DNA of 64,000 nt from Vulcanimicrobiota bacterium (lineage in GTDB: Bacteria > Vulcanimicrobiota > Vulcanimicrobiia > Vulcanimicrobiales > Vulcanimicrobiaceae): the NCBI GenBank assembly GCA_963714015.1, contig OY970223.1, positions 2,176,001 to 2,240,000 of the forward strand, written 5' to 3'. Under the pieces are notes generated by a model. The model was not told the origin of the DNA, searched no databases, and saw only the letters and a program-made list of their open reading frames with translations. Numbering within the stretch: position 1 is the first letter of the stretch; every line of letters begins with the position of its first letter. Positions 1 through 64,000 of this stretch are shown here, piece after piece. Both the position numbers and the translations under genes were made by a program.

Positions 1-561
1 CTCACGATGCTGGCCGAGCGCAACTTGGGAACGAGCGCGCATTCGATGGCGACGAGCGAGTGGGCACGCCGGTTGTGCGCGGCCATGGGCCTGCCGCGTT
101 CACAGAGCGAGTTTGTGGAGCTGTGCGCAATGCTCCACGACATCGGGCAGGTCGCAACGCCCGATGAGATTTTGTTCAAGCCCGGGCCGCTGACTGCCGA
201 AGAATGGGAAACCGTTCGCGATCACGCGGCGGCCGGGCAAAGGATCCTCAACAACATTCCTTCGCTTGCGAAGTGCAGCGTCATCGTGCGCGCGCATCAC
301 GAGCGGTGGGACGGGCTCGGTTACCCGGACGGACTGGCGGGTGAAAATATTCCGTTCGAAGCGCGCCTCGTCGCCGTCGTGGACGCGTTCCACGCGATGA
401 TTAGCGATCGCCCTTACCGCCGGGCAATCGCGCCGCGCCGAGCCCTCGAAATTTTGGAATCCGGACGCGGTACGCAGTGGGACCCGTACATCGTGGACGC
501 GATGATCGGACTATTTTCCAACCGGCGGCATCAGCGCACGGCCCAGACACACTCCGCTTAA
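1..561 (+). CDS. HD-GYP domain phosphohydrolase, C-terminal part (frame open at window start)
   Basis: Motifs LHDIG, HHERWDGLGYP, DAFHAM-DRPYR and GTQWDP. Confidence 0.9.
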   Translation, partial: LTMLAERNLGTSAHSMATSEWARRLCAAMGLPRSQSEFVELCAMLHDIGQVATPDEILFKPGPLTAEEWETVRDHAAAGQRILNNIPSLAKCSVIVRAHHERWDGLGYPDGLAGENIPFEARLVAVVDAFHAMISDRPYRRAIAPRRALEILESGRGTQWDPYIVDAMIGLFSNRRHQRTAQTHSA

Positions 562-585
562 ACGTTCCCATATCGGGCAGTGGGC

Positions 586-615
586 AAAGGCGCGCTTAGG
601 GCGCGCCTTTTTTTT
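586..615 (+). terminator. Rho-independent terminator
   Basis: AAAGGCGCGC-ttagg-GCGCGCCTTT hairpin running into a T8 tract just after the HD-GYP stop. Confidence 0.85.
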
Positions 616-623
616 GCTATACT
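615..623 (+). promoter_or_regulatory. Possible extended -10 promoter for the ankyrin gene
   Basis: TG-C-TATACT about 33 nt upstream of ATG 656; AAGGAG RBS at 641-646. Confidence 0.45.
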
Positions 624-655
624 TACACGTCGATGTTCTCAAGGAGCCAATCCCG

Positions 656-1489
656 ATGATTGACGCTTCGTTCGAAGAGGCAGCCGATGCAATCGTCGGG
701 GGCGACGAGGAGCTGCTGCGTGGTCTCATTCGCCGCGACGCGAATTTGCCGCGCGCCCGGTCGGCCCGCAGCCACCACGCGACGCTTCTCCATTACACGG
801 CGGCAAACGGCGTCGAAGATTACCGCCAGAAGACGCCGCCCAATGTTACCGCGATCGCGCAATCGCTGCTGACCGCCGGCGCGCAAGTCGATGCCGTCGC
901 GGACATCTACGGAGGTTCCACAACGCTCAGCCTCGCGGCAAGCAGCGTGCATCCGCAACGGGCGCGGGTGCAGCTGCCGCTGCTGCAGCTGCTGTTGGAC
1001 CATGGTGCGGCGATCGACGGCGTAGCGGGCAGCGCGACTCCGATTCTTGCGGCGCTGCGAAACGGGCGAGGCGAGGCGGCCCGGTTTCTGGCCGACCGCG
1101 GCGCGGCTTTGGATTTGGAGAGCGCCGCGGGCAGCGGACGCTTGGACCAGGTGCGATCGTTTCTGGCCGCCGGCAATGCCGGCGCAGAACAACGCGCGGC
1201 CGCTCTGGCTTGGGCGTGCGAATACGGATACGTGGACGTGGTCGACGTTCTGCTCGACGCCGGCGGCGATCTCAACGGAAGTTATGGCGGCCACACTCCC
1301 CTGCACTGGGCGGCAATGAATGCCCAAACCGCCGTAGCGGACTTATTGGTCAGACGCGGCGCGTCGGTGCGCAGCCGCAATCGATACGGGGCCACGCCCT
1401 CGGGTCAAGCCCTGTGGTCCGCGGAGCAAGAACGTGCCGCGGACCGCTTTGAAGGGGTCATCGCGCTGCTCGGTGCGGCCGAAGAGTGA
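656..1489 (+). CDS. Ankyrin repeat protein
   Basis: Repeated TLLHYTA, TPILAALRNG, ALAWACEYG and TPLHWAAMN ankyrin motifs; ATG 656 has an AAGGAG RBS. Confidence 0.9.
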   Translation: MIDASFEEAADAIVGGDEELLRGLIRRDANLPRARSARSHHATLLHYTAANGVEDYRQKTPPNVTAIAQSLLTAGAQVDAVADIYGGSTTLSLAASSVHPQRARVQLPLLQLLLDHGAAIDGVAGSATPILAALRNGRGEAARFLADRGAALDLESAAGSGRLDQVRSFLAAGNAGAEQRAAALAWACEYGYVDVVDVLLDAGGDLNGSYGGHTPLHWAAMNAQTAVADLLVRRGASVRSRNRYGATPSGQALWSAEQERAADRFEGVIALLGAAEE

Positions 1490-1507
1490 CATACAGTCGT
1501 CACGTCT

Positions 1508-1966
1508 GTGCCGCAAAGTGTCTCCATGAACTACATCATCGGAGCCGGCGCCCTTCTGGAGAGCGGCGTCAACGCCTCGATAACGCCGACGACACTGCAC
1601 GCCCACGTCGATCCGGTCTTGGCACGGACGGTTCAAGCCGCAGCGATTGACTTCGAGTCAGGCAGTCAGGACGCGCTCCGGCGTCTGGTCATCATAACGC
1701 AAGGCTGGAATGCGTCGCGGTTCGGGCGCTGCGTTTCGGATCGTCTGCTGGAGAAACGGGAGTGCACGCTGGCGGACGTGCTGGGTGTACTGGCCCAAGC
1801 TGCCGGTCTGCACGAGGTTCACCTTTTCGCTCATTGGCTTCCGGACCCGGTGACCACGACGGAACTGGCGAACGCCGGCATCGCGCTGATCGCGCACCCG
1901 CTCGAGTCCATAGAAGAAGCTGCGCTCGTCTCGGGGCAGCGCCGCCACTGGTGGCACGCTGCCTAA
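1508..1966 (+). CDS. Hypothetical protein
   Basis: 152-aa ORF filling the gap between the ankyrin and response regulator genes; start uncertain (1508 or 1526). Confidence 0.6.
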   Translation: MPQSVSMNYIIGAGALLESGVNASITPTTLHAHVDPVLARTVQAAAIDFESGSQDALRRLVIITQGWNASRFGRCVSDRLLEKRECTLADVLGVLAQAAGLHEVHLFAHWLPDPVTTTELANAGIALIAHPLESIEEAALVSGQRRHWWHAA

Positions 1967-2014
1967 CGACGGGCACAGCCGGCTCCAAGGGTTCTCGCCG
2001 ACCATCTACCGTAA

Positions 2015-2698
2015 ATGATCGGAATGCAGCCTGCCCGGGTGGCCGTGGTCGACGATGACCGGTACGTGCGCGAAATGCTCGAACTGGGGCTCGCTCGAGA
2101 AGGTTTCGTGGTAAAGACCGCCTCCGACGGAGCGGCCGCACTCGAACTGGTCAAATCGTTCGATCCGGAGATTATCGTCCTGGACATTATGATGCCGAAG
2201 ATCGACGGCGTTACATTGCTCCCGCGGCTGCGTGAAATTACCCAAGCGCCGATTCTGATGCTGACCGCGAAGGGCGAAACGGGCGACAAGGTCGGATCGC
2301 TGGCCGCCGGCGCCGACGACTACCTCGTCAAGCCGTTCGTCTTCGAAGAGCTCATCGCCAGGCTGCAAGCAAAGTTGCGGCGGCCGCAACTGATCGAAGA
2401 CAAGGTGCTGCGCTGGCACGATCTCTCGCTCAATCCCGTAACGCGTGAAGCGTGGCGAGCCCAACGGCCGTTGGATCTGACCCAACGGGAATTCGATCTG
2501 CTCGAGGTCTTCATGCGCGAACCGCGGCGCGTCTTCAGCAAAGATCATCTGCTCGAGCTGGTCTGGGGCCATGACTTCGAAGGCGGACCCAACATCGTCG
2601 AGACGTACATTTCGTATCTGCGCGCGAAGATCGATCGAGTCGACGAGTCCTCGTTCGTGCGGACCGTTCGCGGAGTGGGGTACGGCCTCACGCAATGA
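2015..2698 (+). CDS. OmpR/PhoB-family response regulator (MprA-like)
   Basis: REC domain (VVDDD, LDIMMP, MLTAK, GADDYLVKPF) plus winged helix (LTQREFDLL, VETYISYLRAKI, TVRGVGY). Confidence 0.95.
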   Translation: MIGMQPARVAVVDDDRYVREMLELGLAREGFVVKTASDGAAALELVKSFDPEIIVLDIMMPKIDGVTLLPRLREITQAPILMLTAKGETGDKVGSLAAGADDYLVKPFVFEELIARLQAKLRRPQLIEDKVLRWHDLSLNPVTREAWRAQRPLDLTQREFDLLEVFMREPRRVFSKDHLLELVWGHDFEGGPNIVETYISYLRAKIDRVDESSFVRTVRGVGYGLTQ

Positions 2699-4146
2699 GC
2701 GTAAACCCTCGTCAATCGCTTTCATACCGTCTTGCGAAGCTGTACGCCTCAATTTTTGCGGTGACGGTGCTCGTGGTCATCGTGGCGTCCTCGATCGCGC
2801 TGGTCTATCTGCTCGCCGGATTCAGCAACGACATCATCGTCGCCAAACATCAAGAAGCGCGTTTCCTTACAACGCGCTACAAGACCGAAGGACAAACGCT
2901 GGCGCAAGCGGCGCCGCGTCTGGTCGGCGCGCTCAGCGGAATCGGATTTCGCGTTGCGGTTTACGGCGCTTCCGGCAGGTTTCTGGGCGGCGACAAATCC
3001 GTTCATCCCGGTATCTTGGATAGAGCCGTGCGGGGAACGGTCAAACTCCCCGGTCCTCCGGTCGTGATCGAGCATGCGGTGCGCTCGAACAATCCGTCCG
3101 CCGGTTTCAATACCGGCCGAGGGCCGCAAGGAGCGCCGAACGGCGGTCCGCCCTCGCGCGACTGGTGGCGCATTGTGGCTGTCGAGGGCGGTTACGTGAC
3201 GTTCGATGAGTCGCCATGGATCATCTTGATGAATCTGATCCCGTATTGGTGGACTGTTCTGGGAATTGCCGTCGTCGCCGTCGTCGTTTCGTGGCGCGTG
3301 GGCCGGGTCTTTGCGCGGCACGCACTCGCGCCGGTGAACGAGATCACCGGCTCGTTACGAGCTCTGGCGGACGGCGATTATACCCAGCGCCGCTTCGTTA
3401 GCGCCGGCGGAGACGAAATCGGCACACTTACGCAAGCCTACAACGACGCGGCAGCGAGCGTTGCCGCGGCAATGGAACAGCGCCGCAACACGGAAGCGCG
3501 CATGCGGCAGTTTGTCGCAGACGCAGGGCACGAGCTGCGCACGCCGCTGACTGTCATCGCCGGCTACATCGACGTTTTGCGCCGCGGCGCCCTCGACGAG
3601 CCGAAGGTTGCCAAGCAGATTCTCTCGACGATGGCGCTCGAGAAAGAGCACATGCGCACGTTGATCGATCGGCTGATGCGGCTGGCGCGAATGGATTCGG
3701 AGACGCCGCCGCAGGCCGCGCCGATCGACGTACCGGAGCTGCTGCGCGACCAAGTAGACGCCGCGCGGCGGTTGGACGAAGCGCGCCAGATCGATTACAG
3801 CATCGAGGGCGATCCTCAAGTAGTCGCCGATCGGGTCGAGCTCTCCGAAGCGCTTTGGAACGTCATCGAGAACGCGCTCAAGTATGCTCCGGGTGCCCCG
3901 ATTCATCTGCGTGCCTATCGTGAAAACGGCAGTGCCGTGCTCAGCGTTCGTGACGAGGGACCGGGCATGAGCGAATCCGAACGGCTGCACGCCTTTGAAC
4001 GCTTCTATCGCGGCGACGCGCGCGGTGAAATTCCGGGAACGGGGCTCGGGCTTGCCATCGCCAAACGCGCAGTCGACCGCGCCGGCGGCAGCATCGACAT
4101 CGAAAGTTCGCCCGGCTCGGGCACCACCGTCTCGATCAAAATCTGA
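2695..4146 (+). CDS. HAMP-domain sensor histidine kinase
   Basis: Two TM segments, HAMP, H-box DAGHELRTPL, N-box NVIENALKY, DEGPG, GTGLGL; ATGA overlap with the regulator. Confidence 0.95.
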   Translation: MSVNPRQSLSYRLAKLYASIFAVTVLVVIVASSIALVYLLAGFSNDIIVAKHQEARFLTTRYKTEGQTLAQAAPRLVGALSGIGFRVAVYGASGRFLGGDKSVHPGILDRAVRGTVKLPGPPVVIEHAVRSNNPSAGFNTGRGPQGAPNGGPPSRDWWRIVAVEGGYVTFDESPWIILMNLIPYWWTVLGIAVVAVVVSWRVGRVFARHALAPVNEITGSLRALADGDYTQRRFVSAGGDEIGTLTQAYNDAAASVAAAMEQRRNTEARMRQFVADAGHELRTPLTVIAGYIDVLRRGALDEPKVAKQILSTMALEKEHMRTLIDRLMRLARMDSETPPQAAPIDVPELLRDQVDAARRLDEARQIDYSIEGDPQVVADRVELSEALWNVIENALKYAPGAPIHLRAYRENGSAVLSVRDEGPGMSESERLHAFERFYRGDARGEIPGTGLGLAIAKRAVDRAGGSIDIESSPGSGTTVSIKI

Positions 4147-4149
4147 CGC

Positions 4150-5517
4150 GTGGAACTGCGCCGCACGCTGGGATTGCCCGACGTCGCGCTATTCTTCGTT
4201 ATAGCTTGCACGAATCTCCAATGGGTTGCGACGGCGGCCGCTGCCGGACCCGGTTCGCTCCCGGTTTGGATTATCGGATGCGTGGCCATGTTCGTTCCGC
4301 TCTCCGTGTGCGTCATGTATCTCTCGTCGCGCCTTCCGGAAGAGGGCGGTTTGTATGTGTGGAGCAAGGCCGCATTTGGGCCGTTCGCCGGCTTCATCAC
4401 CGGCTGGACGTATTGGTGCTCGAATCTTCCCTACTTTCCCGCGCTGCTCTATTTTACGGCGGGCAACGCGCTTTTCATCGCGGGCGAGAGCGGTAAGCAT
4501 CTCGCCGGATCTCCGGCGTACTACATTGCGGTCTCGCTCGCGGGCTTTACGATCGCTACGGTCGTCAACGTGCTCGGCTGGGACGTCGGAAAATGGCTGA
4601 ATAACGCCGGCGCCGCAGGGCGTTGGATCGTAACGCTGATCCTGATCCTGCTCGGTGCGCTCGCGTGGCGGCAATTCGGTTCGGCGACACCGTTCACGCT
4701 CGAATCGATGCGTCCGGGGCTCGCCCTCAAGGACGTGATTTTTTGGTCGGTGATCGCCTTTGCGTGGGTCGGGCCGGAAGTTATTCCGTTCATGGCGGGC
4801 GAGATCAAGGATCCGCGCCGAACGATTCCGCGCGGTTTGGCTCTCGCCGCGCCCGCAATAGCGGCGATCTACGTTTTAGGAACGGCGGCGCTGCTGACGG
4901 CGCTCCCCGCGGGACGCGTGAGCAACTTGTACGGCGTTATGCAGGCCGTCGAAAACGTCAGCGCTCGTCTCGGAATCCCGGCGCTTGCGCCCATTGCGGC
5001 CGTGCTCATGACGGTCAGCTGTTTGGGGAGCGTCGGCATCTGGCTCGGTGCCGTCGCGCGCATTCCGTTCGTTGCCGGCATCGATCGGTATTTGCCTGAA
5101 GCGTTCGGACGAATGCATCCGCGCTGGAATTCACCCGTGGTCGCGCTGCTTACGCAAGCGGCTGTCTCCGCCGTCTTTATCATCGCCGGTCAGGGCGGTA
5201 CTACCGTCAAGGGCGCTTACGACGTCATGGTGAGCGCAACGGTGCTTATCACGATGGTGCCGTTTCTGTTTTTGTTCGCCGCCGCAATGAAACTGCGCGG
5301 TCACGCCGGGATCGTGCTCGCCGCGCTCGTCGGATTTGCAACGACACTCGGCGCGATGGTTCTTGCGGCGTTTCCGGCCGACGACGAACCGCATAAAACG
5401 CTTGCGGTGGTCAAAGTAGTAGGCCTTACAATTGCAGTGCTTTTCGCGGGGGCTGCATTCTATTTCTACCGGAAGCGGACGGCGTTTGCATCTGATGGGT
5501 CAAAAGCACTAGTGTAA
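4150..5517 (+). CDS. APC family amino acid permease
   Basis: About 12 hydrophobic segments; LRRTLG, PEEGGLYVW, GEIKDPRRTIP, DRYLP motifs. Confidence 0.9.
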   Translation: MELRRTLGLPDVALFFVIACTNLQWVATAAAAGPGSLPVWIIGCVAMFVPLSVCVMYLSSRLPEEGGLYVWSKAAFGPFAGFITGWTYWCSNLPYFPALLYFTAGNALFIAGESGKHLAGSPAYYIAVSLAGFTIATVVNVLGWDVGKWLNNAGAAGRWIVTLILILLGALAWRQFGSATPFTLESMRPGLALKDVIFWSVIAFAWVGPEVIPFMAGEIKDPRRTIPRGLALAAPAIAAIYVLGTAALLTALPAGRVSNLYGVMQAVENVSARLGIPALAPIAAVLMTVSCLGSVGIWLGAVARIPFVAGIDRYLPEAFGRMHPRWNSPVVALLTQAAVSAVFIIAGQGGTTVKGAYDVMVSATVLITMVPFLFLFAAAMKLRGHAGIVLAALVGFATTLGAMVLAAFPADDEPHKTLAVVKVVGLTIAVLFAGAAFYFYRKRTAFASDGSKALV

Positions 5518-5561
5518 CGGTGGCGCGGGATAGCGTACTCTGGAACCTAAAGGAGAAACGC

Positions 5562-6479
5562 ATGATCGGCTCTGCCCGGGCTTCGGCAATCGTGTGCGTC
5601 GTCGCTTTTTGCGGCTGCGCGGGCGGCGTCAGAACGCCGCTGCCGTCGACGCTTTTGCTCTCTCAATCGACCGGCTCGGGCGCTGCCGCACCGCACGCAT
5701 CACCTACGGTCTTTATCTCCGTTGCCTCGATCAACGCAATCGAAGCGTTTCCTGGGGGCCAAGCGCATCCGACGGCGCGCGTTCTGAAGTTGACCGGAAT
5801 CGACCGTCCGACGGGCATTGCCGTCGGCGGGTCGGGGATTTTGTTCGTTTACAACACCGGCAACGATACGATTACGGAGTATCCGCCCGATGCGACAAAG
5901 CCCAGTTTCACGCTGAAATTAGCGGCTGCCGTCGGCAACGCCATTGCGGCAGGGAAAGACGACACGCTCTACGTTACGGACGGCGACGGGAATATCGACG
6001 TCTATCCTCCCAAAGCCACGCAGCCGTCGATAATTTTGCAGAATCCGGGCCAAGGCGGCCCCGAGTACGGATTGGGTGACCTTGCCGTAGACGGCTCGAA
6101 GGACATCTTCGTCGTGGGTCACGGCGGCGCGTGCTGCGGCGAGGGCGTCTTTGAGTATCCGGCACAATCACAAAACCCGATATCCGTGCAGAACACCGGC
6201 GGAATGGGCGGCGGGATCGCACTCGACGGTAATGGTGACCTGCTCGTTTCTCCGGGGAGGCCTCGCGGGAACGTCATCCGCGTTATCCATCCCGACGGAA
6301 GCAAATATCGGTTCGCGGCGCCGGAGTTCGCGGTCATGTCGTTCGATCGGAAGGACCAATACCTTTACACTACTTACGGCACCGTTTCCATTATCGACTT
6401 TGCCGCGGAAAAAGTCGTCGGAAGGTTGCCGTACGTTTATGATGCGTACGGCGTAGCCGTACGTCCGGCCGCGTTCTAA
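5562..6479 (+). CDS. Secreted lipoprotein, probable NHL/beta-propeller
   Basis: AAGGAG RBS, lipobox-like FCGC, repeated P.GIAV..G.L.V blades. Confidence 0.7.
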   Translation: MIGSARASAIVCVVAFCGCAGGVRTPLPSTLLLSQSTGSGAAAPHASPTVFISVASINAIEAFPGGQAHPTARVLKLTGIDRPTGIAVGGSGILFVYNTGNDTITEYPPDATKPSFTLKLAAAVGNAIAAGKDDTLYVTDGDGNIDVYPPKATQPSIILQNPGQGGPEYGLGDLAVDGSKDIFVVGHGGACCGEGVFEYPAQSQNPISVQNTGGMGGGIALDGNGDLLVSPGRPRGNVIRVIHPDGSKYRFAAPEFAVMSFDRKDQYLYTTYGTVSIIDFAAEKVVGRLPYVYDAYGVAVRPAAF

Positions 6480-7415
6480 ATGCGGATGCGTTACACGATC
6501 GTTTTTGCGCTCGGGCTGTTTGCAGCCGGTTGTGCGCGACAGGGACCCGGTCCGCAGTTCATTCCCGAAAACCGGCCCCTTTCCGATGCACGGCTGCTGC
6601 CGGCGCCCGGGCTGAAGATCTTTATCGGCGATTCCTACGACGCGTATGTGGACGTCTTTGGGCCGAAGGGCGGCAGGATCGGTCAAATCTCCGGCGTTTC
6701 GCCCAACGACGTCGCGGTCGACGCTTCGTCGAATCTCTGGGCGACCGACGGCCCGAATTATCGCGTGCTTATGTATCCGCCGCCGTACCAAACCCCGAGC
6801 GTCACGCTCGCCGACACCGCGGGAACGCCGGAAGCGATTGCCGTCGCGACGGCCGGATCGCAAAAGGGATTAGTGGCCGTCGTTTCGCGTTCTACGTCCG
6901 GCTCGGCCGCGCTGCGCTTCTTCGCGCCGGGAAAAACCAACCCGTGCAAGACGCTGGTGCTGCCGGCAGCGCTCTACACTATCACGTTTGACGCGAATGA
7001 CAACCTGTATGGAAGCGGCGATTATCGCGTCGAAGAGATCGGCGGCGGCTGCAAAGCCGCGAAGATCGCGTACCTGAAAACCGGCAATTCGCTCTCTCCC
7101 GGTTCCTTTGTGACGACGCTCACGCCGAGCGGTTCGATTGCCGTACTTTCGGCCGAAGGGGAGTCTTCCGTTATTTACACGTACCGTCCGCCGGTCGACG
7201 GCAACCTGGGCGAGCCCGTTTCGACGACGTCTATTCCGATTTCGGACGCGTTTGCTTTTGCGATTACGGCCGACGGAAAAGACGTTTGGGTCTTGGACGA
7301 CCTCAACAAGCAGGTTGACGAGTTTACGTTCCCGGGGGGCAAAGCCGTTACGAACTTCGCGGGGAACTTTGACTGGTATTCCATCGCGCTGAGCCCGCCG
7401 GTCGTCCCGCACTAG
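6480..7415 (+). CDS. Secreted lipoprotein, probable beta-propeller (similar to upstream gene)
   Basis: Lipobox AAGC; PNDVAVD, PEAIAV and FAITADG blades; abuts the upstream stop. Confidence 0.7.
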   Translation: MRMRYTIVFALGLFAAGCARQGPGPQFIPENRPLSDARLLPAPGLKIFIGDSYDAYVDVFGPKGGRIGQISGVSPNDVAVDASSNLWATDGPNYRVLMYPPPYQTPSVTLADTAGTPEAIAVATAGSQKGLVAVVSRSTSGSAALRFFAPGKTNPCKTLVLPAALYTITFDANDNLYGSGDYRVEEIGGGCKAAKIAYLKTGNSLSPGSFVTTLTPSGSIAVLSAEGESSVIYTYRPPVDGNLGEPVSTTSIPISDAFAFAITADGKDVWVLDDLNKQVDEFTFPGGKAVTNFAGNFDWYSIALSPPVVPH

Positions 7416-7460
7416 CGGTACTCGGCCCCGCGACAAAAATCGCCGGAAAGCAGCGAGCGA

Positions 7461-7480
7461 TTCTCAGGCTCTTCCTAGGC
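7461..7480 (+). promoter_or_regulatory. Candidate OmpR-family direct-repeat site
   Basis: TTCTCAGGC / TTCCTAGGC with 11-bp period upstream of the TBDR at 7503. Confidence 0.35.
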
Positions 7481-7502
7481 GTATGGTGGTACAAGTAACC
7501 CG

Positions 7503-10500
7503 ATGCGAAGAGTGGCCTCGGGTTTACTTGTATTTCTGCTGCTCGCTGCGGGAGCGCCGGCACTGGCGCAGTCCGACACCGGCGAAATCGATATTGCGGT
7601 TCTGCAAGCGAGCAACAAGACGCCCGTCGTGCTGGCGCGCGTACTGTTGGACGGCCCGGTCATTGCCAGCGAGTTTACCGGTGACAACGGCAAAGTCGCC
7701 TTCACGGACGTCCCGGACGGTATTTACCGCGCGCGGGTCTTCGCCCGCGGTTTCCAAGCCGTAACGTCGGAGAATTTCGAGGTCACGAACGGGAAGGTCG
7801 TCACGATCGCCGTGGCGCTAGCCATTTCCAGCAGCGGGCCCCTCAAAACGATCGCATCGGAGACCGTCAAGTCGACTACGACGATTTCAACCACGACGAT
7901 AGATCAAAACAGCGCCCAGCGCCGCCTTTCCGACACTCTGGCAGACGCGCTTGGAAAACTCTCAGGCGTTACAGTCTCCACGTCCAGCAGCGATAGCGAC
8001 GCGACGCAGACGGTTTCTTTGGAGGGACAGGACGCCAGCCAAACGGCGCTCACGCTCGACGGAATTCCGCTGAACGCGCCGGGTGCAGCCGGAGATTTGC
8101 GCGCCATCGGAAGCGATCTGTTCACGCGATCCTCGGTGTCGTTCGGACCGCAGATCGGCGGCTTGGCGGGCGGCGTGAATTTTTCGACGCTCGAGCCCAC
8201 TCTTTCATGGCAGAGCGAGTTCTCGCTGTCCGCCGGATCGAACGGCAAGAACAACTACTCGTTCGGAGAGAGCGGAAGTCTGGGCAAGCTCGGCATCGCA
8301 GTGATGAAGACGTACCGTTCCACGCCCAGCCTGCTGGACGGCATGACGTTCTTGGACGCAAGCGGTTTGGACTATCCGCACGAAGGCGACAGCAACGCAA
8401 GCGGTTCCATGGTCAAGCTGCGCTATCAGGTCACGCAGGCGCAGACCCTCACGAGCATGTTTCTTCAGAACGTCAATTCGTCCGAACTGGTCTGCGCCCA
8501 GTTTACCGGAGCGGTTCCGTGCGGGTACGGTCCCGACAACGACTACGATACGAAATTCGACGTCTATTCGCTGACCGACAACGCGTTGATCGGGGACACG
8601 CAGCTGCAAGCGGCATTCTTCGGTATGCATAACGCGTCGACGCGCAATCTGCTCGATCGCTACGTCGACGGCGTTGCAGAGCCGACCGGCACGTCGCAGA
8701 CGATGAACGACGACGGTTTTACGCTCAACGCGACGCTTCCGGCCCATCAACGCCATACGATCTCGATCAGCGCGTATTCGACGAATAGCCAAAGCAGCTT
8801 TACGCCGCTCGTCGCACAAGCCGCGCCGTACGTCTTTCCGGTTTCCGGCGCATCCTACGGCGCTGTGACTCTCAACGACACGATTCGCTCCAACACGAAG
8901 CTGCGTTTCAACACGTCGGTGGGACTGAGTCACGCGAGCAATGCCGGCGGATCGGTTTTGGCGGGGCTTTCGACGCAGTGGCAGCCCACCACCAGCGATT
9001 CGCTGGCGTTCTCTTACAACGTGGGCGGCACTGCCGCGCATCCGGGACGCTTCGGGTTGCTGACGGATCCCGACGAACTGCGCTACGACTGCACGGGCGA
9101 GGTCGCATACGGAAACGCTCCGGGCGATCAGCCGGGAGCCAGCTCTTCGACGTCGGCCCGCTTGAGCTACACTCACAAGAGCCGAACGGGACTCGTGAGC
9201 GCCTCGCTGTATCAGCAAGCACAGAACGACGTCGTGCTGCCCACGCAAGTCAACGGCACCGTGCTCGTGAACGAAGGTCTCTTTCCACCGGATTACTTCG
9301 GCCAAGTCGGAACGCAGTTTCAAACGCAGTGCAACTTTCCGGCCAGCTTGAATCCGGCGCAGTACACGTACTTCTCGACACCCATCGGCGGCGTGCGCCG
9401 CGTTTATGAAGGCGGCCAGCTGTCGGCGTTCTACACGCTCGGACAACTGGTCGTCGAACCGTACTACGACGTCCAAGTCGCCAAGGCGCTCAGCGGCGAC
9501 ATTCGGTTGAACAATCCGTACTCGATCACGATACCGGGCGATCAGTTACCTAACGTACCGCTTCGCCGCGCAGGCATCACACTGGATTACAAAGCGCCGC
9601 ATTCCTACTTGGAGTGGCTCGCGGACGCCAATTACACGGGAGCCAACAACCCGCAGAATCTTCCGCCGTATACGACCGTCGACGCAGGCGTGAATCTGCA
9701 TCTCGAGCGCGGCGATCTCACGTTTGCGGGCACGAATCTGTTCAATACGTACGGCGGGGTTTTCTCGGGGCCGCAGTGGGCAGTTCCCTACACCACGCTC
9801 GGCGGCACGCAGATCGCGACGATCGCGCGTCCGAACAGTCCGCGTCAATTCTCCGTGACGTACACGGTGCGCATGGGCAGCGGCATCACCTCTCAGAATA
9901 GTTCGCAGACGCTGCTGGCGCAAAACGGACCGGAGGGCGGCAGACGCGGCGGGCCGGGGCGGTTCTTCCAGCCTTTGCCTGAAAGTCCGCCGGCCGATCC
10001 GTTCGCGCTCAATCAGACACCCCTATGCACCGCCGACGCGCAGAAGATCGCGCAGCCGATCCTCAACGCGCTCAAGGCGTACGTTGCGCAGATCGACGCG
10101 GCAAAGAACTCGTCCGGCTATCCCGATACGATGCCCGCGCCGTCCATCCCGGGCGTGACCGTCGACTATCACGGTTTGAAGTCGACGTATGCACTTTCCA
10201 TTTCGCTCACGCAGACCGCGCAGCTGCGTCCCATCTTCGGGTGCTCGAGCTTCCATATCGCGGATTTGCAGACGGCGCAGCAGCGCAATCTGTACGTTGC
10301 CCCGCAGCAAGGCGGCGGAATGTTCTTCCGGCCTTCGATCGCGTTCATGCCTTCCGTCGGGTTCTACTTCGTGCGCCGTCCCCCGCAGCCGGGCCAGGAG
10401 AGTTTCCGGATGTACAAACTCCCGGCGACTGCGCCGAAGGCGCCTTTTGCCGTGCTGCGCAGTCCCGCATGTACCGCCGATATGCGATCGAGCGCGCAGA

Positions 10501-10820
10501 CCGTACTCGCGCAGCTCCAGGCGCACTTTACAAGCGGTGCCGCCGCTCCGGCGTGGACCATAACCCCGCACGCGTCCGCGAGCGGTACGTGGTACTCTCT
10601 CGATGCTGCCGACGTTTCCACCGTTCCGGCGGTAATCAGCTGCGGGCACGTTGCCGCTGCCGCCAAAGAGGACCTGACCAAACTCGGTCTGGACGGAGCC
10701 GCGCCCCCTTCACTAAATTACGCTCCTAAGGTCGGACTCTACGTCATGATGCGGCAACGGCCGCCGGGAGCGGGGCCATCGCCGGCGCCCGGTCAGTCGC
10801 CGCCGCCGCAGCAGCCTTGA
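7503..10820 (+). CDS. TonB-dependent receptor with N-terminal carboxypeptidase-regulatory-like domain and about 310-aa C-terminal extension
   Basis: Signal peptide, plug motifs (LTLDGIPLN, GGLAGGVNF), barrel end TNLFN...PRQFSVTYTVR, then two Cys-containing repeats. Confidence 0.85.
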   Translation: MRRVASGLLVFLLLAAGAPALAQSDTGEIDIAVLQASNKTPVVLARVLLDGPVIASEFTGDNGKVAFTDVPDGIYRARVFARGFQAVTSENFEVTNGKVVTIAVALAISSSGPLKTIASETVKSTTTISTTTIDQNSAQRRLSDTLADALGKLSGVTVSTSSSDSDATQTVSLEGQDASQTALTLDGIPLNAPGAAGDLRAIGSDLFTRSSVSFGPQIGGLAGGVNFSTLEPTLSWQSEFSLSAGSNGKNNYSFGESGSLGKLGIAVMKTYRSTPSLLDGMTFLDASGLDYPHEGDSNASGSMVKLRYQVTQAQTLTSMFLQNVNSSELVCAQFTGAVPCGYGPDNDYDTKFDVYSLTDNALIGDTQLQAAFFGMHNASTRNLLDRYVDGVAEPTGTSQTMNDDGFTLNATLPAHQRHTISISAYSTNSQSSFTPLVAQAAPYVFPVSGASYGAVTLNDTIRSNTKLRFNTSVGLSHASNAGGSVLAGLSTQWQPTTSDSLAFSYNVGGTAAHPGRFGLLTDPDELRYDCTGEVAYGNAPGDQPGASSSTSARLSYTHKSRTGLVSASLYQQAQNDVVLPTQVNGTVLVNEGLFPPDYFGQVGTQFQTQCNFPASLNPAQYTYFSTPIGGVRRVYEGGQLSAFYTLGQLVVEPYYDVQVAKALSGDIRLNNPYSITIPGDQLPNVPLRRAGITLDYKAPHSYLEWLADANYTGANNPQNLPPYTTVDAGVNLHLERGDLTFAGTNLFNTYGGVFSGPQWAVPYTTLGGTQIATIARPNSPRQFSVTYTVRMGSGITSQNSSQTLLAQNGPEGGRRGGPGRFFQPLPESPPADPFALNQTPLCTADAQKIAQPILNALKAYVAQIDAAKNSSGYPDTMPAPSIPGVTVDYHGLKSTYALSISLTQTAQLRPIFGCSSFHIADLQTAQQRNLYVAPQQGGGMFFRPSIAFMPSVGFYFVRRPPQPGQESFRMYKLPATAPKAPFAVLRSPACTADMRSSAQTVLAQLQAHFTSGAAAPAWTITPHASASGTWYSLDAADVSTVPAVISCGHVAAAAKEDLTKLGLDGAAPPSLNYAPKVGLYVMMRQRPPGAGPSPAPGQSPPPQQP

Positions 10821-10832
10821 GGTGCACGAGCG

Positions 10833-11348
10833 TTAGAGTTCGGTCGACGTCCCCGCGGCGCGCGCTTTCTCGACCATCTCGCGCATGCGGGGATGGTCGC
10901 CCGGAATCGTGTCGACCCAGCTTTCGAACCTCGGAACCGGTTCCTTAACGCGAAACAAGAAGTACCAAACGTTCATCTCGCCCATGAATTTGAACTCGCT
11001 GCGAATGGCGGCCGAGAGCGAAGGGTAATCCGGAAACGATCGCAGGAATTCTCGAAATCCGCCGGCCGCGCGGTCGAGCTCGATCAACTTCTGCGCGTTG
11101 GCAATCGTCGCGCGGATCTTTCGGGCGCTGTGCAAAATGCGATCGTCATGCAGCAGCCGATCGACGTCGCCTTCGGTATAAGCGGCTACGCGCGCGCAGT
11201 CAAAGCCTTCGAAAGCCTCGAGGAAGCCTTCCCAGCGCTGGGCGATCGAGGACCAGCGCAAACCCGCCTGAAAGACGGCTCGCGTCATGACTTCGAGGTA
11301 GTCTCCGAGGCGCTCGGGGCTTACTTGTGCGGGAATGGTATCAGCCAT
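10833..11348 (-). CDS. tag: DNA-3-methyladenine glycosylase I family protein
   Basis: VFQAGLRW, FEGFD..VA and ARKIRATIANA motifs of the Tag family. Confidence 0.8.
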   Translation of the reverse strand: MADTIPAQVSPERLGDYLEVMTRAVFQAGLRWSSIAQRWEGFLEAFEGFDCARVAAYTEGDVDRLLHDDRILHSARKIRATIANAQKLIELDRAAGGFREFLRSFPDYPSLSAAIRSEFKFMGEMNVWYFLFRVKEPVPRFESWVDTIPGDHPRMREMVEKARAAGTSTEL

Positions 11349-11360
11349 CGGGCCAATGAC

Positions 11361-11386
11361 GGAACTTCAAAGCGCCTCCCGGCGTA
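11361..11386 (+). promoter_or_regulatory. Candidate ECF-sigma promoter for the gene at 11408
   Basis: GGAACT-N16-CGTA, followed by an AAGGAG RBS and ATG 11408. Confidence 0.5.
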
Positions 11387-11407
11387 CAGAGGTAAGAAAA
11401 GGAGCGC

Positions 11408-12313
11408 ATGGCGTTGTTGACGACCCTCCTGCTTTCGACCGCGCTCGCCGCCGCACCCGGCCGGCCGGATGCGTACGGCATCTACGAGCGGGCGCGGGAA
11501 GTGTGGTTGACGCAGCGCTATCCTGACGTTCTCGCGTATACGGTCGAGGTCACCGCGGCGAACGACGGCACGCCGGCGCAGCGGCACTACCACGAATTTT
11601 GGTCTGCCGCGGACGGCCGCGTCTTCGTCAACCCGCCCGTCAGCGACGAACAGGTGCAAAACCCGTACAAGCCGTCACCCGGCGTAAGTTTCATGGGCTG
11701 GAACATCGGCGCGCCTCGAGAGGGCAGCGGAGTCAAAGATTTCATCAGCGTACCGCTGCTCGCACCGAACTACAGCTTCGGACTTGTTCCCTATATCCCG
11801 CCGTCGGCATTGACGCCGGCGGATCTCGTCGCGCAGATCCGGCGCGAATATCACGATCCCTCGCCCGCCAAGATCGCGCAACTGGAGCAGACCTCCGGCC
11901 TGAAGACGATCGCTTCGGTAACCAGCAGCGCCGGATCGTATAAGATAGAACTCGTCGGCGTCGAGCCCGAACAAACGGGACCGGCATACCATCTCGCCCT
12001 CACGCCGCTTCGGGACCCGCTCAAGTACCGGCTGCGCGATCTTTGGATCGACAAGGCGACGTTTGAAACGGACCGCGCGCGCATCGGCGGCAACTTCACC
12101 GACGCCGCGACGGAGAGCGTTTCGTGGATGGTGCGGTTCGAGCAGATCGACGGCACGACGTACATTCAGAGCGAGCGCGCCGAAAGTCCCATCGTCGGCT
12201 ATCACGGCCTAATGTACACGCAGTACCAGGTGGCCTTCCAGAGCGTGCGTCAAGGGACGCTGCCTCGCTTAGCGGATCTGAGTGTAGTGGACGAACCGCT
12301 CTGCGAACCTTAG
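11408..12313 (+). CDS. Secreted protein, possible LolA/RseB-like fold
   Basis: Signal peptide; C-terminal YHLALTP...LRDLWIDKATF pattern seen in lipoprotein-sorting folds. Confidence 0.55.
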   Translation: MALLTTLLLSTALAAAPGRPDAYGIYERAREVWLTQRYPDVLAYTVEVTAANDGTPAQRHYHEFWSAADGRVFVNPPVSDEQVQNPYKPSPGVSFMGWNIGAPREGSGVKDFISVPLLAPNYSFGLVPYIPPSALTPADLVAQIRREYHDPSPAKIAQLEQTSGLKTIASVTSSAGSYKIELVGVEPEQTGPAYHLALTPLRDPLKYRLRDLWIDKATFETDRARIGGNFTDAATESVSWMVRFEQIDGTTYIQSERAESPIVGYHGLMYTQYQVAFQSVRQGTLPRLADLSVVDEPLCEP

Positions 12314-12479
12314 CGCCGGAGAGTTTCTTTCCATAAGAACCCGGACGAACCCGGCCTGACGGGCGTTGCGACGGCATAGTGTAAAAATACTACCGCCTGC
12401 ATGAAGGACCCCTTTGCAGTGCGACCAAGGTCAGATCGACTTGTCCTATCCAACATTCGTTTGAAAGGGGTCTTTCTCC

Positions 12480-13610
12480 GTGCAGAGATTTATCAGGATC
12501 GCGGCGGCTGCGACCGTTGCTTCCCTACTAGCGGCGTGCGCAGGGCAGAACGGATCTATTCCGGTTCAGTCCACCCAAGCCCAGAACAGGAATCAGGGAT
12601 TCAGTGTGACCCAGCAAGGAACGGGTCCGCGGCCGATGGATCGGGTTTTCCATTTCGCCGGCAATCGTTTCTTGGCTCCCAGTACCGCCTTCCCGACGTG
12701 GCACGGTTCGTTCAAATATCAGGGGTCGACCTACAACTACACGATGGTCGGGCCGAATCCGGCGACCAGCAATAAGAATACGACCATTCCGGTCGACATT
12801 ATTCCGATCAAGGTGGTGGTGGACTCGAAGAGTTACGATCCCAATACGAAGTTGTCGACCGGACAAACCGCAATCCAGAACACCGTGAGTTCCCCGATCT
12901 ACTCCAGCGGCGTTACGTTCAAGGAGGGCGGCATCGGCCTAGGCAACACCCAGTACATCGATGCCTTCCAGCGCGGAAACTTCTGGATTAGCGTCAAGAA
13001 GAACAAGCAGTATCACGTGCGGCTCGGCACTCCGACCGTGCTTGCGACGCAAACCGTCAAGCCGACCGGTTCGAACGGCGGACAAGGCAACCCGTTCGGC
13101 ATCGAAGTCGGACTCGTCAATATCAACTACCTGGATCCAATTCTCACCGGCCTGATCTCCTCGCTGAAGATCCCGGCCGGAACGTTGCCGGTATTCATGA
13201 CGTACGACGTCTACTTGACGGAGGGTCCGGCAAACCTGAACGACTGCTGCATCGGCGGATACCACGACTATACCGGCACCAATACGTACATGCAGTTCAC
13301 GTACATCAACAACCCGGGCAGCGGCGTCCAGTTCTCGCAAGACGTCGGCGCGCTCTCGCACGAGACCGGTGAATGGTACGACGATCCGTTCATCAACAAC
13401 GAGCCGTTCTGCGGCGGTCTTCTCGAAGTCGGCGACCCGCTCGAGAACGAGCCGAACTACGGTCTCTATCCCTACAGCCTCGGCGGGTTCACGTACCATC
13501 TGCAGGACCTGACGAACCTTCCGTACTTCGGCGCTCCGAAGGACACGTCGATCAAGGATCAGGTTACGTTCCAGGGTACGAACCTGGGCGTCTGCCAGAA
13601 CGGACAGTAG
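12480..13610 (+). CDS. Lipoprotein of unknown function with HExxE-type motif
   Basis: Lipobox LAAC; CCIGGYH, SHETGEWYDDP and EVGDP motifs. Confidence 0.75.
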   Translation: MQRFIRIAAAATVASLLAACAGQNGSIPVQSTQAQNRNQGFSVTQQGTGPRPMDRVFHFAGNRFLAPSTAFPTWHGSFKYQGSTYNYTMVGPNPATSNKNTTIPVDIIPIKVVVDSKSYDPNTKLSTGQTAIQNTVSSPIYSSGVTFKEGGIGLGNTQYIDAFQRGNFWISVKKNKQYHVRLGTPTVLATQTVKPTGSNGGQGNPFGIEVGLVNINYLDPILTGLISSLKIPAGTLPVFMTYDVYLTEGPANLNDCCIGGYHDYTGTNTYMQFTYINNPGSGVQFSQDVGALSHETGEWYDDPFINNEPFCGGLLEVGDPLENEPNYGLYPYSLGGFTYHLQDLTNLPYFGAPKDTSIKDQVTFQGTNLGVCQNGQ

Positions 13611-13638
13611 ACGGTTCGAGCGACGGTAAGCGTCAGTG

Positions 13639-13671
13639 AAAGGGCCCCGCTTCCAGGCGGGGCCCTTTTTT
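13639..13671 (+). terminator. Rho-independent terminator
   Basis: AAAGGGCCCCGC-ttccag-GCGGGGCCCTTTTTT. Confidence 0.9.
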
Positions 13672-13757
13672 CATCGGCATGCGCCGGCCGCGCGCGTACG
13701 TTTTGATCGCCAGCGTCGCTGGCGGGATTACCATCGCCGCGACGAACTCAACGCAGG

Positions 13758-16482
13758 GTGAACCCGAGCGGAGTTTCGCGCATCGATCAAACCCGCTGCT
13801 GGACGCCCCTATATAGTCCGGAGTTCGTCGGACGCCGGGAAGAGCTGCACTTTCTGCATGACGAGTATCGCACTGCTTGCGAAGGGCGGATGCGTCTGGT
13901 CGCGATCCAGGGCGATGCCGGAATCGGCAAGTCGCGTCTGCTCCAAGAGTTTTTCCGGTCGGCGGCGCAACACGCGATTTGTGGAAGCTGTTCCGAACAG
14001 ATTCGCAGCCCGTACTTTCCCATCGTTCCGGTGCTCGAGGAGCTCGACCCGGCCAGGAGATGGGCGCCCGGTGATGAGCGCAAGCCCCAGTTCTTTGCCG
14101 CCGCGGCCCAAGCATTGCGCCGCCGCGCCGCGCAATTTCCGCTGATTCTTGCGCTGGAAGATTTGCAGTGGGCCGACGGCGCGACGCTCGAGGTCGTGGG
14201 TTTTCTAGCGCAGCGGCTGGTGAATGTTCCGGTACTGCTCGTACTTACGATGCGGAGCATCGATGCGGACAGGGGATACGAGGAGCTTACGGCGTTTCGC
14301 AGCATCGTCTCCCGCTGCAGGGCGGCCTCCCTGCATCTTCGCCCGCTCAGGCGCAACGACGTCCGGACATTGGTGCGGCGAACGCTCCAGCAGCGCGGCC
14401 TTCAGGCCAGTTCCGAGGCGATGCTCCAGATCGAACTGCTCGCCGAAGGGAATCCGCTGTTTGCCGAAGAGGCTCGCGCGTTTGGCGCTGGAGAACGGCG
14501 AGTTGATCTTGCAGTCCCGGGCGCCGCTCTCCGCTGCAGCGATTCTGAACGAACGAATCGCGCCGTTCGACGAGGGCGACCGCAACGCGCTGATCCATGC
14601 CGCAATCATCGGTGAAGCCTTCGACGTTCCGGTACTGGCCCAGTTATTGCAAATACCGTTGCACGATCTCGTAACGCTGATGCAGCGCTGCGTCGAACGC
14701 GGGCTCCTGGTTCAGGACCCGGATCTTCCGCTGCGGTTCCACTTCAAGCACGCGTTGATTCGAAAAACGCTGGCCGATCGTCTCGTCCTTGCGCGCGCAG
14801 CCCCGCTTCACGTTCGGATCGCACAAATGCTCGAGGACGGCGAAGAAGACGACGCCGGAACGGCGCAGCTCGCATATCATTGGTCGGCCGCCCGGCAGGC
14901 CGAAAAAGCGCGGGTTTGGAACGAGCGCGCCGCCCAGCAAGCCTGGAAAGCATATGCATATCGCGATGCGATTCGTTTCTATAATGAAGCGCTGCGTTGG
15001 GATTATCCGCAAGGCAGCGCCCGCGCCTCGCTCTACGAACGCCTCGGAACGCTGCATTACATCGACGGTTCGGGTGAAGAGCCCGCGCTGTGGTTTGCCC
15101 GCGCGCAGCACGAGTATGAAAACGCAGGCGACGAGCGCGATGCTGCTCGGGCGATCTGGCTTTTGGCCGATCAGCATTGGGTGGACGCTCGGACGAAGGA
15201 GGCCCTCATCGCGGCGACCCATGCCGAGGAACGCGCGCGCGCAGTTGGAGAGGAAGTGCTGCGCACCGATGCGCTGCTTTCCATTGCGCGCTTCGCATGC
15301 ACGCTCGGCGACCCGCAGAATGCCGCCGGATATCTCGAGGCTTCTGCAGCCGCCGCTGCGCAAAGTGCGGACTGCGCCACTCGCGCGTCGCTGCATGAAA
15401 TACGCGGAGAGATGCTCGCTGCAATGGGCCGAGGTTACCGTGCGCTCGATGAACTGGAAGCTGCGGCACAAAACGCCGCGCAAAGCGGATCCGCGGAACT
15501 CGTCGCGCAGATCGAAAACAACGTCGCGCTCAATGCATGCGATCTGGGGGAACTGGACGTCGCAATAGCGCACCATCGCCTCGCCTTGGAAGAGGCCGAA
15601 CGCACCGGATTGATGTGGCGCGTTGCATATTGCTCGCTGGGGTTTGCCCGCTCGCTTACGCTCAGAGGGGAACTGGCGGCCGCGCGCGACCTGATGTGGC
15701 GCGCGCTCGATACGGGAGTCGCCACCGCCACGTTCAAAACGAAGGCCGCCGCGGTGGGTATTCCGCTTGGGCTGATGCTCAACGATCGCGCCCTGCTCGA
15801 TCTTTGCGCTCGAGAAGAAGCGTTGGCCCTTGCGTTGCAGTCGGGCGAGGCGCAGCGCATCGCTTCGGTCAGCGCAGCCTTCGCCGAGCTGCGGGCGGAG
15901 CAAGGATCGCCGGAGGAAGCGCGGTCACTCCTCAGACGCGCACTGGAAGGTGTGGAACGGGCTCACCGCGCGTGGGATTTGCTGCTTTGCGCCGGTATAT
16001 TGGGCGAGGCTCGCGACATCGAACGAGCGCGCAAGCTCTTCGCTGCGGCGTTGGGCCGCCCGCGGGTGCGCCGGTCATACCGCTTGCTGTTCGAAACGCT
16101 GGTGCGGGAGCGTGCGCGAGAAGAACGCGACCGCTGCGGCGCCGCGGCGGCAATGCATTTTACAATCGTCGGGGACCGCCTGCATACTGCCCGATGCCTC
16201 GAAGCGGGCGGTGAGATCGAAAAGGCACTGCGCGTATATACGGAAATGGGCAGCGTGCGGGATTGCGCCCGGTTGCGTAAGCCGCCGCCGGCCGAGATGA
16301 GTCCAAGGCAATTGCAGATCGCCGAGCTCGTCGCGCTGGGGGACACCAATCGTTGCATAGCGGACCGGCTGAACATCAGCGAACATACGGTCGAGCACCA
16401 TCTCTCGGCCATCTTTGCGCGGCTCAACCTAAAATCGCGAGCGCAACTTGCCGGCGTGATGGCGCGAAGGTCAGGTCCATAG
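13758..16482 (+). CDS. AAA-ATPase / TPR / LuxR-HTH transcriptional regulator (frameshift near 14471)
   Basis: FVGRREEL, Walker A GDAGIGKS, Walker B LEDLQWAD, GNPLFAEE, C-terminal SPRQLQIAELVALG...ISEHTVEHHL; the two ORFs join on removing one G in AGGCT 14470-14474. Confidence 0.9.
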
Positions 16483-16553
16483 CGGAAATCCGGGATACCG
16501 CTCGCATCCCTCTTTCCTTATACTCAACGCAATACGTCTGTGGAGGACGACTC

Positions 16554-19500
16554 ATGGGCTTGTTCGGTTGCGTTCGCGCGATTCTCTCACTCTGCATCTG
16601 CTGCGCGCTCTTGGCTTGGCAATGCGCGCCCGCCCTAGCCGGCACCACCGGAGGGGTAAGCGGCGTCGTCACCGACGCTGCCACCGGACGTCCGTTGGCG
16701 GATGCCAAAGTAAGCGTCACGAGTCCTTCGCAGACCGCCACGGTTCAAACGGACTCGGGCGGCCACTTTGCATTTCTATCGCTGGAGCCCGACACGTACA
16801 CGCTGACCGCCCTGCAGACGAACTACGATTCGTCGACGATCACCGGCATTGCGGTGTTCGCCGATCAGACCCAGACAGTCACCGTAGCGCTGCAGCCCTC
16901 GCTCAAAACCATCGCGCGCGTTACTTCCCGCTCGTCGATCAGTCCCGTCAAGCCGGGCACCACCGGAGACGTCTATTCCGTGAATCCGGCGCTCGCCCAA
17001 GCATCGGCAACGCTGGGCGGCGGCGGCAACCTTACAACGGCGTATTCCGCGATCGCGGCGATGCCCGGCGCGTACGTTCCGCCCAATCAGGTAGGGGTCG
17101 ACCAATCCGTCTACATTCGCGGCGGATACTACGATCAGATCGGTTTCGAGTTCGACGGCGTTCCGGTGAACCGTTCGTTCGACAATCTGCCCTCGCACGC
17201 GGTCGCGACACTCGGACAGCAGGAACTTCAGATCTACACGGGCGGAGGTCCCGCGGCCGCGGATGCGACGGGGCTTGCCGGATTCGTCAACCAAGTGATC
17301 AAAACCGGAACATATCCCGGCTCGGCAACGATCGAGGCACGCGTCGGCGGCCCGTCGTTCTATCATGAGTTTAGCGGCGAGCTCTCCGGGGCCACGCCCG
17401 ATCACCGGTTTTCGTACTACGTCGCGCTCTCCGGCACCAATCAGTTCTTCAATTATCTCTCGAATAACAACGGTACGGACATGCTGGACACGTTTCCTTA
17501 CGGCGACGGTCCGAGCAACTTGACGACCTTCTTGCCGTTCTATCCGGCCGTCTACCCGAATTGCAATCCGTCGGATCCGAACCTCTACGAGAATCCGGTG
17601 GCGCCGGGCAGTCCGGCGAATACGGGATCCGGCCCGACGCTAACCTCGGATCCGGGGTGCTACTCCGCAATTACGGATGCGTACGCTTTGCCGTCGATGG
17701 TCGACGATCGGGAAACGGTTGCGAACCTGCACTTTGCCGTTCCTCACAGGCACGACTCCGGACGAGACGACATTCAACTCCTGTTCGACAACTCCACGCA
17801 GTACGAGCAGATTTACGCCGGTCCCAACGACGTCGGACAACCCTTGCTCCAGGCGCTCGAGACGTGCTGCGGCGGCGGATTGATCTATGCGCCGCACTGG
17901 CCGGACTTCTTGACGTACCCGGCCGGCACGCCGTTCTTCGCTCCCGCGAACACGCCGCCGATCGCCTACCTCTTCCCCGGATCGCCGCTCGACCGCTGCA
18001 ACAACACGGACCTGCTCTCGAACGACAACCTGGTCTCACCTCCTTCGATTGCCGGTCAGTGTGCCAATGGGGGCCTTTCGCTGCTTCCGAACGACTACCG
18101 GGACGGGAGATGGGATCAGGCCAGCATCTTTAAAGCTCAATACCAAAAGAACTTCGGCAGCAACGCCTATCTGCGGTTGTTCGGATATACGTTTTACAGC
18201 AACACGAACCGCAGCGGCGCGTCGCGGTACGGCATCGGCAGCGGTTTGGGTGGAACGAACTACGACTACGAAGTCGATGCGCACACCCGCGGAGCGGAGA
18301 TGCAGTTTGCGGATCAGCTGACGGGAACGAATCAGCTGATGGCTACCCTCAACTACACAACGGCGAGCACGCTGCGATCCTACAGTTATCAAGACGAGAA
18401 TAACTGGAACGCTCCGGTCAGTAACTTGACGAACGGATCGCAATGCTTCGCCGCGTATAACGGTTACTTGCAGAACGATCCGCAAGGGCTCAATCCGATA
18501 TCCGCCGGTAGTGCCGAACCCTGCAACGACCCCATCACGCAGGGAACCTTCGGGGATCCGACGAGCGTCGCCGATCCTTCCGCTTCAACTCCGGTGGCCG
18601 AGGCTCTGAACTGCAGCGCATCGTCCTCCGGCGCGCCTATCCCCTCGCCGGCTTGCGCAGCGGGCGCCTCGTGGCGACTGACCTACACGGGCAACAATGC
18701 GCTCATAAACGCCGTTACGCCGAAATTCACAAACTTCTCGCTGACGGACGAGTGGCGCCCGAACGAGAAGCTGGACATAAACGCAAGTATTCGGTTAGAC
18801 CGTGATGAGTTCGACTTGCGCCCAATCGCCTCGCCGGGAACGAACTTTTGGTTCGCCGCGGCGCAAAATGAGTTTTGCTATTATCCGGATACCCTCTTGC
18901 CGCTTGTCGTTCCCCAGCCGCCGCAAAACGCAAGTTCGGTCGAGCCTTACGTTGCGCTGACGTGCCCCGGCAACACTGTGCATCCCGACGGGAAGAACGG
19001 CCACGTGCTCTTTACGGACCAGTTCAATCCGACGTACGTGCAGTCGTATGCGGAACCGCGCTTTGGGCTAACGTACCAAACCGATCCCGACACCGTTCTG
19101 CGCTTTTCCGCCGGACGTTACGCTCAAGAGCCCCAAAACTATGAAGTCGAATATGACGGCACGCAAGAAAACCTCGCCGCCGGGCTCTTCGGTTTTCTCC
19201 CGTTCGGTTTTACGACGCCGCGGCACGACGCGGGCGCGCAGTTCTCGAACAACTTCGACCTTTCGTACGAACACCATATCCGCGGAACCGATCTTTCGTT
19301 CAAACTGACCCCGTTCTACCGTTATGCGACCGACCAATTATACGAAACGGTCAGCATTCCGACGCTCTTCGGGCTCTCGCCTTCGTTCAATTCCGGGACG
19401 GAGCGCGCCGACGGCGTAGAATTGGAGTTCACGGCCGGCGACTTCAACAAGAATGGATTCTCGGGCGTATTCTCTTACACGTTTACCAACGCGAAAGAGC

Positions 19501-20415
19501 AGTGGGCGAATTACGCCGGCGTGCCGATCAATCCGGTCGACCCGTACAACGAAGCGATCCAGTATTACAATCAGTCTGACGTCCGCTTGCGGCGGCTCCA
19601 ACCCCTCACCCGTGCTCTGCGGCGACATGAGCGTCGTGGGGCCCCCGGCGCCGTGTTACACCAACAGCGGAACCGACTCGCCCGATCCCACCTGCGCACC
19701 CACGTCGATTCGCAACCCCTACTACAACATGCCGGCGCAGCCGCTGCTCGACAAGAACGGCTGGTACACGCCGGGGCTCGATTTTCCGTACGTTTCGCCG
19801 AACACGTTCTCGCTGGTAATGAACTACCGCCACGGTCCTTTTGCGATAACGCCCGCTCTTGAATTGGCGGAGGGAACCTCTTACGGAACGCCGGCGGACT
19901 TCCAGGGCTTGGACCCGCGCGTCTGTGGGGCAAATCAAGGTTCGATCGGCGTCAAGAGCGGAAATCCGCTCAACGCGGATTACACCTCGTGCGGGCTGGC
20001 CGCAACGCCGACCGGTACGTTGAACATTCCGAATCCTTATACCGGAACGTTCGACACGTTCGGCCAGTTTCAGCAGCCGTGGGATTTCAATTTAGGCTTG
20101 CAGGCCAGCTACGATCTCACGCGATCGGTGACCGCGAACCTGACGGTCACGAATTTGCTGAATCAGTGTTTCGGCGGATCGGCCGAGCCGTGGACCGCGG
20201 CGCACCCGCCCAGCCGCACCGTTTGCGGATACGGCTCGAACATCTTTTACATCAGCAATTTCTATAACGGCACGAGTCCCAACGACGTCTCTGCCAACGG
20301 CGTACCGCTCAATCCCGCATTTAGTCCGGCTTTCATGCCGGCGCCGGGCGACGACTCCGCGTACAACCTCACGTTGCCCCTGGAAGTATACTTCCAATTG
20401 CGGTTCAAGCTTTAG
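16554..20415 (+). CDS. TonB-dependent receptor (frameshift near 19575)
   Basis: GGAGGA RBS, signal peptide, GTTGGVSG carboxypeptidase-like domain, plug YIRGG/FDGVPVN, C-terminal YFQLRFKL; frames join at AGTCT 19573-19577. Confidence 0.9.
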
Positions 20416-22016
20416 TGAAAATAGAGGCGCTTGCCGCGGCGAGTTGCCTCGCGCTCGCTGCGTGTTCGCAAAACCGATCTCATGCAGAGATCCGCATAGC
20501 GCAGCAATGGGAACCTCAATCGCTCAATCCCGCGCTCGAAAACGGCACGTCGGCAGCAGAATGGGGACAGCTGCTGTTTTCGTACCTGGTGAATTACGAC
20601 GGGAAAGGACGCCTGATCGGCGATGCGGCGTTACAAGTGCCCACGCCGCAGAACGGCGGCATCAGCCGGGATGGTCTGACGATAACGTATCGTCTGCGCC
20701 CCGGAATTCGGTTCGCCGATGGTTCGCGCCTTACCGCACAGGATTGTGTCTGGTCGATCCGCGCGATCCAAAACCCGCGCAATCTGATTCAAAGCCGGTT
20801 CGCCTATGATGACGTGGCCGGCGCCGATGCTCCGAACGATCGGACGCTGGTGCTTCACCTGAAAAAGCGCTTTCCGCCGGTGATAACGGTCGTTTTGGCC
20901 CCGCAAGGTTTTCCGATTCTGCCCGCCCACTTGCTCGGCGCGTACCCCGATTTTAACCGCATTCCGTTTGATTCCAAGCCCGTCGGCTCGGGCCCATACC
21001 TGGTCGAGCAATGGTCGCGCGGCGATAGCGTACTGCTTCGGCCGAATCCGTATTACTTCAAAGGCATAGCGCGTCTGGGGCCGCTGCGGATATCCTTCGT
21101 TCCCAATCCGCAGACGGAATTAGACGAGTTGCAGACCCGGGAAATCGACGGTTTGGAGAACGATCAGGACGTCTCCAACTTCGGGTTCCTACGCAAGATT
21201 CCGGGGTATCGCGTTACCGCTACGCCGGAGCACGCCGTCGGTTCGGTGATATTCAATACGCGCGATCCGCTCACTTCCGATCCGCGTGTGCGGCACGCGC
21301 TCGCTGAAGCGATCGACATTCGCACCACGATTTCCAAAGCGTACCGCGGGGCGGTTTCCAGTGATGCTCCGGGCCGGGGACTGTTTCTATGGGCGTACGA
21401 TCCGAGAGCTTATCCGGAGATCCCGTACGATCCGCCGCACGCGCGTAAACTGCTCGATGCAGCCGGGTGGCATGCCGGTAAAGACGGCCTTCGCCGAAAA
21501 AACGGCGCGCAGCTGCGGGTCCTCTTGATCATCCAAGCCGGCACGCCGGTGGACGCAATCGTCGCCAATCTGATCGTGCAGTACGAGCGCGCGGTCGGTG
21601 CCGACGTAACGCTCAAAGAGTACAACATTACGCAATTCGTAGCTCCGGCGTCCGAAGGCGGACCGGTGTACTCCGGTAAGTTTCAACTCGCCTATTATGA
21701 TTTCGAGAACGGCGACGATCCGGATACGACCGACCAATTTGCTTGCCGTAACGTGCCGCCGGACGGTTACAATAAGTCGCGCCTCTGCGACCCCCGCGTG
21801 GATGCATTACTTCAAGCGGGTCTGCAAACGTACGATCCTTCCAAGCGAAAAGCGATCTACTCGCGACTCGAGTCTATCCTCTACCAGGATCTGCCCATCG
21901 CGCTCATGTTTCAGCGCCGCCAGATCAACGCATTCGCCGATCGCATCGCCGGCGTCGACGTTTCGCCCTGGGGACCGTTCTGGAACGTCGAGAAATGGCG
22001 GATGAGGCCCAAATGA
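20415..22016 (+). CDS. Peptide ABC transporter substrate-binding lipoprotein (family 5)
   Basis: Lipobox LAAC; ISRDGLTITYRLRPGIRFADG, PVGSGPY, DPRVRHAL. Confidence 0.92.
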   Translation: MKIEALAAASCLALAACSQNRSHAEIRIAQQWEPQSLNPALENGTSAAEWGQLLFSYLVNYDGKGRLIGDAALQVPTPQNGGISRDGLTITYRLRPGIRFADGSRLTAQDCVWSIRAIQNPRNLIQSRFAYDDVAGADAPNDRTLVLHLKKRFPPVITVVLAPQGFPILPAHLLGAYPDFNRIPFDSKPVGSGPYLVEQWSRGDSVLLRPNPYYFKGIARLGPLRISFVPNPQTELDELQTREIDGLENDQDVSNFGFLRKIPGYRVTATPEHAVGSVIFNTRDPLTSDPRVRHALAEAIDIRTTISKAYRGAVSSDAPGRGLFLWAYDPRAYPEIPYDPPHARKLLDAAGWHAGKDGLRRKNGAQLRVLLIIQAGTPVDAIVANLIVQYERAVGADVTLKEYNITQFVAPASEGGPVYSGKFQLAYYDFENGDDPDTTDQFACRNVPPDGYNKSRLCDPRVDALLQAGLQTYDPSKRKAIYSRLESILYQDLPIALMFQRRQINAFADRIAGVDVSPWGPFWNVEKWRMRPK

Positions 22017-22987
22017 CGCTCTTGCTGGGCGAACCATGGGTCGAAGTCACGCGTAACGGCATCGTGGAGTCCGTACACTGCGTTGCCGCTTGCGCTGTGG
22101 ATGCACAAGGCGCCGCAATCCTCGAAATCGGACGTCTCGACGTTCCATTCTATCTTCGATCCGCCGCAAAACCGTTCATCGCTTCAGCCATCGTCGCTGC
22201 CGGCGTCCCGGAACTCTTCGGCCTGGAGGAGCACGAGATTGCGGTGATCACCGCCTCGCACAGCGCGCAGACGTTTCATTTGGCCGCCGTCCGTTCGATT
22301 TTAGCGAAGATCGGTATGGATGAAGGCGCTTTGCAGTGCGGTTCCGAGGGACCCGGCTATCCGCCCGATCCGATCTACAACAACTGCTCCGGAAAGCACG
22401 CGGGAATACTCGCGCTTTGCGCCGCGATCGGAAGCGATCCCGCAACATACCTGGATCCGCGCAATGCAGCGCAGCAGCTGATTTTGGAAGTCTGCGCCGG
22501 CATGTCTGAGGTGCGCCGCGAAGAGCTCCACGTCGGAGTAGACGGCTGCGGCATCCCGGTGTATGCAACGACGCTGCGTCAGGCTGCCGTGTCGTATATG
22601 CGCCTTGCGGTCGGGCACGGATTGAATTCGCGGCATTCGGCGGCGCTGAAACGAGTGACTTCTGCGATGATCCGCTATCCCGAATATATGTCCGGAACCG
22701 GCGAGTTCGACGCCGCGCTCATCGAGGCCGGAGAAGGCATGCTGATTTGCAAAGGCGGCGCCGAAGGCGTGCACGGCGTCGCGCTGCTGGATCGCGGCGC
22801 CGGTTTCGTGTTGAAGGTCGCGGACGGCAACGCTCGGGCGCGTTCGCCCGGCGTCATCGCGGCGCTGCAACGGTTGCAAGTTCTCTCGCAGCGGCAGCTC
22901 GAACTGTTGCATGCGTTCGCCCGGCCCGAACTTCACAATAAGGCGGGGCGCCGAATCGGCGAGATCCGAGGAGTATCGAAATCATGA
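22013..22987 (+). CDS. L-asparaginase II (class 3, Rhizobium etli AnsA-type)
   Basis: RSAAKP, ASHS, NNCSGKH, DGCG and KGGAEG motifs; ATGA overlap with the upstream gene. Confidence 0.9.
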   Translation: MTLLLGEPWVEVTRNGIVESVHCVAACAVDAQGAAILEIGRLDVPFYLRSAAKPFIASAIVAAGVPELFGLEEHEIAVITASHSAQTFHLAAVRSILAKIGMDEGALQCGSEGPGYPPDPIYNNCSGKHAGILALCAAIGSDPATYLDPRNAAQQLILEVCAGMSEVRREELHVGVDGCGIPVYATTLRQAAVSYMRLAVGHGLNSRHSAALKRVTSAMIRYPEYMSGTGEFDAALIEAGEGMLICKGGAEGVHGVALLDRGAGFVLKVADGNARARSPGVIAALQRLQVLSQRQLELLHAFARPELHNKAGRRIGEIRGVSKS

Positions 22988-23991
22988 TTGCACCGATGCA
23001 GGCGGCGGATTGCGCGCTGCACGTCTATCCGGCCGCCGGAACCGTTGCGCCGCATCGCGCGCTGCACGGCCCCGGTTTGTTTCTGGACGGCGGCGGAAAG
23101 GACGTGGACGCAGGCTGGCGCTGGATCCACGACACGCTGGTTGGACGCCGGGTTCGGGGCGGAAACGTGGTGATTCTGCGCGCGTCCGGCGACAACGACT
23201 ATGATGCTTGGGCGCTCACCGTGGCGCCGTTTGCGTCGGTGCGAACGATTCTCATCCGGCCGTGCGCAAGCGCCGCACAAGTAAATAGGGCGGTTCCTTA
23301 CGTGCGCGCGGCTGATGCGGTATTTTTTGCCGGCGGAGATCAGGCGAATTACGTGGCTTGGAAGGACACCGCCTTACCGGCAGCGGTTCGCGGTGTTTAT
23401 TTGCGAGGAGGGGTCGTCGGCGGAACGAGCGCGGGCCTTGCCATTCAAGGGGCGAAAATCTACGATTCCGTCGCCGCGGATCGCGTGCTCGCCGACGGCG
23501 AGCTCCAAACGTCGCAAGCGGTTCGCGATCCATACACGTCCGCGATGAGTTTTACGAACGATCTCTTCCATTGGCCGGCGTTGCGGGAGACGATAACCGA
23601 TACGCATTTCGCGCGTCGCGACCGCTTCGGACGGCTAGCCGCGTTTCTGTCGCGGACGGGTATGCGCTACGGACTTGCGATCGACGAAGGAAGCGCGCTC
23701 GAAGTCGACCGTAATGGAATCGCAACCTTGGTCATCGGACCCGATCGGGGCTACTCGACCAGAGGCGCATTCATCTTAACGCCTCTGTCGGCGCGTGCGC
23801 TCCCACGCACGCCGCTTAGAGAAGTATTGCGCGTGACGCATTTGAACGTGTGCGGCGAGCGGTACGATTTGACTCGGCACCGAGGCGCGGGCGCTGTGTA
23901 TACCGTCCGCGTGGAGGGAGCGCTCACGCCGCCTTACGTTCCGCGCGATCCCTACGGCGCTCGGGCATCTTGTGAAGCCTCCCAAAGCTGA
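22984..23991 (+). CDS. Cyanophycinase-like serine peptidase (family S51)
   Basis: FFAGGDQ, GGTSAG nucleophile, DTHF..RDRFGRL, AIDE; ATGA overlap. Confidence 0.85.
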   Translation: MIAPMQAADCALHVYPAAGTVAPHRALHGPGLFLDGGGKDVDAGWRWIHDTLVGRRVRGGNVVILRASGDNDYDAWALTVAPFASVRTILIRPCASAAQVNRAVPYVRAADAVFFAGGDQANYVAWKDTALPAAVRGVYLRGGVVGGTSAGLAIQGAKIYDSVAADRVLADGELQTSQAVRDPYTSAMSFTNDLFHWPALRETITDTHFARRDRFGRLAAFLSRTGMRYGLAIDEGSALEVDRNGIATLVIGPDRGYSTRGAFILTPLSARALPRTPLREVLRVTHLNVCGERYDLTRHRGAGAVYTVRVEGALTPPYVPRDPYGARASCEASQS

Positions 23992-24133
23992 GAGGCCGTT
24001 GTAAGATAAAAACCTTCTTATTCGTGGATGCCGCGATGGATGCCGCCACGGCAAGACAGACTGCGATGTGACAGGGACTTTTGTCGGTTGCGTGGCATAC
24101 ACCACGACGCGAACGCGGACCCTCATTCAAGAC

Positions 24134-24565
24134 ATGACCAAAGAGCAACTGTACTCGGAATATGCCGGATATCATCAAGATATGCGGAATCGGCGTGCTC
24201 ACGCCGTGGGGATCCCGCTCATCGTCGTAGGACTCTTGGGCGTTCTGCACTTGGTGCGGATCGGTCCGGTAGATTTGGCCGCTGCGGCGGCCGTCGCGGT
24301 CCTGCTCTATTACGTCGCGATCGACGCGCGCGGCGCTCTCGTTTCAGCGGTTGCTTTCGCAGTTCTGTACTGTATCGCCGTCCGTTTGACTTGGGAAGCA
24401 AATGTTGGGGCTTTTATTCTCGGATGGGGCTTCCAACTCGTCGGTCACCGCCTCGAGGGCAATCGGCCCAAGTTCGTGGAGAACGTGGTCTATTTGCTCA
24501 TCGGCCCCCTCTACTTTTTTCAAGAACTTTTCGGTTCGTTAAGCAAGGCGAGGCGGCCAACTTGA
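24134..24565 (+). CDS. DUF962 / Mpo1-like membrane protein
   Basis: Y..YHQD..NRRAHAVGIP, GWGFQLVGHRLEGNRP, LLIGP. Confidence 0.85.
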   Translation: MTKEQLYSEYAGYHQDMRNRRAHAVGIPLIVVGLLGVLHLVRIGPVDLAAAAAVAVLLYYVAIDARGALVSAVAFAVLYCIAVRLTWEANVGAFILGWGFQLVGHRLEGNRPKFVENVVYLLIGPLYFFQELFGSLSKARRPT

Positions 24566-24594
24566 TTGCATTTACGTAAACCGCGTGGTAGGAT
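24566..24594 (+). promoter_or_regulatory. Sigma70-type promoter for the zinc-ribbon gene
   Basis: TTGCAT-N17-TAGGAT with a TG extension. Confidence 0.6.
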
Positions 24595-24700
24595 TGCCGG
24601 GTAAAATCTGGTTTCGAAGTCCCCTCAGTGTCCTCTCTCAACGGTACCTAGGCGAGTCGAATCAGGCCCAAACAAACCACGTTATAAGGAGTCTCGTTTA

Positions 24701-25015
24701 GTGTACGTTGATGAAATGTTGAACTGCGTCGATTGTGGACGCCAGTTCGCGTTCACGGCCGGAGAACAGCAGTTCTACGCCAGCAAGGGCTTTCAAAACA
24801 AGCCGAATCGTTGCCCCGATTGCCGGCAGGCGCGCAAGCAAATGCGCTCGCAGTCCGGCGGGGGCGGCGGTATGGGCGGCGGCGGACAGCGTCGTGAAAT
24901 GTACCAGGCAACATGCAGCCAATGCGGCGGCATTGCAGAGGTGCCGTTCCAGCCGCGCGGCGACAAGCCGGTGTATTGCCGCGACTGCTTCCAGTCCAAA
25001 CCCAGCTACCGCTAG
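24701..25015 (+). CDS. Zinc-ribbon protein with CxxC-x17-CxxC domain
   Basis: CVDC..FAFTAGEQQFY..KGF.N.P.RCPDC, Gly linker, CSQC..AEVPFQP...PVYCRDCF; AAGGAG RBS. Confidence 0.92.
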   Translation: MYVDEMLNCVDCGRQFAFTAGEQQFYASKGFQNKPNRCPDCRQARKQMRSQSGGGGGMGGGGQRREMYQATCSQCGGIAEVPFQPRGDKPVYCRDCFQSKPSYR

Positions 25016-25036
25016 TACTGGGAATTACGCAGAAAT

Positions 25037-25064
25037 GAGCTCGCCGCACCGGCGGGCTCTTTTT
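25037..25064 (+). terminator. Rho-independent terminator
   Basis: GAGCTCGCCG-cac-CGGCGGGCTC followed by TTTTT. Confidence 0.8.
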
Positions 25065-25065
25065 G

Positions 25066-25085
25066 CTTTTCAGAATCTTTTCAGA
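25066..25085 (+). promoter_or_regulatory. Candidate OmpR-family direct-repeat site
   Basis: Perfect CTTTTCAGA x2 with 11-bp period, 45 nt upstream of ATG 25131. Confidence 0.45.
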
Positions 25086-25130
25086 GCTTCTGCCTAGCCT
25101 GAGGACTCCACATTCTCTGAGGAGACCTCG

Positions 25131-26286
25131 ATGCGAGCAACCATGGTGCCCATTGCAGCCGCAGCGGTTATTGCACTGGCGGCCTGCTCTTCACCCGGCG
25201 GTCCAAGTGCGACCGCTCCGATAGTTCCGCAGTCCATCGCCGGACGAGGCGTCCAGGCGCCTCAAACCAGCGACTCGTCGGTTCTGCAAAATTTGCACGA
25301 GCAGACTGTCGGTTCGGTCGCCGATCCGGTCACCGGCGACGTAAATCCGTACGGACTGGCGGTTGCGCCCATAACCAACGGAAAGATCGACGCCGGCGAT
25401 CTCGTCGTCTGCGATTTCAACGACAAGCAAAACGTTCAAGGCACCGGTACGGCGATCGTGTCGATCGGTCCGGCCATCGGTTCGAAGCCTCGCCATATCG
25501 TCGATGCGAAAGTCTTGGAAGGTTGCGACGCAATTGCGCTTGCTCCCGACGATACGATCTGGCCCGCGGACTTTGTCGCGAACAACGCGCCTATCGTCAC
25601 GCCCGGTGGAAAGATTCTCACGACGGAGAGCAATGGACCATGGCACGGCCCTTGGGGCGAAGCGTTCGTTCCGCCGCTGAGCGAGAAGAACGTCCCGGCG
25701 TTTTACGTGAGCAATGCGGGCGACGGAAGCCTGGTTCGCATTGGGCTGGGGAACCAAGTAACGTTCACCGTCATCGCAACCGGCTTTCCCGTCAACGGCG
25801 GACAGCCCGGAAGCATTCTCGGGCCGTCGGGATTGAATTACGTCGCCTCGAGCGACCGCCTGTACGTGGTCGACGGAACGGATAACGCGCTGTATGCGAT
25901 CGACAACGTCTCGAGCGTCCATAAGAACGGCATCACGGTCGACGGACTGCAATTCAGCGGCCCGGATGCAAAAGATGCACACGTTATTTATGCGGGCAAG
26001 CCGCTGAACGGCCCGATTCAGCTCGGCGCTGCTGCCCGGTGGGCATATCGCTCTGGGCAACACGCTGGACCCGGCCGGCAAGAACCTCATCGTCGAGGTC
26101 ACGCCGGGCGGAAAGGTGGCCGACGTGCGAAATATCGATACAGGCGCATCGGGCGCAATCTTCGGAATGGCCGCAACGGGCGATTCGCCGGCCACGACCA
26201 AGCTGTACTTTAACGACGACAACGACAACACGCTTCGCGTGCTGACGCCGTGCCTGGTAACCAGCCCTCGCCAGGTTGCCTGCTGA
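25131..26286 (+). CDS. Secreted beta-propeller-like lipoprotein (frameshift near 26019)
   Basis: GAGGAG RBS, lipobox LAAC, NPYGL/GPSGL blades; continues NGPISSALLPGG...LYFNDDNDN after removing one base next to AGCT 26020-26023. Confidence 0.7.
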
Positions 26287-26319
26287 TCCGCCGCCCAACG
26301 GTATGCTACAGTACCCCGA

Positions 26320-26716
26320 GTGACCGCCGTTAGTTGGAACGTTAAATTGGACACTGCCGGGAACGCAGACTGATGTGCGCCGGCAGTTTGTCCGTTTTCT
26401 GCGGTCGAGCACGCGGAGCGACGGCCGCTTCTTCGATGCAGAGCTCGTCGTCGGAGAACTGTTGGCCAACGTGGCTCAACACGAGCCGGGCGAGGCCAGG
26501 ATGACCGTCGACGTGGCAGGTGACGAGGCGATCGTAACGCTCGAAGGTCCCGGTCCAAAGATTGACGACCCCTCGCAACTTCCGGATGGACTCTGTGAAG
26601 GCGGGCGCGGCCTATTTCTGATTCAGACGCTCTCGCGCGACTATTATCGCCGGCGCACCGCCGGAGGCATCCACACGACGGTGGTGCTCGGGCTGCGTCG
26701 CCGGCGCACGGTCTAG
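26320..26716 (+). CDS. RsbW-like HATPase / anti-sigma-type ATP-binding protein (probable frameshift near 26369)
   Basis: AELVVGELLANVAQH and EGGRGLFLI motifs; GTG 26320 joins the frame if AGACT 26367-26371 is read as AGCT. Confidence 0.75.
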
Positions 26717-26771
26717 TCTTCCGCCACGGCCCGGCCGGGAGTCCGGCGCTTGTACTTCGTATACGGCGTGC

Positions 26772-28367
26772 ATGACGACCACCTACGATGCGATCATCAT
26801 CGGCGGCGGCCATAACGGTTTGGTTGCGGCCTGCTATTTGGCTCGCGCGAAGCGGCGAGTGCTCGTACTGGAACGCCGCTACATCGTCGGCGGCGCCTGC
26901 GTTACCGAAGAACGGACGTTTCCGGGATTCAAAATCTCTACGGCCGCGTACGTGAATAGTCTTTTCCGGCCGGAGATCGTTCGCGATCTCAACCTGACTG
27001 CGTACGGGTTCGAACTGCTCGAGCGCGATCCGGCGTCGTTTTCGCCGTTTCCGGACGGACGGTACTTGATGCTCGGAGGCGATGAGCACTTTAACCTCTC
27101 GGAGATATCCAAGTTCAGCCGCAAAGACGCAGAGCGCTATCCGCAGTACGAACAGATGCTGCTGCGCGTGGCGTCCGTGATAGAACCGACGCTTACGAAG
27201 CGGCCGCCGAACGTGCTCAGTCCTTCGGTGCCGGATTTGCTGCAAATGGGAATGCTCGGCCTCGACATGCGCAAGCTCGGCCCGTCCATGGGAGAAGCGG
27301 TGGAGATCCTCACCGGTGCGGCACGGCCGATTTTGGATCGTTGGTTCGAATCGGAGCAGCTCAAGGCCACGCTTGGAACGGATGCAATCATCGGAGCGTT
27401 TGCGGCCCCGTCCATGCCTGGTACCGCGTATGTCTTGTTCCATCACGTGATGGGCGAGACGAACGGCAAACGCGGGGTCTGGGCCTACGTGAAGGGCGGT
27501 ATGGGCAGCCTCACACAAGCGCTGGCACAAGCCGCGGGCGATCTCGGCGTAGAGATCAAAACCGAGGCTGAGGTGGCGCGCATTCTAACCAAAGATGGTG
27601 CGGTGACCGGCGTGGCGCTGAGCAACGGCGACGAATTCAGGGCAACGACCATCGCCAGCAGTGCGGATTGCAACGTGACGTTCAATAAATTATTGAACGG
27701 CGCGCGAAGCGAGCTTCCGAGCGGGTTCATGGACGCCGTCAACAGCATCAGCTACGAGAGCGCTTCGGCGAAGATCAACGTCGCTTTGGAACGTCTGCCG
27801 AGCTTCGCAGCGCTGCCCGGTCACGAGCCGGGTCCTCAACATCACGGAACGGTGCATCTCTGTCCGGATCAAGACTTCATCGAGCGCGCCTATGACGACG
27901 CCAAGTACGGTGTGCCTTCACGCAGTCCGGTCGTTGAATGCACGATGCCTTCGTCGGTCGATCCGACCGTTGCGCCGCCCGGAAAGCACGTGATGTCGAT
28001 GTTCGTCCAGTACGCGCCCTACAAGCTGAAAGACGGCGAGTGGACGAGTGAAGCGAAGAACGCCTTTGCGGACAGCTGCTTCGATATCGTGGAAGAGTAC
28101 GCGCCCGGATTCAAAGAATCGGTGATCGATCGCCAGATTCTTACGCCGGTCGACCTGGAGGAGACGTTCAACCTCACGGGCGGCAACATCTTCCAAGGCG
28201 CGATGAACCTGGACAAGCTCTTCATGTTCCGGCCTGCGCCGGGATATGCCGGATACAAGATGCCGATCAAAGGTCTGTACCTTTGCGGCGCGGCAGCGCA
28301 CCCCGGCGGCGGCGTAATGGGTTCGCCCGGCTGGAACGCGGCGCGAGAAATTCTTCGCAACAAGTAA
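26772..28367 (+). CDS. FAD-dependent oxidoreductase, phytoene-dehydrogenase-like (COG1233)
   Basis: GGGHNGL..A..LA, GGACVTEE, GGMG.LT, GGNIFQG, LYLCGA..HPGGGVMG. Confidence 0.88.
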   Translation: MTTTYDAIIIGGGHNGLVAACYLARAKRRVLVLERRYIVGGACVTEERTFPGFKISTAAYVNSLFRPEIVRDLNLTAYGFELLERDPASFSPFPDGRYLMLGGDEHFNLSEISKFSRKDAERYPQYEQMLLRVASVIEPTLTKRPPNVLSPSVPDLLQMGMLGLDMRKLGPSMGEAVEILTGAARPILDRWFESEQLKATLGTDAIIGAFAAPSMPGTAYVLFHHVMGETNGKRGVWAYVKGGMGSLTQALAQAAGDLGVEIKTEAEVARILTKDGAVTGVALSNGDEFRATTIASSADCNVTFNKLLNGARSELPSGFMDAVNSISYESASAKINVALERLPSFAALPGHEPGPQHHGTVHLCPDQDFIERAYDDAKYGVPSRSPVVECTMPSSVDPTVAPPGKHVMSMFVQYAPYKLKDGEWTSEAKNAFADSCFDIVEEYAPGFKESVIDRQILTPVDLEETFNLTGGNIFQGAMNLDKLFMFRPAPGYAGYKMPIKGLYLCGAAAHPGGGVMGSPGWNAAREILRNK

Positions 28368-28389
28368 TGCCAATGAAACAGAAAGAACA

Positions 28390-29055
28390 ATGACGACCAC
28401 GAGATCGTTCTATCTGCCGGAAAACGTCGAGCAGTACATCTTGACCACGACGTTGCGCGATGATGCGGTGCTGCGGGATTTGCGCGAGGAAACGGCGCGA
28501 ATGCCTCAAGCGGGAATGCAAACGGGCGCAGATCAGGTGCAGTTCCTGCAGCTGCTGGTGCGGCTTATCGCCGCCAAGCGCTGCATCGAAGTCGGCGTAT
28601 TTACGGGGTATAGCGCGCTGGGTGTGGCGCTGGCGCTGCCCGCCGACGGGACGATTTTGGCATGCGACGTGAGCGAGGAGTTCACGTCGGTGGGGCGCCG
28701 CTACTGGGAACGTGCCGGAGTTGCGAGTAAGATCGATCTGCAGCTCGCGCCGGCCGCGCAGACGCTCGATCGCAAGATTGCCCAGGGCGAAGCGGGGACG
28801 TACGACTTCGCTTACATCGACGCCGACAAACCGTCGTACGATGCCTATTACGAACGCTGCCTGACGCTGATCCGTCCGAACGGCGTGATCGCCGTGGACA
28901 ACGTTCTGTGGAGCGGCGACGTCGCCGATCCGGCGGTATCGGACGAAAGCACGGCGGCGTTGCGCGCGATCAACACAAAGATCGGTCGCGACGAGCGAGT
29001 CGATGCTACGCTCTTGCCGCTGGGTGACGGACTGATGATCGTCCGCAAGCGGTGA
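28390..29055 (+). CDS. SAM-dependent O-methyltransferase (caffeoyl-CoA OMT-like)
   Basis: EVGVFTGYS, YIDADK, AVDNVLWSG, LGDGL. Confidence 0.92.
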   Translation: MTTTRSFYLPENVEQYILTTTLRDDAVLRDLREETARMPQAGMQTGADQVQFLQLLVRLIAAKRCIEVGVFTGYSALGVALALPADGTILACDVSEEFTSVGRRYWERAGVASKIDLQLAPAAQTLDRKIAQGEAGTYDFAYIDADKPSYDAYYERCLTLIRPNGVIAVDNVLWSGDVADPAVSDESTAALRAINTKIGRDERVDATLLPLGDGLMIVRKR

Positions 29056-29831
29056 AGATCGTTACCCTGAACTGCAACGGAATTCGATCCGCAGCGCGTA
29101 AGGGGTTCTACAGTTGGATGGAGGCGCAGGATGCAGACTTCATCTGTCTGCAGGAGACGAAGGCTCAGGAGCATCAGCTCCCGCTCGAAGCGGCGGCCGT
29201 TTCGCACTATACCGGCGTGTTTTTGGATGCCGAGAAGAAGGGCTACAGCGGCGTCGCCATCTATGCCAAACGCGAACCGCAAAACGTCGTTCGCGGCTTG
29301 GGCTGGCCGGAATACGACCGCGAGGCGCGATGGCTGCAGTTCGACTACGACGAATTCAGCATCGTTTCGCTTTACGTGCCGTCCGGCTCGATGGGCCCCG
29401 CGCGGCAGGCTGTAAAAGAAGCCTTTCTCGAAAAATTCTATCCGGAACTCGCGCGTTTGCGCGCGAGCGGGCGCACCTTCATCATCTGCGGCGACTTCAA
29501 TATTGCGCATAAGGAGATCGACGTTTACAACCCTATCCGGTGCAGCAAAATCTCCGGATTCTTTCCTCACGAGCGCGCCTGGATGGATCGCGTCATAACC
29601 GAACTGGGCTGGGTCGACGGCTTTCGCTCGGCCAACCCAGAGCCCAAACAGTTCAGTTGGTGGTCGAATTTTCAGAACGCGTTCGCGCGCAACAACGGCT
29701 GGCGCATCGACTATCACCTCCTCACGCCGGACCTGGGGCCGTCAGTGAAATCGGCCTCTATCTATCGCGAGGCGCGCTTCTCCGATCATGCTCCGGTACT
29801 TCTGGAGTACGATCTGGACCTTGGAGCATGA
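29052..29831 (+). CDS. xth: Exodeoxyribonuclease III / AP endonuclease
   Basis: NCNGIRS, CLQETK, KKGYSGV, GDFNIAH, GWRIDY, SDHAP. Confidence 0.95.
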
Positions 29832-32096
29832 ACCTGGTCTGCATCGGCGGCGGCCCGGCCGGATTGTACTTCGGGCTGCTGATGAAGAAGGCCGATTCGG
29901 GCCATCGCGTTCGCGTGATAGAACGTAACCGCCCATACGACACGTTCGGCTGGGGCGTCGTGTTTTCGGACGCGACGCTCGAGAATCTGCAGCGAGCCGA
30001 CGAAGCCACCCACGACGAGATTCGCGCGGGGTTCGCGCACTGGGACGACATCGAGATCCATTTCAAAGGGCACACGCTTCGCTCCGGCGGACACGGGTTC
30101 TCCGGCATCGGCCGCAAGCATCTGCTGAACATCCTGCAACGGCGCGCCGAAGAGCTCGGCGTGGAGCTCGTGTTCGAAAGAGAGGTCGCGGACCTCGGGC
30201 CGTACCGCGATGCGGATCTGATCGTCGCCTCCGACGGCATCAATAGCCGCGTGCGCGCGACGAACGCCGATCGCTTCCAACCCGACTTGGACACGCGCAA
30301 CTGCCGCTTCGTCTGGCTGGGAACGACGCTGCCGCTCGACGCGTTCACCTTCGTCTTCGAACGCACCGAGCACGGCTGGTTCACCGTCCACGCATATCGT
30401 TTCGACGAGAACACGAGCACATGGATCGTCGAATGCCGCGAGGAGACTTGGGTCGCCCACGGCCTAGATCGCGCCGATACCCAAACCACGCTGCGCTTCT
30501 GCGAGGACCTGTTTGCGCCGTATCTGCACGGCCACGCGCTGATGTCGAACAGCCCGCACCTGCGCGGCCGCGACTGGCTCAACTTCACGCGCGTCAGCAA
30601 CGCGCACTGGACCGACGGCAATATCGTGCTGCTGGGGGACGCGGCGCATTCGGCGCATTTCTCAGTGGGATCCGGAACCAAACTCGCTATGGAGGACGCG
30701 ATTGCGCTGCAGCGCGCCCTTTGCGAAGAACTTTCCATGACGGCTGCGCTCGAACGCTACGAAAGCGAACGGCGCATCGAAGTGCTGCGGCTGCAGAACG
30801 CGGCGCGCAACAGCACCGAATGGTTCGAAAACGTCGCCCGCTACGCGCAGTCTGCCGCCCGAACAGTTCGCGTACAGCTTGCTCACGCGCAGTCAGCGCA
30901 TCAGCCACGAAAATCTGCGGCTGCGCGACAAAAACTACGTCGAGTCGGTGGAGCGCTGGTTCTCACCCGCGGGCGAACCCGTGCCGCCGATGTTCACGCC
31001 GATCCGGCTGCGCGAACTCGAGCTGCGCAACCGGGTCGTCGTCTCGCCGATGGACATGTACAGCGCGATTGAAGGAACGCCGAACGACTTTCATTTGGTG
31101 CACCTGGGTGCGCGCGCGCTTGGCGGCGCGGGCATGGTCTATACGGAGATGACGTGCGTGAGTCCCGAAGGGCGGATTACACCCGGCTGCACCGGGATGT
31201 ACAAGACCGAGCACCTCGCGGCGTGGAAACGCATCGTCGATTTCGTGCATGAATGGAGCGGCGCTAAGATCTGCCTGCAGCTGGGACACAGCGGCCCCAA
31301 AGGTTCGACGAAACTGATGTGGGAGGGCATGGACGAGCCGCTCGCCGAGGGCAATTGGCCCGTCAGCGGACCCTCGCCGATACGGTACGGTCCGCAGAAT
31401 CAACTGCCGCGCGAACTCTCCTGCGCCGAGATGAATCACATTCGCAGCGAATTCGTGCGCGCGTCGGAAATGGGAGTTCAAGCCGGGTTCGACATGCTCG
31501 AGTTGCACTGCGCACATGGGTACTTGCTGTCGAGCTTCATCACGCCGCTGCAAAACCGGCGCAGCGACGAGTACGGCGGATCGCTCGAGAATCGCCTGCG
31601 CTATCCGCTCGAGGTCTTCGCGGCGATGCGCGCGGTGTGGCCGGAGCATTTGCCGATGTCCGTGCGCATCTCAGCTACGGACTGGGTTGAGGGCGGCATC
31701 ACGGCCGAGGACTCCGTCGAGATTGCGCGGGCCTTTAAAGCCGCCGGCGTGGATTTGGTCGACGTCTCGACCGGCCAAACCTCGCGCGAAGCGAATCCAG
31801 TGTACGGCCGCATGTTTCAAACGCCGTATGCGGATCGAATTCGCAACGAGGTCGGCGTCAAGACGATGGCGGTCGGCAACATTTTCGAACCGGACCACGT
31901 CAACGGAATCATCGCAGCGGGGCGCGCGGATCTCTGCGCGATCGGGCGGCCGCACCTTGCCGATCCGAACTGGACGCTGCACGCCGCCGCCCAGCTCGGG
32001 TACACCGGCCTGGAATGGCCCGTGCAATATTTGCCGGGCAAATCGCAGCTCGAGCGCAATTTGGCGCGTGCGGCGGAGATTTCCGGCCGCATATGA
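29828..32096 (+). CDS. abmA: Bifunctional anthraniloyl/salicylyl-CoA monooxygenase-reductase (frameshift near 30851)
   Basis: [34 protein letters not shown] flavin monooxygenase fused to an old-yellow-enzyme domain ([23 protein letters not shown]); repaired junction reads [16 protein letters not shown]. Confidence 0.9.
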
Positions 32097-32810
32097 ATTT
32101 TGAGGGAAAGCACGCCGTCGTCACCGGCGGTAATCGCGGGATCGGTCTTGCGATCGCACGGGAGTCTGCGCGCGAACGGCGCTCGCGTAAGTGTCATAAG
32201 CCGCTCGGCGTTGCCGGCGGACGAAACGTTTGCCCACGCCGCGGCCGACGTGCGCGAGGAGCGGCAAGTCGCGATCGCATTCGCCGCCTCCCGCAAAGCG
32301 AACGGCCCGGTTTCGATTTTGATAAACAACTCCGGCATCGCCGAATCGGCGCCGTTCAAGCGAACCGATCGAACCATGTGGGATCGGATCGTCGGGACGA
32401 ATCTCACGGGGACCTACGTGTGCACGCGCGAGGTCATCGAGGAGATGCTTGCCGCCAAATGGGGCCGCATCGTGAACGTCGCCAGCATAGCCGGCCTCTA
32501 CGGCGCGCCGTATATATCCGCGTATTGCGCGAGCAAACACGGCGTGATGGGACTTACGCGCGCGCTCTCGGCGGAGCTCGCAAACAGCGGCGTCACGGTG
32601 AATGCCGTCTGTCCGGGCTATACCGAAACGGATATGATGGCTTCGGCAGTTGGGAACATCGTCAAGCGTACCGGACTCTCCGCGGAGTTGGCGCGCGCCG
32701 AACTCGCGAAGACGAATCCGTCCGGAAGCATTGTTGCGGTGGAAGAAGTCGCGCGCGCCGTCGTCCAGCTCTGCCAGGACGGCTCCAACGGCCGCGAAGT
32801 GATTCTTTAA
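32093..32810 (+). CDS. SDR oxidoreductase (abm-cluster 3-hydroxyacyl-CoA dehydrogenase-like; frameshift near 32165)
   Basis: [29 protein letters not shown] overlap with abmA. Confidence 0.88.
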
Positions 32811-32816
32811 GAATAT

Positions 32817-33839
32817 CTACAGAATTGCTTTGACCAGGCCGCGGGGTGCGTCGCTCTGCACGCCGCGTGCGCGGCCCAAATAGAGCGCGAGCATCTGTCC
32901 GGCCACCAGCCACGAGAGCGGATCGAATGGTCCCGAATACAACGGTCCGAGCACCGGGAGATCTTCGGTGCGTTCGCCCACGACGTAGCCGAGCGCGCCG
33001 GCACCCAGCGCTTCGGTTAGGGCGCGTCGCACGAGGCGATCCGAGCGTTCGTCGATGATGCCCAGTATGGCGCATGAAGCGTCGAGCATCGCAGCACTGC
33101 CGTGACGGAATTCTCCGGCGGCAAAACCCTCGGCATGAAGGTAGCTGGCTTCTTTGATCTTCAGTGCGAACTCGCCGGCGATTGGCAAGCCGTAGCCGCT
33201 GCCGATTACGACGACGCTCGAACGCGTCGATATGCGCGCGGCCGCGTCGCGAACCGCGCCCGTGTCGGGGCTATTGAGCCACGTTTCGACGGCATCCGCG
33301 ATCCGCACGAGCGCTTCGGCACCGCCGGCGCCGTCCGTGCTCAGGAGCGCCGCCACCCATAGCAGTATCGCCGCCATGGCCGTGACCGTTTTGCTGGCGG
33401 GCACTGCGATCTCCTCACCGCAATCGGCGTGGATGCACAGTGTTGCGCGCCGGCCGAGCGGCGAATCGGGAGTGTTTGTGATCGCGATCAAACAGCTGGG
33501 CTGCAGCACGTCGAGCGCGTCGAGAACGTCCGTGGATTTACCGCTCTGCGAGCAGACGATTGCGGTCGTGCGCGCATAGACGACATGATCGATTGCCGCC
33601 TCGGTGGCCGCAATTGCCTGCGCCCGGACTCCTCGGCATCGCAGCGCAATCGCGCCCAGCTGCGCGACGAAGAGGGAACTGCCGCTGCCGATCAAGATCA
33701 CTTCCCGGCCCGCAATCGCGTCCGCGACCGCGCGCGCCTTATTTGTGGCGGCGAGCGCGCGCCAAATCGCCGGCTGTTCCCGAATCTCGCTCTCGAAGTT
33801 TGCCCCCAGCACGTTTCCGTTATCCGTTTGCGAAGTCAT
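32817..33839 (-). CDS. Double-SIS-domain protein, GlmS-isomerase-like (glucosamine-6-phosphate deaminase NagB-II-like)
   Basis: EIREQP, GSGSS, SQSGKS, VPASKT, ALKIKE...EF.HG; no glutaminase domain. Confidence 0.82.
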   Translation of the reverse strand: MTSQTDNGNVLGANFESEIREQPAIWRALAATNKARAVADAIAGREVILIGSGSSLFVAQLGAIALRCRGVRAQAIAATEAAIDHVVYARTTAIVCSQSGKSTDVLDALDVLQPSCLIAITNTPDSPLGRRATLCIHADCGEEIAVPASKTVTAMAAILLWVAALLSTDGAGGAEALVRIADAVETWLNSPDTGAVRDAAARISTRSSVVVIGSGYGLPIAGEFALKIKEASYLHAEGFAAGEFRHGSAAMLDASCAILGIIDERSDRLVRRALTEALGAGALGYVVGERTEDLPVLGPLYSGPFDPLSWLVAGQMLALYLGRARGVQSDAPRGLVKAIL

Positions 33840-35931
33840 GGCCCGAGCGTACCGCGCAGCACGGTGATCGACTGCGGCGCAAGCGTATAGGCTGAATCGG
33901 CATGCACGATCGACGTAACCGGCGGATTATCAGGACTAGGAGCGGACTGCGATCCGCGAGACCGCCAAACGTACTGATCGCTTCCGAACGTGACGCGCGT
34001 CACCGATCCGGTGAACGCGCGCGCGCCGGCGAATACCAATTTGACGGGCAGGCGGCACGCGCATTTGTTGACCAGCATGACGGACCAAGTATTCCCGGGA
34101 CGCTTTACGGGATACGCCGTCAGCAGCCGGCTGCTCGTGCGCGCGCGATAAAGGCGCTGCACGCGATTTGCCGGATCCAGCCACTGCCTTGCGATCATCT
34201 CGCCGCCGTAGAATTGGGCGCCGCGGGCGCGAATGCGCGCGTGGGCGTCCGCCACGAACATGGTGAGGTTACCCCAGTCGGCCGGACACTGCTCGTTCTG
34301 CGAGAGCGGGACCGGCTCGTACTGATAGTAGACGATCCCCTTCACGCCTTCTTCCAAGAAGCCCGCCATATAGTCCGCGAGCCATAAGGCGCCTTCAATC
34401 TGCATCGGCGTCTGCGTGAAGTTCACGGCCGAGAAGTTCGCTTCGGTGACGTACATCGGGACGTTCGGCGGAACACCGTCGCGGCGCCACGCGGAGACGA
34501 CGGTGTGGATGATGCCGCTCTCGCTCTCCAAGTCTTTGAGCAGGGCCGCGCCGTGCTCGCAGCCGTCGAACGGATAATGTTCGAACGACATGAAGTTCAG
34601 TTGGGCCAGAGCGCCGTGCGCGTGCAGATAATTGAGAAAACGGTTGAGCCACGAGACGTTTGCCGTGTGCATCCGGCCACCATTGCAAATCGGAGTTCAC
34701 ACCGGAGAAGACAGGGCCGCCGAGCGCCAATCCGGGAAACTTGCGGTGAATTGCGCGCGCCCATTGAACGTAGAGCGCGGCGTCATCTTCGGGCTCGATG
34801 TACTGTCCGTCGGGCTCCTCACCGAGCTCGATCCGTTCGATCGGATAGCCGCGCGCGTGCAGATATTGCACCTCGGCGACCGCGTTCTCCGGCGTGCTGT
34901 AGATCATGGCGACCGGATAGGTGCCGCCGAGTCCGCGCGTCAGTCCGCTGCGCGCAATGAGATCGAGCCCGGGCTGTTCCTGGTCGCGCACCCGGGTTGC
35001 CGCCGTATGCCATGGATCGACGGACGAAACGTACATTGCCGTTTGACGCAACCCGCAAGCGTAGCGCTTGGGCAAATATCCGCCGCAACGGCGCATGATG
35101 GACGTAATCGCTGAAGACGGTGCGGCGCAGGACGCCGACGGACAGCTCCTCGATCGCATAGCCGACGCAGTTGCGCTTGTCGGCGGCACCGTGGGAGTCG
35201 CAGGTATTCGACGACCTCGACATCAGCACGCGCACGAAGCGCGCGTTTATGGGTTTTCTCGCAAGACGCAGCGTAACCGTACTGCCTTGGCCGTTCGATG
35301 CGGCGCCTTGCGGGAAATCTTTCCAGGATCCGTGTGCGGGGTCACCGATCGCATCGCTTCCGGTCCAGTATGAAACGCGATACGCCGTCGCATACGGCGA
35401 GCCCCACGCGATGCGAACTGCGTTCACCGGCTTTGCCGCATTCAAATCCGCCACGACCCATTGGGGATGAAGCGCTTCGGATTCTCCGGTGAATGCGGAC
35501 GTCAAATACGGATTACTTTTCCAATAGGTCTTCGGATCGCCGTCGTCGATGCGCGAGTAGTCGGCGTTGTTCCCCTGATCGGTCGTGGAACCGCGATGCG
35601 GAAGACGGTAACCGAAGGAATCGGCGATCGGCGCGCCGGGGACTGCGCTGCTGGTCCAGTATCCGGCGTTGCCGGCGCTGAATGCGCCGGCGGGATTCCA
35701 GTGCCAATCTTGCGACGAAAGCTCGGTGAAGAGCCGGTAGCTGAGCCAGCCGAATCCCGGCTGCAGCATTTGGCGCACGTTCTCCGGCGAGTACAGGGCG
35801 GGAATCGTTCCGGCCGGCTCCTTGTCCACGGTGGACCCGACAGCGTCGCGCGCACGGAACGTGTTGACTGCATGCGAGGTGTCTACGTCGACGGTGACAA
35901 GTGACGCGAGCAGCGCGACGAGTTGAATCAA
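33836..35931 (-). CDS. Secreted clan GH-A-like glycoside hydrolase with inserted F5/8 (CBM32/discoidin) domain (frameshifts near 35088 and 34660)
   Basis: IDDGDPKTYW..., QWVVADL, ARFVRV discoidin motifs; ELGEEPD, GGP, SFEHYP and YVTE TIM-barrel motifs; C-terminal beta-sandwich LAPQSITVL. Confidence 0.72.
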
Positions 35932-37392
35932 CGGCGCACTGCGGCGCGGCGCGCGCGTGTCTGCGCAGGCCGCCGATGGCCCGACAGCGGCGAAGGCGCG
36001 TAGCCCGGACCGGATTCCGCAATCGGCGTCGAGATCGTGATGTCCGATTGACCGCTCGTGCCGGCGATCGGCGGTGCCTGAGGAACGCTGCCTGCCGATT
36101 TTTCGAGCGAGGCGACGGCTTCATACAGCGGGTAGTCGACGCCGATCGCCTGCACGGAGATCGTGTCGCCTTGGCCGGAGACGGGGAAGCTCGGCGTGTT
36201 TGCGGCGTTGTTGTCGGCGGCCGTGCAGATGCTCGGACTCGGCGTCAGATTTTGAACGCCGCCCCCGATGTTCGTGTTGGGTCCGTCCGCTGCGGGCAGA
36301 TTGTACGTTCCCGAGGACCTCACTTCGATCGTGTAATAGACCGGAGCGAATGCCGTGCCTTTGGGTCCTTGACAGTTGTTTGCCGTGCTTCCGGGCGTTC
36401 CCACAGGGCCCCAGTCGACGATCTGCACGAATTCCTCGGTGACGCCGCCGGGAACCGTTACTGCAAGTGTTGCGCCCCCGTCGCCGTTTGCATCCGGAAC
36501 GACGCGCGGAGCGCTAATCGCCGGCAGCACGATGCCCGCATTGAGATTGGCGGTCTGAGCGATATTGCTGACACTTTGCGAACCGCCGTTTCCGACGGTC
36601 GCAACGGCGACATTGAGCTTGTACGTTCCGGATCCGGCCGCGAGGCCTTCGAATACCGTGATTCCTTCGGCCAAGCCCAAGAAGTACGGTTGTCCGAAAG
36701 TATCGTCGCCTTGAACGGTAAGGCCGTCACGATCGCCCATGTGATCGCCGTTGGGGTCGAACGCCGGCGGACCGCCCCATGGGACGAAGAGCGGGTGCGT
36801 GCTTCCGTCGTCGTAGAGCGGCTGAGGATACGGCGCGTATCCGTCCGCCTGTCCAGTGACGGGATACGAGTTGAACGGCGCAAGGCCCATCGCAAAGACG
36901 CCGCCGCTCTGTCCGAACGTCGTAGCATTCGGCGGAATGTTGTTGGTACACGCGGTGAAGTTAGCGGGCACACTCCCCGTCCCGTCGCAATATGGAGTCC
37001 CCAATTGCACGAGTTGCGACGTGCCGGTGATCGCCGGAGTCGCTGCCGTCGTCTCGGACAAACTCGGTCCGGCGTTGGGAATCGTCGTATACGGATCTTG
37101 ATCGGCACCATTTGCAGGCGCTGCTGCTGCGCTTCCCCAGAGTGAAGGGACCGGTGATTTTCGGCGTATCCGCGCCGATTGCGGTTTGTCCGTTCGGCTG
37201 GCGCAGCGTCGAGACCACGTTCAAGCCGGTCGCGCTTCCGTAGATGTTCGCGGTTCCGACGGCAAACTGCAGTTTCGCGTAGCTCTGACTCGTCGGATTA
37301 ACGGAGCTGATCGGCACGCCTGCAGATCCGGCGCCGCAGCCGGCGATCGAGCCGCCGCAAAGAAGCGCGGCGATAAGGCGGAGTGTTTTCAT
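35928..37392 (-). CDS. Lipoprotein encoded directly after the TBDR (frameshift near 37136)
   Basis: MKTLRL...IAGC lipobox; two ORFs join at a G-run; Gly/Thr/Pro-rich beta-type sequence. Confidence 0.75.
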
Positions 37393-37401
37393 CGTTGTCT
37401 C

Positions 37402-40400
37402 CTAGAGGGCAATCTGCAGATAGAACCGGTACGTGCGTCCGGGTACGTAGAATTCTTGGAACGGCAGCCAGTACTGATCGTAGTAGCTCTCGTTACGTCC
37501 ACCGGCCAGGTAAATCGGATTAGGAACGCCGCCTTGCACGATCGGGTAGTCGACGGCGTATTGGCCGGTCTGTGCGCCTCCGACGCCCGTGGCGACGGGT
37601 TGCCAATCCGTGTTCGGCTGCGGCTGTCCGCGATAGTTATCGAACAGGTTGCTGACGTAGACGCCCCACGTCAAGCGATCGTGCGTATATTCCAGATCGA
37701 GATCCGAATACAGGCGCGGCGCGGTGAACGCTTGTCCGGCAAGCGCGGGCTCGTTGTTGCCGCGGCATGCGAAATCTCGCGGATTCAAGTAACTTCCCGG
37801 ATCGGCCGGATCGACGTAGCACGTCGCGTCGATGGGTAAATTCGGACCAGCGGCACCAGCGTATGGCGTCGCGACGCCGAGGTTTCCGGTCGGCATGTGA
37901 TAGAGCACGCCGTTGATGTAGCCGATTGCATCGCGGCCGACGCCGAACGGCTCGCCGCCGTCGAAGTCCAAAATCGGATTCACCCGAATCCCGCCCTTCG
38001 TCGCGTAAGTAATACCTGCGCGCGCCGAGAACGGCGGCAGGAAGCTCTGATGGAAAAGCACGTTTGACTCGTACAAGAACTGCTGCGCGATCGGCAGGCT
38101 GTCGGACCCGCTGACCGGCGGTGTGTCCGTGAGTTCATTGATGTAGTTTGCCGTCAAAAATCCGCTCCAGCCGTACTCGCGCACCGGCGTCGTGAGCATG
38201 AACTCGACACCGAGCGCTTTTTGCAATCCGGTTTCACGCTCTTGAAATGAGCCGGCCGTCTGCTGTCCCGTGACCGGGTTCGGCGGTCCGTTGTTGAGTT
38301 CGACCGTTTGGAACGTATCGAAACCGCGGCGCGCGTAGCCGGTCAACTTCATGCCCCAGGCGTTCTTGAATTGATGCTGATAGCTGAGGTCCCAATTGTT
38401 GTACGTCGACGGACGCTGGCCGCCGTAATCCGGCGCGCTATATCCCTGGTCAAAATTCCAGTACAGCGCTTCGGCGTAATTCGGGCACTTGAAGAACCAG
38501 CCGGAATATGGATTGGCCGGCGTGCCGATGATGTCGGCGCCGCCGAAGTACACGTTGGGATTTTGCGTGTACGTACCGTTCCCGTTGGTGCCCGGTCCGT
38601 GCCAGCCGCTGCCGCAGGCCGGATTTCCGGCCGAGTCCTGGGCCGGAATCTGATAGAGGATCGGGTTAATGTTCTCGAGCGAGCTCGGCGTGCCGGCGTA
38701 CTGACCGAAGAAGTCGCTGACGGAGCGTCCGAAACTGACTCGTGCACTGTCGTTTTGGTCGAAGATGTAATCGACCGACGCGCGCGGCTCCAGATCGCGC
38801 GGCCTAAGAAACGTATTCGGCAACTGCGCGAAGCTCAGTCCCACGTCATACGGGTTGGAAAGATCCGCGCTGAACGGATTTGCACCCCACTTCAGATTCT
38901 GTCCGTCCATGCGCACACCGTAGTCGATGTTCCATTTCGCACTCGGCGTCCATTGGTCACGGATGCCGACGCCGAAATCTTGGAAGTCGGTGTTGTGATA
39001 GTTCCAGCCCGCGGTCGGCATCGCCGGCAATTGCCCGTTCCATTTGCCGTTCGCCAGCATCCACGAATAGATGTAGCAGCCTTCTTGGGTCGGTGTTTGG
39101 GTGAAGGCGTTGTCGAGCGCCGGTCCGATGCAGGGATTGCTCGCGCTGACCGGTTGTCCCGGATTCACGCGGCAGATACCAATCCCAAATGCGCGGGCCG
39201 TTGGGAGCGTACTGCGACTCGAGAATAGGGGACCCGCTGTATCCGGTGATTTGCTGGTCGTACGACTGCGCGTTGTTGAGGCCCGTCCAGGTGTTGCCGT
39301 CGTTCTGCTGATTCCAATACGGGAAGTTGTTTTCGAACTTGCCGACGAGCGTGAGAATATGTTTCTCGCCCGCCTGCACGACCAGTTGGGACTGCACGCC
39401 GGTCGAACGGCTCCCCTCGGGATTGTAGCCGTTGACGAAATATCCGTCGCCGCCGTCGGTCAAATCGGAATAGTTTCCGGTGATGTTGGACTCGTTCAGG
39501 CCGCCCCAGTTGTAGAAGAAGGTATTCCAGGTCGCGTTTCGGCTCAGTTGCCGGGTGTAACCGATCTTCAAGACGTCGTCGGGTCCGAGATTGTTCTGCT
39601 CCGGCTGAGTGACGGGAACGGACTGGAACGGATTCGACGGATGCGGAACACCTTGCACGTAGGTCAGAATCGAATCGTACCACGCGAGTTGATCCGCGGG
39701 ACTGCACTGCTGGACGCCGGGCGGAAGCGGAAAGTAGCAGCCCCACATGCTGTTGCCGTTGTAGTCCGTTTGCGCGAAGCCGTAGTTCGCCGGATTCCAG
39801 GGATAATACGCAGCCTGCGCGAGGCCGCCGTAGTTCGCCCACGAGCGATGATCGATAAAGTCCGCGAGCACTTGAAGTTGCTGATCGTTGTTGCGGCCGA
39901 AGCGGTAGACGAAGTTGTTCAGAACGTCGTCATCGTACGTCAACGACGTTCCGAAATATGCGCCCACGTCAGCGGCGCTGCGTCCGTAGGGCGCATACTG
40001 CGGCACCGACCGATCGGCGCGAACGGAGAAGAAATCCGAGAAACGCCCATTCTTTGTGGCGGTGCCGTATTGGAACGCAAACGCGTGGTCGTACCACGGC
40101 GACCCCATGTCGAAACTCATGAAACCGTCGCCGGGATACGAACCGCGCCCGGGTATCAAATTCACGACGCCCGCGCCGATGCCGCCTTGCGTCGCGTCGC
40201 CCGCGCCGCTGACGACCTGAAGCGAGCCGCGTCCCCCGCCGATGCCGTTGAGGAATCCGGCGTCGGGGTTTTCATCAAAGAATGCGCCGCGGAAGTCGAT
40301 GCCGTCGAACTGATAGCCGATGTCGACGCTCGCGGATCCGCGAATGGAGAATGCGGCATTGGTTCCCACTTGCGCCGTTTGGATGACGCCCGGTGCCGAT

Positions 40401-40912
40401 TCGACCAGGGTGTTGTAATCCGTGGATCCTTTTTCACCCAGCGCCTGATCGACGCGCGCGCCGCTGAACGTGGTCTCGTCCGTCGTTTGATGCGGCTCGA
40501 AAGCGGAGGATTGCGATCGCGCCGTGACGTGCGCCACAGTCTTCAACGACCCGGACAATCGCACCGTCGCCGCCGTATTCGTTTCATCGCCGAAGACGGC
40601 TACGCCGGTCAACGCGAACGCGTCGTAGCCGTTTTTTTCGAAGGACAGATTGTACGTGTCCGCCGGCAACTGCAAGAATGAATAGTAGCCGTGGTTGTCC
40701 GTAGTCGTTTGGAACCTGCCGGACGGAGAATTGGCGATCACCTGGACCCCCGCCAGGGGCGCGCCGCCCGACGCATCGAGAACGATTCCCCGGAGGTTTC
40801 CGGTGATTCCGCCGGCAGCGGATGCCGCAAGCGGCTGCGCTATACACGTAAAGACGATGGCGGCAAAAGCGATCCAAGACAGAAGGCGGGCAAAGCGAGA
40901 GGTCATGAACAT
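37402..40912 (-). CDS. TonB-dependent receptor (frameshift near 39170)
   Basis: AAGGAG RBS, signal peptide, carboxypeptidase-like domain, FSIRGS, FDGID, GAGVVN plug, C-terminal PGRTYRFYLQIAL. Confidence 0.9.
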
Positions 40913-40962
40913 CGGTTGCTCCTTACGGTCACGGGCGCACGGGCGCTTCGAGGGCTTTTTAT

Positions 40963-40985
40963 TTTTACTAAGGAAAGTAAGTCCT
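40963..40985. promoter_or_regulatory. Candidate ROK repressor operator (copy 1)
   Basis: Minus strand AGGACTTACTTTCCTTAGTAAAA in the divergent TBDR/ROK intergenic region; 21/23 identical to 55027-55049. Confidence 0.7.
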
Positions 40986-41028
40986 CCTTGCTTGTTTTGG
41001 CCCCTGCGGCTCTGATACGGTAGGCACA

Positions 41029-42265
41029 GTGAACCTCAATCAGCGAGGGCGCTTGAGCCTCGCCGCGGACCAGCCTGTGATGATGCGCCGCCGGAACATC
41101 AGCGCCATCATGCGGACGGTCCTGGCCAACGGGCCGCTCTCGCGTTCGGAGATTGCCGAGCGAACCGGCCTTAGCCCCGGCGGCGTCACGAAACTTACGG
41201 CAACACTGCTGTCCGCAGGATTGCTCCGGGAAGTCCAAGGCCAGTTCGGCCCCGCCTCCGTGTTGGGACGTCCGCGCGTACCCGTGGAGATCGACGATCG
41301 TTTGCATGTCGTCGTGGGCTTGCACATCGGCACGCAGTGGACCACGGTCGGTATCGTCGATTTGGCCGGACGCCTCATCCATCAAGAACTCTTTGCGCGC
41401 GACGATAGAGACCCGGCGGTGGTCTTGCGGGAAGCAAAACGCTACTCGGAGACGCTGCTCGGCAAACACGCGCCCGCGAGCAACGTGATCGGGGTCGGCG
41501 TGGCGATCGGCGGCTGGATCGACACGGAACTAGGCGCCGTCGTCGAGCATGCGGCGCTGGGGTGGAAAAACGTTCCGCTGCTCGAGATGCTTCGCGGAAC
41601 ATTTGCATATCCGGTCCGGCTGGACAGTACCGTGCGGGCAATGGCGCTGGCCGAAGGCTGGTTCGGCACCGCAGTCGGCGCGCAGAACTGGGTGCAGACT
41701 CTTCGTCGCCAATGTCGTCGGAGCGGCGATCTCGGTCGAGCACTCGATTCAGCGCGGTCCGCAATCTGCCGCAGGCGACCTGACGCACCTGCCGATTCGC
41801 GGCGCGCACGGGATCATGACGTGCACGTGCGGCCACCGCAACTGCTTTCAGGTCGTCGGCAGCGATCAGGCCGTGCTTACCGCTGCGCGCGACCGCAAGA
41901 TCGTGCCGAAGGCGCATGTCCTCAAAGACGTCATCGAAGCGGCACGCGGCGGAAATTCTGCGGCGCAGAAACTGCTGCGCGACCGCGCGCGCGTCGTCGG
42001 TCAGGCGGCGGCGCTGATCTTTGAATTGATCAATCCCGACGTGACGGTTCTCGCCGGCGGCATCATCCACGCGCCCGAGTATTTGGACGATCTTCGAACC
42101 GCGGTCGCACGGCACGTTCATCGGGATATCGATCTGGAGCAGCGTATTCTGCCGAGCATTTTGGGCGAAGACGCGTATCCCATCGCTCCGGCAGCACTGG
42201 TTTTATCGGAATACTATCGCGATCCGATGGCTTTCGAACCGCTGCTTTCGTTCGCCGCGGAATAG
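41029..42265 (+). CDS. ROK family transcriptional repressor (frameshift near 41698)
   Basis: N-terminal HTH (GPLSRSEIAERTGLS...GRP), GVGVAIGG, ALAEGWFG, CTCGHRNC zinc motif; frames join at AGACT 41696-41700. Confidence 0.9.
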
Positions 42266-42456
42266 TCATGACGACACTGACCGCGTAATAGGCGCGCCCG
42301 ATTGGCCGCTAGCGTTAGCTGCCTGAGCCGGCGTGTACTATTCATTAAATAAGCTCGATACTGCCAAACTTCCTTAACAAAAAGCGGCAAGCGGACGATA
42401 ATACACTCGTGCCAGCCGCGATCTTTGAGACCGGCCGATTTTACTACTGTGCCGGC

Positions 42457-43059
42457 ATGCGGATAGTTCATGGTAACGCGCCATACATAAGGCGCTGCTT
42501 TCGTATTGCCTGCGCCCACGTAGTCGCTGCATCGTTTATTGCTGCTTGCGGGCCGGTGCCCGCAAACCCGGGGACGGCTCCGTCTTCGCAGCCGACGGAT
42601 TCGCCTTCTGCTAATCCCACGCCGCCCGTGGGCTCTCCGGCTCCGACGCCGTCCTCAAGCCCACCGGTAGGTTCGACGCCAGCCCCGTCGCCCAGCGCAA
42701 CCCCGAGCTCATCGCCGTCTTGCACATCCGGGTGCATTCCCGTCATCATCCCGATCCCAACCCCTGCGCCGAATCCGACGTCTACCCCCGGATTCGGCCC
42801 GCTTTTCTTTCCGGACGGCGGTTCCGGAAATTGCGCCGCCGGTCTCCAAATCGACGCGCCTTCGGGCGTTGCCGACACCAGGGTGACGGAAAGCCGATAT
42901 TTCGGAGTCTTTTCCGTTGCAAATCCCAATCCGTCCGTGGCGAGCGCGGCGATCCAAAACAACGTGTTGACGATCGACGCACTTGCCTCGGGCTCGACCC
43001 GCCTAACGGTTTCCGATTCGTTTGGAAATTCAAACGCGTGTCAGGTCAACGTTCCATAA
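42457..43059 (+). CDS. Pro/Ser/Thr-rich lipoprotein with C-terminal Ig-like module
   Basis: Lipobox IAAC, PSPTP-rich linker, NPSVASA...LTIDAL.SGST.LTVSD; start uncertain. Confidence 0.65.
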   Translation: MRIVHGNAPYIRRCFRIACAHVVAASFIAACGPVPANPGTAPSSQPTDSPSANPTPPVGSPAPTPSSSPPVGSTPAPSPSATPSSSPSCTSGCIPVIIPIPTPAPNPTSTPGFGPLFFPDGGSGNCAAGLQIDAPSGVADTRVTESRYFGVFSVANPNPSVASAAIQNNVLTIDALASGSTRLTVSDSFGNSNACQVNVP

Positions 43060-43093
43060 CACCACGCTAATAATCGCCAGAAATGGAGTTCTC

Positions 43094-44531
43094 ATGTACA
43101 CGAACCTAGGAGGGTTTAGAGCGGCATTAGCAGCCGCAGCAGCGATCTCACTGACGCTAACGGGGTGCGCAGGATCGACGACAAAAGCGGTACCGGCGCT
43201 TCAGCATAACGCGAAAGTGCTGGTCCACATCATCATGGATAATGGCAGCAGTCCGGCCGGCCATCGCATCAAACAGAGCAGCAATCACAGCCGGCGGCCG
43301 ATGTTCGTCTCGCCGTCCACGAACGGTGCGCAAGTAACGGTCACCGATCATTCGACGCATGCAGCGATATGGAGCGGCGTTGCGGATCTTTCCTCCGGAT
43401 CGGGAAGCTGCGTGGCGGGCCCTCCTCGCACTTGTACGATTGCGATGAACTTGGACCAAGGCGGCAATTTCGACTTCCAACTGCAAACGTACGATGCGGC
43501 TCCGGTAAGCGGAGTCATTCCCGGAGGCGCTAATCGAGCTGGGCGTTTCGACCGTGACGCAAACGATCGTCCTCGATCAATTAAATAGCGTCACGTTCCT
43601 GCTATCCGGCATCGTCGTAGGGCCGCCAGGTGTTTCTTGCAGTCCTTCGTGCGGCGCGCTGACCTATGCTTCATTGCCCGCGGACGGGGCCACCCATTCT
43701 TTTGGCTTCACCTTCACGTTCTACGATGAAGATGGAAACCCGATTACCGGTTCGGCGCCGTTCAGTTCGCCGGTCGCGGTGTCGTTGGTGGAGTCCGGAG
43801 GATCGGGACATATGCAGCTGCTGCTTAACGGTACGCCGTCGGGCACAAGCGTTAATCTAACGTATCCGACGGACAATCTCGCCGTTAAGTACGATGGCGG
43901 CGGAGCTGCGGGCTACACTTCAACGATCACGATCGGCGGAGCGACGGTGCAGATTTCTCCAATGTTCATCGCACCGGCCGGGCTTACGATCAACACGAAT
44001 ACGAGCACCAATACGCCGGCGATCACGGAAAACGGTGCGCCTTCTGCGACGGCCTACTCGGCCAGTACCGCTTGCGCGCAAATCACCTCAACGAGCGTTA
44101 CCGGTACAGGCGCTTCAGCAACGCTGAACGTTTCGACGAGCGCGCCCCAGGGTGAGACTGAATCGTGCACCGTCCAAGTGACGGACGTGTACGGAACGAC
44201 GTACAACTACCCCGTGACCTTCGCCGTGTATGGGCCGATAACCGCAGGGTCGGTCACTTTCACCGGCGGCGGGCAGGGCAGCTGCTCGTCGAGCATTCAG
44301 TTCGGTGCGGCAAATCAAACCGCCGGGTTCACACTGAGCGATCCCGGCTTCCCGGGCACCTACACGGTGTCGAACCCAACGCCGGCGGTGGCGTCGGCTT
44401 CGGTTTCCGGAGCAAACGTCACCATCACCGCGTTGACCGCCGGAACGACTACCGTAACGTTCGGCGACGGGTCGGGCAATGTGTTGACTTGTCCGGTAGG
44501 CGTCACGATCACCGGCGGATCGGTGCAGTAG
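43094..44531 (+). CDS. Surface lipoprotein with Ig-like modules (frameshift near 43535)
   Basis: GGAG RBS, lipobox LTGC, Thr/Ser/Gly-rich beta-strand sequence; repaired junction GANELGVSTVTQTI. Confidence 0.72.
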
Positions 44532-44548
44532 GAATAGGAAAAGGAAGG

Positions 44549-46534
44549 ATGCGCATGTCCACCGTCGCGCGCCGCAGCGTTTCAGTATTAACGAGCATCG
44601 TAATGCTGTCGCTTACGGCGTGCGGCGCTGGACGCAGCGGAACTCCGCTCGCACCGCTTCCGTCTCCGCACGCATCGGGCAAAGGAAAGGCCCGAGTGGT
44701 CGTGCTGATCGCGAGCGAAGCCGATCGAGCCGCTGCACGCGCCGCCGAGCCGGCCAAAAGCCGGACGCGTATGTGGGTCTCACCTTCCAGCATGGGGCTT
44801 GAAGTGCAGGATGGTCCGCACGGGTCGCCTCCGACCGATACGGAGGTCTTCGACATATCCTCCGGGGGACCAAACTGCACGGCGACTTCTCCCCGGTCGT
44901 GCACGCTCTACATGAATCCACCCGTCGGCAACGATGACTTCACCATTACCACGTACGATCAAAAACCCGTCGGCGGCACGATACCTTCAACCGCAAAGGT
45001 TCTCGGGGAAACCGCTACCGTTGCGCAGACGATTACACTGGATACGCTCAACACGCTCAACTTCTACGTCGGCGCGGTGCTTGCGGGGGTGTCGTATAGC
45101 GGGGGCCTGAGTTACGAGTCGCTCCCTGCAAACGGATCTGCGCAAACGATGGCGATGGATCTCATTCCGGTTGACGCTGACGGGAACGTTACGCAAGGCG
45201 GCGCGAACGACCCTTACAGCAACCCGATTTCCGTGACGCTCGGTGAAACCGGCGGCTCGGGGCATGCCAGCCTTTGGCTCAACGGTTCGAACGTGGGCAC
45301 GGCGGCGACGATCGCCCACTCGTCGGACAGTTTGGTACTGCACTACGACGGCGGCGGCTTGCCGGGATACTATACGAGTACGTCCGTTTCAGCCTCGGGA
45401 GCAACCGGCTCCACGCTGCAGATGTCGCCCATGTACGTGACGGCGCCGTGCGGCCAGTACTGTTTGGGCAACTTGACGTACACTTCGGGGATTCAGAGCG
45501 TCGGATTTACGATCTCGGAGGCTGCTGCGCCGCCCTCAATTACGTATGCAGCCGACTTTAGCGGCTGCAACGTCACGACCTCGGGCATCTCCGGCAGCGG
45601 CGCTTCGGCGAGCGACACGATTGAGTCGGACGATCTTCAGACCGCCGCATCGAATTGCACCGGCACGTTTTCCGATTCAAGCGGGACGAGCATAAATATT
45701 CCGACCTCGATCCCGGCCGCCGTCCAGCATTGCTCGAGCGGGCCTGCCGGCGCGCAAATCGATGCGAATACGGTTTCCACGGGGAGCCGCTGCCCGTTAA
45801 CCGTCTCGACGTACCACACGTGGGAGTATTACCCGGCGGGGCCAGGCGGCGCCTATTCCACCAGCATGCCCTTTTCCGTCAGTGAAACGAACGATACGAC
45901 GCCTTTGAGCGTAAGCAATACGTGCAGCGGTGATGCGACCGTATCGCCTAGTTCCGTTCCGGGCGGCGCCTCTTTGGCGTCGACGGCTGCGGGCACCGTT
46001 ACGCCGACTGCAACCACTGCAAACGCCGTTTGCGGCATTACCGTAAGCGACGGCACGCAGACCCAAACGATCGACGTAAACACGTACGCGCCGAACGTGC
46101 TGACGAATTCGCTCGTCACCCAGCCGAATTGCGTCGCAGCCTTGTCTTCGTCAAACGGCTATCTCTACGACTGCACGTTCCATTTTATTACGCCATACGC
46201 GGTCAGCGCCTCGGATCCGGTCGGCATAGAGAGAATATCGAACAGCATCCCCGCGCCCATCGCCTACACGATCTTGGGCAACGAATACGTGGGTGACTGC
46301 TCGGATCCGACGCCCAAACCGCCGTCGTACTCCAATTGGACGAACGTCGCATTCCAGAGCGGCGCAGGCATAGCCGCAGGACAGACGTCCAATTCCAGCC
46401 TTCCGCTCACCGGAGAGATCACGTCACTGCCGGGAACGGCGGCGAACGGCCAAATATGCGGCTATTTTGAAATGTCGGTTCGCGGACCGGCCGCTACGAC
46501 GTTCACGCTGCAGTACGCTATCGACCAAACGTAA
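44549..46534 (+). CDS. Surface lipoprotein with Ig-like modules (paralogue of upstream gene)
   Basis: Lipobox LTAC; shares RM(F/W)VSPS, PR.CT, TYD and QTI.LD.LN with the 43094 protein. Confidence 0.78.
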   Translation: MRMSTVARRSVSVLTSIVMLSLTACGAGRSGTPLAPLPSPHASGKGKARVVVLIASEADRAAARAAEPAKSRTRMWVSPSSMGLEVQDGPHGSPPTDTEVFDISSGGPNCTATSPRSCTLYMNPPVGNDDFTITTYDQKPVGGTIPSTAKVLGETATVAQTITLDTLNTLNFYVGAVLAGVSYSGGLSYESLPANGSAQTMAMDLIPVDADGNVTQGGANDPYSNPISVTLGETGGSGHASLWLNGSNVGTAATIAHSSDSLVLHYDGGGLPGYYTSTSVSASGATGSTLQMSPMYVTAPCGQYCLGNLTYTSGIQSVGFTISEAAAPPSITYAADFSGCNVTTSGISGSGASASDTIESDDLQTAASNCTGTFSDSSGTSINIPTSIPAAVQHCSSGPAGAQIDANTVSTGSRCPLTVSTYHTWEYYPAGPGGAYSTSMPFSVSETNDTTPLSVSNTCSGDATVSPSSVPGGASLASTAAGTVTPTATTANAVCGITVSDGTQTQTIDVNTYAPNVLTNSLVTQPNCVAALSSSNGYLYDCTFHFITPYAVSASDPVGIERISNSIPAPIAYTILGNEYVGDCSDPTPKPPSYSNWTNVAFQSGAGIAAGQTSNSSLPLTGEITSLPGTAANGQICGYFEMSVRGPAATTFTLQYAIDQT

Positions 46535-46556
46535 GACTCCGGTTGCCGGGGGCAAA

Positions 46557-47735
46557 CTATACCGGCCGCGGCCGCGACCGTCCTACGGCAATTCGTTCGA
46601 GTTCCAGCCAGATCGCGAGCGAACGCAGATCTTCGTCCAATCGCGCGCGCACGGCTGCGTGTTTTACTCCCGGCTCGTAGTGAATCGCATGAACGCGCAG
46701 CGTCGCGGCGGCGCGGTCGGCTTTGAGATCGACGCGCGCGACGAGGTGCTCGTTCAAGAGATACGGCAGCACATAGTATCCGTGGACGCGCTTGTGCGGA
46801 GGCGTGTAGATCTCGATCCGGTAATGAAAGCCAAACAGGCGATGCGTACGGGCGCGATTCCAAACGAGGGAGTCGAACGGCGAGAGCAGCGCCGAGGTCT
46901 CGATGTTTCGCGGTACGCGCCGGCCGGTCTCGACGTACGCGGGTTGCTTCCAGCCCTCGACTGCGACCATTTGCAAAGCGCCGCTTTGAACCAACTCGTG
47001 AACTCGGCGCTTTCCGTCTGCGGCGTCGAGCCGAAAGAAGTCGCGCAGGTCGGCCTCGGTCGCTACACCCAGCGCCCGGGCCCCGATTAGAATCAAGCGC
47101 CGCTGCTGTTCGTCTTCCGGAAGCGCCGGTGCGCTGCGCAGTTCGGCGGGAATAACGCGATCGCTGAGATCGTAGACGCGTTCAAAGCTGGAACGACGCT
47201 CGACGACCGCGAGATCGCCGGCCCAAAAGAGAAACTCGACGGCGCGCTTGGTGTCGCTCCAGCCCCACCAGCTGCCGGTGCCTTTGCCCTCGCCGAACTC
47301 CGACGCGCTCATCGCGCCGTTTTTCCGGAACGTTTCAAGCACGCGCGCGACGAAGTCGCGCCGTTCGCGTCCGATCCGCGCGACGTGGTTCCATGTCCCG
47401 CGTCCGTCGCGCGCGCGTTCCATCCGCCAGCCGAACAGCGGATACGATTCGATCGGTAGGAGCGATGCTTCGTGACCCCAATATTCGAACAGGCGGCGCG
47501 GACGGCGATACGCCAGACGCTCGAGCAGACTACGATCGTAGGCACCAAGTCGCGAAAAGGCCGGCAAATAATGCGAGCGAACCAGCACGTTGACGGAGTC
47601 GATCTGCACCGTGCCCAGACTGCGGATCAGCGCGAGCAGCGCGCGAAGGCCGGCGCGCGGATACTCCCGGCCGAAACCTTGCGCGTCGAGAGCGATGCGC
47701 CGCGCTTGCGCGAGGGAAAGCGAATTGTCCCTCAC
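46557..47735 (-). CDS. ycaQ: YcaQ/AlkZ-family (HTH_42) crosslink-repair DNA glycosylase
   Basis: VQIDSVNVLVRSH, FEYWGHEAS, LLSPFDSLVW.R.R, YRIEIYTP..KR..GYYVLP, ARVDLK; start GTG 47735 overlaps the upstream stop. Confidence 0.9.
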   Translation of the reverse strand: MRDNSLSLAQARRIALDAQGFGREYPRAGLRALLALIRSLGTVQIDSVNVLVRSHYLPAFSRLGAYDRSLLERLAYRRPRRLFEYWGHEASLLPIESYPLFGWRMERARDGRGTWNHVARIGRERRDFVARVLETFRKNGAMSASEFGEGKGTGSWWGWSDTKRAVEFLFWAGDLAVVERRSSFERVYDLSDRVIPAELRSAPALPEDEQQRRLILIGARALGVATEADLRDFFRLDAADGKRRVHELVQSGALQMVAVEGWKQPAYVETGRRVPRNIETSALLSPFDSLVWNRARTHRLFGFHYRIEIYTPPHKRVHGYYVLPYLLNEHLVARVDLKADRAAATLRVHAIHYEPGVKHAAVRARLDEDLRSLAIWLELERIAVGRSRPRPV

Positions 47736-49252
47736 GCGCCGTACCAGCGTAAACGCGGCCAAATCGCCGGAAGCGGCGCGATCGGATCGCTGCACAGGTA
47801 AATCGGCGTGGGGCCTTCCACGATCCATTTGTACGGATTGCCGTACGTCGCAACGAGCTTCATTCGGCGATAAAGGCTGCGCACGACGTCCGCTTGCGTT
47901 GCACCGACGACGATGAGCGTGCTGCCGTCGTATCCGTCCGTTCCCCAGAGGTAATAGGTATTTTGCGCACTGATGACGCGCGGCAACCCATATCGCGAGC
48001 CATAGAATTCCAAGCCGCCGGCGTCGCCGTAGGTGTCGGCAAAGACGCCCGTTCGCGCACGCGTACGCGGCGGCAACGAATTGTAGACCGCGGCGACGTG
48101 CCGGGTCAGCTCGTCCCAACCGAATTCCTCGGCGAAGAGCGGCTGAATCAGCCGCGGCTCCGTGCCGTTCCGGCCGGTCAGATGCAGCGCGCGCGTATAC
48201 GCAATGAGCGAGTCGACCGGTAAGACCGGCAGCGAGATCGGCAGAAACACGACCGACGTCACGACCAAGACGGCGACGAGCAGGGCCCGCTTCGTGACGC
48301 TCTGCAGAACCGATTCGACCACGACGCTTCCCGCTGCAAGCAGCGCGGCGTAGACGCCGATGATGTAGTAACCTTTCGCTTCGAGCGCGATGGCCAACAG
48401 CAGCAGCACGCCGTACGTCACCGCCAGGAAACGCAGCGCCGCGAAGCGCCGGCAGAACGCCGGCGCGGCCAGCCCCAAAATCCAGATGAGCGCCGCAATC
48501 GGATTCGTGTAGACGAGCTGTTCGACGATGAATGCCAGCCCGTTTTGGCCGACGTTGCGGTATTCCAGTTCCAGGCCCGTTTGAAAAGCGTGGCGATGCG
48601 CGAAGTCGCCTTGAACGACTTGAACGAACGGCCACGCATGCGCCCATTGCCAGAGCAGATTCGGCGCCAGCAGCACGCCCGAGCATAGGATGGCCGCGGG
48701 GAACCACCAGGTTGCCAAGAGTTTTCGCTCGCGCGTCGCCATCAAGCCGGCCGCTATCGAAACGCCGAGCAGCAGCATTGAGTACTTTCCGTACATGCCG
48801 AACGCAAACGCAGCCCCCGCCGCAATCCAAAGCCGGCGATCGCCGGTGCGGGCCATGCGAATCACGATATAGATGAAGAGCGTCCAGGAGAACGGTTCGA
48901 ACGACGTCGTCGTCAGCGTGTTGCCCAGCAGAAGGTACGCGGGGAGCACGAATGCGGTCAGCGCTGCGAGCGATTGCGCGAAGCGTCCGCCGCCCAGGTC
49001 CGAAGCGATGCGCGCCGCCAGCCAAACGGTGACTGCCGCCGCAAGCGAGGGCAGCAGGCGCAGTACAATCAGATTGTAACCCAGCGGCCCCGATAGCCAT
49101 GCATCGAACGCCACGAGCGGCGGCTGATCCACATAGCCCCAAGACAGATGCTTCGCGCATGCGATGAAGTAGAGCTCGTCGCGAAAGTAGCCGTAGCGCC
49201 AATCCGTTGCAACGTGCGCAAGGAAGGCGGCGACGGCGATGACGAGCGGCAT
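47732..49252 (-). CDS. GT39/ArnT-like integral membrane glycosyltransferase
   Basis: YGYFRDELY...LSWGYVDQPP, GKYS, PNLLWQ, EEFGW, YGDAG. Confidence 0.85.
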   Translation of the reverse strand: MPLVIAVAAFLAHVATDWRYGYFRDELYFIACAKHLSWGYVDQPPLVAFDAWLSGPLGYNLIVLRLLPSLAAAVTVWLAARIASDLGGGRFAQSLAALTAFVLPAYLLLGNTLTTTSFEPFSWTLFIYIVIRMARTGDRRLWIAAGAAFAFGMYGKYSMLLLGVSIAAGLMATRERKLLATWWFPAAILCSGVLLAPNLLWQWAHAWPFVQVVQGDFAHRHAFQTGLELEYRNVGQNGLAFIVEQLVYTNPIAALIWILGLAAPAFCRRFAALRFLAVTYGVLLLLAIALEAKGYYIIGVYAALLAAGSVVVESVLQSVTKRALLVAVLVVTSVVFLPISLPVLPVDSLIAYTRALHLTGRNGTEPRLIQPLFAEEFGWDELTRHVAAVYNSLPPRTRARTGVFADTYGDAGGLEFYGSRYGLPRVISAQNTYYLWGTDGYDGSTLIVVGATQADVVRSLYRRMKLVATYGNPYKWIVEGPTPIYLCSDPIAPLPAIWPRLRWYGA

Positions 49253-49253
49253 C

Positions 49254-50261
49254 CTATCCGCTTTGCGTCCGAGGCGCCGCAAGGAGCGTCAGCCCGAATC
49301 CGATGACCCCGGACCAGAGCGTCGCGCCGAGTACGACGTTCCAGTCCCACCACAGGCGGTCCGCGATCGCCGTAACGAGAAAGTAGGCAACAAAATACGC
49401 CATCGGCACGGCGATCCCCAGGATGCGGTACGGCGAACCGGGCTCGGGAGAAGGATGCAGCGTCGCGACGATAACATCGCCTACGATTCCGGCGGCAAGA
49501 CTCATCACCAGCACCGTAATCAGCAGCGGCGTGTCGTTCGTAAATGCCGCGGCTGCGGCAAAATTGCCGAGCAGATACGTGAGCGTAAGCGCACCCGGAC
49601 GCAGATTGAAGCGCGTTCCGGCAAAAAGTGCGAAGCCGGCCATAATAGCGCTTTGAAACAGCACGACCAGAACGCCGGTTCCGATCTTGTAGTACCCGAT
49701 TGCGACCGCGGTGAGGTAGTCGGGCGAAAAGCCGGCGATTGAGGGCGGCGCGTTCGTGCGCCCGGCGCCCGGGTCGAATGCATAGGCGGTTCCGAAGTGA
49801 ATTAGCTCGATCCAGGTCGCCAGCGCAAAGATCAGCGGAAGTTGATCCGCAAGGGTGCGCAACTGCGCGCGATTGCGCAGCGCCGATGCAATCGGCCCGC
49901 TCGCGATGAAGAAGATCCCCAGTCCAAGTCCTTGGTGCGTCGGACTGAGCAGCGCATCGACGCCTTCTTCGACGCCCAGCAGCCGGTGCCAGAGCATGTC
50001 GCCGATACCCGAAAGGATAAAGATCGGAATGCCCAGCAGCGGCAGGCGGTACGCGGAGGGAATGCGCTTGCGGAAAGCGACGAGCACGGCCACCAAAGCC
50101 AGCATACCGCTGTAAAATAGTGCGTGATACGGCGTGAAAAACGATTCGATCGGTACGTGGCCGTGTGCCCAGGCGTCCAAGAAGAATCCGCACGAGATCC
50201 AGAGCGTGCACGCGCCGACGAGCAGGTCGAGTGCAGCGTTGCGGTTTGGCCGGGCACGCAT
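49254..50261 (-). CDS. Polytopic membrane protein with PmoC/AmoC-like D-x3-H...H motifs
   Basis: About 9 TM segments; DAWAH-x12-H (FFTPYH) and DMLWH-x16-H (LLSPTH). Confidence 0.72.
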   Translation of the reverse strand: MRARPNRNAALDLLVGACTLWISCGFFLDAWAHGHVPIESFFTPYHALFYSGMLALVAVLVAFRKRIPSAYRLPLLGIPIFILSGIGDMLWHRLLGVEEGVDALLSPTHQGLGLGIFFIASGPIASALRNRAQLRTLADQLPLIFALATWIELIHFGTAYAFDPGAGRTNAPPSIAGFSPDYLTAVAIGYYKIGTGVLVVLFQSAIMAGFALFAGTRFNLRPGALTLTYLLGNFAAAAAFTNDTPLLITVLVMSLAAGIVGDVIVATLHPSPEPGSPYRILGIAVPMAYFVAYFLVTAIADRLWWDWNVVLGATLWSGVIGFGLTLLAAPRTQSG

Positions 50262-50321
50262 GGGCCTAGCGTACGAGCCCCGGCAGGAAATATCCGCTGC
50301 ACCGGGTGTAGAAAGCTCGCG

Positions 50322-50735
50322 ATGCAAACTCGGGCCTATGCGCTCGCCGCACTCCTGCTTGCGGCATGTGCTTCGCACGTAACCGCCGTTCCGGCGAATG
50401 CGACCTTCGGTGAAAAACCGTCGCTTCCGGCGCCGGAAAGGGATACGCCGAAAGCGACGCCGCGTATCCAGGCGATCTGGCTTTCCGGCAACGACGTGCG
50501 GCGAGGAGCGGATTGGTCCGGAGAGATCGTAACCTCGACCAACGTCGCAAGCGTGGAGGTGCGGACGAACCTGTTTTCGATCGACGTTCCGCGGCGCGCG
50601 TTCGGACGCTTCGCGTTTCGGCTCCACGTATTCGACGTTCCCCCGATCTTCGTGCGGGCGTACGATCTGCGCGTGATCGCGCGGAACGCGGCGGGCGCGC
50701 AGGCTGAAGAAGACTTGCCTTTCCGGATTCGCTGA
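50322..50735 (+). CDS. Small hypothetical lipoprotein
   Basis: MQTRAYALAALLLAAC lipobox; beta-rich C-terminal domain. Confidence 0.7.
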   Translation: MQTRAYALAALLLAACASHVTAVPANATFGEKPSLPAPERDTPKATPRIQAIWLSGNDVRRGADWSGEIVTSTNVASVEVRTNLFSIDVPRRAFGRFAFRLHVFDVPPIFVRAYDLRVIARNAAGAQAEEDLPFRIR

Positions 50736-50753
50736 TTTGGAGATGAAGACGTA

Positions 50754-51542
50754 ATGCCCGACGTTCGCTTTGCCTCAAACGGCGCCGTATTGACGGTGAC
50801 GCTCGATCGCCCGCAGCGAAAGAATCCGCTGACGTTCGAGTCGTACGCGCAGCTGCGCGACTGCTTTCTTGCGTTGAATGACGATTCGCAGACGAAGGTA
50901 GTCGTTTTGACGGGGGAAGGCGAGAATTTTTGCTCCGGCGGCGACGTGCATGACATCATCGGGCCGCTCACGGCGCGCAGCCCCGAGCAACTTCTCGAGT
51001 TTACGCAGATGACCGGAAATTTAGTCAAAGCAATGCGCGCCTGCCCGCAGCCGATCGTCGCGGCGGTCGACGGCGTCTGCGCCGGAGCCGGTGCTATTCT
51101 GGCGATGGCATCGGACGTTCGATTCGGTACGGCACGCAGTAAGGTCGCGTTTCTGTTCGTTCGCGTAGGGCTCGCCGGTTGCGATATGGGCGCTTGTGCC
51201 TTGCTGCCGCGCATCATCGGCCAAGGCCGCGCATCCGAGCTGCTCTACACCGGCCGGACGATGGGGGGCGACGAGGCGCTGTCGTGGGGATTCTACAACG
51301 GGCTGCACGAGCCCGGCGATCTGCTTGCATACGCCGCATCGTTTGCGCAGACGCTGGCTTCGGGTCCGACGTTCGCCCACGCGATGACCAAGCAGATGCT
51401 GCATGAGGAATGGAACATGCCGCTCGACGCCGCCATCGACGCCGAAGCGCGGGCGCAAGCGCTTTGCATGCAGACGAACGATTTCCGGCGCGCGTACGAA
51501 GCGTTTGCCGGCGGCACCAAACCGTTGTTTGCGGGCGATTAA
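50754..51542 (+). CDS. Enoyl-CoA hydratase family protein (abm-cluster type)
   Basis: [30 protein letters not shown]. Confidence 0.9.
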
Positions 51543-52670
51543 ATGCTGCAAAGGATCGTTCACTGGCCGTTCTTCGGAGAGTCTGAGCGTGATTTTGCCT
51601 CCGACTTCGAATCGTGGGTTTCAAGGCAGCCGCCCGGCGACGAAAACGACGCTGACGGTTCGTGCCGGCGATGGGTGCACACGCTGGCGGAAGGGGGCTG
51701 GCTGGCATTCTGCGTCGAGCTTGAAGTGCGCAAATTGGCCCTTGCGCGCGAGGCCCTGGCTTATCGCGACGCGCTTGGCGATTTTGCGTTCGCGATGCAG
51801 GGCCTCGGCGCTGGACCCATCGCCCTGTTCGGCAGCAAGGAACAGCGCCAAACTCTTCTTCCGGAGATCGTCTCCGGCGAAGCGATTATGGCCTTCGCGC
51901 TCTCGGAAAGCGAAGCGGGCTCCGACGTTTCAGCTATTACTACGCGGGCGCGGCGCGACGCAGAGAGCTACGTCATCGACGGCGAGAAGACGTGGATCAG
52001 CAACGCCGGCATTGCCGACCGGTATGTCGTCTTTGCTCGCACTTCCGACGAGGGATCGAGGGGGCTCAGCGCGTTCGTAGTGGATGCAAACACGCCGGGG
52101 CTGTCGATCGCGCGGCGCATCGAAACGATCTCGCCCCATCCGTTAGGCACCCTTCGATTCGACGCCGTGAGCGTTCCGGTCGCCCGGCTCATCGGCGTGC
52201 CCGGCGAGGGTTTCAAGATCGCAATGGCCACGCTCGACCTCTTCCGTCCGACCGTCGGCGCCGCTGCAATGGGCTTTGCGCGGCGCGCGCTGGACGAAAC
52301 GATCCGGCACGTGAAGTCGCGCCGTGTTTTCGGCGCACCGCTCGCCCAGATGCAGTTGACGCAGGCAAAGATCGCCCACATGGCCACCGAAATCGAAGCG
52401 GGTGAATTGCTGGTCTATCGCGCCGCGTTCGAAAAGGATTCGGGCAAGCCCCGGATCACGCGCGAAGCGGCAATGGCCAAGTGGTTCGCCACAGAAGCGG
52501 CCGGGAGAGCGGCGGACGCGGCCGTGCAGCTCTTCGGCGGTGCCGGCGTGACGAAAGGCGAGATCGCCGAACGGCTCTACCGTGACGTGCGCGCGCTGCG
52601 GATCTACGAAGGCGCGAGCGAAATTCAGCAGCTCGTCATTGCGCGCAGCGTTCTAGAGGATCGATCGTGA
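51543..52670 (+). CDS. Acyl-CoA dehydrogenase (abm-cluster type)
   Basis: DFAFAMQGLG, ALSE..AGSD, GEKTWISN, AAMAK, RIYEGASEIQ. Confidence 0.92.
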   Translation: MLQRIVHWPFFGESERDFASDFESWVSRQPPGDENDADGSCRRWVHTLAEGGWLAFCVELEVRKLALAREALAYRDALGDFAFAMQGLGAGPIALFGSKEQRQTLLPEIVSGEAIMAFALSESEAGSDVSAITTRARRDAESYVIDGEKTWISNAGIADRYVVFARTSDEGSRGLSAFVVDANTPGLSIARRIETISPHPLGTLRFDAVSVPVARLIGVPGEGFKIAMATLDLFRPTVGAAAMGFARRALDETIRHVKSRRVFGAPLAQMQLTQAKIAHMATEIEAGELLVYRAAFEKDSGKPRITREAAMAKWFATEAAGRAADAAVQLFGGAGVTKGEIAERLYRDVRALRIYEGASEIQQLVIARSVLEDRS

Positions 52671-54280
52671 CCGAAACGGCCCACGTCGACGCCTTCGCGC
52701 GCGCAGGTCTGCCGCCGCGAGATCAGTGGCCGGATCTCATCTTTAGCCTTCCGGAATTGCAGTATCCGGAGCGCCTGAATTGCGCGTCGCGCTTACTGGA
52801 CCGGCACGTCGCCGAAGGCCGCGGAGACCGCCGCTGCATCGTCGCTCCCGGCATCGAGTGGACTTATCGCGATCTGTTCGAGCACGCCAATCGCATCGCG
52901 CGCGTGCTCACCGAAGACCTAGGCATCGTTCCTGGTAATCGCGTATTGCTGCGGGCGCCCAATACGCCCATGCTCGCGGCATGCTGGTTTGCGGTCATGA
53001 AAGCGGGCGCCGTCGCGGTTACGGCGATGCCGCTCTACCGCGCGAACGAACTTCGCAACATCATCGGTAAGGCGCGGATTGGTTTGGCGCTTTGCGATGC
53101 GGCACTCGCCGAAGAACTGCACGCCGCAGCGGCGGAAACCGCCGGGTTTACCACGGTGCACTTCGGAAACGGCGATCTGGAGGAACGAGCCCGCGCAAAG
53201 GAGCCGTCTTTTCGGAACGTCGACACGGCCGCAGAGGACGTGGCGATCATTGCATTTACGTCGGGAACGACCGGCAAACCGAAGGCTGCGATGCACTTTC
53301 ACCGCGACATCTTGGCGACGTGCGACAGCTACGGCAAACACGTGCTGCAAGCAAACGCGGACGATCTGTTCACCGGAAGTCCGCCCCTGGGGTTCACGTT
53401 CGGCTTGGGGGGCGGCCTGCTCTTTCCCCTCGACGTCGGCGCCGCGACGCTTCTGCTCGAAAAGGCGCCCCCGGAGAAGTTGCTTGGGGCAATCCGTGAA
53501 TTCAAAGTGAGCGTCCTCTTCACTGCGCCGATTGCGTACCGCGCAATGTGCGAATTGATGGAAAAATACGACGTGTCGTCGCTGCGCAAATGCGTCTCGG
53601 CCGGTGAGACTCTGCCGCTTGCGGTCTGGAAGCGCTGGCACGAGCAGACGGGCATCCGTATCTTGGACGGTATCGGCAGCACCGAGATGCTGCACATCTT
53701 CATCGGTTCGCCCGAACATCGCGTGCGCGGCGGATCGACCGGACAGACCGTTCCCGGTTACATCGCGCAAATTCACGACGATGATGGTAACGAACTGCCG
53801 CGCGGGCAGGTCGGACGTCTCGCCGTCAAAGGTCCGACCGGGTGCCGGTATCTGCAAGACGATCGTCAGCACACGTATGTGCGAGGCGGCTGGAACTATC
53901 CGGGCGACGCGTATCGCATGGACGAGGACGGCTATTTCCACTACGTCGCGCGCACCGACGACATGATCATCTCCGCCGGCTACAACATCTCCGGGCCCGA
54001 AGTCGAAGAAGTCTTGTCGGCGCATCCGCAGGTGCGCGAGTGCGCGGTCGTCGCGAAACCCGATCCGATCCACCACACGAACATCGTCAAAGCGTACGTC
54101 GTCCTGACCGACGCGCCGATCGGCACCGATGCCAAGGCAATCGAACTTCAAGAATTCGTCCGCGACCGTATCGCGCCGTTCAAAACGCCGCGCGAGATCG
54201 AGTTCGTTCCGGAACTGCCGCGCACTCAGACCGGCAAAGTGCAGCGGTTCCGCCTGCGCGAACAAGCCGCTTCCGAATAA
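52667..54280 (+). CDS. Aryl-CoA ligase, 2-aminobenzoate-CoA ligase-like
   Basis: FTSGTTGKPK, SAGETL, DGIGSTEMLH, RTDDMIISAGYNI, PRTQTGK; N-terminal HVD.FAR..LPP. Confidence 0.88.
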   Translation: MTETAHVDAFARAGLPPRDQWPDLIFSLPELQYPERLNCASRLLDRHVAEGRGDRRCIVAPGIEWTYRDLFEHANRIARVLTEDLGIVPGNRVLLRAPNTPMLAACWFAVMKAGAVAVTAMPLYRANELRNIIGKARIGLALCDAALAEELHAAAAETAGFTTVHFGNGDLEERARAKEPSFRNVDTAAEDVAIIAFTSGTTGKPKAAMHFHRDILATCDSYGKHVLQANADDLFTGSPPLGFTFGLGGGLLFPLDVGAATLLLEKAPPEKLLGAIREFKVSVLFTAPIAYRAMCELMEKYDVSSLRKCVSAGETLPLAVWKRWHEQTGIRILDGIGSTEMLHIFIGSPEHRVRGGSTGQTVPGYIAQIHDDDGNELPRGQVGRLAVKGPTGCRYLQDDRQHTYVRGGWNYPGDAYRMDEDGYFHYVARTDDMIISAGYNISGPEVEEVLSAHPQVRECAVVAKPDPIHHTNIVKAYVVLTDAPIGTDAKAIELQEFVRDRIAPFKTPREIEFVPELPRTQTGKVQRFRLREQAASE

Positions 54281-54328
54281 ATTACGGTAAGCCGGATAAT
54301 CGGCACACGGGCGAGGTCCACAATAACG

Positions 54329-54337
54329 TGCTATAAT
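54329..54337 (+). promoter_or_regulatory. Extended -10 promoter
   Basis: TG-C-TATAAT upstream of a GGAGG RBS and ATG 54358. Confidence 0.55.
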
Positions 54338-54357
54338 GCGACCCCGGAGGTAGAACG

Positions 54358-55014
54358 ATGTTTGCACGCGTAAGCTCGCTGCTCTTGTGTTTCGCGCTCG
54401 CCGCTTTTGCGGCAATCGCGCCGGCGAACGCAGATGAAGGCCCCACGTATACCGGTCCGATGAGTGCCTCGGAAAAAGCCTTCGTACAAAGTATCCAAAG
54501 CGATCTGATGAAGCGGTTTCCCACCGCAGCCGATGCGATGAAAGCCGGCTACGTGCGGTACACGAACGAGGACAACACCGGCGCCATCAGTTACGCGAAC
54601 CAGCAGTGGACGTCCAGCGACATCCGTCATCCCAGCCAGCTCTGGTATGACAAGAAGGGCAATTTGCTCGGCGCCGATTTTTCGGTTCCGGACACCAACG
54701 GAAAACGTCCCAACTTGTTCGGCGTCAATCCCGGCCGCTGGGTCGAGTTCGACGATCACGTGCATTGGATCGGTCGCAGCGCGTCGACTGGGAAGACGAC
54801 GTACGACAACTACGTGATGGCCGGCCCGTACAAGGCGGCAGGCGGCGATCCTGCGCACCCGACGGCCCAGCAGCTCGTCAAGATGGGCAAAGTGAAGGAC
54901 ACCTCGCAGGTCACGCAGGTCTTCGACATGCCTTCGATCTGGGATCTGATCGTCTGGGTCAAGCCTAACCCGAATGGGGCGTTTGCCGAAAAGAATCCGA
55001 ACGTCGCAATGTGA
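54358..55014 (+). CDS. Secreted hypothetical protein
   Basis: Signal peptide ending ANA, GGAGG RBS; A.KAGY, LLGADF, HVH, WV..PNPNG.F motifs. Confidence 0.8.
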   Translation: MFARVSSLLLCFALAAFAAIAPANADEGPTYTGPMSASEKAFVQSIQSDLMKRFPTAADAMKAGYVRYTNEDNTGAISYANQQWTSSDIRHPSQLWYDKKGNLLGADFSVPDTNGKRPNLFGVNPGRWVEFDDHVHWIGRSASTGKTTYDNYVMAGPYKAAGGDPAHPTAQQLVKMGKVKDTSQVTQVFDMPSIWDLIVWVKPNPNGAFAEKNPNVAM

Positions 55015-55026
55015 ATCGCGAGCGGC

Positions 55027-55049
55027 AGGACTTAGTTTCCTTAATAAAA
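55027..55049 (+). promoter_or_regulatory. Candidate ROK repressor operator (copy 2)
   Basis: AGGACTTAGTTTCCTTAATAAAA ending 17 nt before ATG 55066; 21/23 identical to the site at 40963-40985. Confidence 0.7.
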
Positions 55050-55065
55050 TAATAGTCCCGGACTC

Positions 55066-56448
55066 ATGGCGCTCACCGAATCTTCAGATGAATCCGGGAC
55101 CGGGCGGCCCCGACGGCGGCTGACGCTGTGGGATCTGATCTTTTACGGCATAATCCTTATCCAGCCCATCGCGCCGGTGCCGCTTTTCGGGGTCGCACAG
55201 CAACTTTCGAACGGCCACTTCGCCACGATCATTCTCATAGCGATGGCGGCGATGATGATCACGGCGGTCAGTTACGGGCGGATGGCCGCGGTCTATCCGG
55301 CCGCCGGGTCGGCATATACCTACGTGGGCAAAGGGCTGAATCCGCATTTGGGGTTTTTGGCCGGCTGGGCAATGTTCATGGACTATCTGCTGCAGCCGCT
55401 CATCAATACGGTTTTCATTTCGATGGAACTGCACGCGCGGTATCTGAAGGCCGTTCCGTACGCGGTACTGGCATTCGTCATCGCTGCAATTCTTACGGTT
55501 TTGAATCTGCGGGGCATTCGGACTTCGGCAAAAGCAAATAAAGTTTTGCTCCTTTTCATGTTCGTGGTCATCGCCGCGTTCGTGCTGCTCGCACTGGAAT
55601 TTTTATTCCGCACGCAAGGCTGGGGCGGCGTACTCTCGACCCAGCCGTTCTACGATCCGGCGACCTTCAACTGGACTCGCATCTGGACCGCCACCTCGTT
55701 TGCCGCGCTCACGTATATCGGTTTCGACGGCGTCACGACACTTGCGGAAGACGCGCAGAATCCTAAGCGCAACATAATGCTCGCCACGGTTTTGGTGTGC
55801 GCATTCACCGGCGTCTTCGGCTGCTTGGAAGTGTATCTGGGGCAGCGCGTATGGCCGAACTGGCAGACGTTTCACGATCTCACGACCGCGTTCATGGACG
55901 TCTGCAGCCGAGTCGGCGGACCTTGGCTTTTCAATGGAATGGGCGTCATTCTGATTCTCGCTGCGTTCGGCAGCGGACTGACCGGAGCACTCGGCGCCTC
56001 GAAGCTGCTCTTCGGCATGGGCCGTGACAACGTGCTGCCGCGCCGCGTCTTCGGGCATTTGAGTCCGAACAGCACGACGCCCAGTTACAACATCGTGATT
56101 ATCGGCGTGCTCACGCTGGTAGGGGCAGTTCTGCTCAATCGCTACGGCAACGCGTACGAGCTCGCGGGAGAGATGCTGAATTTCGGCGCCTTTCTCGCGT
56201 TCATGGGCGTCAATTTCGCGGCGTTTTGGCAATTCTCCGTACTAGGTTGGAAGGGGCTGCGCCGGGAGGTGATCGCCGACGCGGTGCTGCCGCTCGCGGG
56301 ATTCGCATTTTGCGCGGCGATCTGGTGGAACCTCAATCCCCTTGCAAAGACCGTCGGCGGAATCTGGTTCGCCCTCGGCATTCTCTATCTGATCGTCAAA
56401 ACACGCGGGCTGCGCCGCGCCCCGGTGATGATCGACTTCAGCGGCTGA
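55066..56448 (+). CDS. APC family permease (PuuP/PlaP-like)
   Basis: LTLWDL..YGI..IQP.AP, SYGRMA..YP.AGSAYTY, GFDGVTTLAED, MGRD.VLP. Confidence 0.9.
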   Translation: MALTESSDESGTGRPRRRLTLWDLIFYGIILIQPIAPVPLFGVAQQLSNGHFATIILIAMAAMMITAVSYGRMAAVYPAAGSAYTYVGKGLNPHLGFLAGWAMFMDYLLQPLINTVFISMELHARYLKAVPYAVLAFVIAAILTVLNLRGIRTSAKANKVLLLFMFVVIAAFVLLALEFLFRTQGWGGVLSTQPFYDPATFNWTRIWTATSFAALTYIGFDGVTTLAEDAQNPKRNIMLATVLVCAFTGVFGCLEVYLGQRVWPNWQTFHDLTTAFMDVCSRVGGPWLFNGMGVILILAAFGSGLTGALGASKLLFGMGRDNVLPRRVFGHLSPNSTTPSYNIVIIGVLTLVGAVLLNRYGNAYELAGEMLNFGAFLAFMGVNFAAFWQFSVLGWKGLRREVIADAVLPLAGFAFCAAIWWNLNPLAKTVGGIWFALGILYLIVKTRGLRRAPVMIDFSG

Positions 56449-56475
56449 TCGTCTGGTCGAGGCCGACACTCCAGA

Positions 56476-56877
56476 TTATGCGCGCGATTCAATAATGGCC
56501 GTTGCCTCGATCTCGACCTTCGCCCGATCTTCGAGGAGCGCCGCAACTTGAACGAGGGTCATCGCGGGGTAGTGGCCGCCGATGATCCCGCGATAGGCCT
56601 CCCCTATTCGGCTGCGCGCGGCGGCGTACTCGTGCTTATCGGTCACGTACCACGTCATGCGAACCAGGTCGCTAGGCTTGCCGCCGGCCGCATGCAGCAC
56701 GGCTGCCACGTTGCGCAGCGCCTGCGCGGCCTGCTCGGCGAAGTCATCCGAAACGATCTCGCCGTGCTCGTTCCAGCCGATCTGGCCGGCTATTGCAACG
56801 TACTCGCCTTGCGCGCAAATCGCGTTACTGTAGCCTTGCGGGTTTGGCCAGCCCGGCGGCTGGACGGCCCGCGTCAC
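56476..56877 (-). CDS. ridA: RidA/YjgF family enamine deaminase
   Basis: PPGW..P.GYS, AGQIG, YPAMTLVQV.AL, VEIEATA. Confidence 0.88.
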   Translation of the reverse strand: MTRAVQPPGWPNPQGYSNAICAQGEYVAIAGQIGWNEHGEIVSDDFAEQAAQALRNVAAVLHAAGGKPSDLVRMTWYVTDKHEYAAARSRIGEAYRGIIGGHYPAMTLVQVAALLEDRAKVEIEATAIIESRA

Positions 56878-58379
56878 GCGTAATCCGCCGCAGTAGTGAA
56901 ATCGGTTTGGTTCCGCGCACCGGCGGCGTTGAGGCCGGCGCTCAGGGCGAGCGTCACCGCCAGATTAAGTAGAAAAGCGTAGAACATATTCGCGCCCGTA
57001 ATCGTGAGGCCGCCGAGGTGCAGCGGAAATACCGATGAAAAATGGGTGACAATCGCCATGGCGGTGGCCGCGATCATTCCCACGGCCCAACCGGTTAGGA
57101 GTGCGGCCGAGTGCAGGCGCCGCGTATAAAGGCCTAAGATGACGGACGGGAATATCTGCAAGATCCAGCTCCTCCGAGCAGTTGAAAGTTGATGGAAAAT
57201 TGCGGCTTGATCAGCAGTGCGACGGTAAGTGCGCACGCCAGCACGCCCAATGCCACGTAACGCGCGAGCGCTGCTTGAATCGGCGGCCGTTCGCTGCGCG
57301 ATCGGAACGAGCGCAGGATGTTGCTCGCAAATAAATTCGCCGCACCGATCGCCATGATAGCCGCCGGCACGAGCGCGCCGATAACGATCGCCGCAAACGC
57401 AACCCCGGCAAACCAGCCGGGAAAGAATCGCGAAAACAGCATGGGGATCGCCAGGTTGTTGTCTTTGACGTGAATTCCGGCTGCGAGGGCGCAGTAACCT
57501 AGGAGCGCGATGAACGTCAGCAATAAGTCTGTAAAGGGGAAGCAGCGCGCAGTTGCGGCGAATCACCCCTGCACTCTTGGCGCTTAATACGCTCGTGATG
57601 GTGTGCGGATAGAGGAAGAGCGCAAGCGCGGATCCCAGCGCCAGACTCGCGTACGCAAAATAGGCATTCGGTCCTAGAATGATCGAGGCGGGTTTCGGCG
57701 CCGCCGCGAGAGCCTTTTGCGCGGCATCGAAGACGCTATGCCAACCACCGAGCGCGGCCGGAACGATCGCCAGCGCGGCACCGACCGTGATGTAGATAAG
57801 CGCGTCCTTCACGAAAGCGATCATCGCGGGCGCGCGCAAACCGCTGACGAATGTGTAGCCGGCCAGCAATACGAACGCGCCAATCAGGAACAGAGTAGAC
57901 GATTGCGCATTTGGGGCGATGCCCGACTGCTGCAGCACCGAACGCATGCCGATGAGCTGAAGCGCGATATAGGGAAGCGTTGCTGCAACGCCCGTCGCTG
58001 CGACCGCGAACTCCAAGCCGCGGCTGCCGAAGCGGTCGTGCACGAAATCGGCGGTCGTTACGTAGCCCCGGCGTTTGGCGATGGTCCAAAAGCGGGCCAT
58101 GACGAGAAAGGCTGCCGGATACGCGATCGTCGTGTACGGCACGGCAAAGAACGCAATTGCGCCCGCTCCGAACGCAAGCGCCGGTACTGCGATGAAGGTA
58201 TAGGCGGTGTAGAGATCGCCGCCGAGCAAAAACCAGGAGACCAGGGTTCCGAAGCGCCGGCCGCCCAGGGCCCATTCGTCCAAACTTTCAATCTTGGCGT
58301 TGCCCCAGCGCGCCGCCAAGAATCCCATGAGCGTGACTGCAGCAACCAAAAAGATGAAGATGGCGGTCCCGCTACTCAC
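56874..58379 (-). CDS. Sodium:solute symporter (MctP-like); compensating frameshifts near 57528 and 57168
   Basis: EWALGGRRFG, FLLGGDLYTAYTF, PYIALQL, LFLYPH; the true middle segment lies in ORF 57134-57523 (GALVPAAIM..AANLF). Confidence 0.88.
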   Translation of the reverse strand: MSSGTAIFIFLVAAVTLMGFLAARWGNAKIESLDEWALGGRRFGTLVSWFLLGGDLYTAYTFIAVPALAFGAGAIAFFAVPYTTIAYPAAFLVMARFWTIAKRRGYVTTADFVHDRFGSRGLEFAVAATGVAATLPYIALQLIGMRSVLQQSGIAPNAQSSTLFLIGAFVLLAGYTFVSGLRAPAMIAFVKDALIYITVGAALAIVPAALGGWHSVFDAAQKALAAAPKPASIILGPNAYFAYASLALGSALALFLYPHTITSVLSAKSAGVIRRNCALLPLYRLIADVHRAPRLLRPRSRNSRQRQQPGDPHAVFAILSRLVCRGCVCGDRYRRARAGGYHGDRCGEFICEQHPALVPIAQRTAADSSSARALRGIGRAGVRTYRRTADQAAIFHQLSTARRSWILQIFPSVILGLYTRRLHSAALLTGWAVGMIAATAMAIVTHFSSVFPLHLGGLTITGANMFYAFLLNLAVTLALSAGLNAAGARNQTDFTTAADYA

Positions 58380-58565
58380 GCTCCTGCTCCCGCGTGGCGA
58401 GATAGACGGCGATGACGATCAGCGCCGAGAGTACGATCCACAGGATCTGGTACCAGTAAAAGAACGGAAAGCCGAAGAGTCGGGTTCGCGGCGCGCATAA
58501 AACGGGGGGAACAGCGTTGCGGCGAACGGGATGACCAGGGCCCAATACCACAAACGCCGGCTCAT
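58372..58565 (-). CDS. DUF3311 small membrane protein, SSS partner (frameshift near 58479)
   Basis: Repaired sequence ...PFYARREPELFGFPFFYWYQILW..., directly upstream of the symporter. Confidence 0.8.
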
Positions 58566-58594
58566 TGCTGGCGAGGTTCGAGCCGTGCGCGGTT

Positions 58595-59530
58595 CTATCT
58601 TCCCAATGGGACCGTACGTTTCGCCCACAGCGCGCGCAGCGAGTATTTGCCGAGCAGTTGCGAAATAGCCATCCCGCTTATGCAGACGGCGGCGCCGGCG
58701 ATTTCGTGCGGCTCTATCCGCGCCTGGAGCAGCGGAATGCTCAAGAACCCCGTGGCCACCGGAACGGCGAATTGAAACATCGACACGCGGCCGGCACCGA
58801 GCTGGGAGATGGCAAAACTCCAAACCGGATACGTGAGGACGACCGGAAAGATGACGGCATAACCGAAGATCGCCCAATCTATCGGGGGAATGAGCTGCCA
58901 ATTCTGGTGGAGCATCCGCGGTACGGCACCGGGCAAGAGCATCACCGTTCCGAAGGCCATCGCAATCGCTACGAGCGAGACCGGCGCGTAGCGTCCGACG
59001 AGCCGCGCGCTGAGCACGTTAAAGCCGGCGAAGACGCCTGCCGAGAGCAGCGTCAGACCGTCGCCGATACGGAACGTCACGTGCCGCGCGAAGACGCCTT
59101 CGAAGATCGCAACGCCGAAGAGCGCCATCGCCGCCCCGGCCCAACGTCCGCTGCGAACGCGTTCGGTCCGGGCGAACGCGACGATCGCCAGCGTAATGAC
59201 CGGCGCCATCGACGCGAGCAGCGCCGAGGCGAACGCGGTCGTATGCGCGAGACCGATTACCCAAAGATACTGATAGACTCCATATCCGCAGGCGCCGCAT
59301 GCGATGAGCAGGGGCAGGTCTTTCTTTTGAATGCGCACGCGTTCGCCCAAGGCATATGCCAGCGCAAACGCCAGCGGTGTCATCAGGAGAAAGCGCAAAC
59401 CGGTAAAAGCGAGCGGATCCATCAAGCGAACCGCATATTTAACGGCAACGGTGTTGATCGACCACGTCGCGACGGTGTAGACGAGTCCGAGATACGTCAG
59501 CGCGCGTTGCGTCGTCACCGCACAGGTCAT
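58595..59530 (-). CDS. DMT/EamA family transporter
   Basis: Ten TM segments in two EamA repeats (W..N..AVK, GL..TTA..A, GDGLTL, GAGRVS); start uncertain. Confidence 0.88.
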   Translation of the reverse strand: MTCAVTTQRALTYLGLVYTVATWSINTVAVKYAVRLMDPLAFTGLRFLLMTPLAFALAYALGERVRIQKKDLPLLIACGACGYGVYQYLWVIGLAHTTAFASALLASMAPVITLAIVAFARTERVRSGRWAGAAMALFGVAIFEGVFARHVTFRIGDGLTLLSAGVFAGFNVLSARLVGRYAPVSLVAIAMAFGTVMLLPGAVPRMLHQNWQLIPPIDWAIFGYAVIFPVVLTYPVWSFAISQLGAGRVSMFQFAVPVATGFLSIPLLQARIEPHEIAGAAVCISGMAISQLLGKYSLRALWAKRTVPLGR

Positions 59531-59573
59531 ACCGGCCGCGGGCAAAACCTCCTGGCCACGTTGTCCTTCGTGC

Positions 59574-61286
59574 CTAGGGAATGAACTGCTTCGGCAAGCC
59601 GGCGAATCCGCGCGGCTGTACCCCGGCGTGGGGAACGCGCTCCGGCGCGATTTTCAAAGCAGCGCAGCTCATCGCCGCCGGAAACACGTTCACGACGCGA
59701 TCGGGAACGATCGCACGATCCGCAGGGATAGCGGGACGAACACCGGCAAGACGCAACGGATCGAAACCTGAGGTGAGATCGGACAGCCGTGGGTTAGTGT
59801 CGCGCGGGCCTTCGGGCATGTACGGCTTCTCATCCGGAAGCGACGCCAGCGCGGGCAGATCGAACACCGTCTCGATAAACCGCACAACGGATGAGGTGTC
59901 ACCGAGGTCGTGCACGATCGCACTCGACTTTGAGTAAGGCGAAATGAGAATAAGCGGTACGCGGGGACCGTCGCCGCATGGGTGCCCGTCCCAACACCGT
60001 TCGAACCGGGGCGGCGGTGCATGATCGTAGAAACCGCCGCTGTCGTCCCAAGTAATGACGATGGCCGAATCCTTCCAATAGCGGCTTCGCGCGATCGCGT
60101 TGACGAATGTTGCGACGAACGATTCGGCAACCTGCCGATCCGAATCCCCCGTGCCGGGGTGATCGTCGTCGCCTAGGAAGTTCCGCTGTATGAACGGCGA
60201 TCTGTTCGCGGGGCGCCATCCGAAGCGGTTTTGGTTTCCCCCTTTGATGTAGAAGACACCGCGATCCGGAAGCCTTCCCTCGCGAATCGCCGGTATCAGC
60301 GCGCCAAGCGGCGCAACGTGACTCCAAAATACGTCGTTGTGGCGCATGTACGCGAAATATTGCACCGCATTATGATGCGCGGAGTAGCCGGGAAGCGCCG
60401 CATTCGACGGGCCGTTGTACCCTTCTTGGAACCACCCCCACGGAACGGGCGCTCGCGCGTTGCGTCCTACTAGGGACAAATCTCTGCGCACGCCTGCCGT
60501 GTCGTTCGTTGCCAAGACGTCCTTGCGGCCGTTGAGGGTCAGCATTACCGTAGCATACCGCTGCGGAACTTGCAGATGTTTCTTCGCTGCATCTGCCGCG
60601 TACGGACCGTATGGCGGATCCATGCTGTTCTCGACCGGCACGCCTGCACCCGACCCCGAGCCGCGCACGATTTCCGACGGATCGCGTGCGGCCTGCGTTT
60701 GCCCGGACTGTGCGGCGATGATCTCGATGTTACCCGGCGTTGAGGGCGCCGTCATGGCTTGAAAAAAGTGATCGTAAAGCGCGAAGTTGCCGGCGTATTT
60801 CCAGAGAAACGGTATGGTTGCACAGTCGTAGTAACTCATCGTCAACTCACCAAGCCTGCGTCGATCGTCCCGCCCATATCCGTCTTTCGCTGACGACGCC
60901 TCCTGTACGGTAAGGAAATGGTCCATCTTTCCGCCGTCCATCTTCGAAAGCAGTGCGGCACGAGAGTGGTCCGGACTTTCGACGTCCGGGTCCGCGATGC
61001 GAAACGGAGTGACCCACGTCTTTCCGATCGGATCCCACTGACGGAATCCGTGCAAGGCGGCGGAAACGCCGCCCAGATTGTCTGCCCCGGGAAACGATCC
61101 GAAATAGTGGTCGAACGACTCATTTTCCTGGTAAATGATGAAGACGTGTTTGACGTGCGCGCGCAGCAACACTACTAAGGCTGCTTGCGACGTGGCTGTC
61201 GACGCGCGCACCGATGCATGCGGCGCTATCGCGCAAGCAGCCACCGCGGCAGCGAGCGTACAGAGTGTCTTGTTCAGCATCCTCAT
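59574..61286 (-). CDS. Secreted phosphoesterase / phospholipase C family protein
   Basis: Signal peptide, QENESFDHYFG, LYDHFF, DDHP, TWDDSGGFYDH, GPRVP..ISPY. Confidence 0.88.
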   Translation of the reverse strand: MRMLNKTLCTLAAAVAACAIAPHASVRASTATSQAALVVLLRAHVKHVFIIYQENESFDHYFGSFPGADNLGGVSAALHGFRQWDPIGKTWVTPFRIADPDVESPDHSRAALLSKMDGGKMDHFLTVQEASSAKDGYGRDDRRRLGELTMSYYDCATIPFLWKYAGNFALYDHFFQAMTAPSTPGNIEIIAAQSGQTQAARDPSEIVRGSGSGAGVPVENSMDPPYGPYAADAAKKHLQVPQRYATVMLTLNGRKDVLATNDTAGVRRDLSLVGRNARAPVPWGWFQEGYNGPSNAALPGYSAHHNAVQYFAYMRHNDVFWSHVAPLGALIPAIREGRLPDRGVFYIKGGNQNRFGWRPANRSPFIQRNFLGDDDHPGTGDSDRQVAESFVATFVNAIARSRYWKDSAIVITWDDSGGFYDHAPPPRFERCWDGHPCGDGPRVPLILISPYSKSSAIVHDLGDTSSVVRFIETVFDLPALASLPDEKPYMPEGPRDTNPRLSDLTSGFDPLRLAGVRPAIPADRAIVPDRVVNVFPAAMSCAALKIAPERVPHAGVQPRGFAGLPKQFIP

Positions 61287-62691
61287 TGCAGTGGGCCGGA
61301 GGCGGCAACGCTGACCGTCTGAACGTTCGCGAATTCGTGCATTCCGAACTGCCCGAGCTCGCGCCCGTATCCGCTTTTCTTGACGCCGCCGAACGGCAAA
61401 CGCGGATCCGAGGCAGTCATGCCGTTGATGAAGACGAGGCCCGACTCGAGCTTCGCGGCGATCATTTCCGCGCGGCCGAGGTCGCGGGTCCAGATGCTGT
61501 TGCCGAGGCCGAACGGGGATGCGTTCGCGAGTTCGACGGCTGCATCCGCGCCGGACGCGTGGATGATTGCGGCTGCGGGACCGAACGTTTCCTCGTCAAA
61601 TGCCGCCATGCCCGGGCGGACGTCGCTCAAGATCGTCGGCTCGAAAAAATTGCCGGGCCGCTCGATGCGCCGGCCGCCTAAAATGGCCCGCGCGCCCGAC
61701 TCCAAGGTTGTCTTTATCTGGCGCTGCAAATCGTCGAGCAAGTCCGCTCTGGCCAGCGGTCCCATCGTCGTGCTGCGATCCATCGGATCGCCTACCACGA
61801 TGTCGCGCGCGTGTCCGACGAAAAAATCGCAAAATTCTTCATAAACGGGCGATTCCACGATGAACCGCTTAGCCGCTATGCAGACTTTGTCCGCAGTTTT
61901 GAAAGCGCGCCCGGACTGCGACCTGCGCGGCGGCTTCAACGTCCGCATCGGCCAGCACGACGAAAGCATCGGAACCGCCCAGTTCCAATACAATTTTTTT
62001 TAGATGTTTACCGGCGATCGAGGCAACGGCAGAGCCCGCAGCTTCGCTCCCCGTTAAGGTCACAGCTGCGATTCGCTTGTCCGCGACGACGCTTTCGACT
62101 TGAGTAGAACGAATCACGAGTGTCGTAAAGATTCCCGGCGGAAATCCCGATTCAAGAAATGCGTTCTGAAGATCGATGGCGCAGCCTGTGACGTTAGCGG
62201 CGTGTTTCAGAACGGCGGCATTGCCTGCAGTCACTGCCGGGACCGCGAAGCGAACGACTTGAAAGAACGGAAAATTCCACGGCATGACGGCGAGCACCAC
62301 GCCTAGCGGCCTGAACGCGGCGTAGTCTGCGAAGCGTGTGGGTTTGTACGTCCCTGCGTGCCAAATGCTCCGGCGCGTTCTCGGCATAGTAGTCGCACGC
62401 CCAGGCGCACTTTTCAACCTCCGCTTCGGCTTCGGCGACAGTCTTCCCCATCTCGAGCACGATCGTCCGCGCATAACCTGCGGCTTTAGTGCGAAAGTGC
62501 GCGGCCAGGCTGCGCAGGAGTTCGCACCGGTGCTCTAGCGGGGTCTCCCGCCACAGTAAGAACGCGCGGTGCGCCTCGCCGAGCCGAGCGTCGATCTGCT
62601 CGCCGCTGAAGACCTCGTAGCGCCCGGCCGTTTCTCCGGTAGCCGGGTTTTCGGTTACGATGCAATCTACGGAATCAATTGCGGCGGTCAT
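61283..62691 (-). CDS. sad: NAD(P)-dependent succinate-semialdehyde dehydrogenase (frameshifts near 62326 and 61884)
   Basis: NPATGE, MPWNFP, LKHA, TGSE.AG, LELGGSD, NCGQSC (repaired), EETFGP, PFGGVKKSGYGRELG. Confidence 0.88.
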
Positions 62692-62711
62692 GAAGATTCC
62701 TCGCGTTGAGC

Positions 62712-64000
62712 TCAGATGCGCTGTGTTACCGAGAACGTAAACGACATGGGAGCGAGGCCGAAGCGCTCGGTGCCTTGTTGCAGCGAGTTGGCGTCGGTTC
62801 CGAACTGGTTCTCCGCTTGGAATAGGCCCCAACCGATGCGTCCGTAGTTGTCGGTTGCAGCACTGAAGAGATTCGAGATTCCCAGATTCAGTGACGTTCG
62901 ATCCGTGAGCCGTGCATTGAAAAACGCGTCCGTTTCCCCAAAGGCGGGTCGATTGTAGGCGTTGTAGTTGTCGTAATGCGTGTAGTCGAGATAGACCTCT
63001 TCACCGTGCGTATTGGTCAAATCCAAGGCGATACCGTACGTATGCAGCGGGATGTTGGGCAACTGTGCGCCGTTGATGAGTGTGGGGTTCGCCATGAGAA
63101 TGCTGTCCGGCATATCGAACACGACAGCGGACTGGACGTTGTAATAAGCATCTACGGCGAGTTGCGGCGTGGCGCGCAGGCGCGTGCTGAGCTCATAGCC
63201 GCGCGCTCGTGACGTTGCGAGGTTTACGTTGGTGGCAACCGTCAGATTTGCGATTGTCGGCGCGGGATTCGGCGAGGAAAGGTTTGGGCAGATGGACGAA
63301 ATGTGGCTATACACGCCGGTTAGGTATGACGGCCCGTAGAGCTGATTGATCGTTCCGACGAACGGTGCTGCCGGTAAGTCGGCTTCGAAGATCGTATTCG
63401 TTTCATTCGTATCGTACGCCGTAAACTGCACCGTATCGTCGGTCCCGAACCGGTGACCCAGCGAAGCTTCGATGTCCTTCGCTTTTTCAGGCAGCTCGCC
63501 CGGTGTCGGCAACGACCCAAGTGAGAACAACTGGCAGTTCCCCGGATTTATTCCGCCGGCGCCGGTCAGCTCAAACGCGATCGGTGCCGGATCGGCCGAC
63601 GACGCGCCGCCCGTTAGGCGCACCACGTCGCGCGGCGTGGGCCTGTAAACGACCGACAGTCGAGGGTCGAAGGAGCTGCCGCCGATGAGCGAGTGTTTGA
63701 ACCATGCGTTGGTGAAATACGATACCCGTTGTGACGGCGTAAATGCATCGCGCACGAAGAAGTCTGTCCAGTTTGGAGTACAAGGCACTCGTGGGGATGA
63801 GGCCCGTCGCACCGCTTATCTGATCTCCGTTGGTGTATTGGCGCTGGCTGTAAAACCCGAAGCCGAGGTCGTTCTTGTCACTGGCGATGTCGTCGCTGAC
63901 CAGAGTTCCGTACGTCCGAAAAATACGGGTCAGAACGGACAAATCGCCGTTGAGGTTCGACGCGGGGCGCTCGCGGTCTTGACCGTAGTTGTCGACGAAT
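62712..64000 (-). CDS. TonB-dependent receptor, C-terminal part (continues beyond window; frameshift near 63763)
   Basis: FDPRLSVVY, LPEKA.D.E, ARGYEL, ISNLF, terminal FTFSVTQRI beta-strand. Confidence 0.85.

Follow-up and report, generated by a model that had tools for sequence, protein, structure and literature searches.

The window (the whole 64,000-nucleotide stretch of DNA that was analyzed) contains a gene for a ROK-family regulator that diverges from an operon for a probable outer-membrane receptor, a lipoprotein, an exported hydrolase, and a SIS protein, which raises the question of what substrate this set of genes is devoted to. The first-pass annotation had proposed a role in taking up and degrading de-acetylated amino-sugar polymers. 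This proposal was supported by a Glu-Glu motif in the hydrolase, the neighbors of related hydrolase genes at 78 loci, a gene set that is conserved together, the residues of the SIS protein, and a shared operator. The reading that we favor, with a probability of about 0.6, is that the locus encodes ROK-repressed uptake and digestion of chitosan-type oligomers or polymers of beta-linked glucosamine (GlcN).

All five genes that had been described were recovered, with the ROK regulator gene (41029..42265, plus strand) facing away from minus-strand genes for the receptor (37402..40912; about 1,170 amino acids), the lipoprotein (35928..37392), the hydrolase (33836..35931), and the SIS protein (32817..33839; 340 amino acids). 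The operon is as tightly coupled as had been claimed, with 4-nucleotide overlaps between the SIS and hydrolase genes and between the hydrolase and lipoprotein genes and a gap of 9 nucleotides between the lipoprotein and receptor genes.

The hydrolase is a member of a large and widespread family, and no Pfam or NCBIfam model covers its catalytic domain. The closest solved catalytic domains were those of GH79 and GH39 enzymes of clan GH-A. The family profile matched the GH79 beta-glucuronidase AcGlcA79A (E value, 1e-7 to 4.6e-6) as well as GH39 xylosidase structures, and an ESM Atlas model for the family (pTM, 0.90) had GH44- and GH39-like structural neighbors. The Pfam GH39 model (PF01229) matched 6 of 35 family members (best E value, 7e-7), not including P0001, the intact 703-amino-acid ortholog in genome G001; the Pfam GH79 model gave no match to P0001 at an E value of ≤1 or to the 35 members at ≤0.01. 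When the family was aligned with GH79, its LGEEPD fell over LGNEPD and its TETN over TETN. The aligned nucleophile position in PDB entry 5l77, which we take to be a nucleophile mutant, is Q. Six residues, E371, G373, E374, E375, E453, and E499 (P0001 numbering), are invariant in the family. These include the clan GH-A acid/base (Glu375) and nucleophile (Glu499), both of which align at the sequence level with the AcGlcA79A motifs, in agreement with the earlier description of a secreted, GH-A-like hydrolase. The enzyme is probably a retaining clan GH-A-type hydrolase.

The asparagine that precedes the acid/base residue in clan GH-A (the NEP motif) is not present in this family; the position is occupied by Glu374. 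The resulting Glu-Glu pair, which the first-pass annotation had singled out as an EE catalytic motif, proved to be real and family-invariant: it was invariant in two sets of members (A1 and A2), was found in 82 of the 87 hydrolase open reading frames from the 78 loci, and, among 150 representatives, was present in every one of the 94 whose sequence extends over the site. In the archaeal GH35 enzyme GlmA, Asp178 takes the place of the asparagine in the Asn-Glu motif and binds the C2 amine of GlcN, and the D178N variant is inactive (PMC6566704). The active site of the hydrolase family looks tailored to amino sugars.

An internally inserted CBM32 (F5/8 type C) domain also forms part of the exported hydrolase. 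PF00754 scored 45.7 bits on the piece from the window and 43.4 bits on P0001 (cut-off, 28.2 bits) and matched all 35 members. The best solved relatives of the domain were chitosan-binding modules of Paenibacillus chitosanase/glucanase (E value with the family profile, 1e-9). Thus, the suggestion that this domain is a clue to chitosan stood in that the closest solved modules bind chitosan, but it is weak as evidence of specificity.

The neighborhoods of related hydrolase genes in other genomes, mainly those of Acidobacteriota, were surveyed at 78 loci, 73 of which had a called hydrolase open reading frame. Neighbor clusters were named from one representative each. A NagB-like deaminase gene, named from scores below the NCBIfam cut-offs, was present at 24 of the 78 loci and was the immediate neighbor of the hydrolase gene at 23 of 73, with 25 of 34 NagB-adjacent rows falling in one Terriglobia clade and hence not being independent. 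Genes for a DgaE-like lyase (also scored below cut-off) and RidA were found at 19 and 17 loci, respectively. Four loci had a gene for a GH2 protein with an exo-beta-D-glucosaminidase Ig domain, four had a CE4 deacetylase gene adjacent to the hydrolase gene, and at one (L061) the gene order was hydrolase, GlmS-like SIS protein, GH2. GH18 was found at a single locus and NagA at none of the 78. In a tree of 84 hydrolase genes, GlcN markers were found in all three major clades; 41 of the 84 genes, including one 13-gene clade, had no such marker within three genes.

These neighbors also bear on which glycan is degraded. The same machinery might serve a beta-linked GlcN glycan other than beta-1,4 chitosan, such as the partly de-acetylated poly-beta-1,6-GlcNAc of biofilms or an exopolysaccharide of bacteria or fungi that is rich in GlcN. 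The sequence itself does not fix the linkage, the Glu-Glu motif and the NagB/SIS neighbors speak for GlcN at the -1 subsite alone, and the specificity of the CBM32 domain cannot be read from a profile match of 1e-9. However, the GH2 glucosaminidase and CE4 neighbors suggest chitin or chitosan, and the closest solved CBM32 domains are described as parts of chitosanases. Such a substrate seems unlikely.

The genes of the locus are interrupted in this assembly, with five frameshifts in about 9.4 kb as judged from the open reading frame pieces and their frames. The hydrolase gene is split over three frames by breaks near 34659-34663 and 35087-35092; the lipoprotein gene is broken between 37097 and 37138, the receptor gene near 39158-39170, and the ROK gene near 41693-41703. 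So many breaks in so short a stretch could mean that the genes at this locus are decaying into pseudogenes in this genome, irrespective of what they originally did. However, a neighboring FAD/OYE gene that flanks the locus is likewise split relative to G001, and the host genome, a single contig of 3.56 Mb, reaches a marker completeness of just 89.6%. The pieces of the locus genes retain 70 to 89% identity to G001. Moreover, a public contig from run X1 (depth, 2.4) is missing the extra base at 39170 in the receptor gene, and without that base the receptor frame is open over 1,180 amino acids. Because the flanking gene is split too and the public-run contig lacks the extra receptor base, the five frameshifts, only one of which has been seen to be absent from an independent contig, are most likely assembly errors, and decay of the locus is quite improbable.

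The host genome, that of a soil bacterium, belongs to Eremiobacterota and is Baltobacteraceae-like, and the gene set is conserved together in related genomes. Strong orthologs of the lipoprotein were found in 16 genomes, with a hydrolase gene within about 1 kb in 15 of them; in 12 of those 15, a SIS gene was also no more than about 5 kb away. The synteny check that had been called for thus placed the genes for the lipoprotein, the hydrolase, and the SIS protein together in 12 Eremiobacterota genomes of six genera.

It is also conceivable that the hydrolase acts on a non-amino beta-glycoside, a glucuronide, xyloside, or similar, as GH79 and GH39 enzymes do, and that its association with amino-sugar genes is coincidental or reflects a mixed glycan. 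Its closest solved catalytic domains are indeed those of beta-glucuronidases and beta-xylosidases, genes for a KduD-like SDR, KDG kinase, and sugar-acid-type MFS proteins lie near acidobacterial members, and 40 of the 78 loci had none of five GlcN markers within 10 kb. However, the asparagine with which clan GH-A enzymes bind the 2-OH is never present, its place being taken by glutamate in every representative that covers the site, and a NagB-like gene is the immediate neighbor at 23 of 73 loci. The set of DgaE, RidA, and KDPG aldolase suits the catabolism of glucosaminate, not uronate. A non-amino substrate is therefore, on these grounds, very doubtful.

The SIS protein has two SIS stretches recognized by Pfam in 340 amino acids and no glutaminase domain, and its best NCBIfam matches were to the isomerase half of GlmS (GlmS subfamily, 147 bits, below the cut-off). 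The equivalog models for NagB-II (NagB_SO3506; 83 bits versus a cut-off of 430) and GlmD (71 versus 580) did not reach their cut-offs. Among structures, the NagB-II entry 8eol matched with an E value of 2.9e-17 and the GlmD-type entries 2cb0 and 2dec with about 1e-13. When the protein was aligned with Escherichia coli GlmS (1jxa), S347, Q348, S349, T352(S), E481, K485, E488, H504, and K603, residues that bind the sugar phosphate or take part in catalysis in GlmS, were all kept, which bears out the description of a GlmS-like double-SIS protein. A true GlmS (818 bits) is present elsewhere in the host genome, whereas a search of that genome found no NagB-I; a second SIS gene of the same type adjoins a GH18 chitinase gene. 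The SIS protein is predicted to be a GlcN-6-P deaminase/isomerase; scores so far below the NagB-II and GlmD cut-offs are also compatible with another activity, such as that of a deglycase or a different isomerase.

The regulator has an N-terminal winged helix-turn-helix (HTH_24/MarR_2, residues 25 to 68), and the Pfam ROK domain was recognized in both pieces of its gene. Its best NCBIfam matches were NagC and Mlc, below the equivalog cut-offs, and the best solved relatives of its G001 ortholog were ROK regulators (1z05, Lmo0178, and Mlc). An operator-like 18-mer (40967..40984, plus strand) lies in the 116-nucleotide region between the ROK and receptor genes. It recurs with two mismatches at 55028..55045 (minus strand), 20 nucleotides upstream of an APC permease gene (55066..56448, plus strand; Pfam AA_permease_2 and AA_permease). 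Two matches were found in the window compared to none in 100 shuffles, and there were no further sites with three or fewer mismatches elsewhere in the 3.56-Mb genome. Related sites occur in the same intergenic region in G001 and G002 and upstream of the G001 permease ortholog (76% identical). The claim that an APC permease shares the operator was thus upheld, here and in a sister species. Four Eremiobacterota loci outside the genus of this genome have a different APC permease gene between the SIS and receptor genes. The permease is a candidate for the inner-membrane carrier of the regulon; we know of no APC permease that carries GlcN.

An APC permease and a double-SIS protein are also the pairing of FrlA and FrlB, and the SIS protein weakly matched FrlB (NCBIfam E value, 3.9e-4; PDB 3eua, 6.5e-8), but a fructosamine (Amadori) system like that of E. 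coli frl, in which the permease would take up a glycated amine, the SIS protein would act as a 6-phosphate deglycase, and the hydrolase and receptor would serve an unrelated step, is hardly credible given the far stronger matches to GlmS, NagB-II, and GlmD, the NagB-like genes that occupy the place of the SIS gene beside the hydrolase gene in Acidobacteriota, and the lack of an frl-type kinase in the locus.

The receptor translation has a signal peptide and a CarboxypepD_reg domain above the Pfam cut-off. A Plug match was below threshold (19.3 to 19.8 bits versus a cut-off of 23.9) and was found at an E value of ≤0.1 in five of six members of the receptor family. The N-terminal domain resembled the N-terminal extension of SusC (PDB 9hfj; E value, 0.004), and the gene of a receptor paralog adjoins a gene for a TonB_C protein. 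No model matched the barrel; the PDB profile search and hhalign matched the N-terminal domain only, and the SusC/RagA NCBIfam model gave no match. The earlier assignment as a TonB-dependent receptor is compatible with the signal peptide, CarboxypepD_reg, and sub-threshold Plug but has no backing from a barrel match, and we regard the protein as a probable, divergent TonB-dependent outer-membrane receptor. The lipoprotein that had been placed in the operon has an N-terminal lipobox ending in cysteine. It had no match in Pfam or NCBIfam and no known domain, and its ESM Atlas model (pLDDT, 0.28) had no neighbor above a TM score of 0.3. A SusD/RagB-like identity was rejected, with no SusD-like model match or fold in any test. 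The lipoprotein family is confined to Eremiobacterota, where it is present in 114 of 301 genomes.

Under the favored reading, the receptor and the adjoining lipoprotein would capture and import GlcN oligomers, and the exported hydrolase would cleave beta-glucosaminidic bonds with Glu375 as the acid/base and Glu499 as the nucleophile. Glu374, by the precedent of GlmA, may pair with the protonated C2 amine of the sugar at the -1 subsite. The permease would bring GlcN into the cytoplasm, as its shared operator and the in-operon APC genes of sister genera suggest. As had been noted, neither NagA nor a sugar kinase was among the open reading frames of the window scanned with Pfam, and none of the locus genes encodes a kinase; NagA and two ROK kinase-like genes are found elsewhere in the host genome. 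GlcN would be phosphorylated by a kinase encoded elsewhere, possibly by one of these two. The SIS protein, with its conserved catalytic residues, would convert GlcN-6-P to fructose-6-phosphate and ammonia. The ROK protein may act through the 18-nucleotide site, binding it both at the divergent promoter and ahead of the permease gene, and may be released by GlcN or a derivative. In searches for an enzyme that would cut the polymer outside the cell, the host genome had no GH46 match, tblastn with an acidobacterial GH2 glucosaminidase query found no match, and the GH75 search was uninformative, its control having recovered the family in 0 of 14 control genomes.

A broader proposal, to which we give slightly less than even odds, is that the hydrolase is the founding member of a new family in clan GH-A, made up of beta-glucosaminidases or chitosanases whose hallmark is a Glu-Glu acid/base motif. 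In soil Acidobacteriota, the family would be abundant and tied to two glucosamine routes, one by way of NagB and the other oxidative (PQQ dehydrogenase, lactonase, DgaE, and KDPG aldolase). In Eremiobacterota, a phylum-specific lipoprotein and an APC-type carrier for glucosamine would accompany it in a module resembling SusC/SusD. If so, chitosan-degrading machinery would be identified in two dominant, poorly cultured soil phyla.

Several known systems share parts of this arrangement. The nearest solved catalytic domain is that of AcGlcA79A (PDB 3vny and 5g0m), which aligns with the hydrolase over both catalytic motifs and over part of the C-terminal beta-sandwich, although with E values of just 1e-7 to 5e-6 for the family profile; GH79 keeps Asn-Glu and does not have the CBM32 insertion. 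Similarly, the DD1/DD2 CBM32 modules of Paenibacillus (PDB 2rva, 2rv9, and 4zz5) are the best solved relatives of the F5/8 type C domain, but just ∼80 residues align, and the module here is internal rather than a C-terminal appendage. The likeness to Bacteroidota SusC/SusD loci that had been seen held for the order of receptor, lipoprotein, glycoside hydrolase, and one regulator, and for the receptor N-terminal domain. However, the lipoprotein has no SusD/RagB signature or recognizable fold and the phylum is another, and the likeness is an analogy only. The GlcNAc/chitin systems of Shewanella and Xanthomonas combine a TonB-dependent receptor with NagB-II, have NagA and NagK as well, and are directed at acetylated sugars. 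A probable outer-membrane receptor and a predicted SIS-type GlcN-6-P deaminase are found here too, whereas neither this locus nor any of the 78 related ones contains NagA.

In Streptomyces, the ROK protein CsnR represses a GH46 chitosanase and an operon for chito-oligomer uptake (PMC3048496). The locus here resembles that system in pairing a ROK-family repressor with a short operator at a promoter linked to chitosan, but it has another hydrolase family and another mode of transport, by an outer-membrane receptor and an APC permease. In the chitin pathway of the archaeon Thermococcus kodakarensis, GlmA is a GH35 exo-beta-D-glucosaminidase and GlmD is a GlmS-like GlcN-6-P deaminase. Compared to these two enzymes, the hydrolase has no detectable GH35 similarity, has Glu-Glu instead of Asp-Glu, and contains an inserted CBM32 domain; the SIS protein falls short of the GlmD model as given above; and the locus, carried by a diderm bacterium, also encodes an outer-membrane receptor, a lipoprotein, and a ROK repressor. 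In both systems, however, a clan GH-A enzyme with an acidic residue in place of the asparagine before the acid/base glutamate, a residue that binds the C2 amine in GlmA (PMC6566704), stands alongside a GlmS-like SIS deaminase that lacks a glutaminase domain, predicted as such here.

All five genes assigned in the first-pass annotation to a chitosan/glucosamine-polymer utilization locus were found as mapped, confirming that observation. The minus strand encodes a double-SIS protein of 340 aa (32817-33839), the hydrolase (33836-35931), a lipoprotein (35928-37392), and a long outer-membrane protein, the putative receptor (37402-40912). A regulator of the ROK family that carries a winged HTH is encoded on the plus strand (41029-42265), 116 nt from the receptor gene. 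Because the junctions of the four minus-strand genes are either 4-nt overlaps or a 9-nt gap, these genes form one tight operon. The locus is probably (at roughly 60%) a ROK-controlled system for the uptake and hydrolysis of beta-linked glucosamine oligomers or polymers, built around an unclassified clan GH-A-type family that is marked by a Glu-Glu motif. The earlier proposal that de-acetylated amino-sugar polymers are taken up and broken down was supported by independent tests involving the Glu-Glu motif, the neighboring genes, the conservation of the gene set, the SIS residues, and a shared upstream site.

The intact 703-aa orthologue of the hydrolase in the same-genus genome G001 (P0001, used here for residue numbering) contains a CBM32 (F5/8 type C) domain spanning residues 118 to 245, and no Pfam or NCBIfam model matched the remainder of the protein. 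The homologues have ordinary signal peptides at the N terminus. The family comprises 1353 cluster representatives at E ≤ 1e-3 (255 at E ≤ 1e-30) and was located at 590 or more positions in species-representative genomes, chiefly those of Acidobacteriota as judged by record title. Searched against solved structures, a profile of 35 members matched a beta-glucuronidase from Acidobacterium capsulatum that belongs to GH79 (E = 1e-7), as well as beta-xylosidases of GH39 (E = 4e-6). Pfam GH39 was matched by 6 of the 35 members, and the structural neighbors of an ESM Atlas model (pTM 0.90) were GH44- and GH39-like.

A catalytic-domain profile of 36 rows (A2; 37 sequences were chosen, and L088 was left out because of an internal stop) was also searched against solved structures. 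In the alignment to GH79, the family motif LGEEPD lies over LGNEPD and TETN over TETN, with PDB entry 5l77 having Q at the aligned Glu of the latter. Since both motifs align with GH79, the roles of acid/base and nucleophile probably fall to Glu375 and Glu499, respectively. Glu374 stands where clan GH-A has Asn. This Glu-Glu pair was invariant in both family alignments (A1 and A2) and was present in 82 of the 87 hydrolase ORFs of the 78 loci from other genomes, as well as in all 94 representatives that covered the region (of 150 taken). The genome's own intact hydrolase paralogue (G000:C1:40100-42277; L015 8101-10278), which is 49% identical, also retains the pair and the nucleophile; its gene diverges from one for glutamine synthetase and lies upstream of the gene for an ECF-type sigma factor.

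In GH35 and GH42 galactosidases the C2 hydroxyl is hydrogen-bonded by the Asn of an Asn-Glu motif, and in the GH35 exo-beta-D-glucosaminidase GlmA the residue at that position is Asp178, with which the protonated amine at C2 of GlcN pairs; the D178N variant is inactive (PMC6566704). In the GH2 enzyme CsxA a distant residue, Glu394, serves this purpose (PMC6566704). Because the family has an invariant acidic residue at the position of GlmA Asp178, Glu374 argues specifically, at the level of the alignment, for a 2-amino sugar in the predicted −1 subsite. The main competing explanation, that the mechanism is as proposed but acts on a different polymer, is considerably less probable; such a polymer, another beta-linked GlcN-containing glycan, would fit Glu374 equally well. 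Among other candidates for extracellular cleavage, a search of the genome for GH46 and a tblastn search with an acidobacterial GH2 glucosaminidase gave no match. A GH75 search gave none either, but its control also failed, making that result uninformative.

The genome is a single contig of 3.56 Mb. Compared with the intact G001 orthologues, the window copy of the locus has five frameshifts: the hydrolase gene has two, and the lipoprotein, receptor, and regulator genes have one apiece. These read as assembly errors rather than decay because a flanking gene is split too, a contig from the public sequencing run X1 lacks an extra base, sequence identity is kept (70 to 89% between the window gene pieces and G001), and the marker completeness of 89.6% is low for a closed contig. 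The base in question, at 39170, is missing from a 188-nt X1 contig (depth, 2.4), and without it the receptor gene is a single open frame of 1180 aa. No RNA run was found to contain the region, and the only DNA run that did, X1, covers 19 of 30 bins, with both hydrolase frameshift sites in uncovered bins; it reported no indel at the lipoprotein and ROK break sites, where its coverage is thin or partial. The flanking gene (29828-32093) is broken by a frameshift near 30850, so the indels extend beyond the five-gene locus; its 755-aa G001 orthologue combines an FAD monooxygenase with a reductase of the old-yellow-enzyme type. Decay of the locus in this genome, which the frameshifts themselves would suggest, is thus unlikely, and that question is orthogonal to function. 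A scan of 40800-41150 for promoter and terminator consensus sequences found none. On the other side of the locus, the window has about 4 kb (42409-46534) that G001 lacks in the interval from its ROK gene to its AlkZ-like gene; the products of this stretch are rich in Ser, Thr, Pro, and Gly, have lipoprotein-like starts, and belong to no Pfam family.

The full set of ROK, receptor, lipoprotein, hydrolase, and SIS genes is present in both same-genus genomes. Other genera lack the ROK gene, and their locus runs SIS, APC permease, receptor, lipoprotein, hydrolase, and a second hydrolase. Across 301 sampled Eremiobacterota genomes, unpublished ones included, 114 had the lipoprotein family, all of them from families f1 and f3; 105 had SIS relatives at E ≤ 1e-70, and only 19 had the hydrolase. 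All 16 genomes with a strong lipoprotein orthologue (E ≤ 1e-120) were also positive for the hydrolase, and in 15 of them the two matches share a contig at a distance of about 1 kb or less. In 12 of the 16 (genera g1, g10, g31, g44, g47, and g58), an SIS match lies on the same contig within about 5 kb of the lipoprotein. With SIS, lipoprotein, and hydrolase together in these 12 genomes, the objection foreseen in the first-pass annotation, that the genes might not be conserved together, does not apply.

Outside the phylum, the regions up to 10 kb on each side of the hydrolase in the 78 loci were analyzed by crude ORF calling (longest ORF, greedy) and clustering, with frequent neighbor clusters named from one representative each. 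The most frequent were a sugar-acid-type MFS transporter (29 loci), a NagB-like protein whose best NCBIfam matches are GlcN-6-P deaminase, below cutoff (24), a DgaE-family PLP ammonia-lyase-like protein (19), RidA (17), PQQ dehydrogenase (16), TonB receptor (15), KduD-like SDR (14), and RraA-type aldolase (11), followed by SMP-30 lactonase (9), KDG-kinase-like PfkB (7), KDPG aldolase (5), GH2 with an exo-beta-D-glucosaminidase Ig domain (4), CE4 deacetylase (4), and two clusters of APC permeases (4 and 3). A hydrolase ORF was called in 73 of the loci, and in 23 of these the NagB-like gene directly adjoins it; the order in L061 is hydrolase, GlmS-like SIS, GH2. With queries taken from the genome studied here, tblastn (E < 1e-8) detected NagA in none of the 78 loci and GH18 in one.

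Part of this survey speaks against glucosamine. None of the five GlcN markers was found in 40 of the 78 loci, 41 of 84 hydrolase genes were marker-free within three genes, including a 13-gene clade, and a single Terriglobia clade holds 25 of the 43 marker-positive genes. However, in the FastTree phylogeny of the 84 genes all three major clades have markers, and well-supported branches force at least 11 changes of marker state. A non-amino substrate for the hydrolase, which the marker-free loci would allow, is improbable.

A set of genes recurs beside the hydrolase in Acidobacteriota (L031, L036, and L037, about 1 to 9.8 kb; also L039, L049, L053, L059, L068, L072, and L090): DUF4380/mutarotase-like, PQQ dehydrogenase, SMP-30 lactonase, sugar-acid MFS, KDG-kinase-like PfkB, DgaE-like PLP lyase, RidA, and KDPG aldolase. 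With names taken from one representative per cluster, this set reads as a putative non-PTS oxidative route from glucosamine via glucosaminate to KDPG. Since acidobacterial NagB-like, DgaE-like, GH2, CE4, PfkB, and KDPG-aldolase queries found no tblastn match in the genome studied here at E < 1e-6, the oxidative route is not part of this organism's version.

The SIS protein scored 147 bits against the NCBIfam model of the GlmS isomerase half, 83 against NagB-II, and 71 against GlmD, all below cutoff. Against solved structures, the E values were 2.8e-22 for the E. coli GlmS isomerase domain, 2.9e-17 for a NagB-II deaminase (8eol), about 1e-13 for GlmD-type proteins, and 6.5e-8 for an FrlB-like deglycase. 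Alignment to full-length GlmS indicated that S347, Q348, S349, and T352 (Ser here) are kept, as are E481, K485, E488, H504, and K603; the first four we take to be phosphate binding, with the roles of the conserved residues assumed from the GlmS literature. An Amadori-compound system, to which the deglycase match would point, is very improbable given the far stronger matches to GlmS and NagB-II.

The genome encodes a true GlmS (818 bits), and its best match to NagB-I was only 31 bits, indicating that it has none. A second GlmS-like SIS gene, 59 to 61% identical to that of the locus (G000:C1:1338000-1343100; L097 4007-9101), adjoins a GH18 chitinase, a sugar MFS transporter, and CutC in a separate, chitin-type locus. 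Because of this adjacency, the organism seems to keep one predicted deaminase for the chitinase locus and another for the hydrolase locus. The hydrolase locus has no kinase gene; two ROK kinase-like genes and NagA are located elsewhere in the genome.

The designation of the long outer-membrane protein as a TonB-dependent receptor is based on a signal peptide, a CarboxypepD_reg domain, a sub-threshold Plug match in five of six members, its size, and a paralogue beside a TonB_C protein. No model matched the barrel, and only the N-terminal domain was found in single-sequence and profile searches of the PDB or by hhalign against an acidobacterial TBDR and a Plug-positive window protein. The lipoprotein has no recognizable family or fold, and its ESM Atlas model was not usable. 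Two paralogous receptor-lipoprotein pairs are present in the genome (G000:C1:3197992-3202660 and G000:C1:1104166-1108453; L105 and L106). One adjoins a TonB_C/TPR protein; beside the other are an SDR and a ROK kinase-like gene, and an APC permease is encoded 4 kb downstream. Receptor and lipoprotein seem to be paired as a general module in this lineage, and because of these paralogous pairs the lipoprotein is probably a generic receptor partner. The window also contains another APC permease and three receptor-like genes (4150-5517, 7503-10820, 16353-19862, and 62712-63812); among the latter, one has a Plug above the Pfam cutoff, one CarboxypepD_reg only, and one a TonB-dependent barrel match.

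An operator-like 18-mer at 40967-40984, between the ROK and receptor genes, has a second copy at 55028-55045 that differs from it at two positions and lies 20 nt upstream of the gene for an APC permease. No 18-mer match was obtained in 100 shuffles of the window, and the next-best sites genome-wide have four mismatches. Related sites are present at both places in G001 and in the ROK/receptor intergenic region of G002, the other same-genus genome. This APC permease shares only about 23% identity with the one encoded within the operon in other genera and looks like a non-orthologous replacement of it; that different APC permeases fill this place strengthens the case that such a carrier is part of the system. 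Two genes (56476-58379), one of the RidA family and the other an ORF of 501 aa without a family, converge on the permease gene that bears the operator-like site; RidA accompanies DgaE in the acidobacterial loci too. CsnR, the chitosanase repressor of Streptomyces, is reported to be a ROK protein (PMC3048496).

Fungal and arthropod chitin and chitosan make up a large pool of carbon and nitrogen in soil. Chitosanases and receptor-dependent amino-sugar loci have been described before; the described chitosanase families are small, and their main sources are Firmicutes, Actinobacteria, and fungi. No description of this enzyme family, its Glu-Glu motif, the lipoprotein partner, the APC link, or such loci in Eremiobacterota was found in the literature searched at the title and abstract level, which is no proof of their being unpublished. 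If this is a glucosaminidase family, hundreds of genes annotated as hypothetical in Acidobacteriota and Eremiobacterota would gain a function. The locus represents a receptor-lipoprotein-hydrolase module described outside Bacteroidota, in which the likeness of the lipoprotein to SusD is an analogy only. The likeness to GlmA consists in an invariant acidic residue before the acid/base, here in a second, unrelated clan GH-A family, and a glucosaminidase activity would make this the second independent case in the clan in which the C2 amine is read via the residue preceding the acid/base.

Follow-up and report, generated by a model that had tools for sequence, protein, structure and literature searches.

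Families GH79, GH51, GH44 and GH39 belong to clan GH-A, in which an Asn directly before the acid/base residue is typical, not universal. In soil, organic nitrogen is stored to a major extent in amino sugars, which derive from the remains of fungal and bacterial cell walls, and few enzyme families are known to cleave the glycosides of free-amine sugars. One enzyme that does so is GlmA, which in the archaeal pathway works with GlmD, a deaminase of the GlmS-isomerase type. GlmA from Thermococcus kodakarensis is a clan GH-A retaining exo-beta-D-glucosaminidase of family GH35, in which Asp178-Glu179 replaces Asn-Glu; according to PMC6566704, Asp178 binds the C2-NH2 of glucosamine (GlcN) and the D178N variant is inactive, which bears out the premise of the preliminary description of this locus that an acidic residue of GlmA recognises the GlcN amine. 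The same source describes CsxA, a GH2 exo-beta-D-glucosaminidase of Amycolatopsis orientalis in which Glu394 binds the C2 amine through a charged interaction; Glu394 is separated from the acid/base by a long stretch of sequence, and both the family and the architecture are others than those considered here. Like the heparanases, the GH79 beta-glucuronidase of Acidobacterium capsulatum (AcGH79, PDB 3vny, 5g0m) consists of a (beta/alpha)8 barrel and a beta-sandwich, and catalytic roles are given to Glu173, Glu287 and Asn172 in PMC3832595.

The window, a stretch of 64,000 nucleotides from contig OY970223.1 of a Vulcanimicrobiota bacterium, carries a gene for a distant relative of these GH79 enzymes, with the following features.

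33836..35931, minus strand: glycosidase gene of clan GH-A, GH79-like, into which a CBM32-like domain is inserted, in three frames in the assembly
35215..35589, minus strand: F5/8 type C (discoidin, CBM32-like) domain, Pfam PF00754 E 4.1e-12, PF22633 E 2.8e-9
35086..35090, minus strand: first frameshift, one base more than in the orthologues of genomes L002 and L003, at TT
34815..34820, minus strand: Glu-Glu codons (gag gag), the first in place of the clan Asn, the second the predicted acid/base
34659..34663, minus strand: second frameshift, one base too many, AAA in place of the AA that the frame requires
34442..34444, minus strand: predicted nucleophile Glu (YVTE), from the sequence and the alignment with E287 of AcGH79

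The glycosidase gene in the assembly

The gene is made up of three open reading frames on the minus strand (34819..35931, 34395..35189 and 33836..34672). Reading starts at 35931 in frame 0, passes to frame 1 after about 35089 and to frame 2 after about 34662, and ends with the stop codon at 33838-33836; the codons of the two predicted catalytic Glu residues do not share a reading frame in the window. When the undisrupted open frame of genome G001 (792 aa) served as tblastn query against the window, it matched in three collinear segments, each in a frame of its own; the intact orthologues have lengths of 697-756 aa. At the first frameshift the MAFFT DNA alignment has a single-column gap at about 35088, and the frame switches between ...DYVHHA and CGGYLPKRYACG...; at the second, the DNA alignment with L002 and L003 has its gap at about 34661, and the switch falls between ...WWPDAHG and NVSWLNRF.... 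The three-frame split is absent from the preliminary description.

Two insertions of one base relative to the orthologues would suit a genuine pseudogene in this strain, with two inactivating frameshifts, whatever the rest of the family does. The upstream lipoprotein gene and the receptor and ROK genes of the same locus are frameshifted too, and contigs from public sequencing runs span neither site (34661, 35088): run X1 contained 29% of the words sampled, its contigs corresponding to 33805-34461, to 35216-35639 and to the last part of the stretch, and runs X2 and X3 gave short pieces alone, at 90-95% identity, from other organisms. Against this reading, the essential genes rpoB and rpoC of the same genome (a single contig, 89.6% complete) are each divided between two frames, and frame switches relative to intact G001 orthologues occur in at least eight genes of the window, unrelated ones included. 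Both extra bases fall within short same-base runs (TT and AAA) and, apart from them, the three pieces are 62-89% identical to the G001 protein over about its whole mature length. Because rpoB and rpoC are also split, the two frameshifts of the glycosidase gene are most likely assembly errors, and the strain therefore probably carries an intact gene; a genuine pseudogene is considered improbable. Decay of the operon, with four adjacent frameshifted genes, was also considered and was rejected as the main reading because rpoB, rpoC and unrelated genes of the window are split as well.

Predicted fold and relationship to GH79

The AlphaFold model of an intact orthologue, P0001 (pLDDT 90.1, pTM 0.91), displays a clan GH-A (beta/alpha)8 barrel together with a beta-sandwich, in agreement with the clan assignment of the preliminary description. 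The best Foldseek match of this model was AcGH79 (E 7.6e-17), followed by GH51 enzymes, bacterial and human heparanase, GH44 and GH39, and all matches listed belonged to GH79, GH51, GH44 or GH39. The enzymes of the last three families share the barrel and the beta-sandwich (Foldseek E 1e-15 to 1e-12), but neither the window protein nor the orthologue has a sequence-level match to any of them; one family member, P0078, has a precomputed Pfam match to GH39.

At the sequence level the relationship is remote. A profile of the catalytic part searched against solved structures had AcGH79 as its only significant match (E 7.1e-5), ...LGEE(V/P)DGQY being aligned on ...LGNEPDLFY (N172-E173) and ...YVTEANF on ...RLTETNS (E287). 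Past the nucleophile this alignment is too weak for placing residues that would recognise the C6 carboxylate of glucuronate. Sequence identity to GH79 is only 12-18%, and the Pfam GH79 models (Glyco_hydro_79n / 79C) gave no match with P0001 at E 10 or with the window pieces at E 0.1; the catalytic part matched no family in Pfam or NCBIfam, and sequence and profile comparison found no close solved structure for it. The window family further differs from GH79 in having Glu in place of Asn172, a CBM32-like domain in the N-terminal part and amino-sugar genes as neighbours.

In P0001, E375 follows the model strand 367-372 and E499 ends the strand 495-500, and these residues align with E173 and E287 of AcGH79, respectively. 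By sequence and model, a putative acid/base follows strand 4 and strand 7 ends with a putative nucleophile, as in clan GH-A.

The Glu-Glu motif

In the reverse-complement reading, gag gag at 34820-34815 gives ELGEEPDGQY, within ...IELGEEPDGQYIEPEDD..., and gtc acc gaa gives V-T-E, with the Glu codon at 34444-34442, within ...VPMYVTEANFSAV...; both motifs are as the preliminary description had read them. The Asn that typically stands directly before the acid/base in the clan (N-E-P) is not present, and Glu-Glu is found there instead.

The preliminary description had called for an alignment of homologues, and this showed that Glu-Glu, not Asn-Glu, is what the family keeps. The pair was conserved in 119 of 120 homologues from a word search, in all 100 motif-covering representatives at 50% identity (among 150 listed) and in 116/116 members of a divergent subfamily, with a total of 335 out of 336 motif-covering homologues; an earlier alignment set gave 61 of 62. 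Loci retrieved with search patterns containing EE were left out of these counts because the pattern itself contains the motif. The following residue is Pro, or else Val, Ala, Ile, Thr, Cys or Arg. At strand 7 the residue is Glu in 118/119, 85/86 and 116/116 homologues. The sole exception to Glu-Glu, P0040, has AQ in place of EE and TQ in place of TE, both together, a joint loss that is expected if the EE and TE residues are catalytic. Judged by this conservation, the Glu-Glu motif of the family is not a chance feature.

We infer the catalytic roles of the second Glu and of the strand-7 Glu: the second Glu of G-E-E-P-D (34817-34815), located where strand 4 ends, would be the acid/base, and the YVTE Glu (34444-34442), located where strand 7 ends, would be the nucleophile. 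In other GH-A enzymes an Asn that binds the 2-hydroxyl occupies the site that the first Glu (34820-34818) would fill here; this Glu may instead pair with a protonated amine at C2 of the subsite -1 sugar, for which reason a beta-glucosaminidase or chitosanase-type enzyme is proposed.

The resemblance to GlmA lies in the carboxylate that stands in place of Asn before the acid/base. The carboxylate is that of Asp in GlmA and of Glu in the window family, the two are unlike in domain architecture and in the phyla of their hosts, and GH35 is absent both from the sequence matches and from the Foldseek matches listed, with no detectable sequence relationship to GlmA. The likeness is convergent and functional and does not indicate membership.

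Two adjacent carboxylates at the end of strand 4 also recall GH20 and GH84, where an adjacent Asp-Glu pair serves substrate-assisted catalysis. The protein could accordingly be an N-acetylhexosaminidase whose first Glu orients the 2-acetamido group, and the CE4 deacetylase and NagB-like genes found near related glycosidases (see below) would also suit substrates containing GlcNAc. The strand-7 Glu aligned with the GH79 nucleophile is, however, almost invariant and is lost along with Glu-Glu in P0040, which fits the classical mechanism with two carboxylates. Moreover, no NagA-type deacetylase occurs among the annotated recurring neighbour clusters, and the single NagA, GH20 and GH18 genes of this genome are located away from the glycosidase locus. 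An N-acetylhexosaminidase is very unlikely on these grounds.

The CBM32-like domain

The N-terminal piece (35110-35931, minus strand) scores 46.8 bits with PF00754 (F5_F8_type_C) over residues 115-239, above the curated cut-off of 28.2, and the orthologue scores 43.4 bits; sugar binding by the domain is putative. As the F5/8 type C domain precedes the stretch aligned with the GH79 core, its earlier description as inserted early in the catalytic region fits, and the layout is best explained by a beta-sandwich at the C-terminus and a CBM32-like module that follows the first strands of the barrel.

The best solved relatives of the domain are modules of Paenibacillus glucanase/chitosanase (2rva, 4zz5, E 3.1e-6), which are reported to bind chitosan (PMC12154041). 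The similarity spans framework residues 41-121 of those modules, and with the match limited to this part the likeness was set aside as a sign of chitosan binding.

Genes around the glycosidase

The glycosidase gene is accompanied by four genes of interest.

32817..33839, minus strand: two-SIS-domain protein resembling the GlmS isomerase half, a putative deaminase of glucosamine-6-phosphate, Pfam SIS E 3.1e-21 in two stretches
35928..37392, minus strand: lipoprotein without known family, between receptor and glycosidase, frameshifted in the assembly
37402..40945, minus strand: TonB-dependent-receptor-like outer-membrane protein, frameshifted in the assembly
41026..42265, plus strand: ROK-family protein, divergently oriented, with a winged helix at the N-terminus (architecture of the NagC/Mlc type), frameshifted in the assembly

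The ATG of the SIS gene overlaps the glycosidase stop codon by 4 bases. Its 340-aa product covers only positions 255-598 of the 601 of the GlmS profile, the C-terminal part, and has its best NCBIfam matches with GlmS (E 5.4e-43), NagB-II (E 2e-23) and GlmD (E 1.2e-19), all under the curated cut-offs. Two SIS domains without a glutaminase domain are the feature of GlmD and NagB-II, and the product is accordingly a putative deaminase, of the same kind as the GlmD that accompanies GlmA in Archaea. A SIS-type neighbour also stands beside the glycosidase in the same-genus genomes L002 and L003.

The lipoprotein has a lipobox-like N-terminus (...IAGC) and no Pfam family; its 519-aa G001 orthologue aligns with 37392-37138 in one frame and with 37097-35976 in another, and the corresponding cluster, u513, adjoins the glycosidase in 6 of 65 related loci. 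The receptor matches CarboxypepD_reg (E 1.4e-13) and, weakly, Plug (E 0.0016), and a cluster homologous to it matches OMP_b-brl_4 (E 1.2e-196); the 1197-aa G001 orthologue is likewise distributed over two frames of the window. The G001 orthologue of the ROK protein, which contains ROK (E 6.8e-41) and HTH_24 (E 9e-7) domains, also matches in two frames.

From this arrangement a route can be proposed in which oligosaccharides would enter through the TonB-dependent receptor and its lipoprotein and the glycosidase would release the amino sugar; after phosphorylation, the GlmS-isomerase-type deaminase encoded by the overlapping gene would give fructose-6-phosphate and ammonia. The divergent ROK protein beside the locus is the candidate regulator. 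A paralogue of the glycosidase in this genome adjoins a glutamine synthetase gene, not a deaminase gene.

Gene context in related loci

Gene context was surveyed in 65 related loci, the ones with more than 12 kb of sequence among 74; the search patterns that retrieved them contain the EE motif. The loci are phylogenetically dependent, and because most come from Terriglobia the counts given here overstate independent support. At least one amino-sugar marker was present in 35/65 loci, the other 30 having none, and in 12 of the 27 subclusters into which the glycosidases fall at 70% identity. NagB-like genes occurred in 23 loci, in 22 of them no more than two genes from the glycosidase, a DgaE-like PLP ammonia lyase in 22/65, RidA in 16/65, a CE4 deacetylase in 8/65 and a SIS deaminase-like gene in 5/65; the NagB-like, DgaE-like and GlmD-like matches of these neighbours are all under the NCBIfam curated cut-offs. 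Also found were a D-galactonate-transporter-like MFS carrier (26/65), a quinoprotein dehydrogenase (18/65), cytochrome c (12/65) and an SMP30 lactonase (10/65). The SIS type is mostly present in loci of the Eremiobacterota type and the NagB type in those of the Acidobacteriota type, and the presence of non-orthologous deaminases beside the enzyme argues for a functional link and not for inherited synteny alone. Gene context, which the preliminary description had not used, points independently to amino sugars.

Some of the recurring neighbours would suit uronate catabolism, namely a KduD-like SDR (15/65), IclR/KdgR-like regulators (7/65), a KDG-kinase-like PfkB (6/65) and a KDPG aldolase (3/65). 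Since GH79 beta-glucuronidases and heparanases are its closest relatives with solved structures, the protein may be a beta-glucuronidase, a heparanase-like enzyme or another glycosidase for uronic or neutral sugars, in which the extra Glu may contact the 2-hydroxyl through water, tune the pKa of the acid/base or, away from subsite -1, bind a polymer or an aglycone that is cationic. Such an enzyme would leave unexplained the NagB-like, DgaE-like, RidA and CE4 neighbours and the SIS deaminase-like genes, which are found in the window and in the same-genus genomes in addition to the five loci above, and no uronate isomerase occurs among the annotated recurring neighbour clusters. The change from Asn to Glu is also fixed family-wide, and in GlmA, the only precedent with an acidic residue there that has been tested, the residue recognises an amine (PMC6566704). 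A uronic or neutral substrate is unlikely in view of this evidence.

The protein thus seems fairly likely to be a retaining clan GH-A enzyme of the beta-glucosaminidase-like or chitosanase type, distantly related to GH79 and convergent with GlmA. Its substrate, its anomeric and linkage specificity and its exported localisation are predictions; the active site and the neighbouring genes both suggest that the family releases free-amine sugars such as glucosamine.

Extent of the family

The family is large, uncharacterised and soil-bacterial. More than 7,000 proteins match it at E ≤ 1e-5 among 8,000 candidates scored, with 402 representatives at 50% identity (E ≤ 1e-30) and at least 609 stretches in contigs taken from one genome per species. 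No report on it was found in the open-access literature searched.

It is possible, and proposed here tentatively, that the family is the founding type of an unclassified clan GH-A beta-glucosaminidase family abundant in soil Acidobacteriota and Eremiobacterota, in which Glu has replaced Asn and grips the protonated 2-amino group, and that in many Acidobacteriota it feeds an undescribed periplasmic route. There, a quinoprotein dehydrogenase, cytochrome c and lactonase would convert glucosamine into glucosaminate in the periplasm, the MFS carrier would import the glucosaminate, and the DgaE-like lyase with RidA would deaminate it to 2-keto-3-deoxygluconate. If so, there would be a new glucosaminidase family, a one-residue signature of specificity (Asn-Glu versus Glu-Glu or Asp-Glu) would have evolved at least twice in clan GH-A, and conserved gene clusters of two abundant, poorly cultured soil phyla would gain a function.

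In the protein atlas the clusters of the family itself are unnamed or automatically named, and the nearest named clusters, which serve as leads only, are GH79, GH39, GH44 and ASD1 (GH51-type). In the source annotation, family members are described merely as 'discoidin domain-containing protein'.

Reading frames of the glycosidase gene

The glycosidase gene (window 33836-35931, minus strand) carries the features attributed to it in the preliminary description: the Glu-Glu pair, encoded by gag gag at 34820-34815 (-), inside ...IELGEEPDGQYIEPEDD...; the Glu codon of the putative nucleophile at 34444-34442 (-), inside ...VPMYVTEANFSAV...; and, in the same gene upstream of the motif, a CBM32-like domain detected as Pfam F5_F8_type_C (E 4.1e-12, window 35589-35215). 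Absent from that description was the occurrence of three reading frames, not one. When the gene was aligned at the DNA level with its intact orthologues in the genomes L002 and L003, both of the same genus, exactly two 1-base insertions were seen, because of which the acid/base and nucleophile codons fall in different frames as assembled.

Reading frames (ORF reading) and insertions (DNA alignment with L002 and L003) of the glycosidase gene
TTG at 35931 to ~35089, -, frame 0
~35089 to ~34662, -, frame 1
~34662 to stop 33838-33836, -, frame 2
~35088 (TT), -, insertion 1
~34661 (AAA), -, insertion 2

Comparison by tblastn of the window with open frames of G001, a genome of the same genus from which 59 kb was used, gave nine frame switches over eight window genes.

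Window genes with frame switches (tblastn with G001)
40945-39158 / 39162-37405, -, TonB-dependent receptor
37392-37138 / 37097-35976, -, lipoprotein
41026-41703 / 41693-42262, +, ROK gene
29828-30850 / 30852-32093, FAD/FMN oxidoreductase
16572-19574 / 19576-20412, 1298-aa protein
near 24561-26250, two smaller frames
glycosidase, two switches

The window's genome (G000) is a single 3.56-Mb contig with a completeness of 89.6%, in which the essential genes rpoB and rpoC each lie over two frames (G000:C1:2035484-2038733 and 2063474-2066972). Indel error in the assembly is the simplest reading of the frame switches in the window. A true pseudogene in this strain is improbable, as rpoB, rpoC and unrelated genes of the window are split likewise in the same assembly; contigs from the sole public run holding the stretch cover 33805-34461 and 35216-35639, and neither insertion site is spanned. 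Uncorrected indel errors are suggested throughout the G000 assembly and should be kept in mind in any ORF-based reading of it.

Fold and conservation of the motif

Related genomes yielded eight relatives, all of them intact (697-845 aa), and the closest orthologue, P0001 (703 aa), shares 62-89% identity with the three window pieces. Its AlphaFold2 model, built on a 62-sequence alignment (mean pLDDT 90.1, pTM 0.91), places Glu-Glu just after strand 367-372 and the YVTE Glu at the end of strand 495-500. The expected clan GH-A fold was borne out by Foldseek against the PDB, where the top match was AcGH79, the Acidobacterium capsulatum GH79 beta-glucuronidase (E 7.6e-17, 16-18% identity), followed by GH51 arabinofuranosidases, bacterial and human heparanase, GH44 and GH39. 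AcGH79 is found by sequence as well, with a profile of the catalytic part alone (E 7.1e-5) that aligns ...LGEE(V/P)DGQY with ...LGNEPDLFY, the pair corresponding to N172-E173, and ...YVTEANF with ...RLTETNS, the family Glu corresponding to E287 (chain numbering). In 3VNY, the catalytic residues are Glu173 and Glu287, and Asn172 interacts with both (PMC3832595). Within the common G-x-E-P-D core, Asn alone is altered in the family with respect to AcGH79. The fold and sequence matches therefore place the family in clan GH-A, as a distant GH79-like branch.

No solved structure was nearer to the catalytic part than AcGH79, and no family in Pfam or NCBIfam matched or spanned this domain. As judged against Pfam, NCBIfam and solved structures, the family is a putative new, perhaps unclassified, family-level branch of the clan. 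No paper on it was found in the open-access literature searched.

In a word-indexed search from P0001, at least 7214 of 8000 candidate proteins reached E <= 1e-5. They belong to Eremiobacterota (Baltobacteraceae) and Acidobacteriota, with some from other groups; where named, they are "discoidin domain-containing protein". Searching 1.84 billion representatives exhaustively with a profile returned 2088 matches at E <= 0.001, 402 of them at E <= 1e-30. For motif counts, sequences were aligned to the family profile, only those covering the site were counted, and loci retrieved with a motif-containing pattern were excluded. Conservation of Glu-Glu among homologues was upheld throughout: it occurs in 119/120 matches of the word-indexed search, in all 100 motif-covering sequences among the 150 profile-search representatives listed (the remaining 50 being fragments without the motif region), and in 116/116 new matches of a search begun from the divergent member P0178. 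The strand-7 Glu was present in 118/119, 85/86 and 116/116, respectively. Of the exceptions, P0249 carries a Lys in place of the strand-7 Glu, immediately ahead of the sequence end, and P0040 has AQ for Glu-Glu and TQ for TE, both sites having gone together; the latter, in which fold and CBM32 domain are retained, is probably a catalytically dead paralogue.

Gene context

The next gene, whose ATG overlaps the glycosidase stop, encodes a 340-aa protein with two SIS domains. This protein, also beside the glycosidase in the two same-genus genomes L002 and L003, has as its best NCBIfam matches the GlmS isomerase half (E 5.4e-43), NagB-II (E 2e-23) and GlmD (E 1.2e-19), all under the curated cut-offs. 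Upstream of the glycosidase, on the same strand, two genes encode a lipoprotein outside any known family and a protein resembling TonB-dependent receptors; the gene for a winged-helix ROK protein is oriented divergently.

The context survey covered 65 of 74 related loci, those of more than 12 kb from species-representative genomes; non-overlapping ORFs were clustered by BLASTP and cluster representatives annotated.

Recurring neighbours in 65 mutually related loci, mostly of Terriglobia (equivalog scores all under cut-offs)
MFS carrier, nearest D-galactonate transporters: 26
NagB-like, best matches GlcN-6-P deaminases (E 7.2e-41): 23, at most two genes from the glycosidase in 22
DgaE-family PLP ammonia-lyase homologue (E 1.6e-50): 22
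TonB-type receptors: 21
Quinoprotein dehydrogenase: 18
RidA: 16
KduD-like SDR: 15
RraA-like aldolase: 12
Cytochrome c: 12
SMP30 lactonase: 10
CE4 deacetylase: 8
IclR/KdgR-like regulator: 7
KDG-kinase-like PfkB: 6
SIS deaminase-like: 5
Amino-acid-permease family carrier: 5
KDPG aldolase: 3

At least one amino-sugar marker (NagB-like, DgaE-like, SIS or CE4) occurs in 35/65 loci and in 12 of the 27 glycosidase subclusters (70% identity); 30/65 loci have none. As two unrelated deaminase types occur in different lineages, inherited synteny alone is hard to credit. No NagA-type deacetylase was found among the annotated recurring neighbour clusters of the 65 loci.

Many Acidobacteriota loci (L028, L030, L031, L035-L041, L050, L054, L066, L067, L070, L082 and others) have a recurring set composed of quinoprotein dehydrogenase, cytochrome c, SMP30 lactonase and D-galactonate-type MFS carrier, together with DgaE-like lyase, RidA, PfkB kinase, KDPG or RraA-type aldolase and IclR regulator. 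This set appears to make up a pathway that leads from glucosamine via glucosaminate to 2-keto-3-deoxygluconate.

Proposed function

From the observed motif, fold, alignment and gene context we infer, with somewhat better than even confidence, that the glycosidase releases a free-amine sugar, and from the same evidence the role of the first Glu, the substrate, the linkage and exo or endo action. The reaction would be a retaining double displacement: the second Glu would serve as acid/base, the YVTE Glu would be the nucleophile, and the 2-amino group, in its protonated form, would be held by the first Glu through a salt bridge. The acidic-residue precedent invoked in the preliminary description is correct: in GlmA, the GH35 exo-beta-D-glucosaminidase of Thermococcus kodakarensis, Asp178-Glu179 stands in place of Asn-Glu, Asp178 hydrogen-bonds the C2-NH2 of GlcN, the D178N variant has no activity, and in CsxA (GH2) the GlcN amine is also bound by a carboxylate, Glu394 (PMC6566704). 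The predicted specificity switch of the family would parallel that of GlmA; no sequence relationship between the two was found, so the resemblance would be convergent.

The sugar released would most likely be beta-linked glucosamine, from chitosan-like material, partially deacetylated chitin or another deacetylated glycan. Two routes may follow. In one, phosphorylation of the amino sugar would precede its deamination, for which this organism would use the SIS type and Acidobacteriota the NagB type. In the other, many Acidobacteriota would oxidize it outside the cytoplasm to an amino-aldonate, which would then be imported and deaminated to 2-keto-3-deoxygluconate. Some recurring neighbours would also suit uronate catabolism, as expected of a glycosidase for uronic or neutral sugars with the first Glu in another role, which we regard as rather unlikely; an N-acetylhexosaminidase using the Glu-Glu pair as in substrate-assisted families is highly improbable. 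Release of a free-amine sugar is the most economical reading, since it covers the whole neighbour set.

Additional observations

In Eremiobacterota-type loci (6/65), the gene between those of the TonB-type receptor and the glycosidase is always that of the lipoprotein of about 500 aa (window 35928-37392 (-); cluster u513, L016-L020 and L025), which has no Pfam or NCBIfam family and may bind glycans at the surface as a partner of the receptor. L016-L020 have an APC carrier, absent from the window locus, between the receptor and the SIS deaminase-like gene (where present), which could import a cationic amino sugar.

G000 also encodes a glycosidase paralogue (725 aa, EMGEEVDGQY type) at L090:8101-10275 (+), that is G000:C1:40100-42274, divergent to a glutamine-synthetase-family gene at L090:6566-7993 (-); no deaminase gene is near it. 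In two same-genus genomes (L010, L011) the paralogue is beside a similar open frame without Pfam match as cut. One GH18 chitinase-type gene, one NagA, one GH20 (apparently split) and three CE4 deacetylases are present as well, the GH18/NagA/GH20/CE4 genes at G000:C1:1339950-1340975, 3521213-3522181, 1868644-1869667 and 2021375-2021746 being far from the glycosidase locus.
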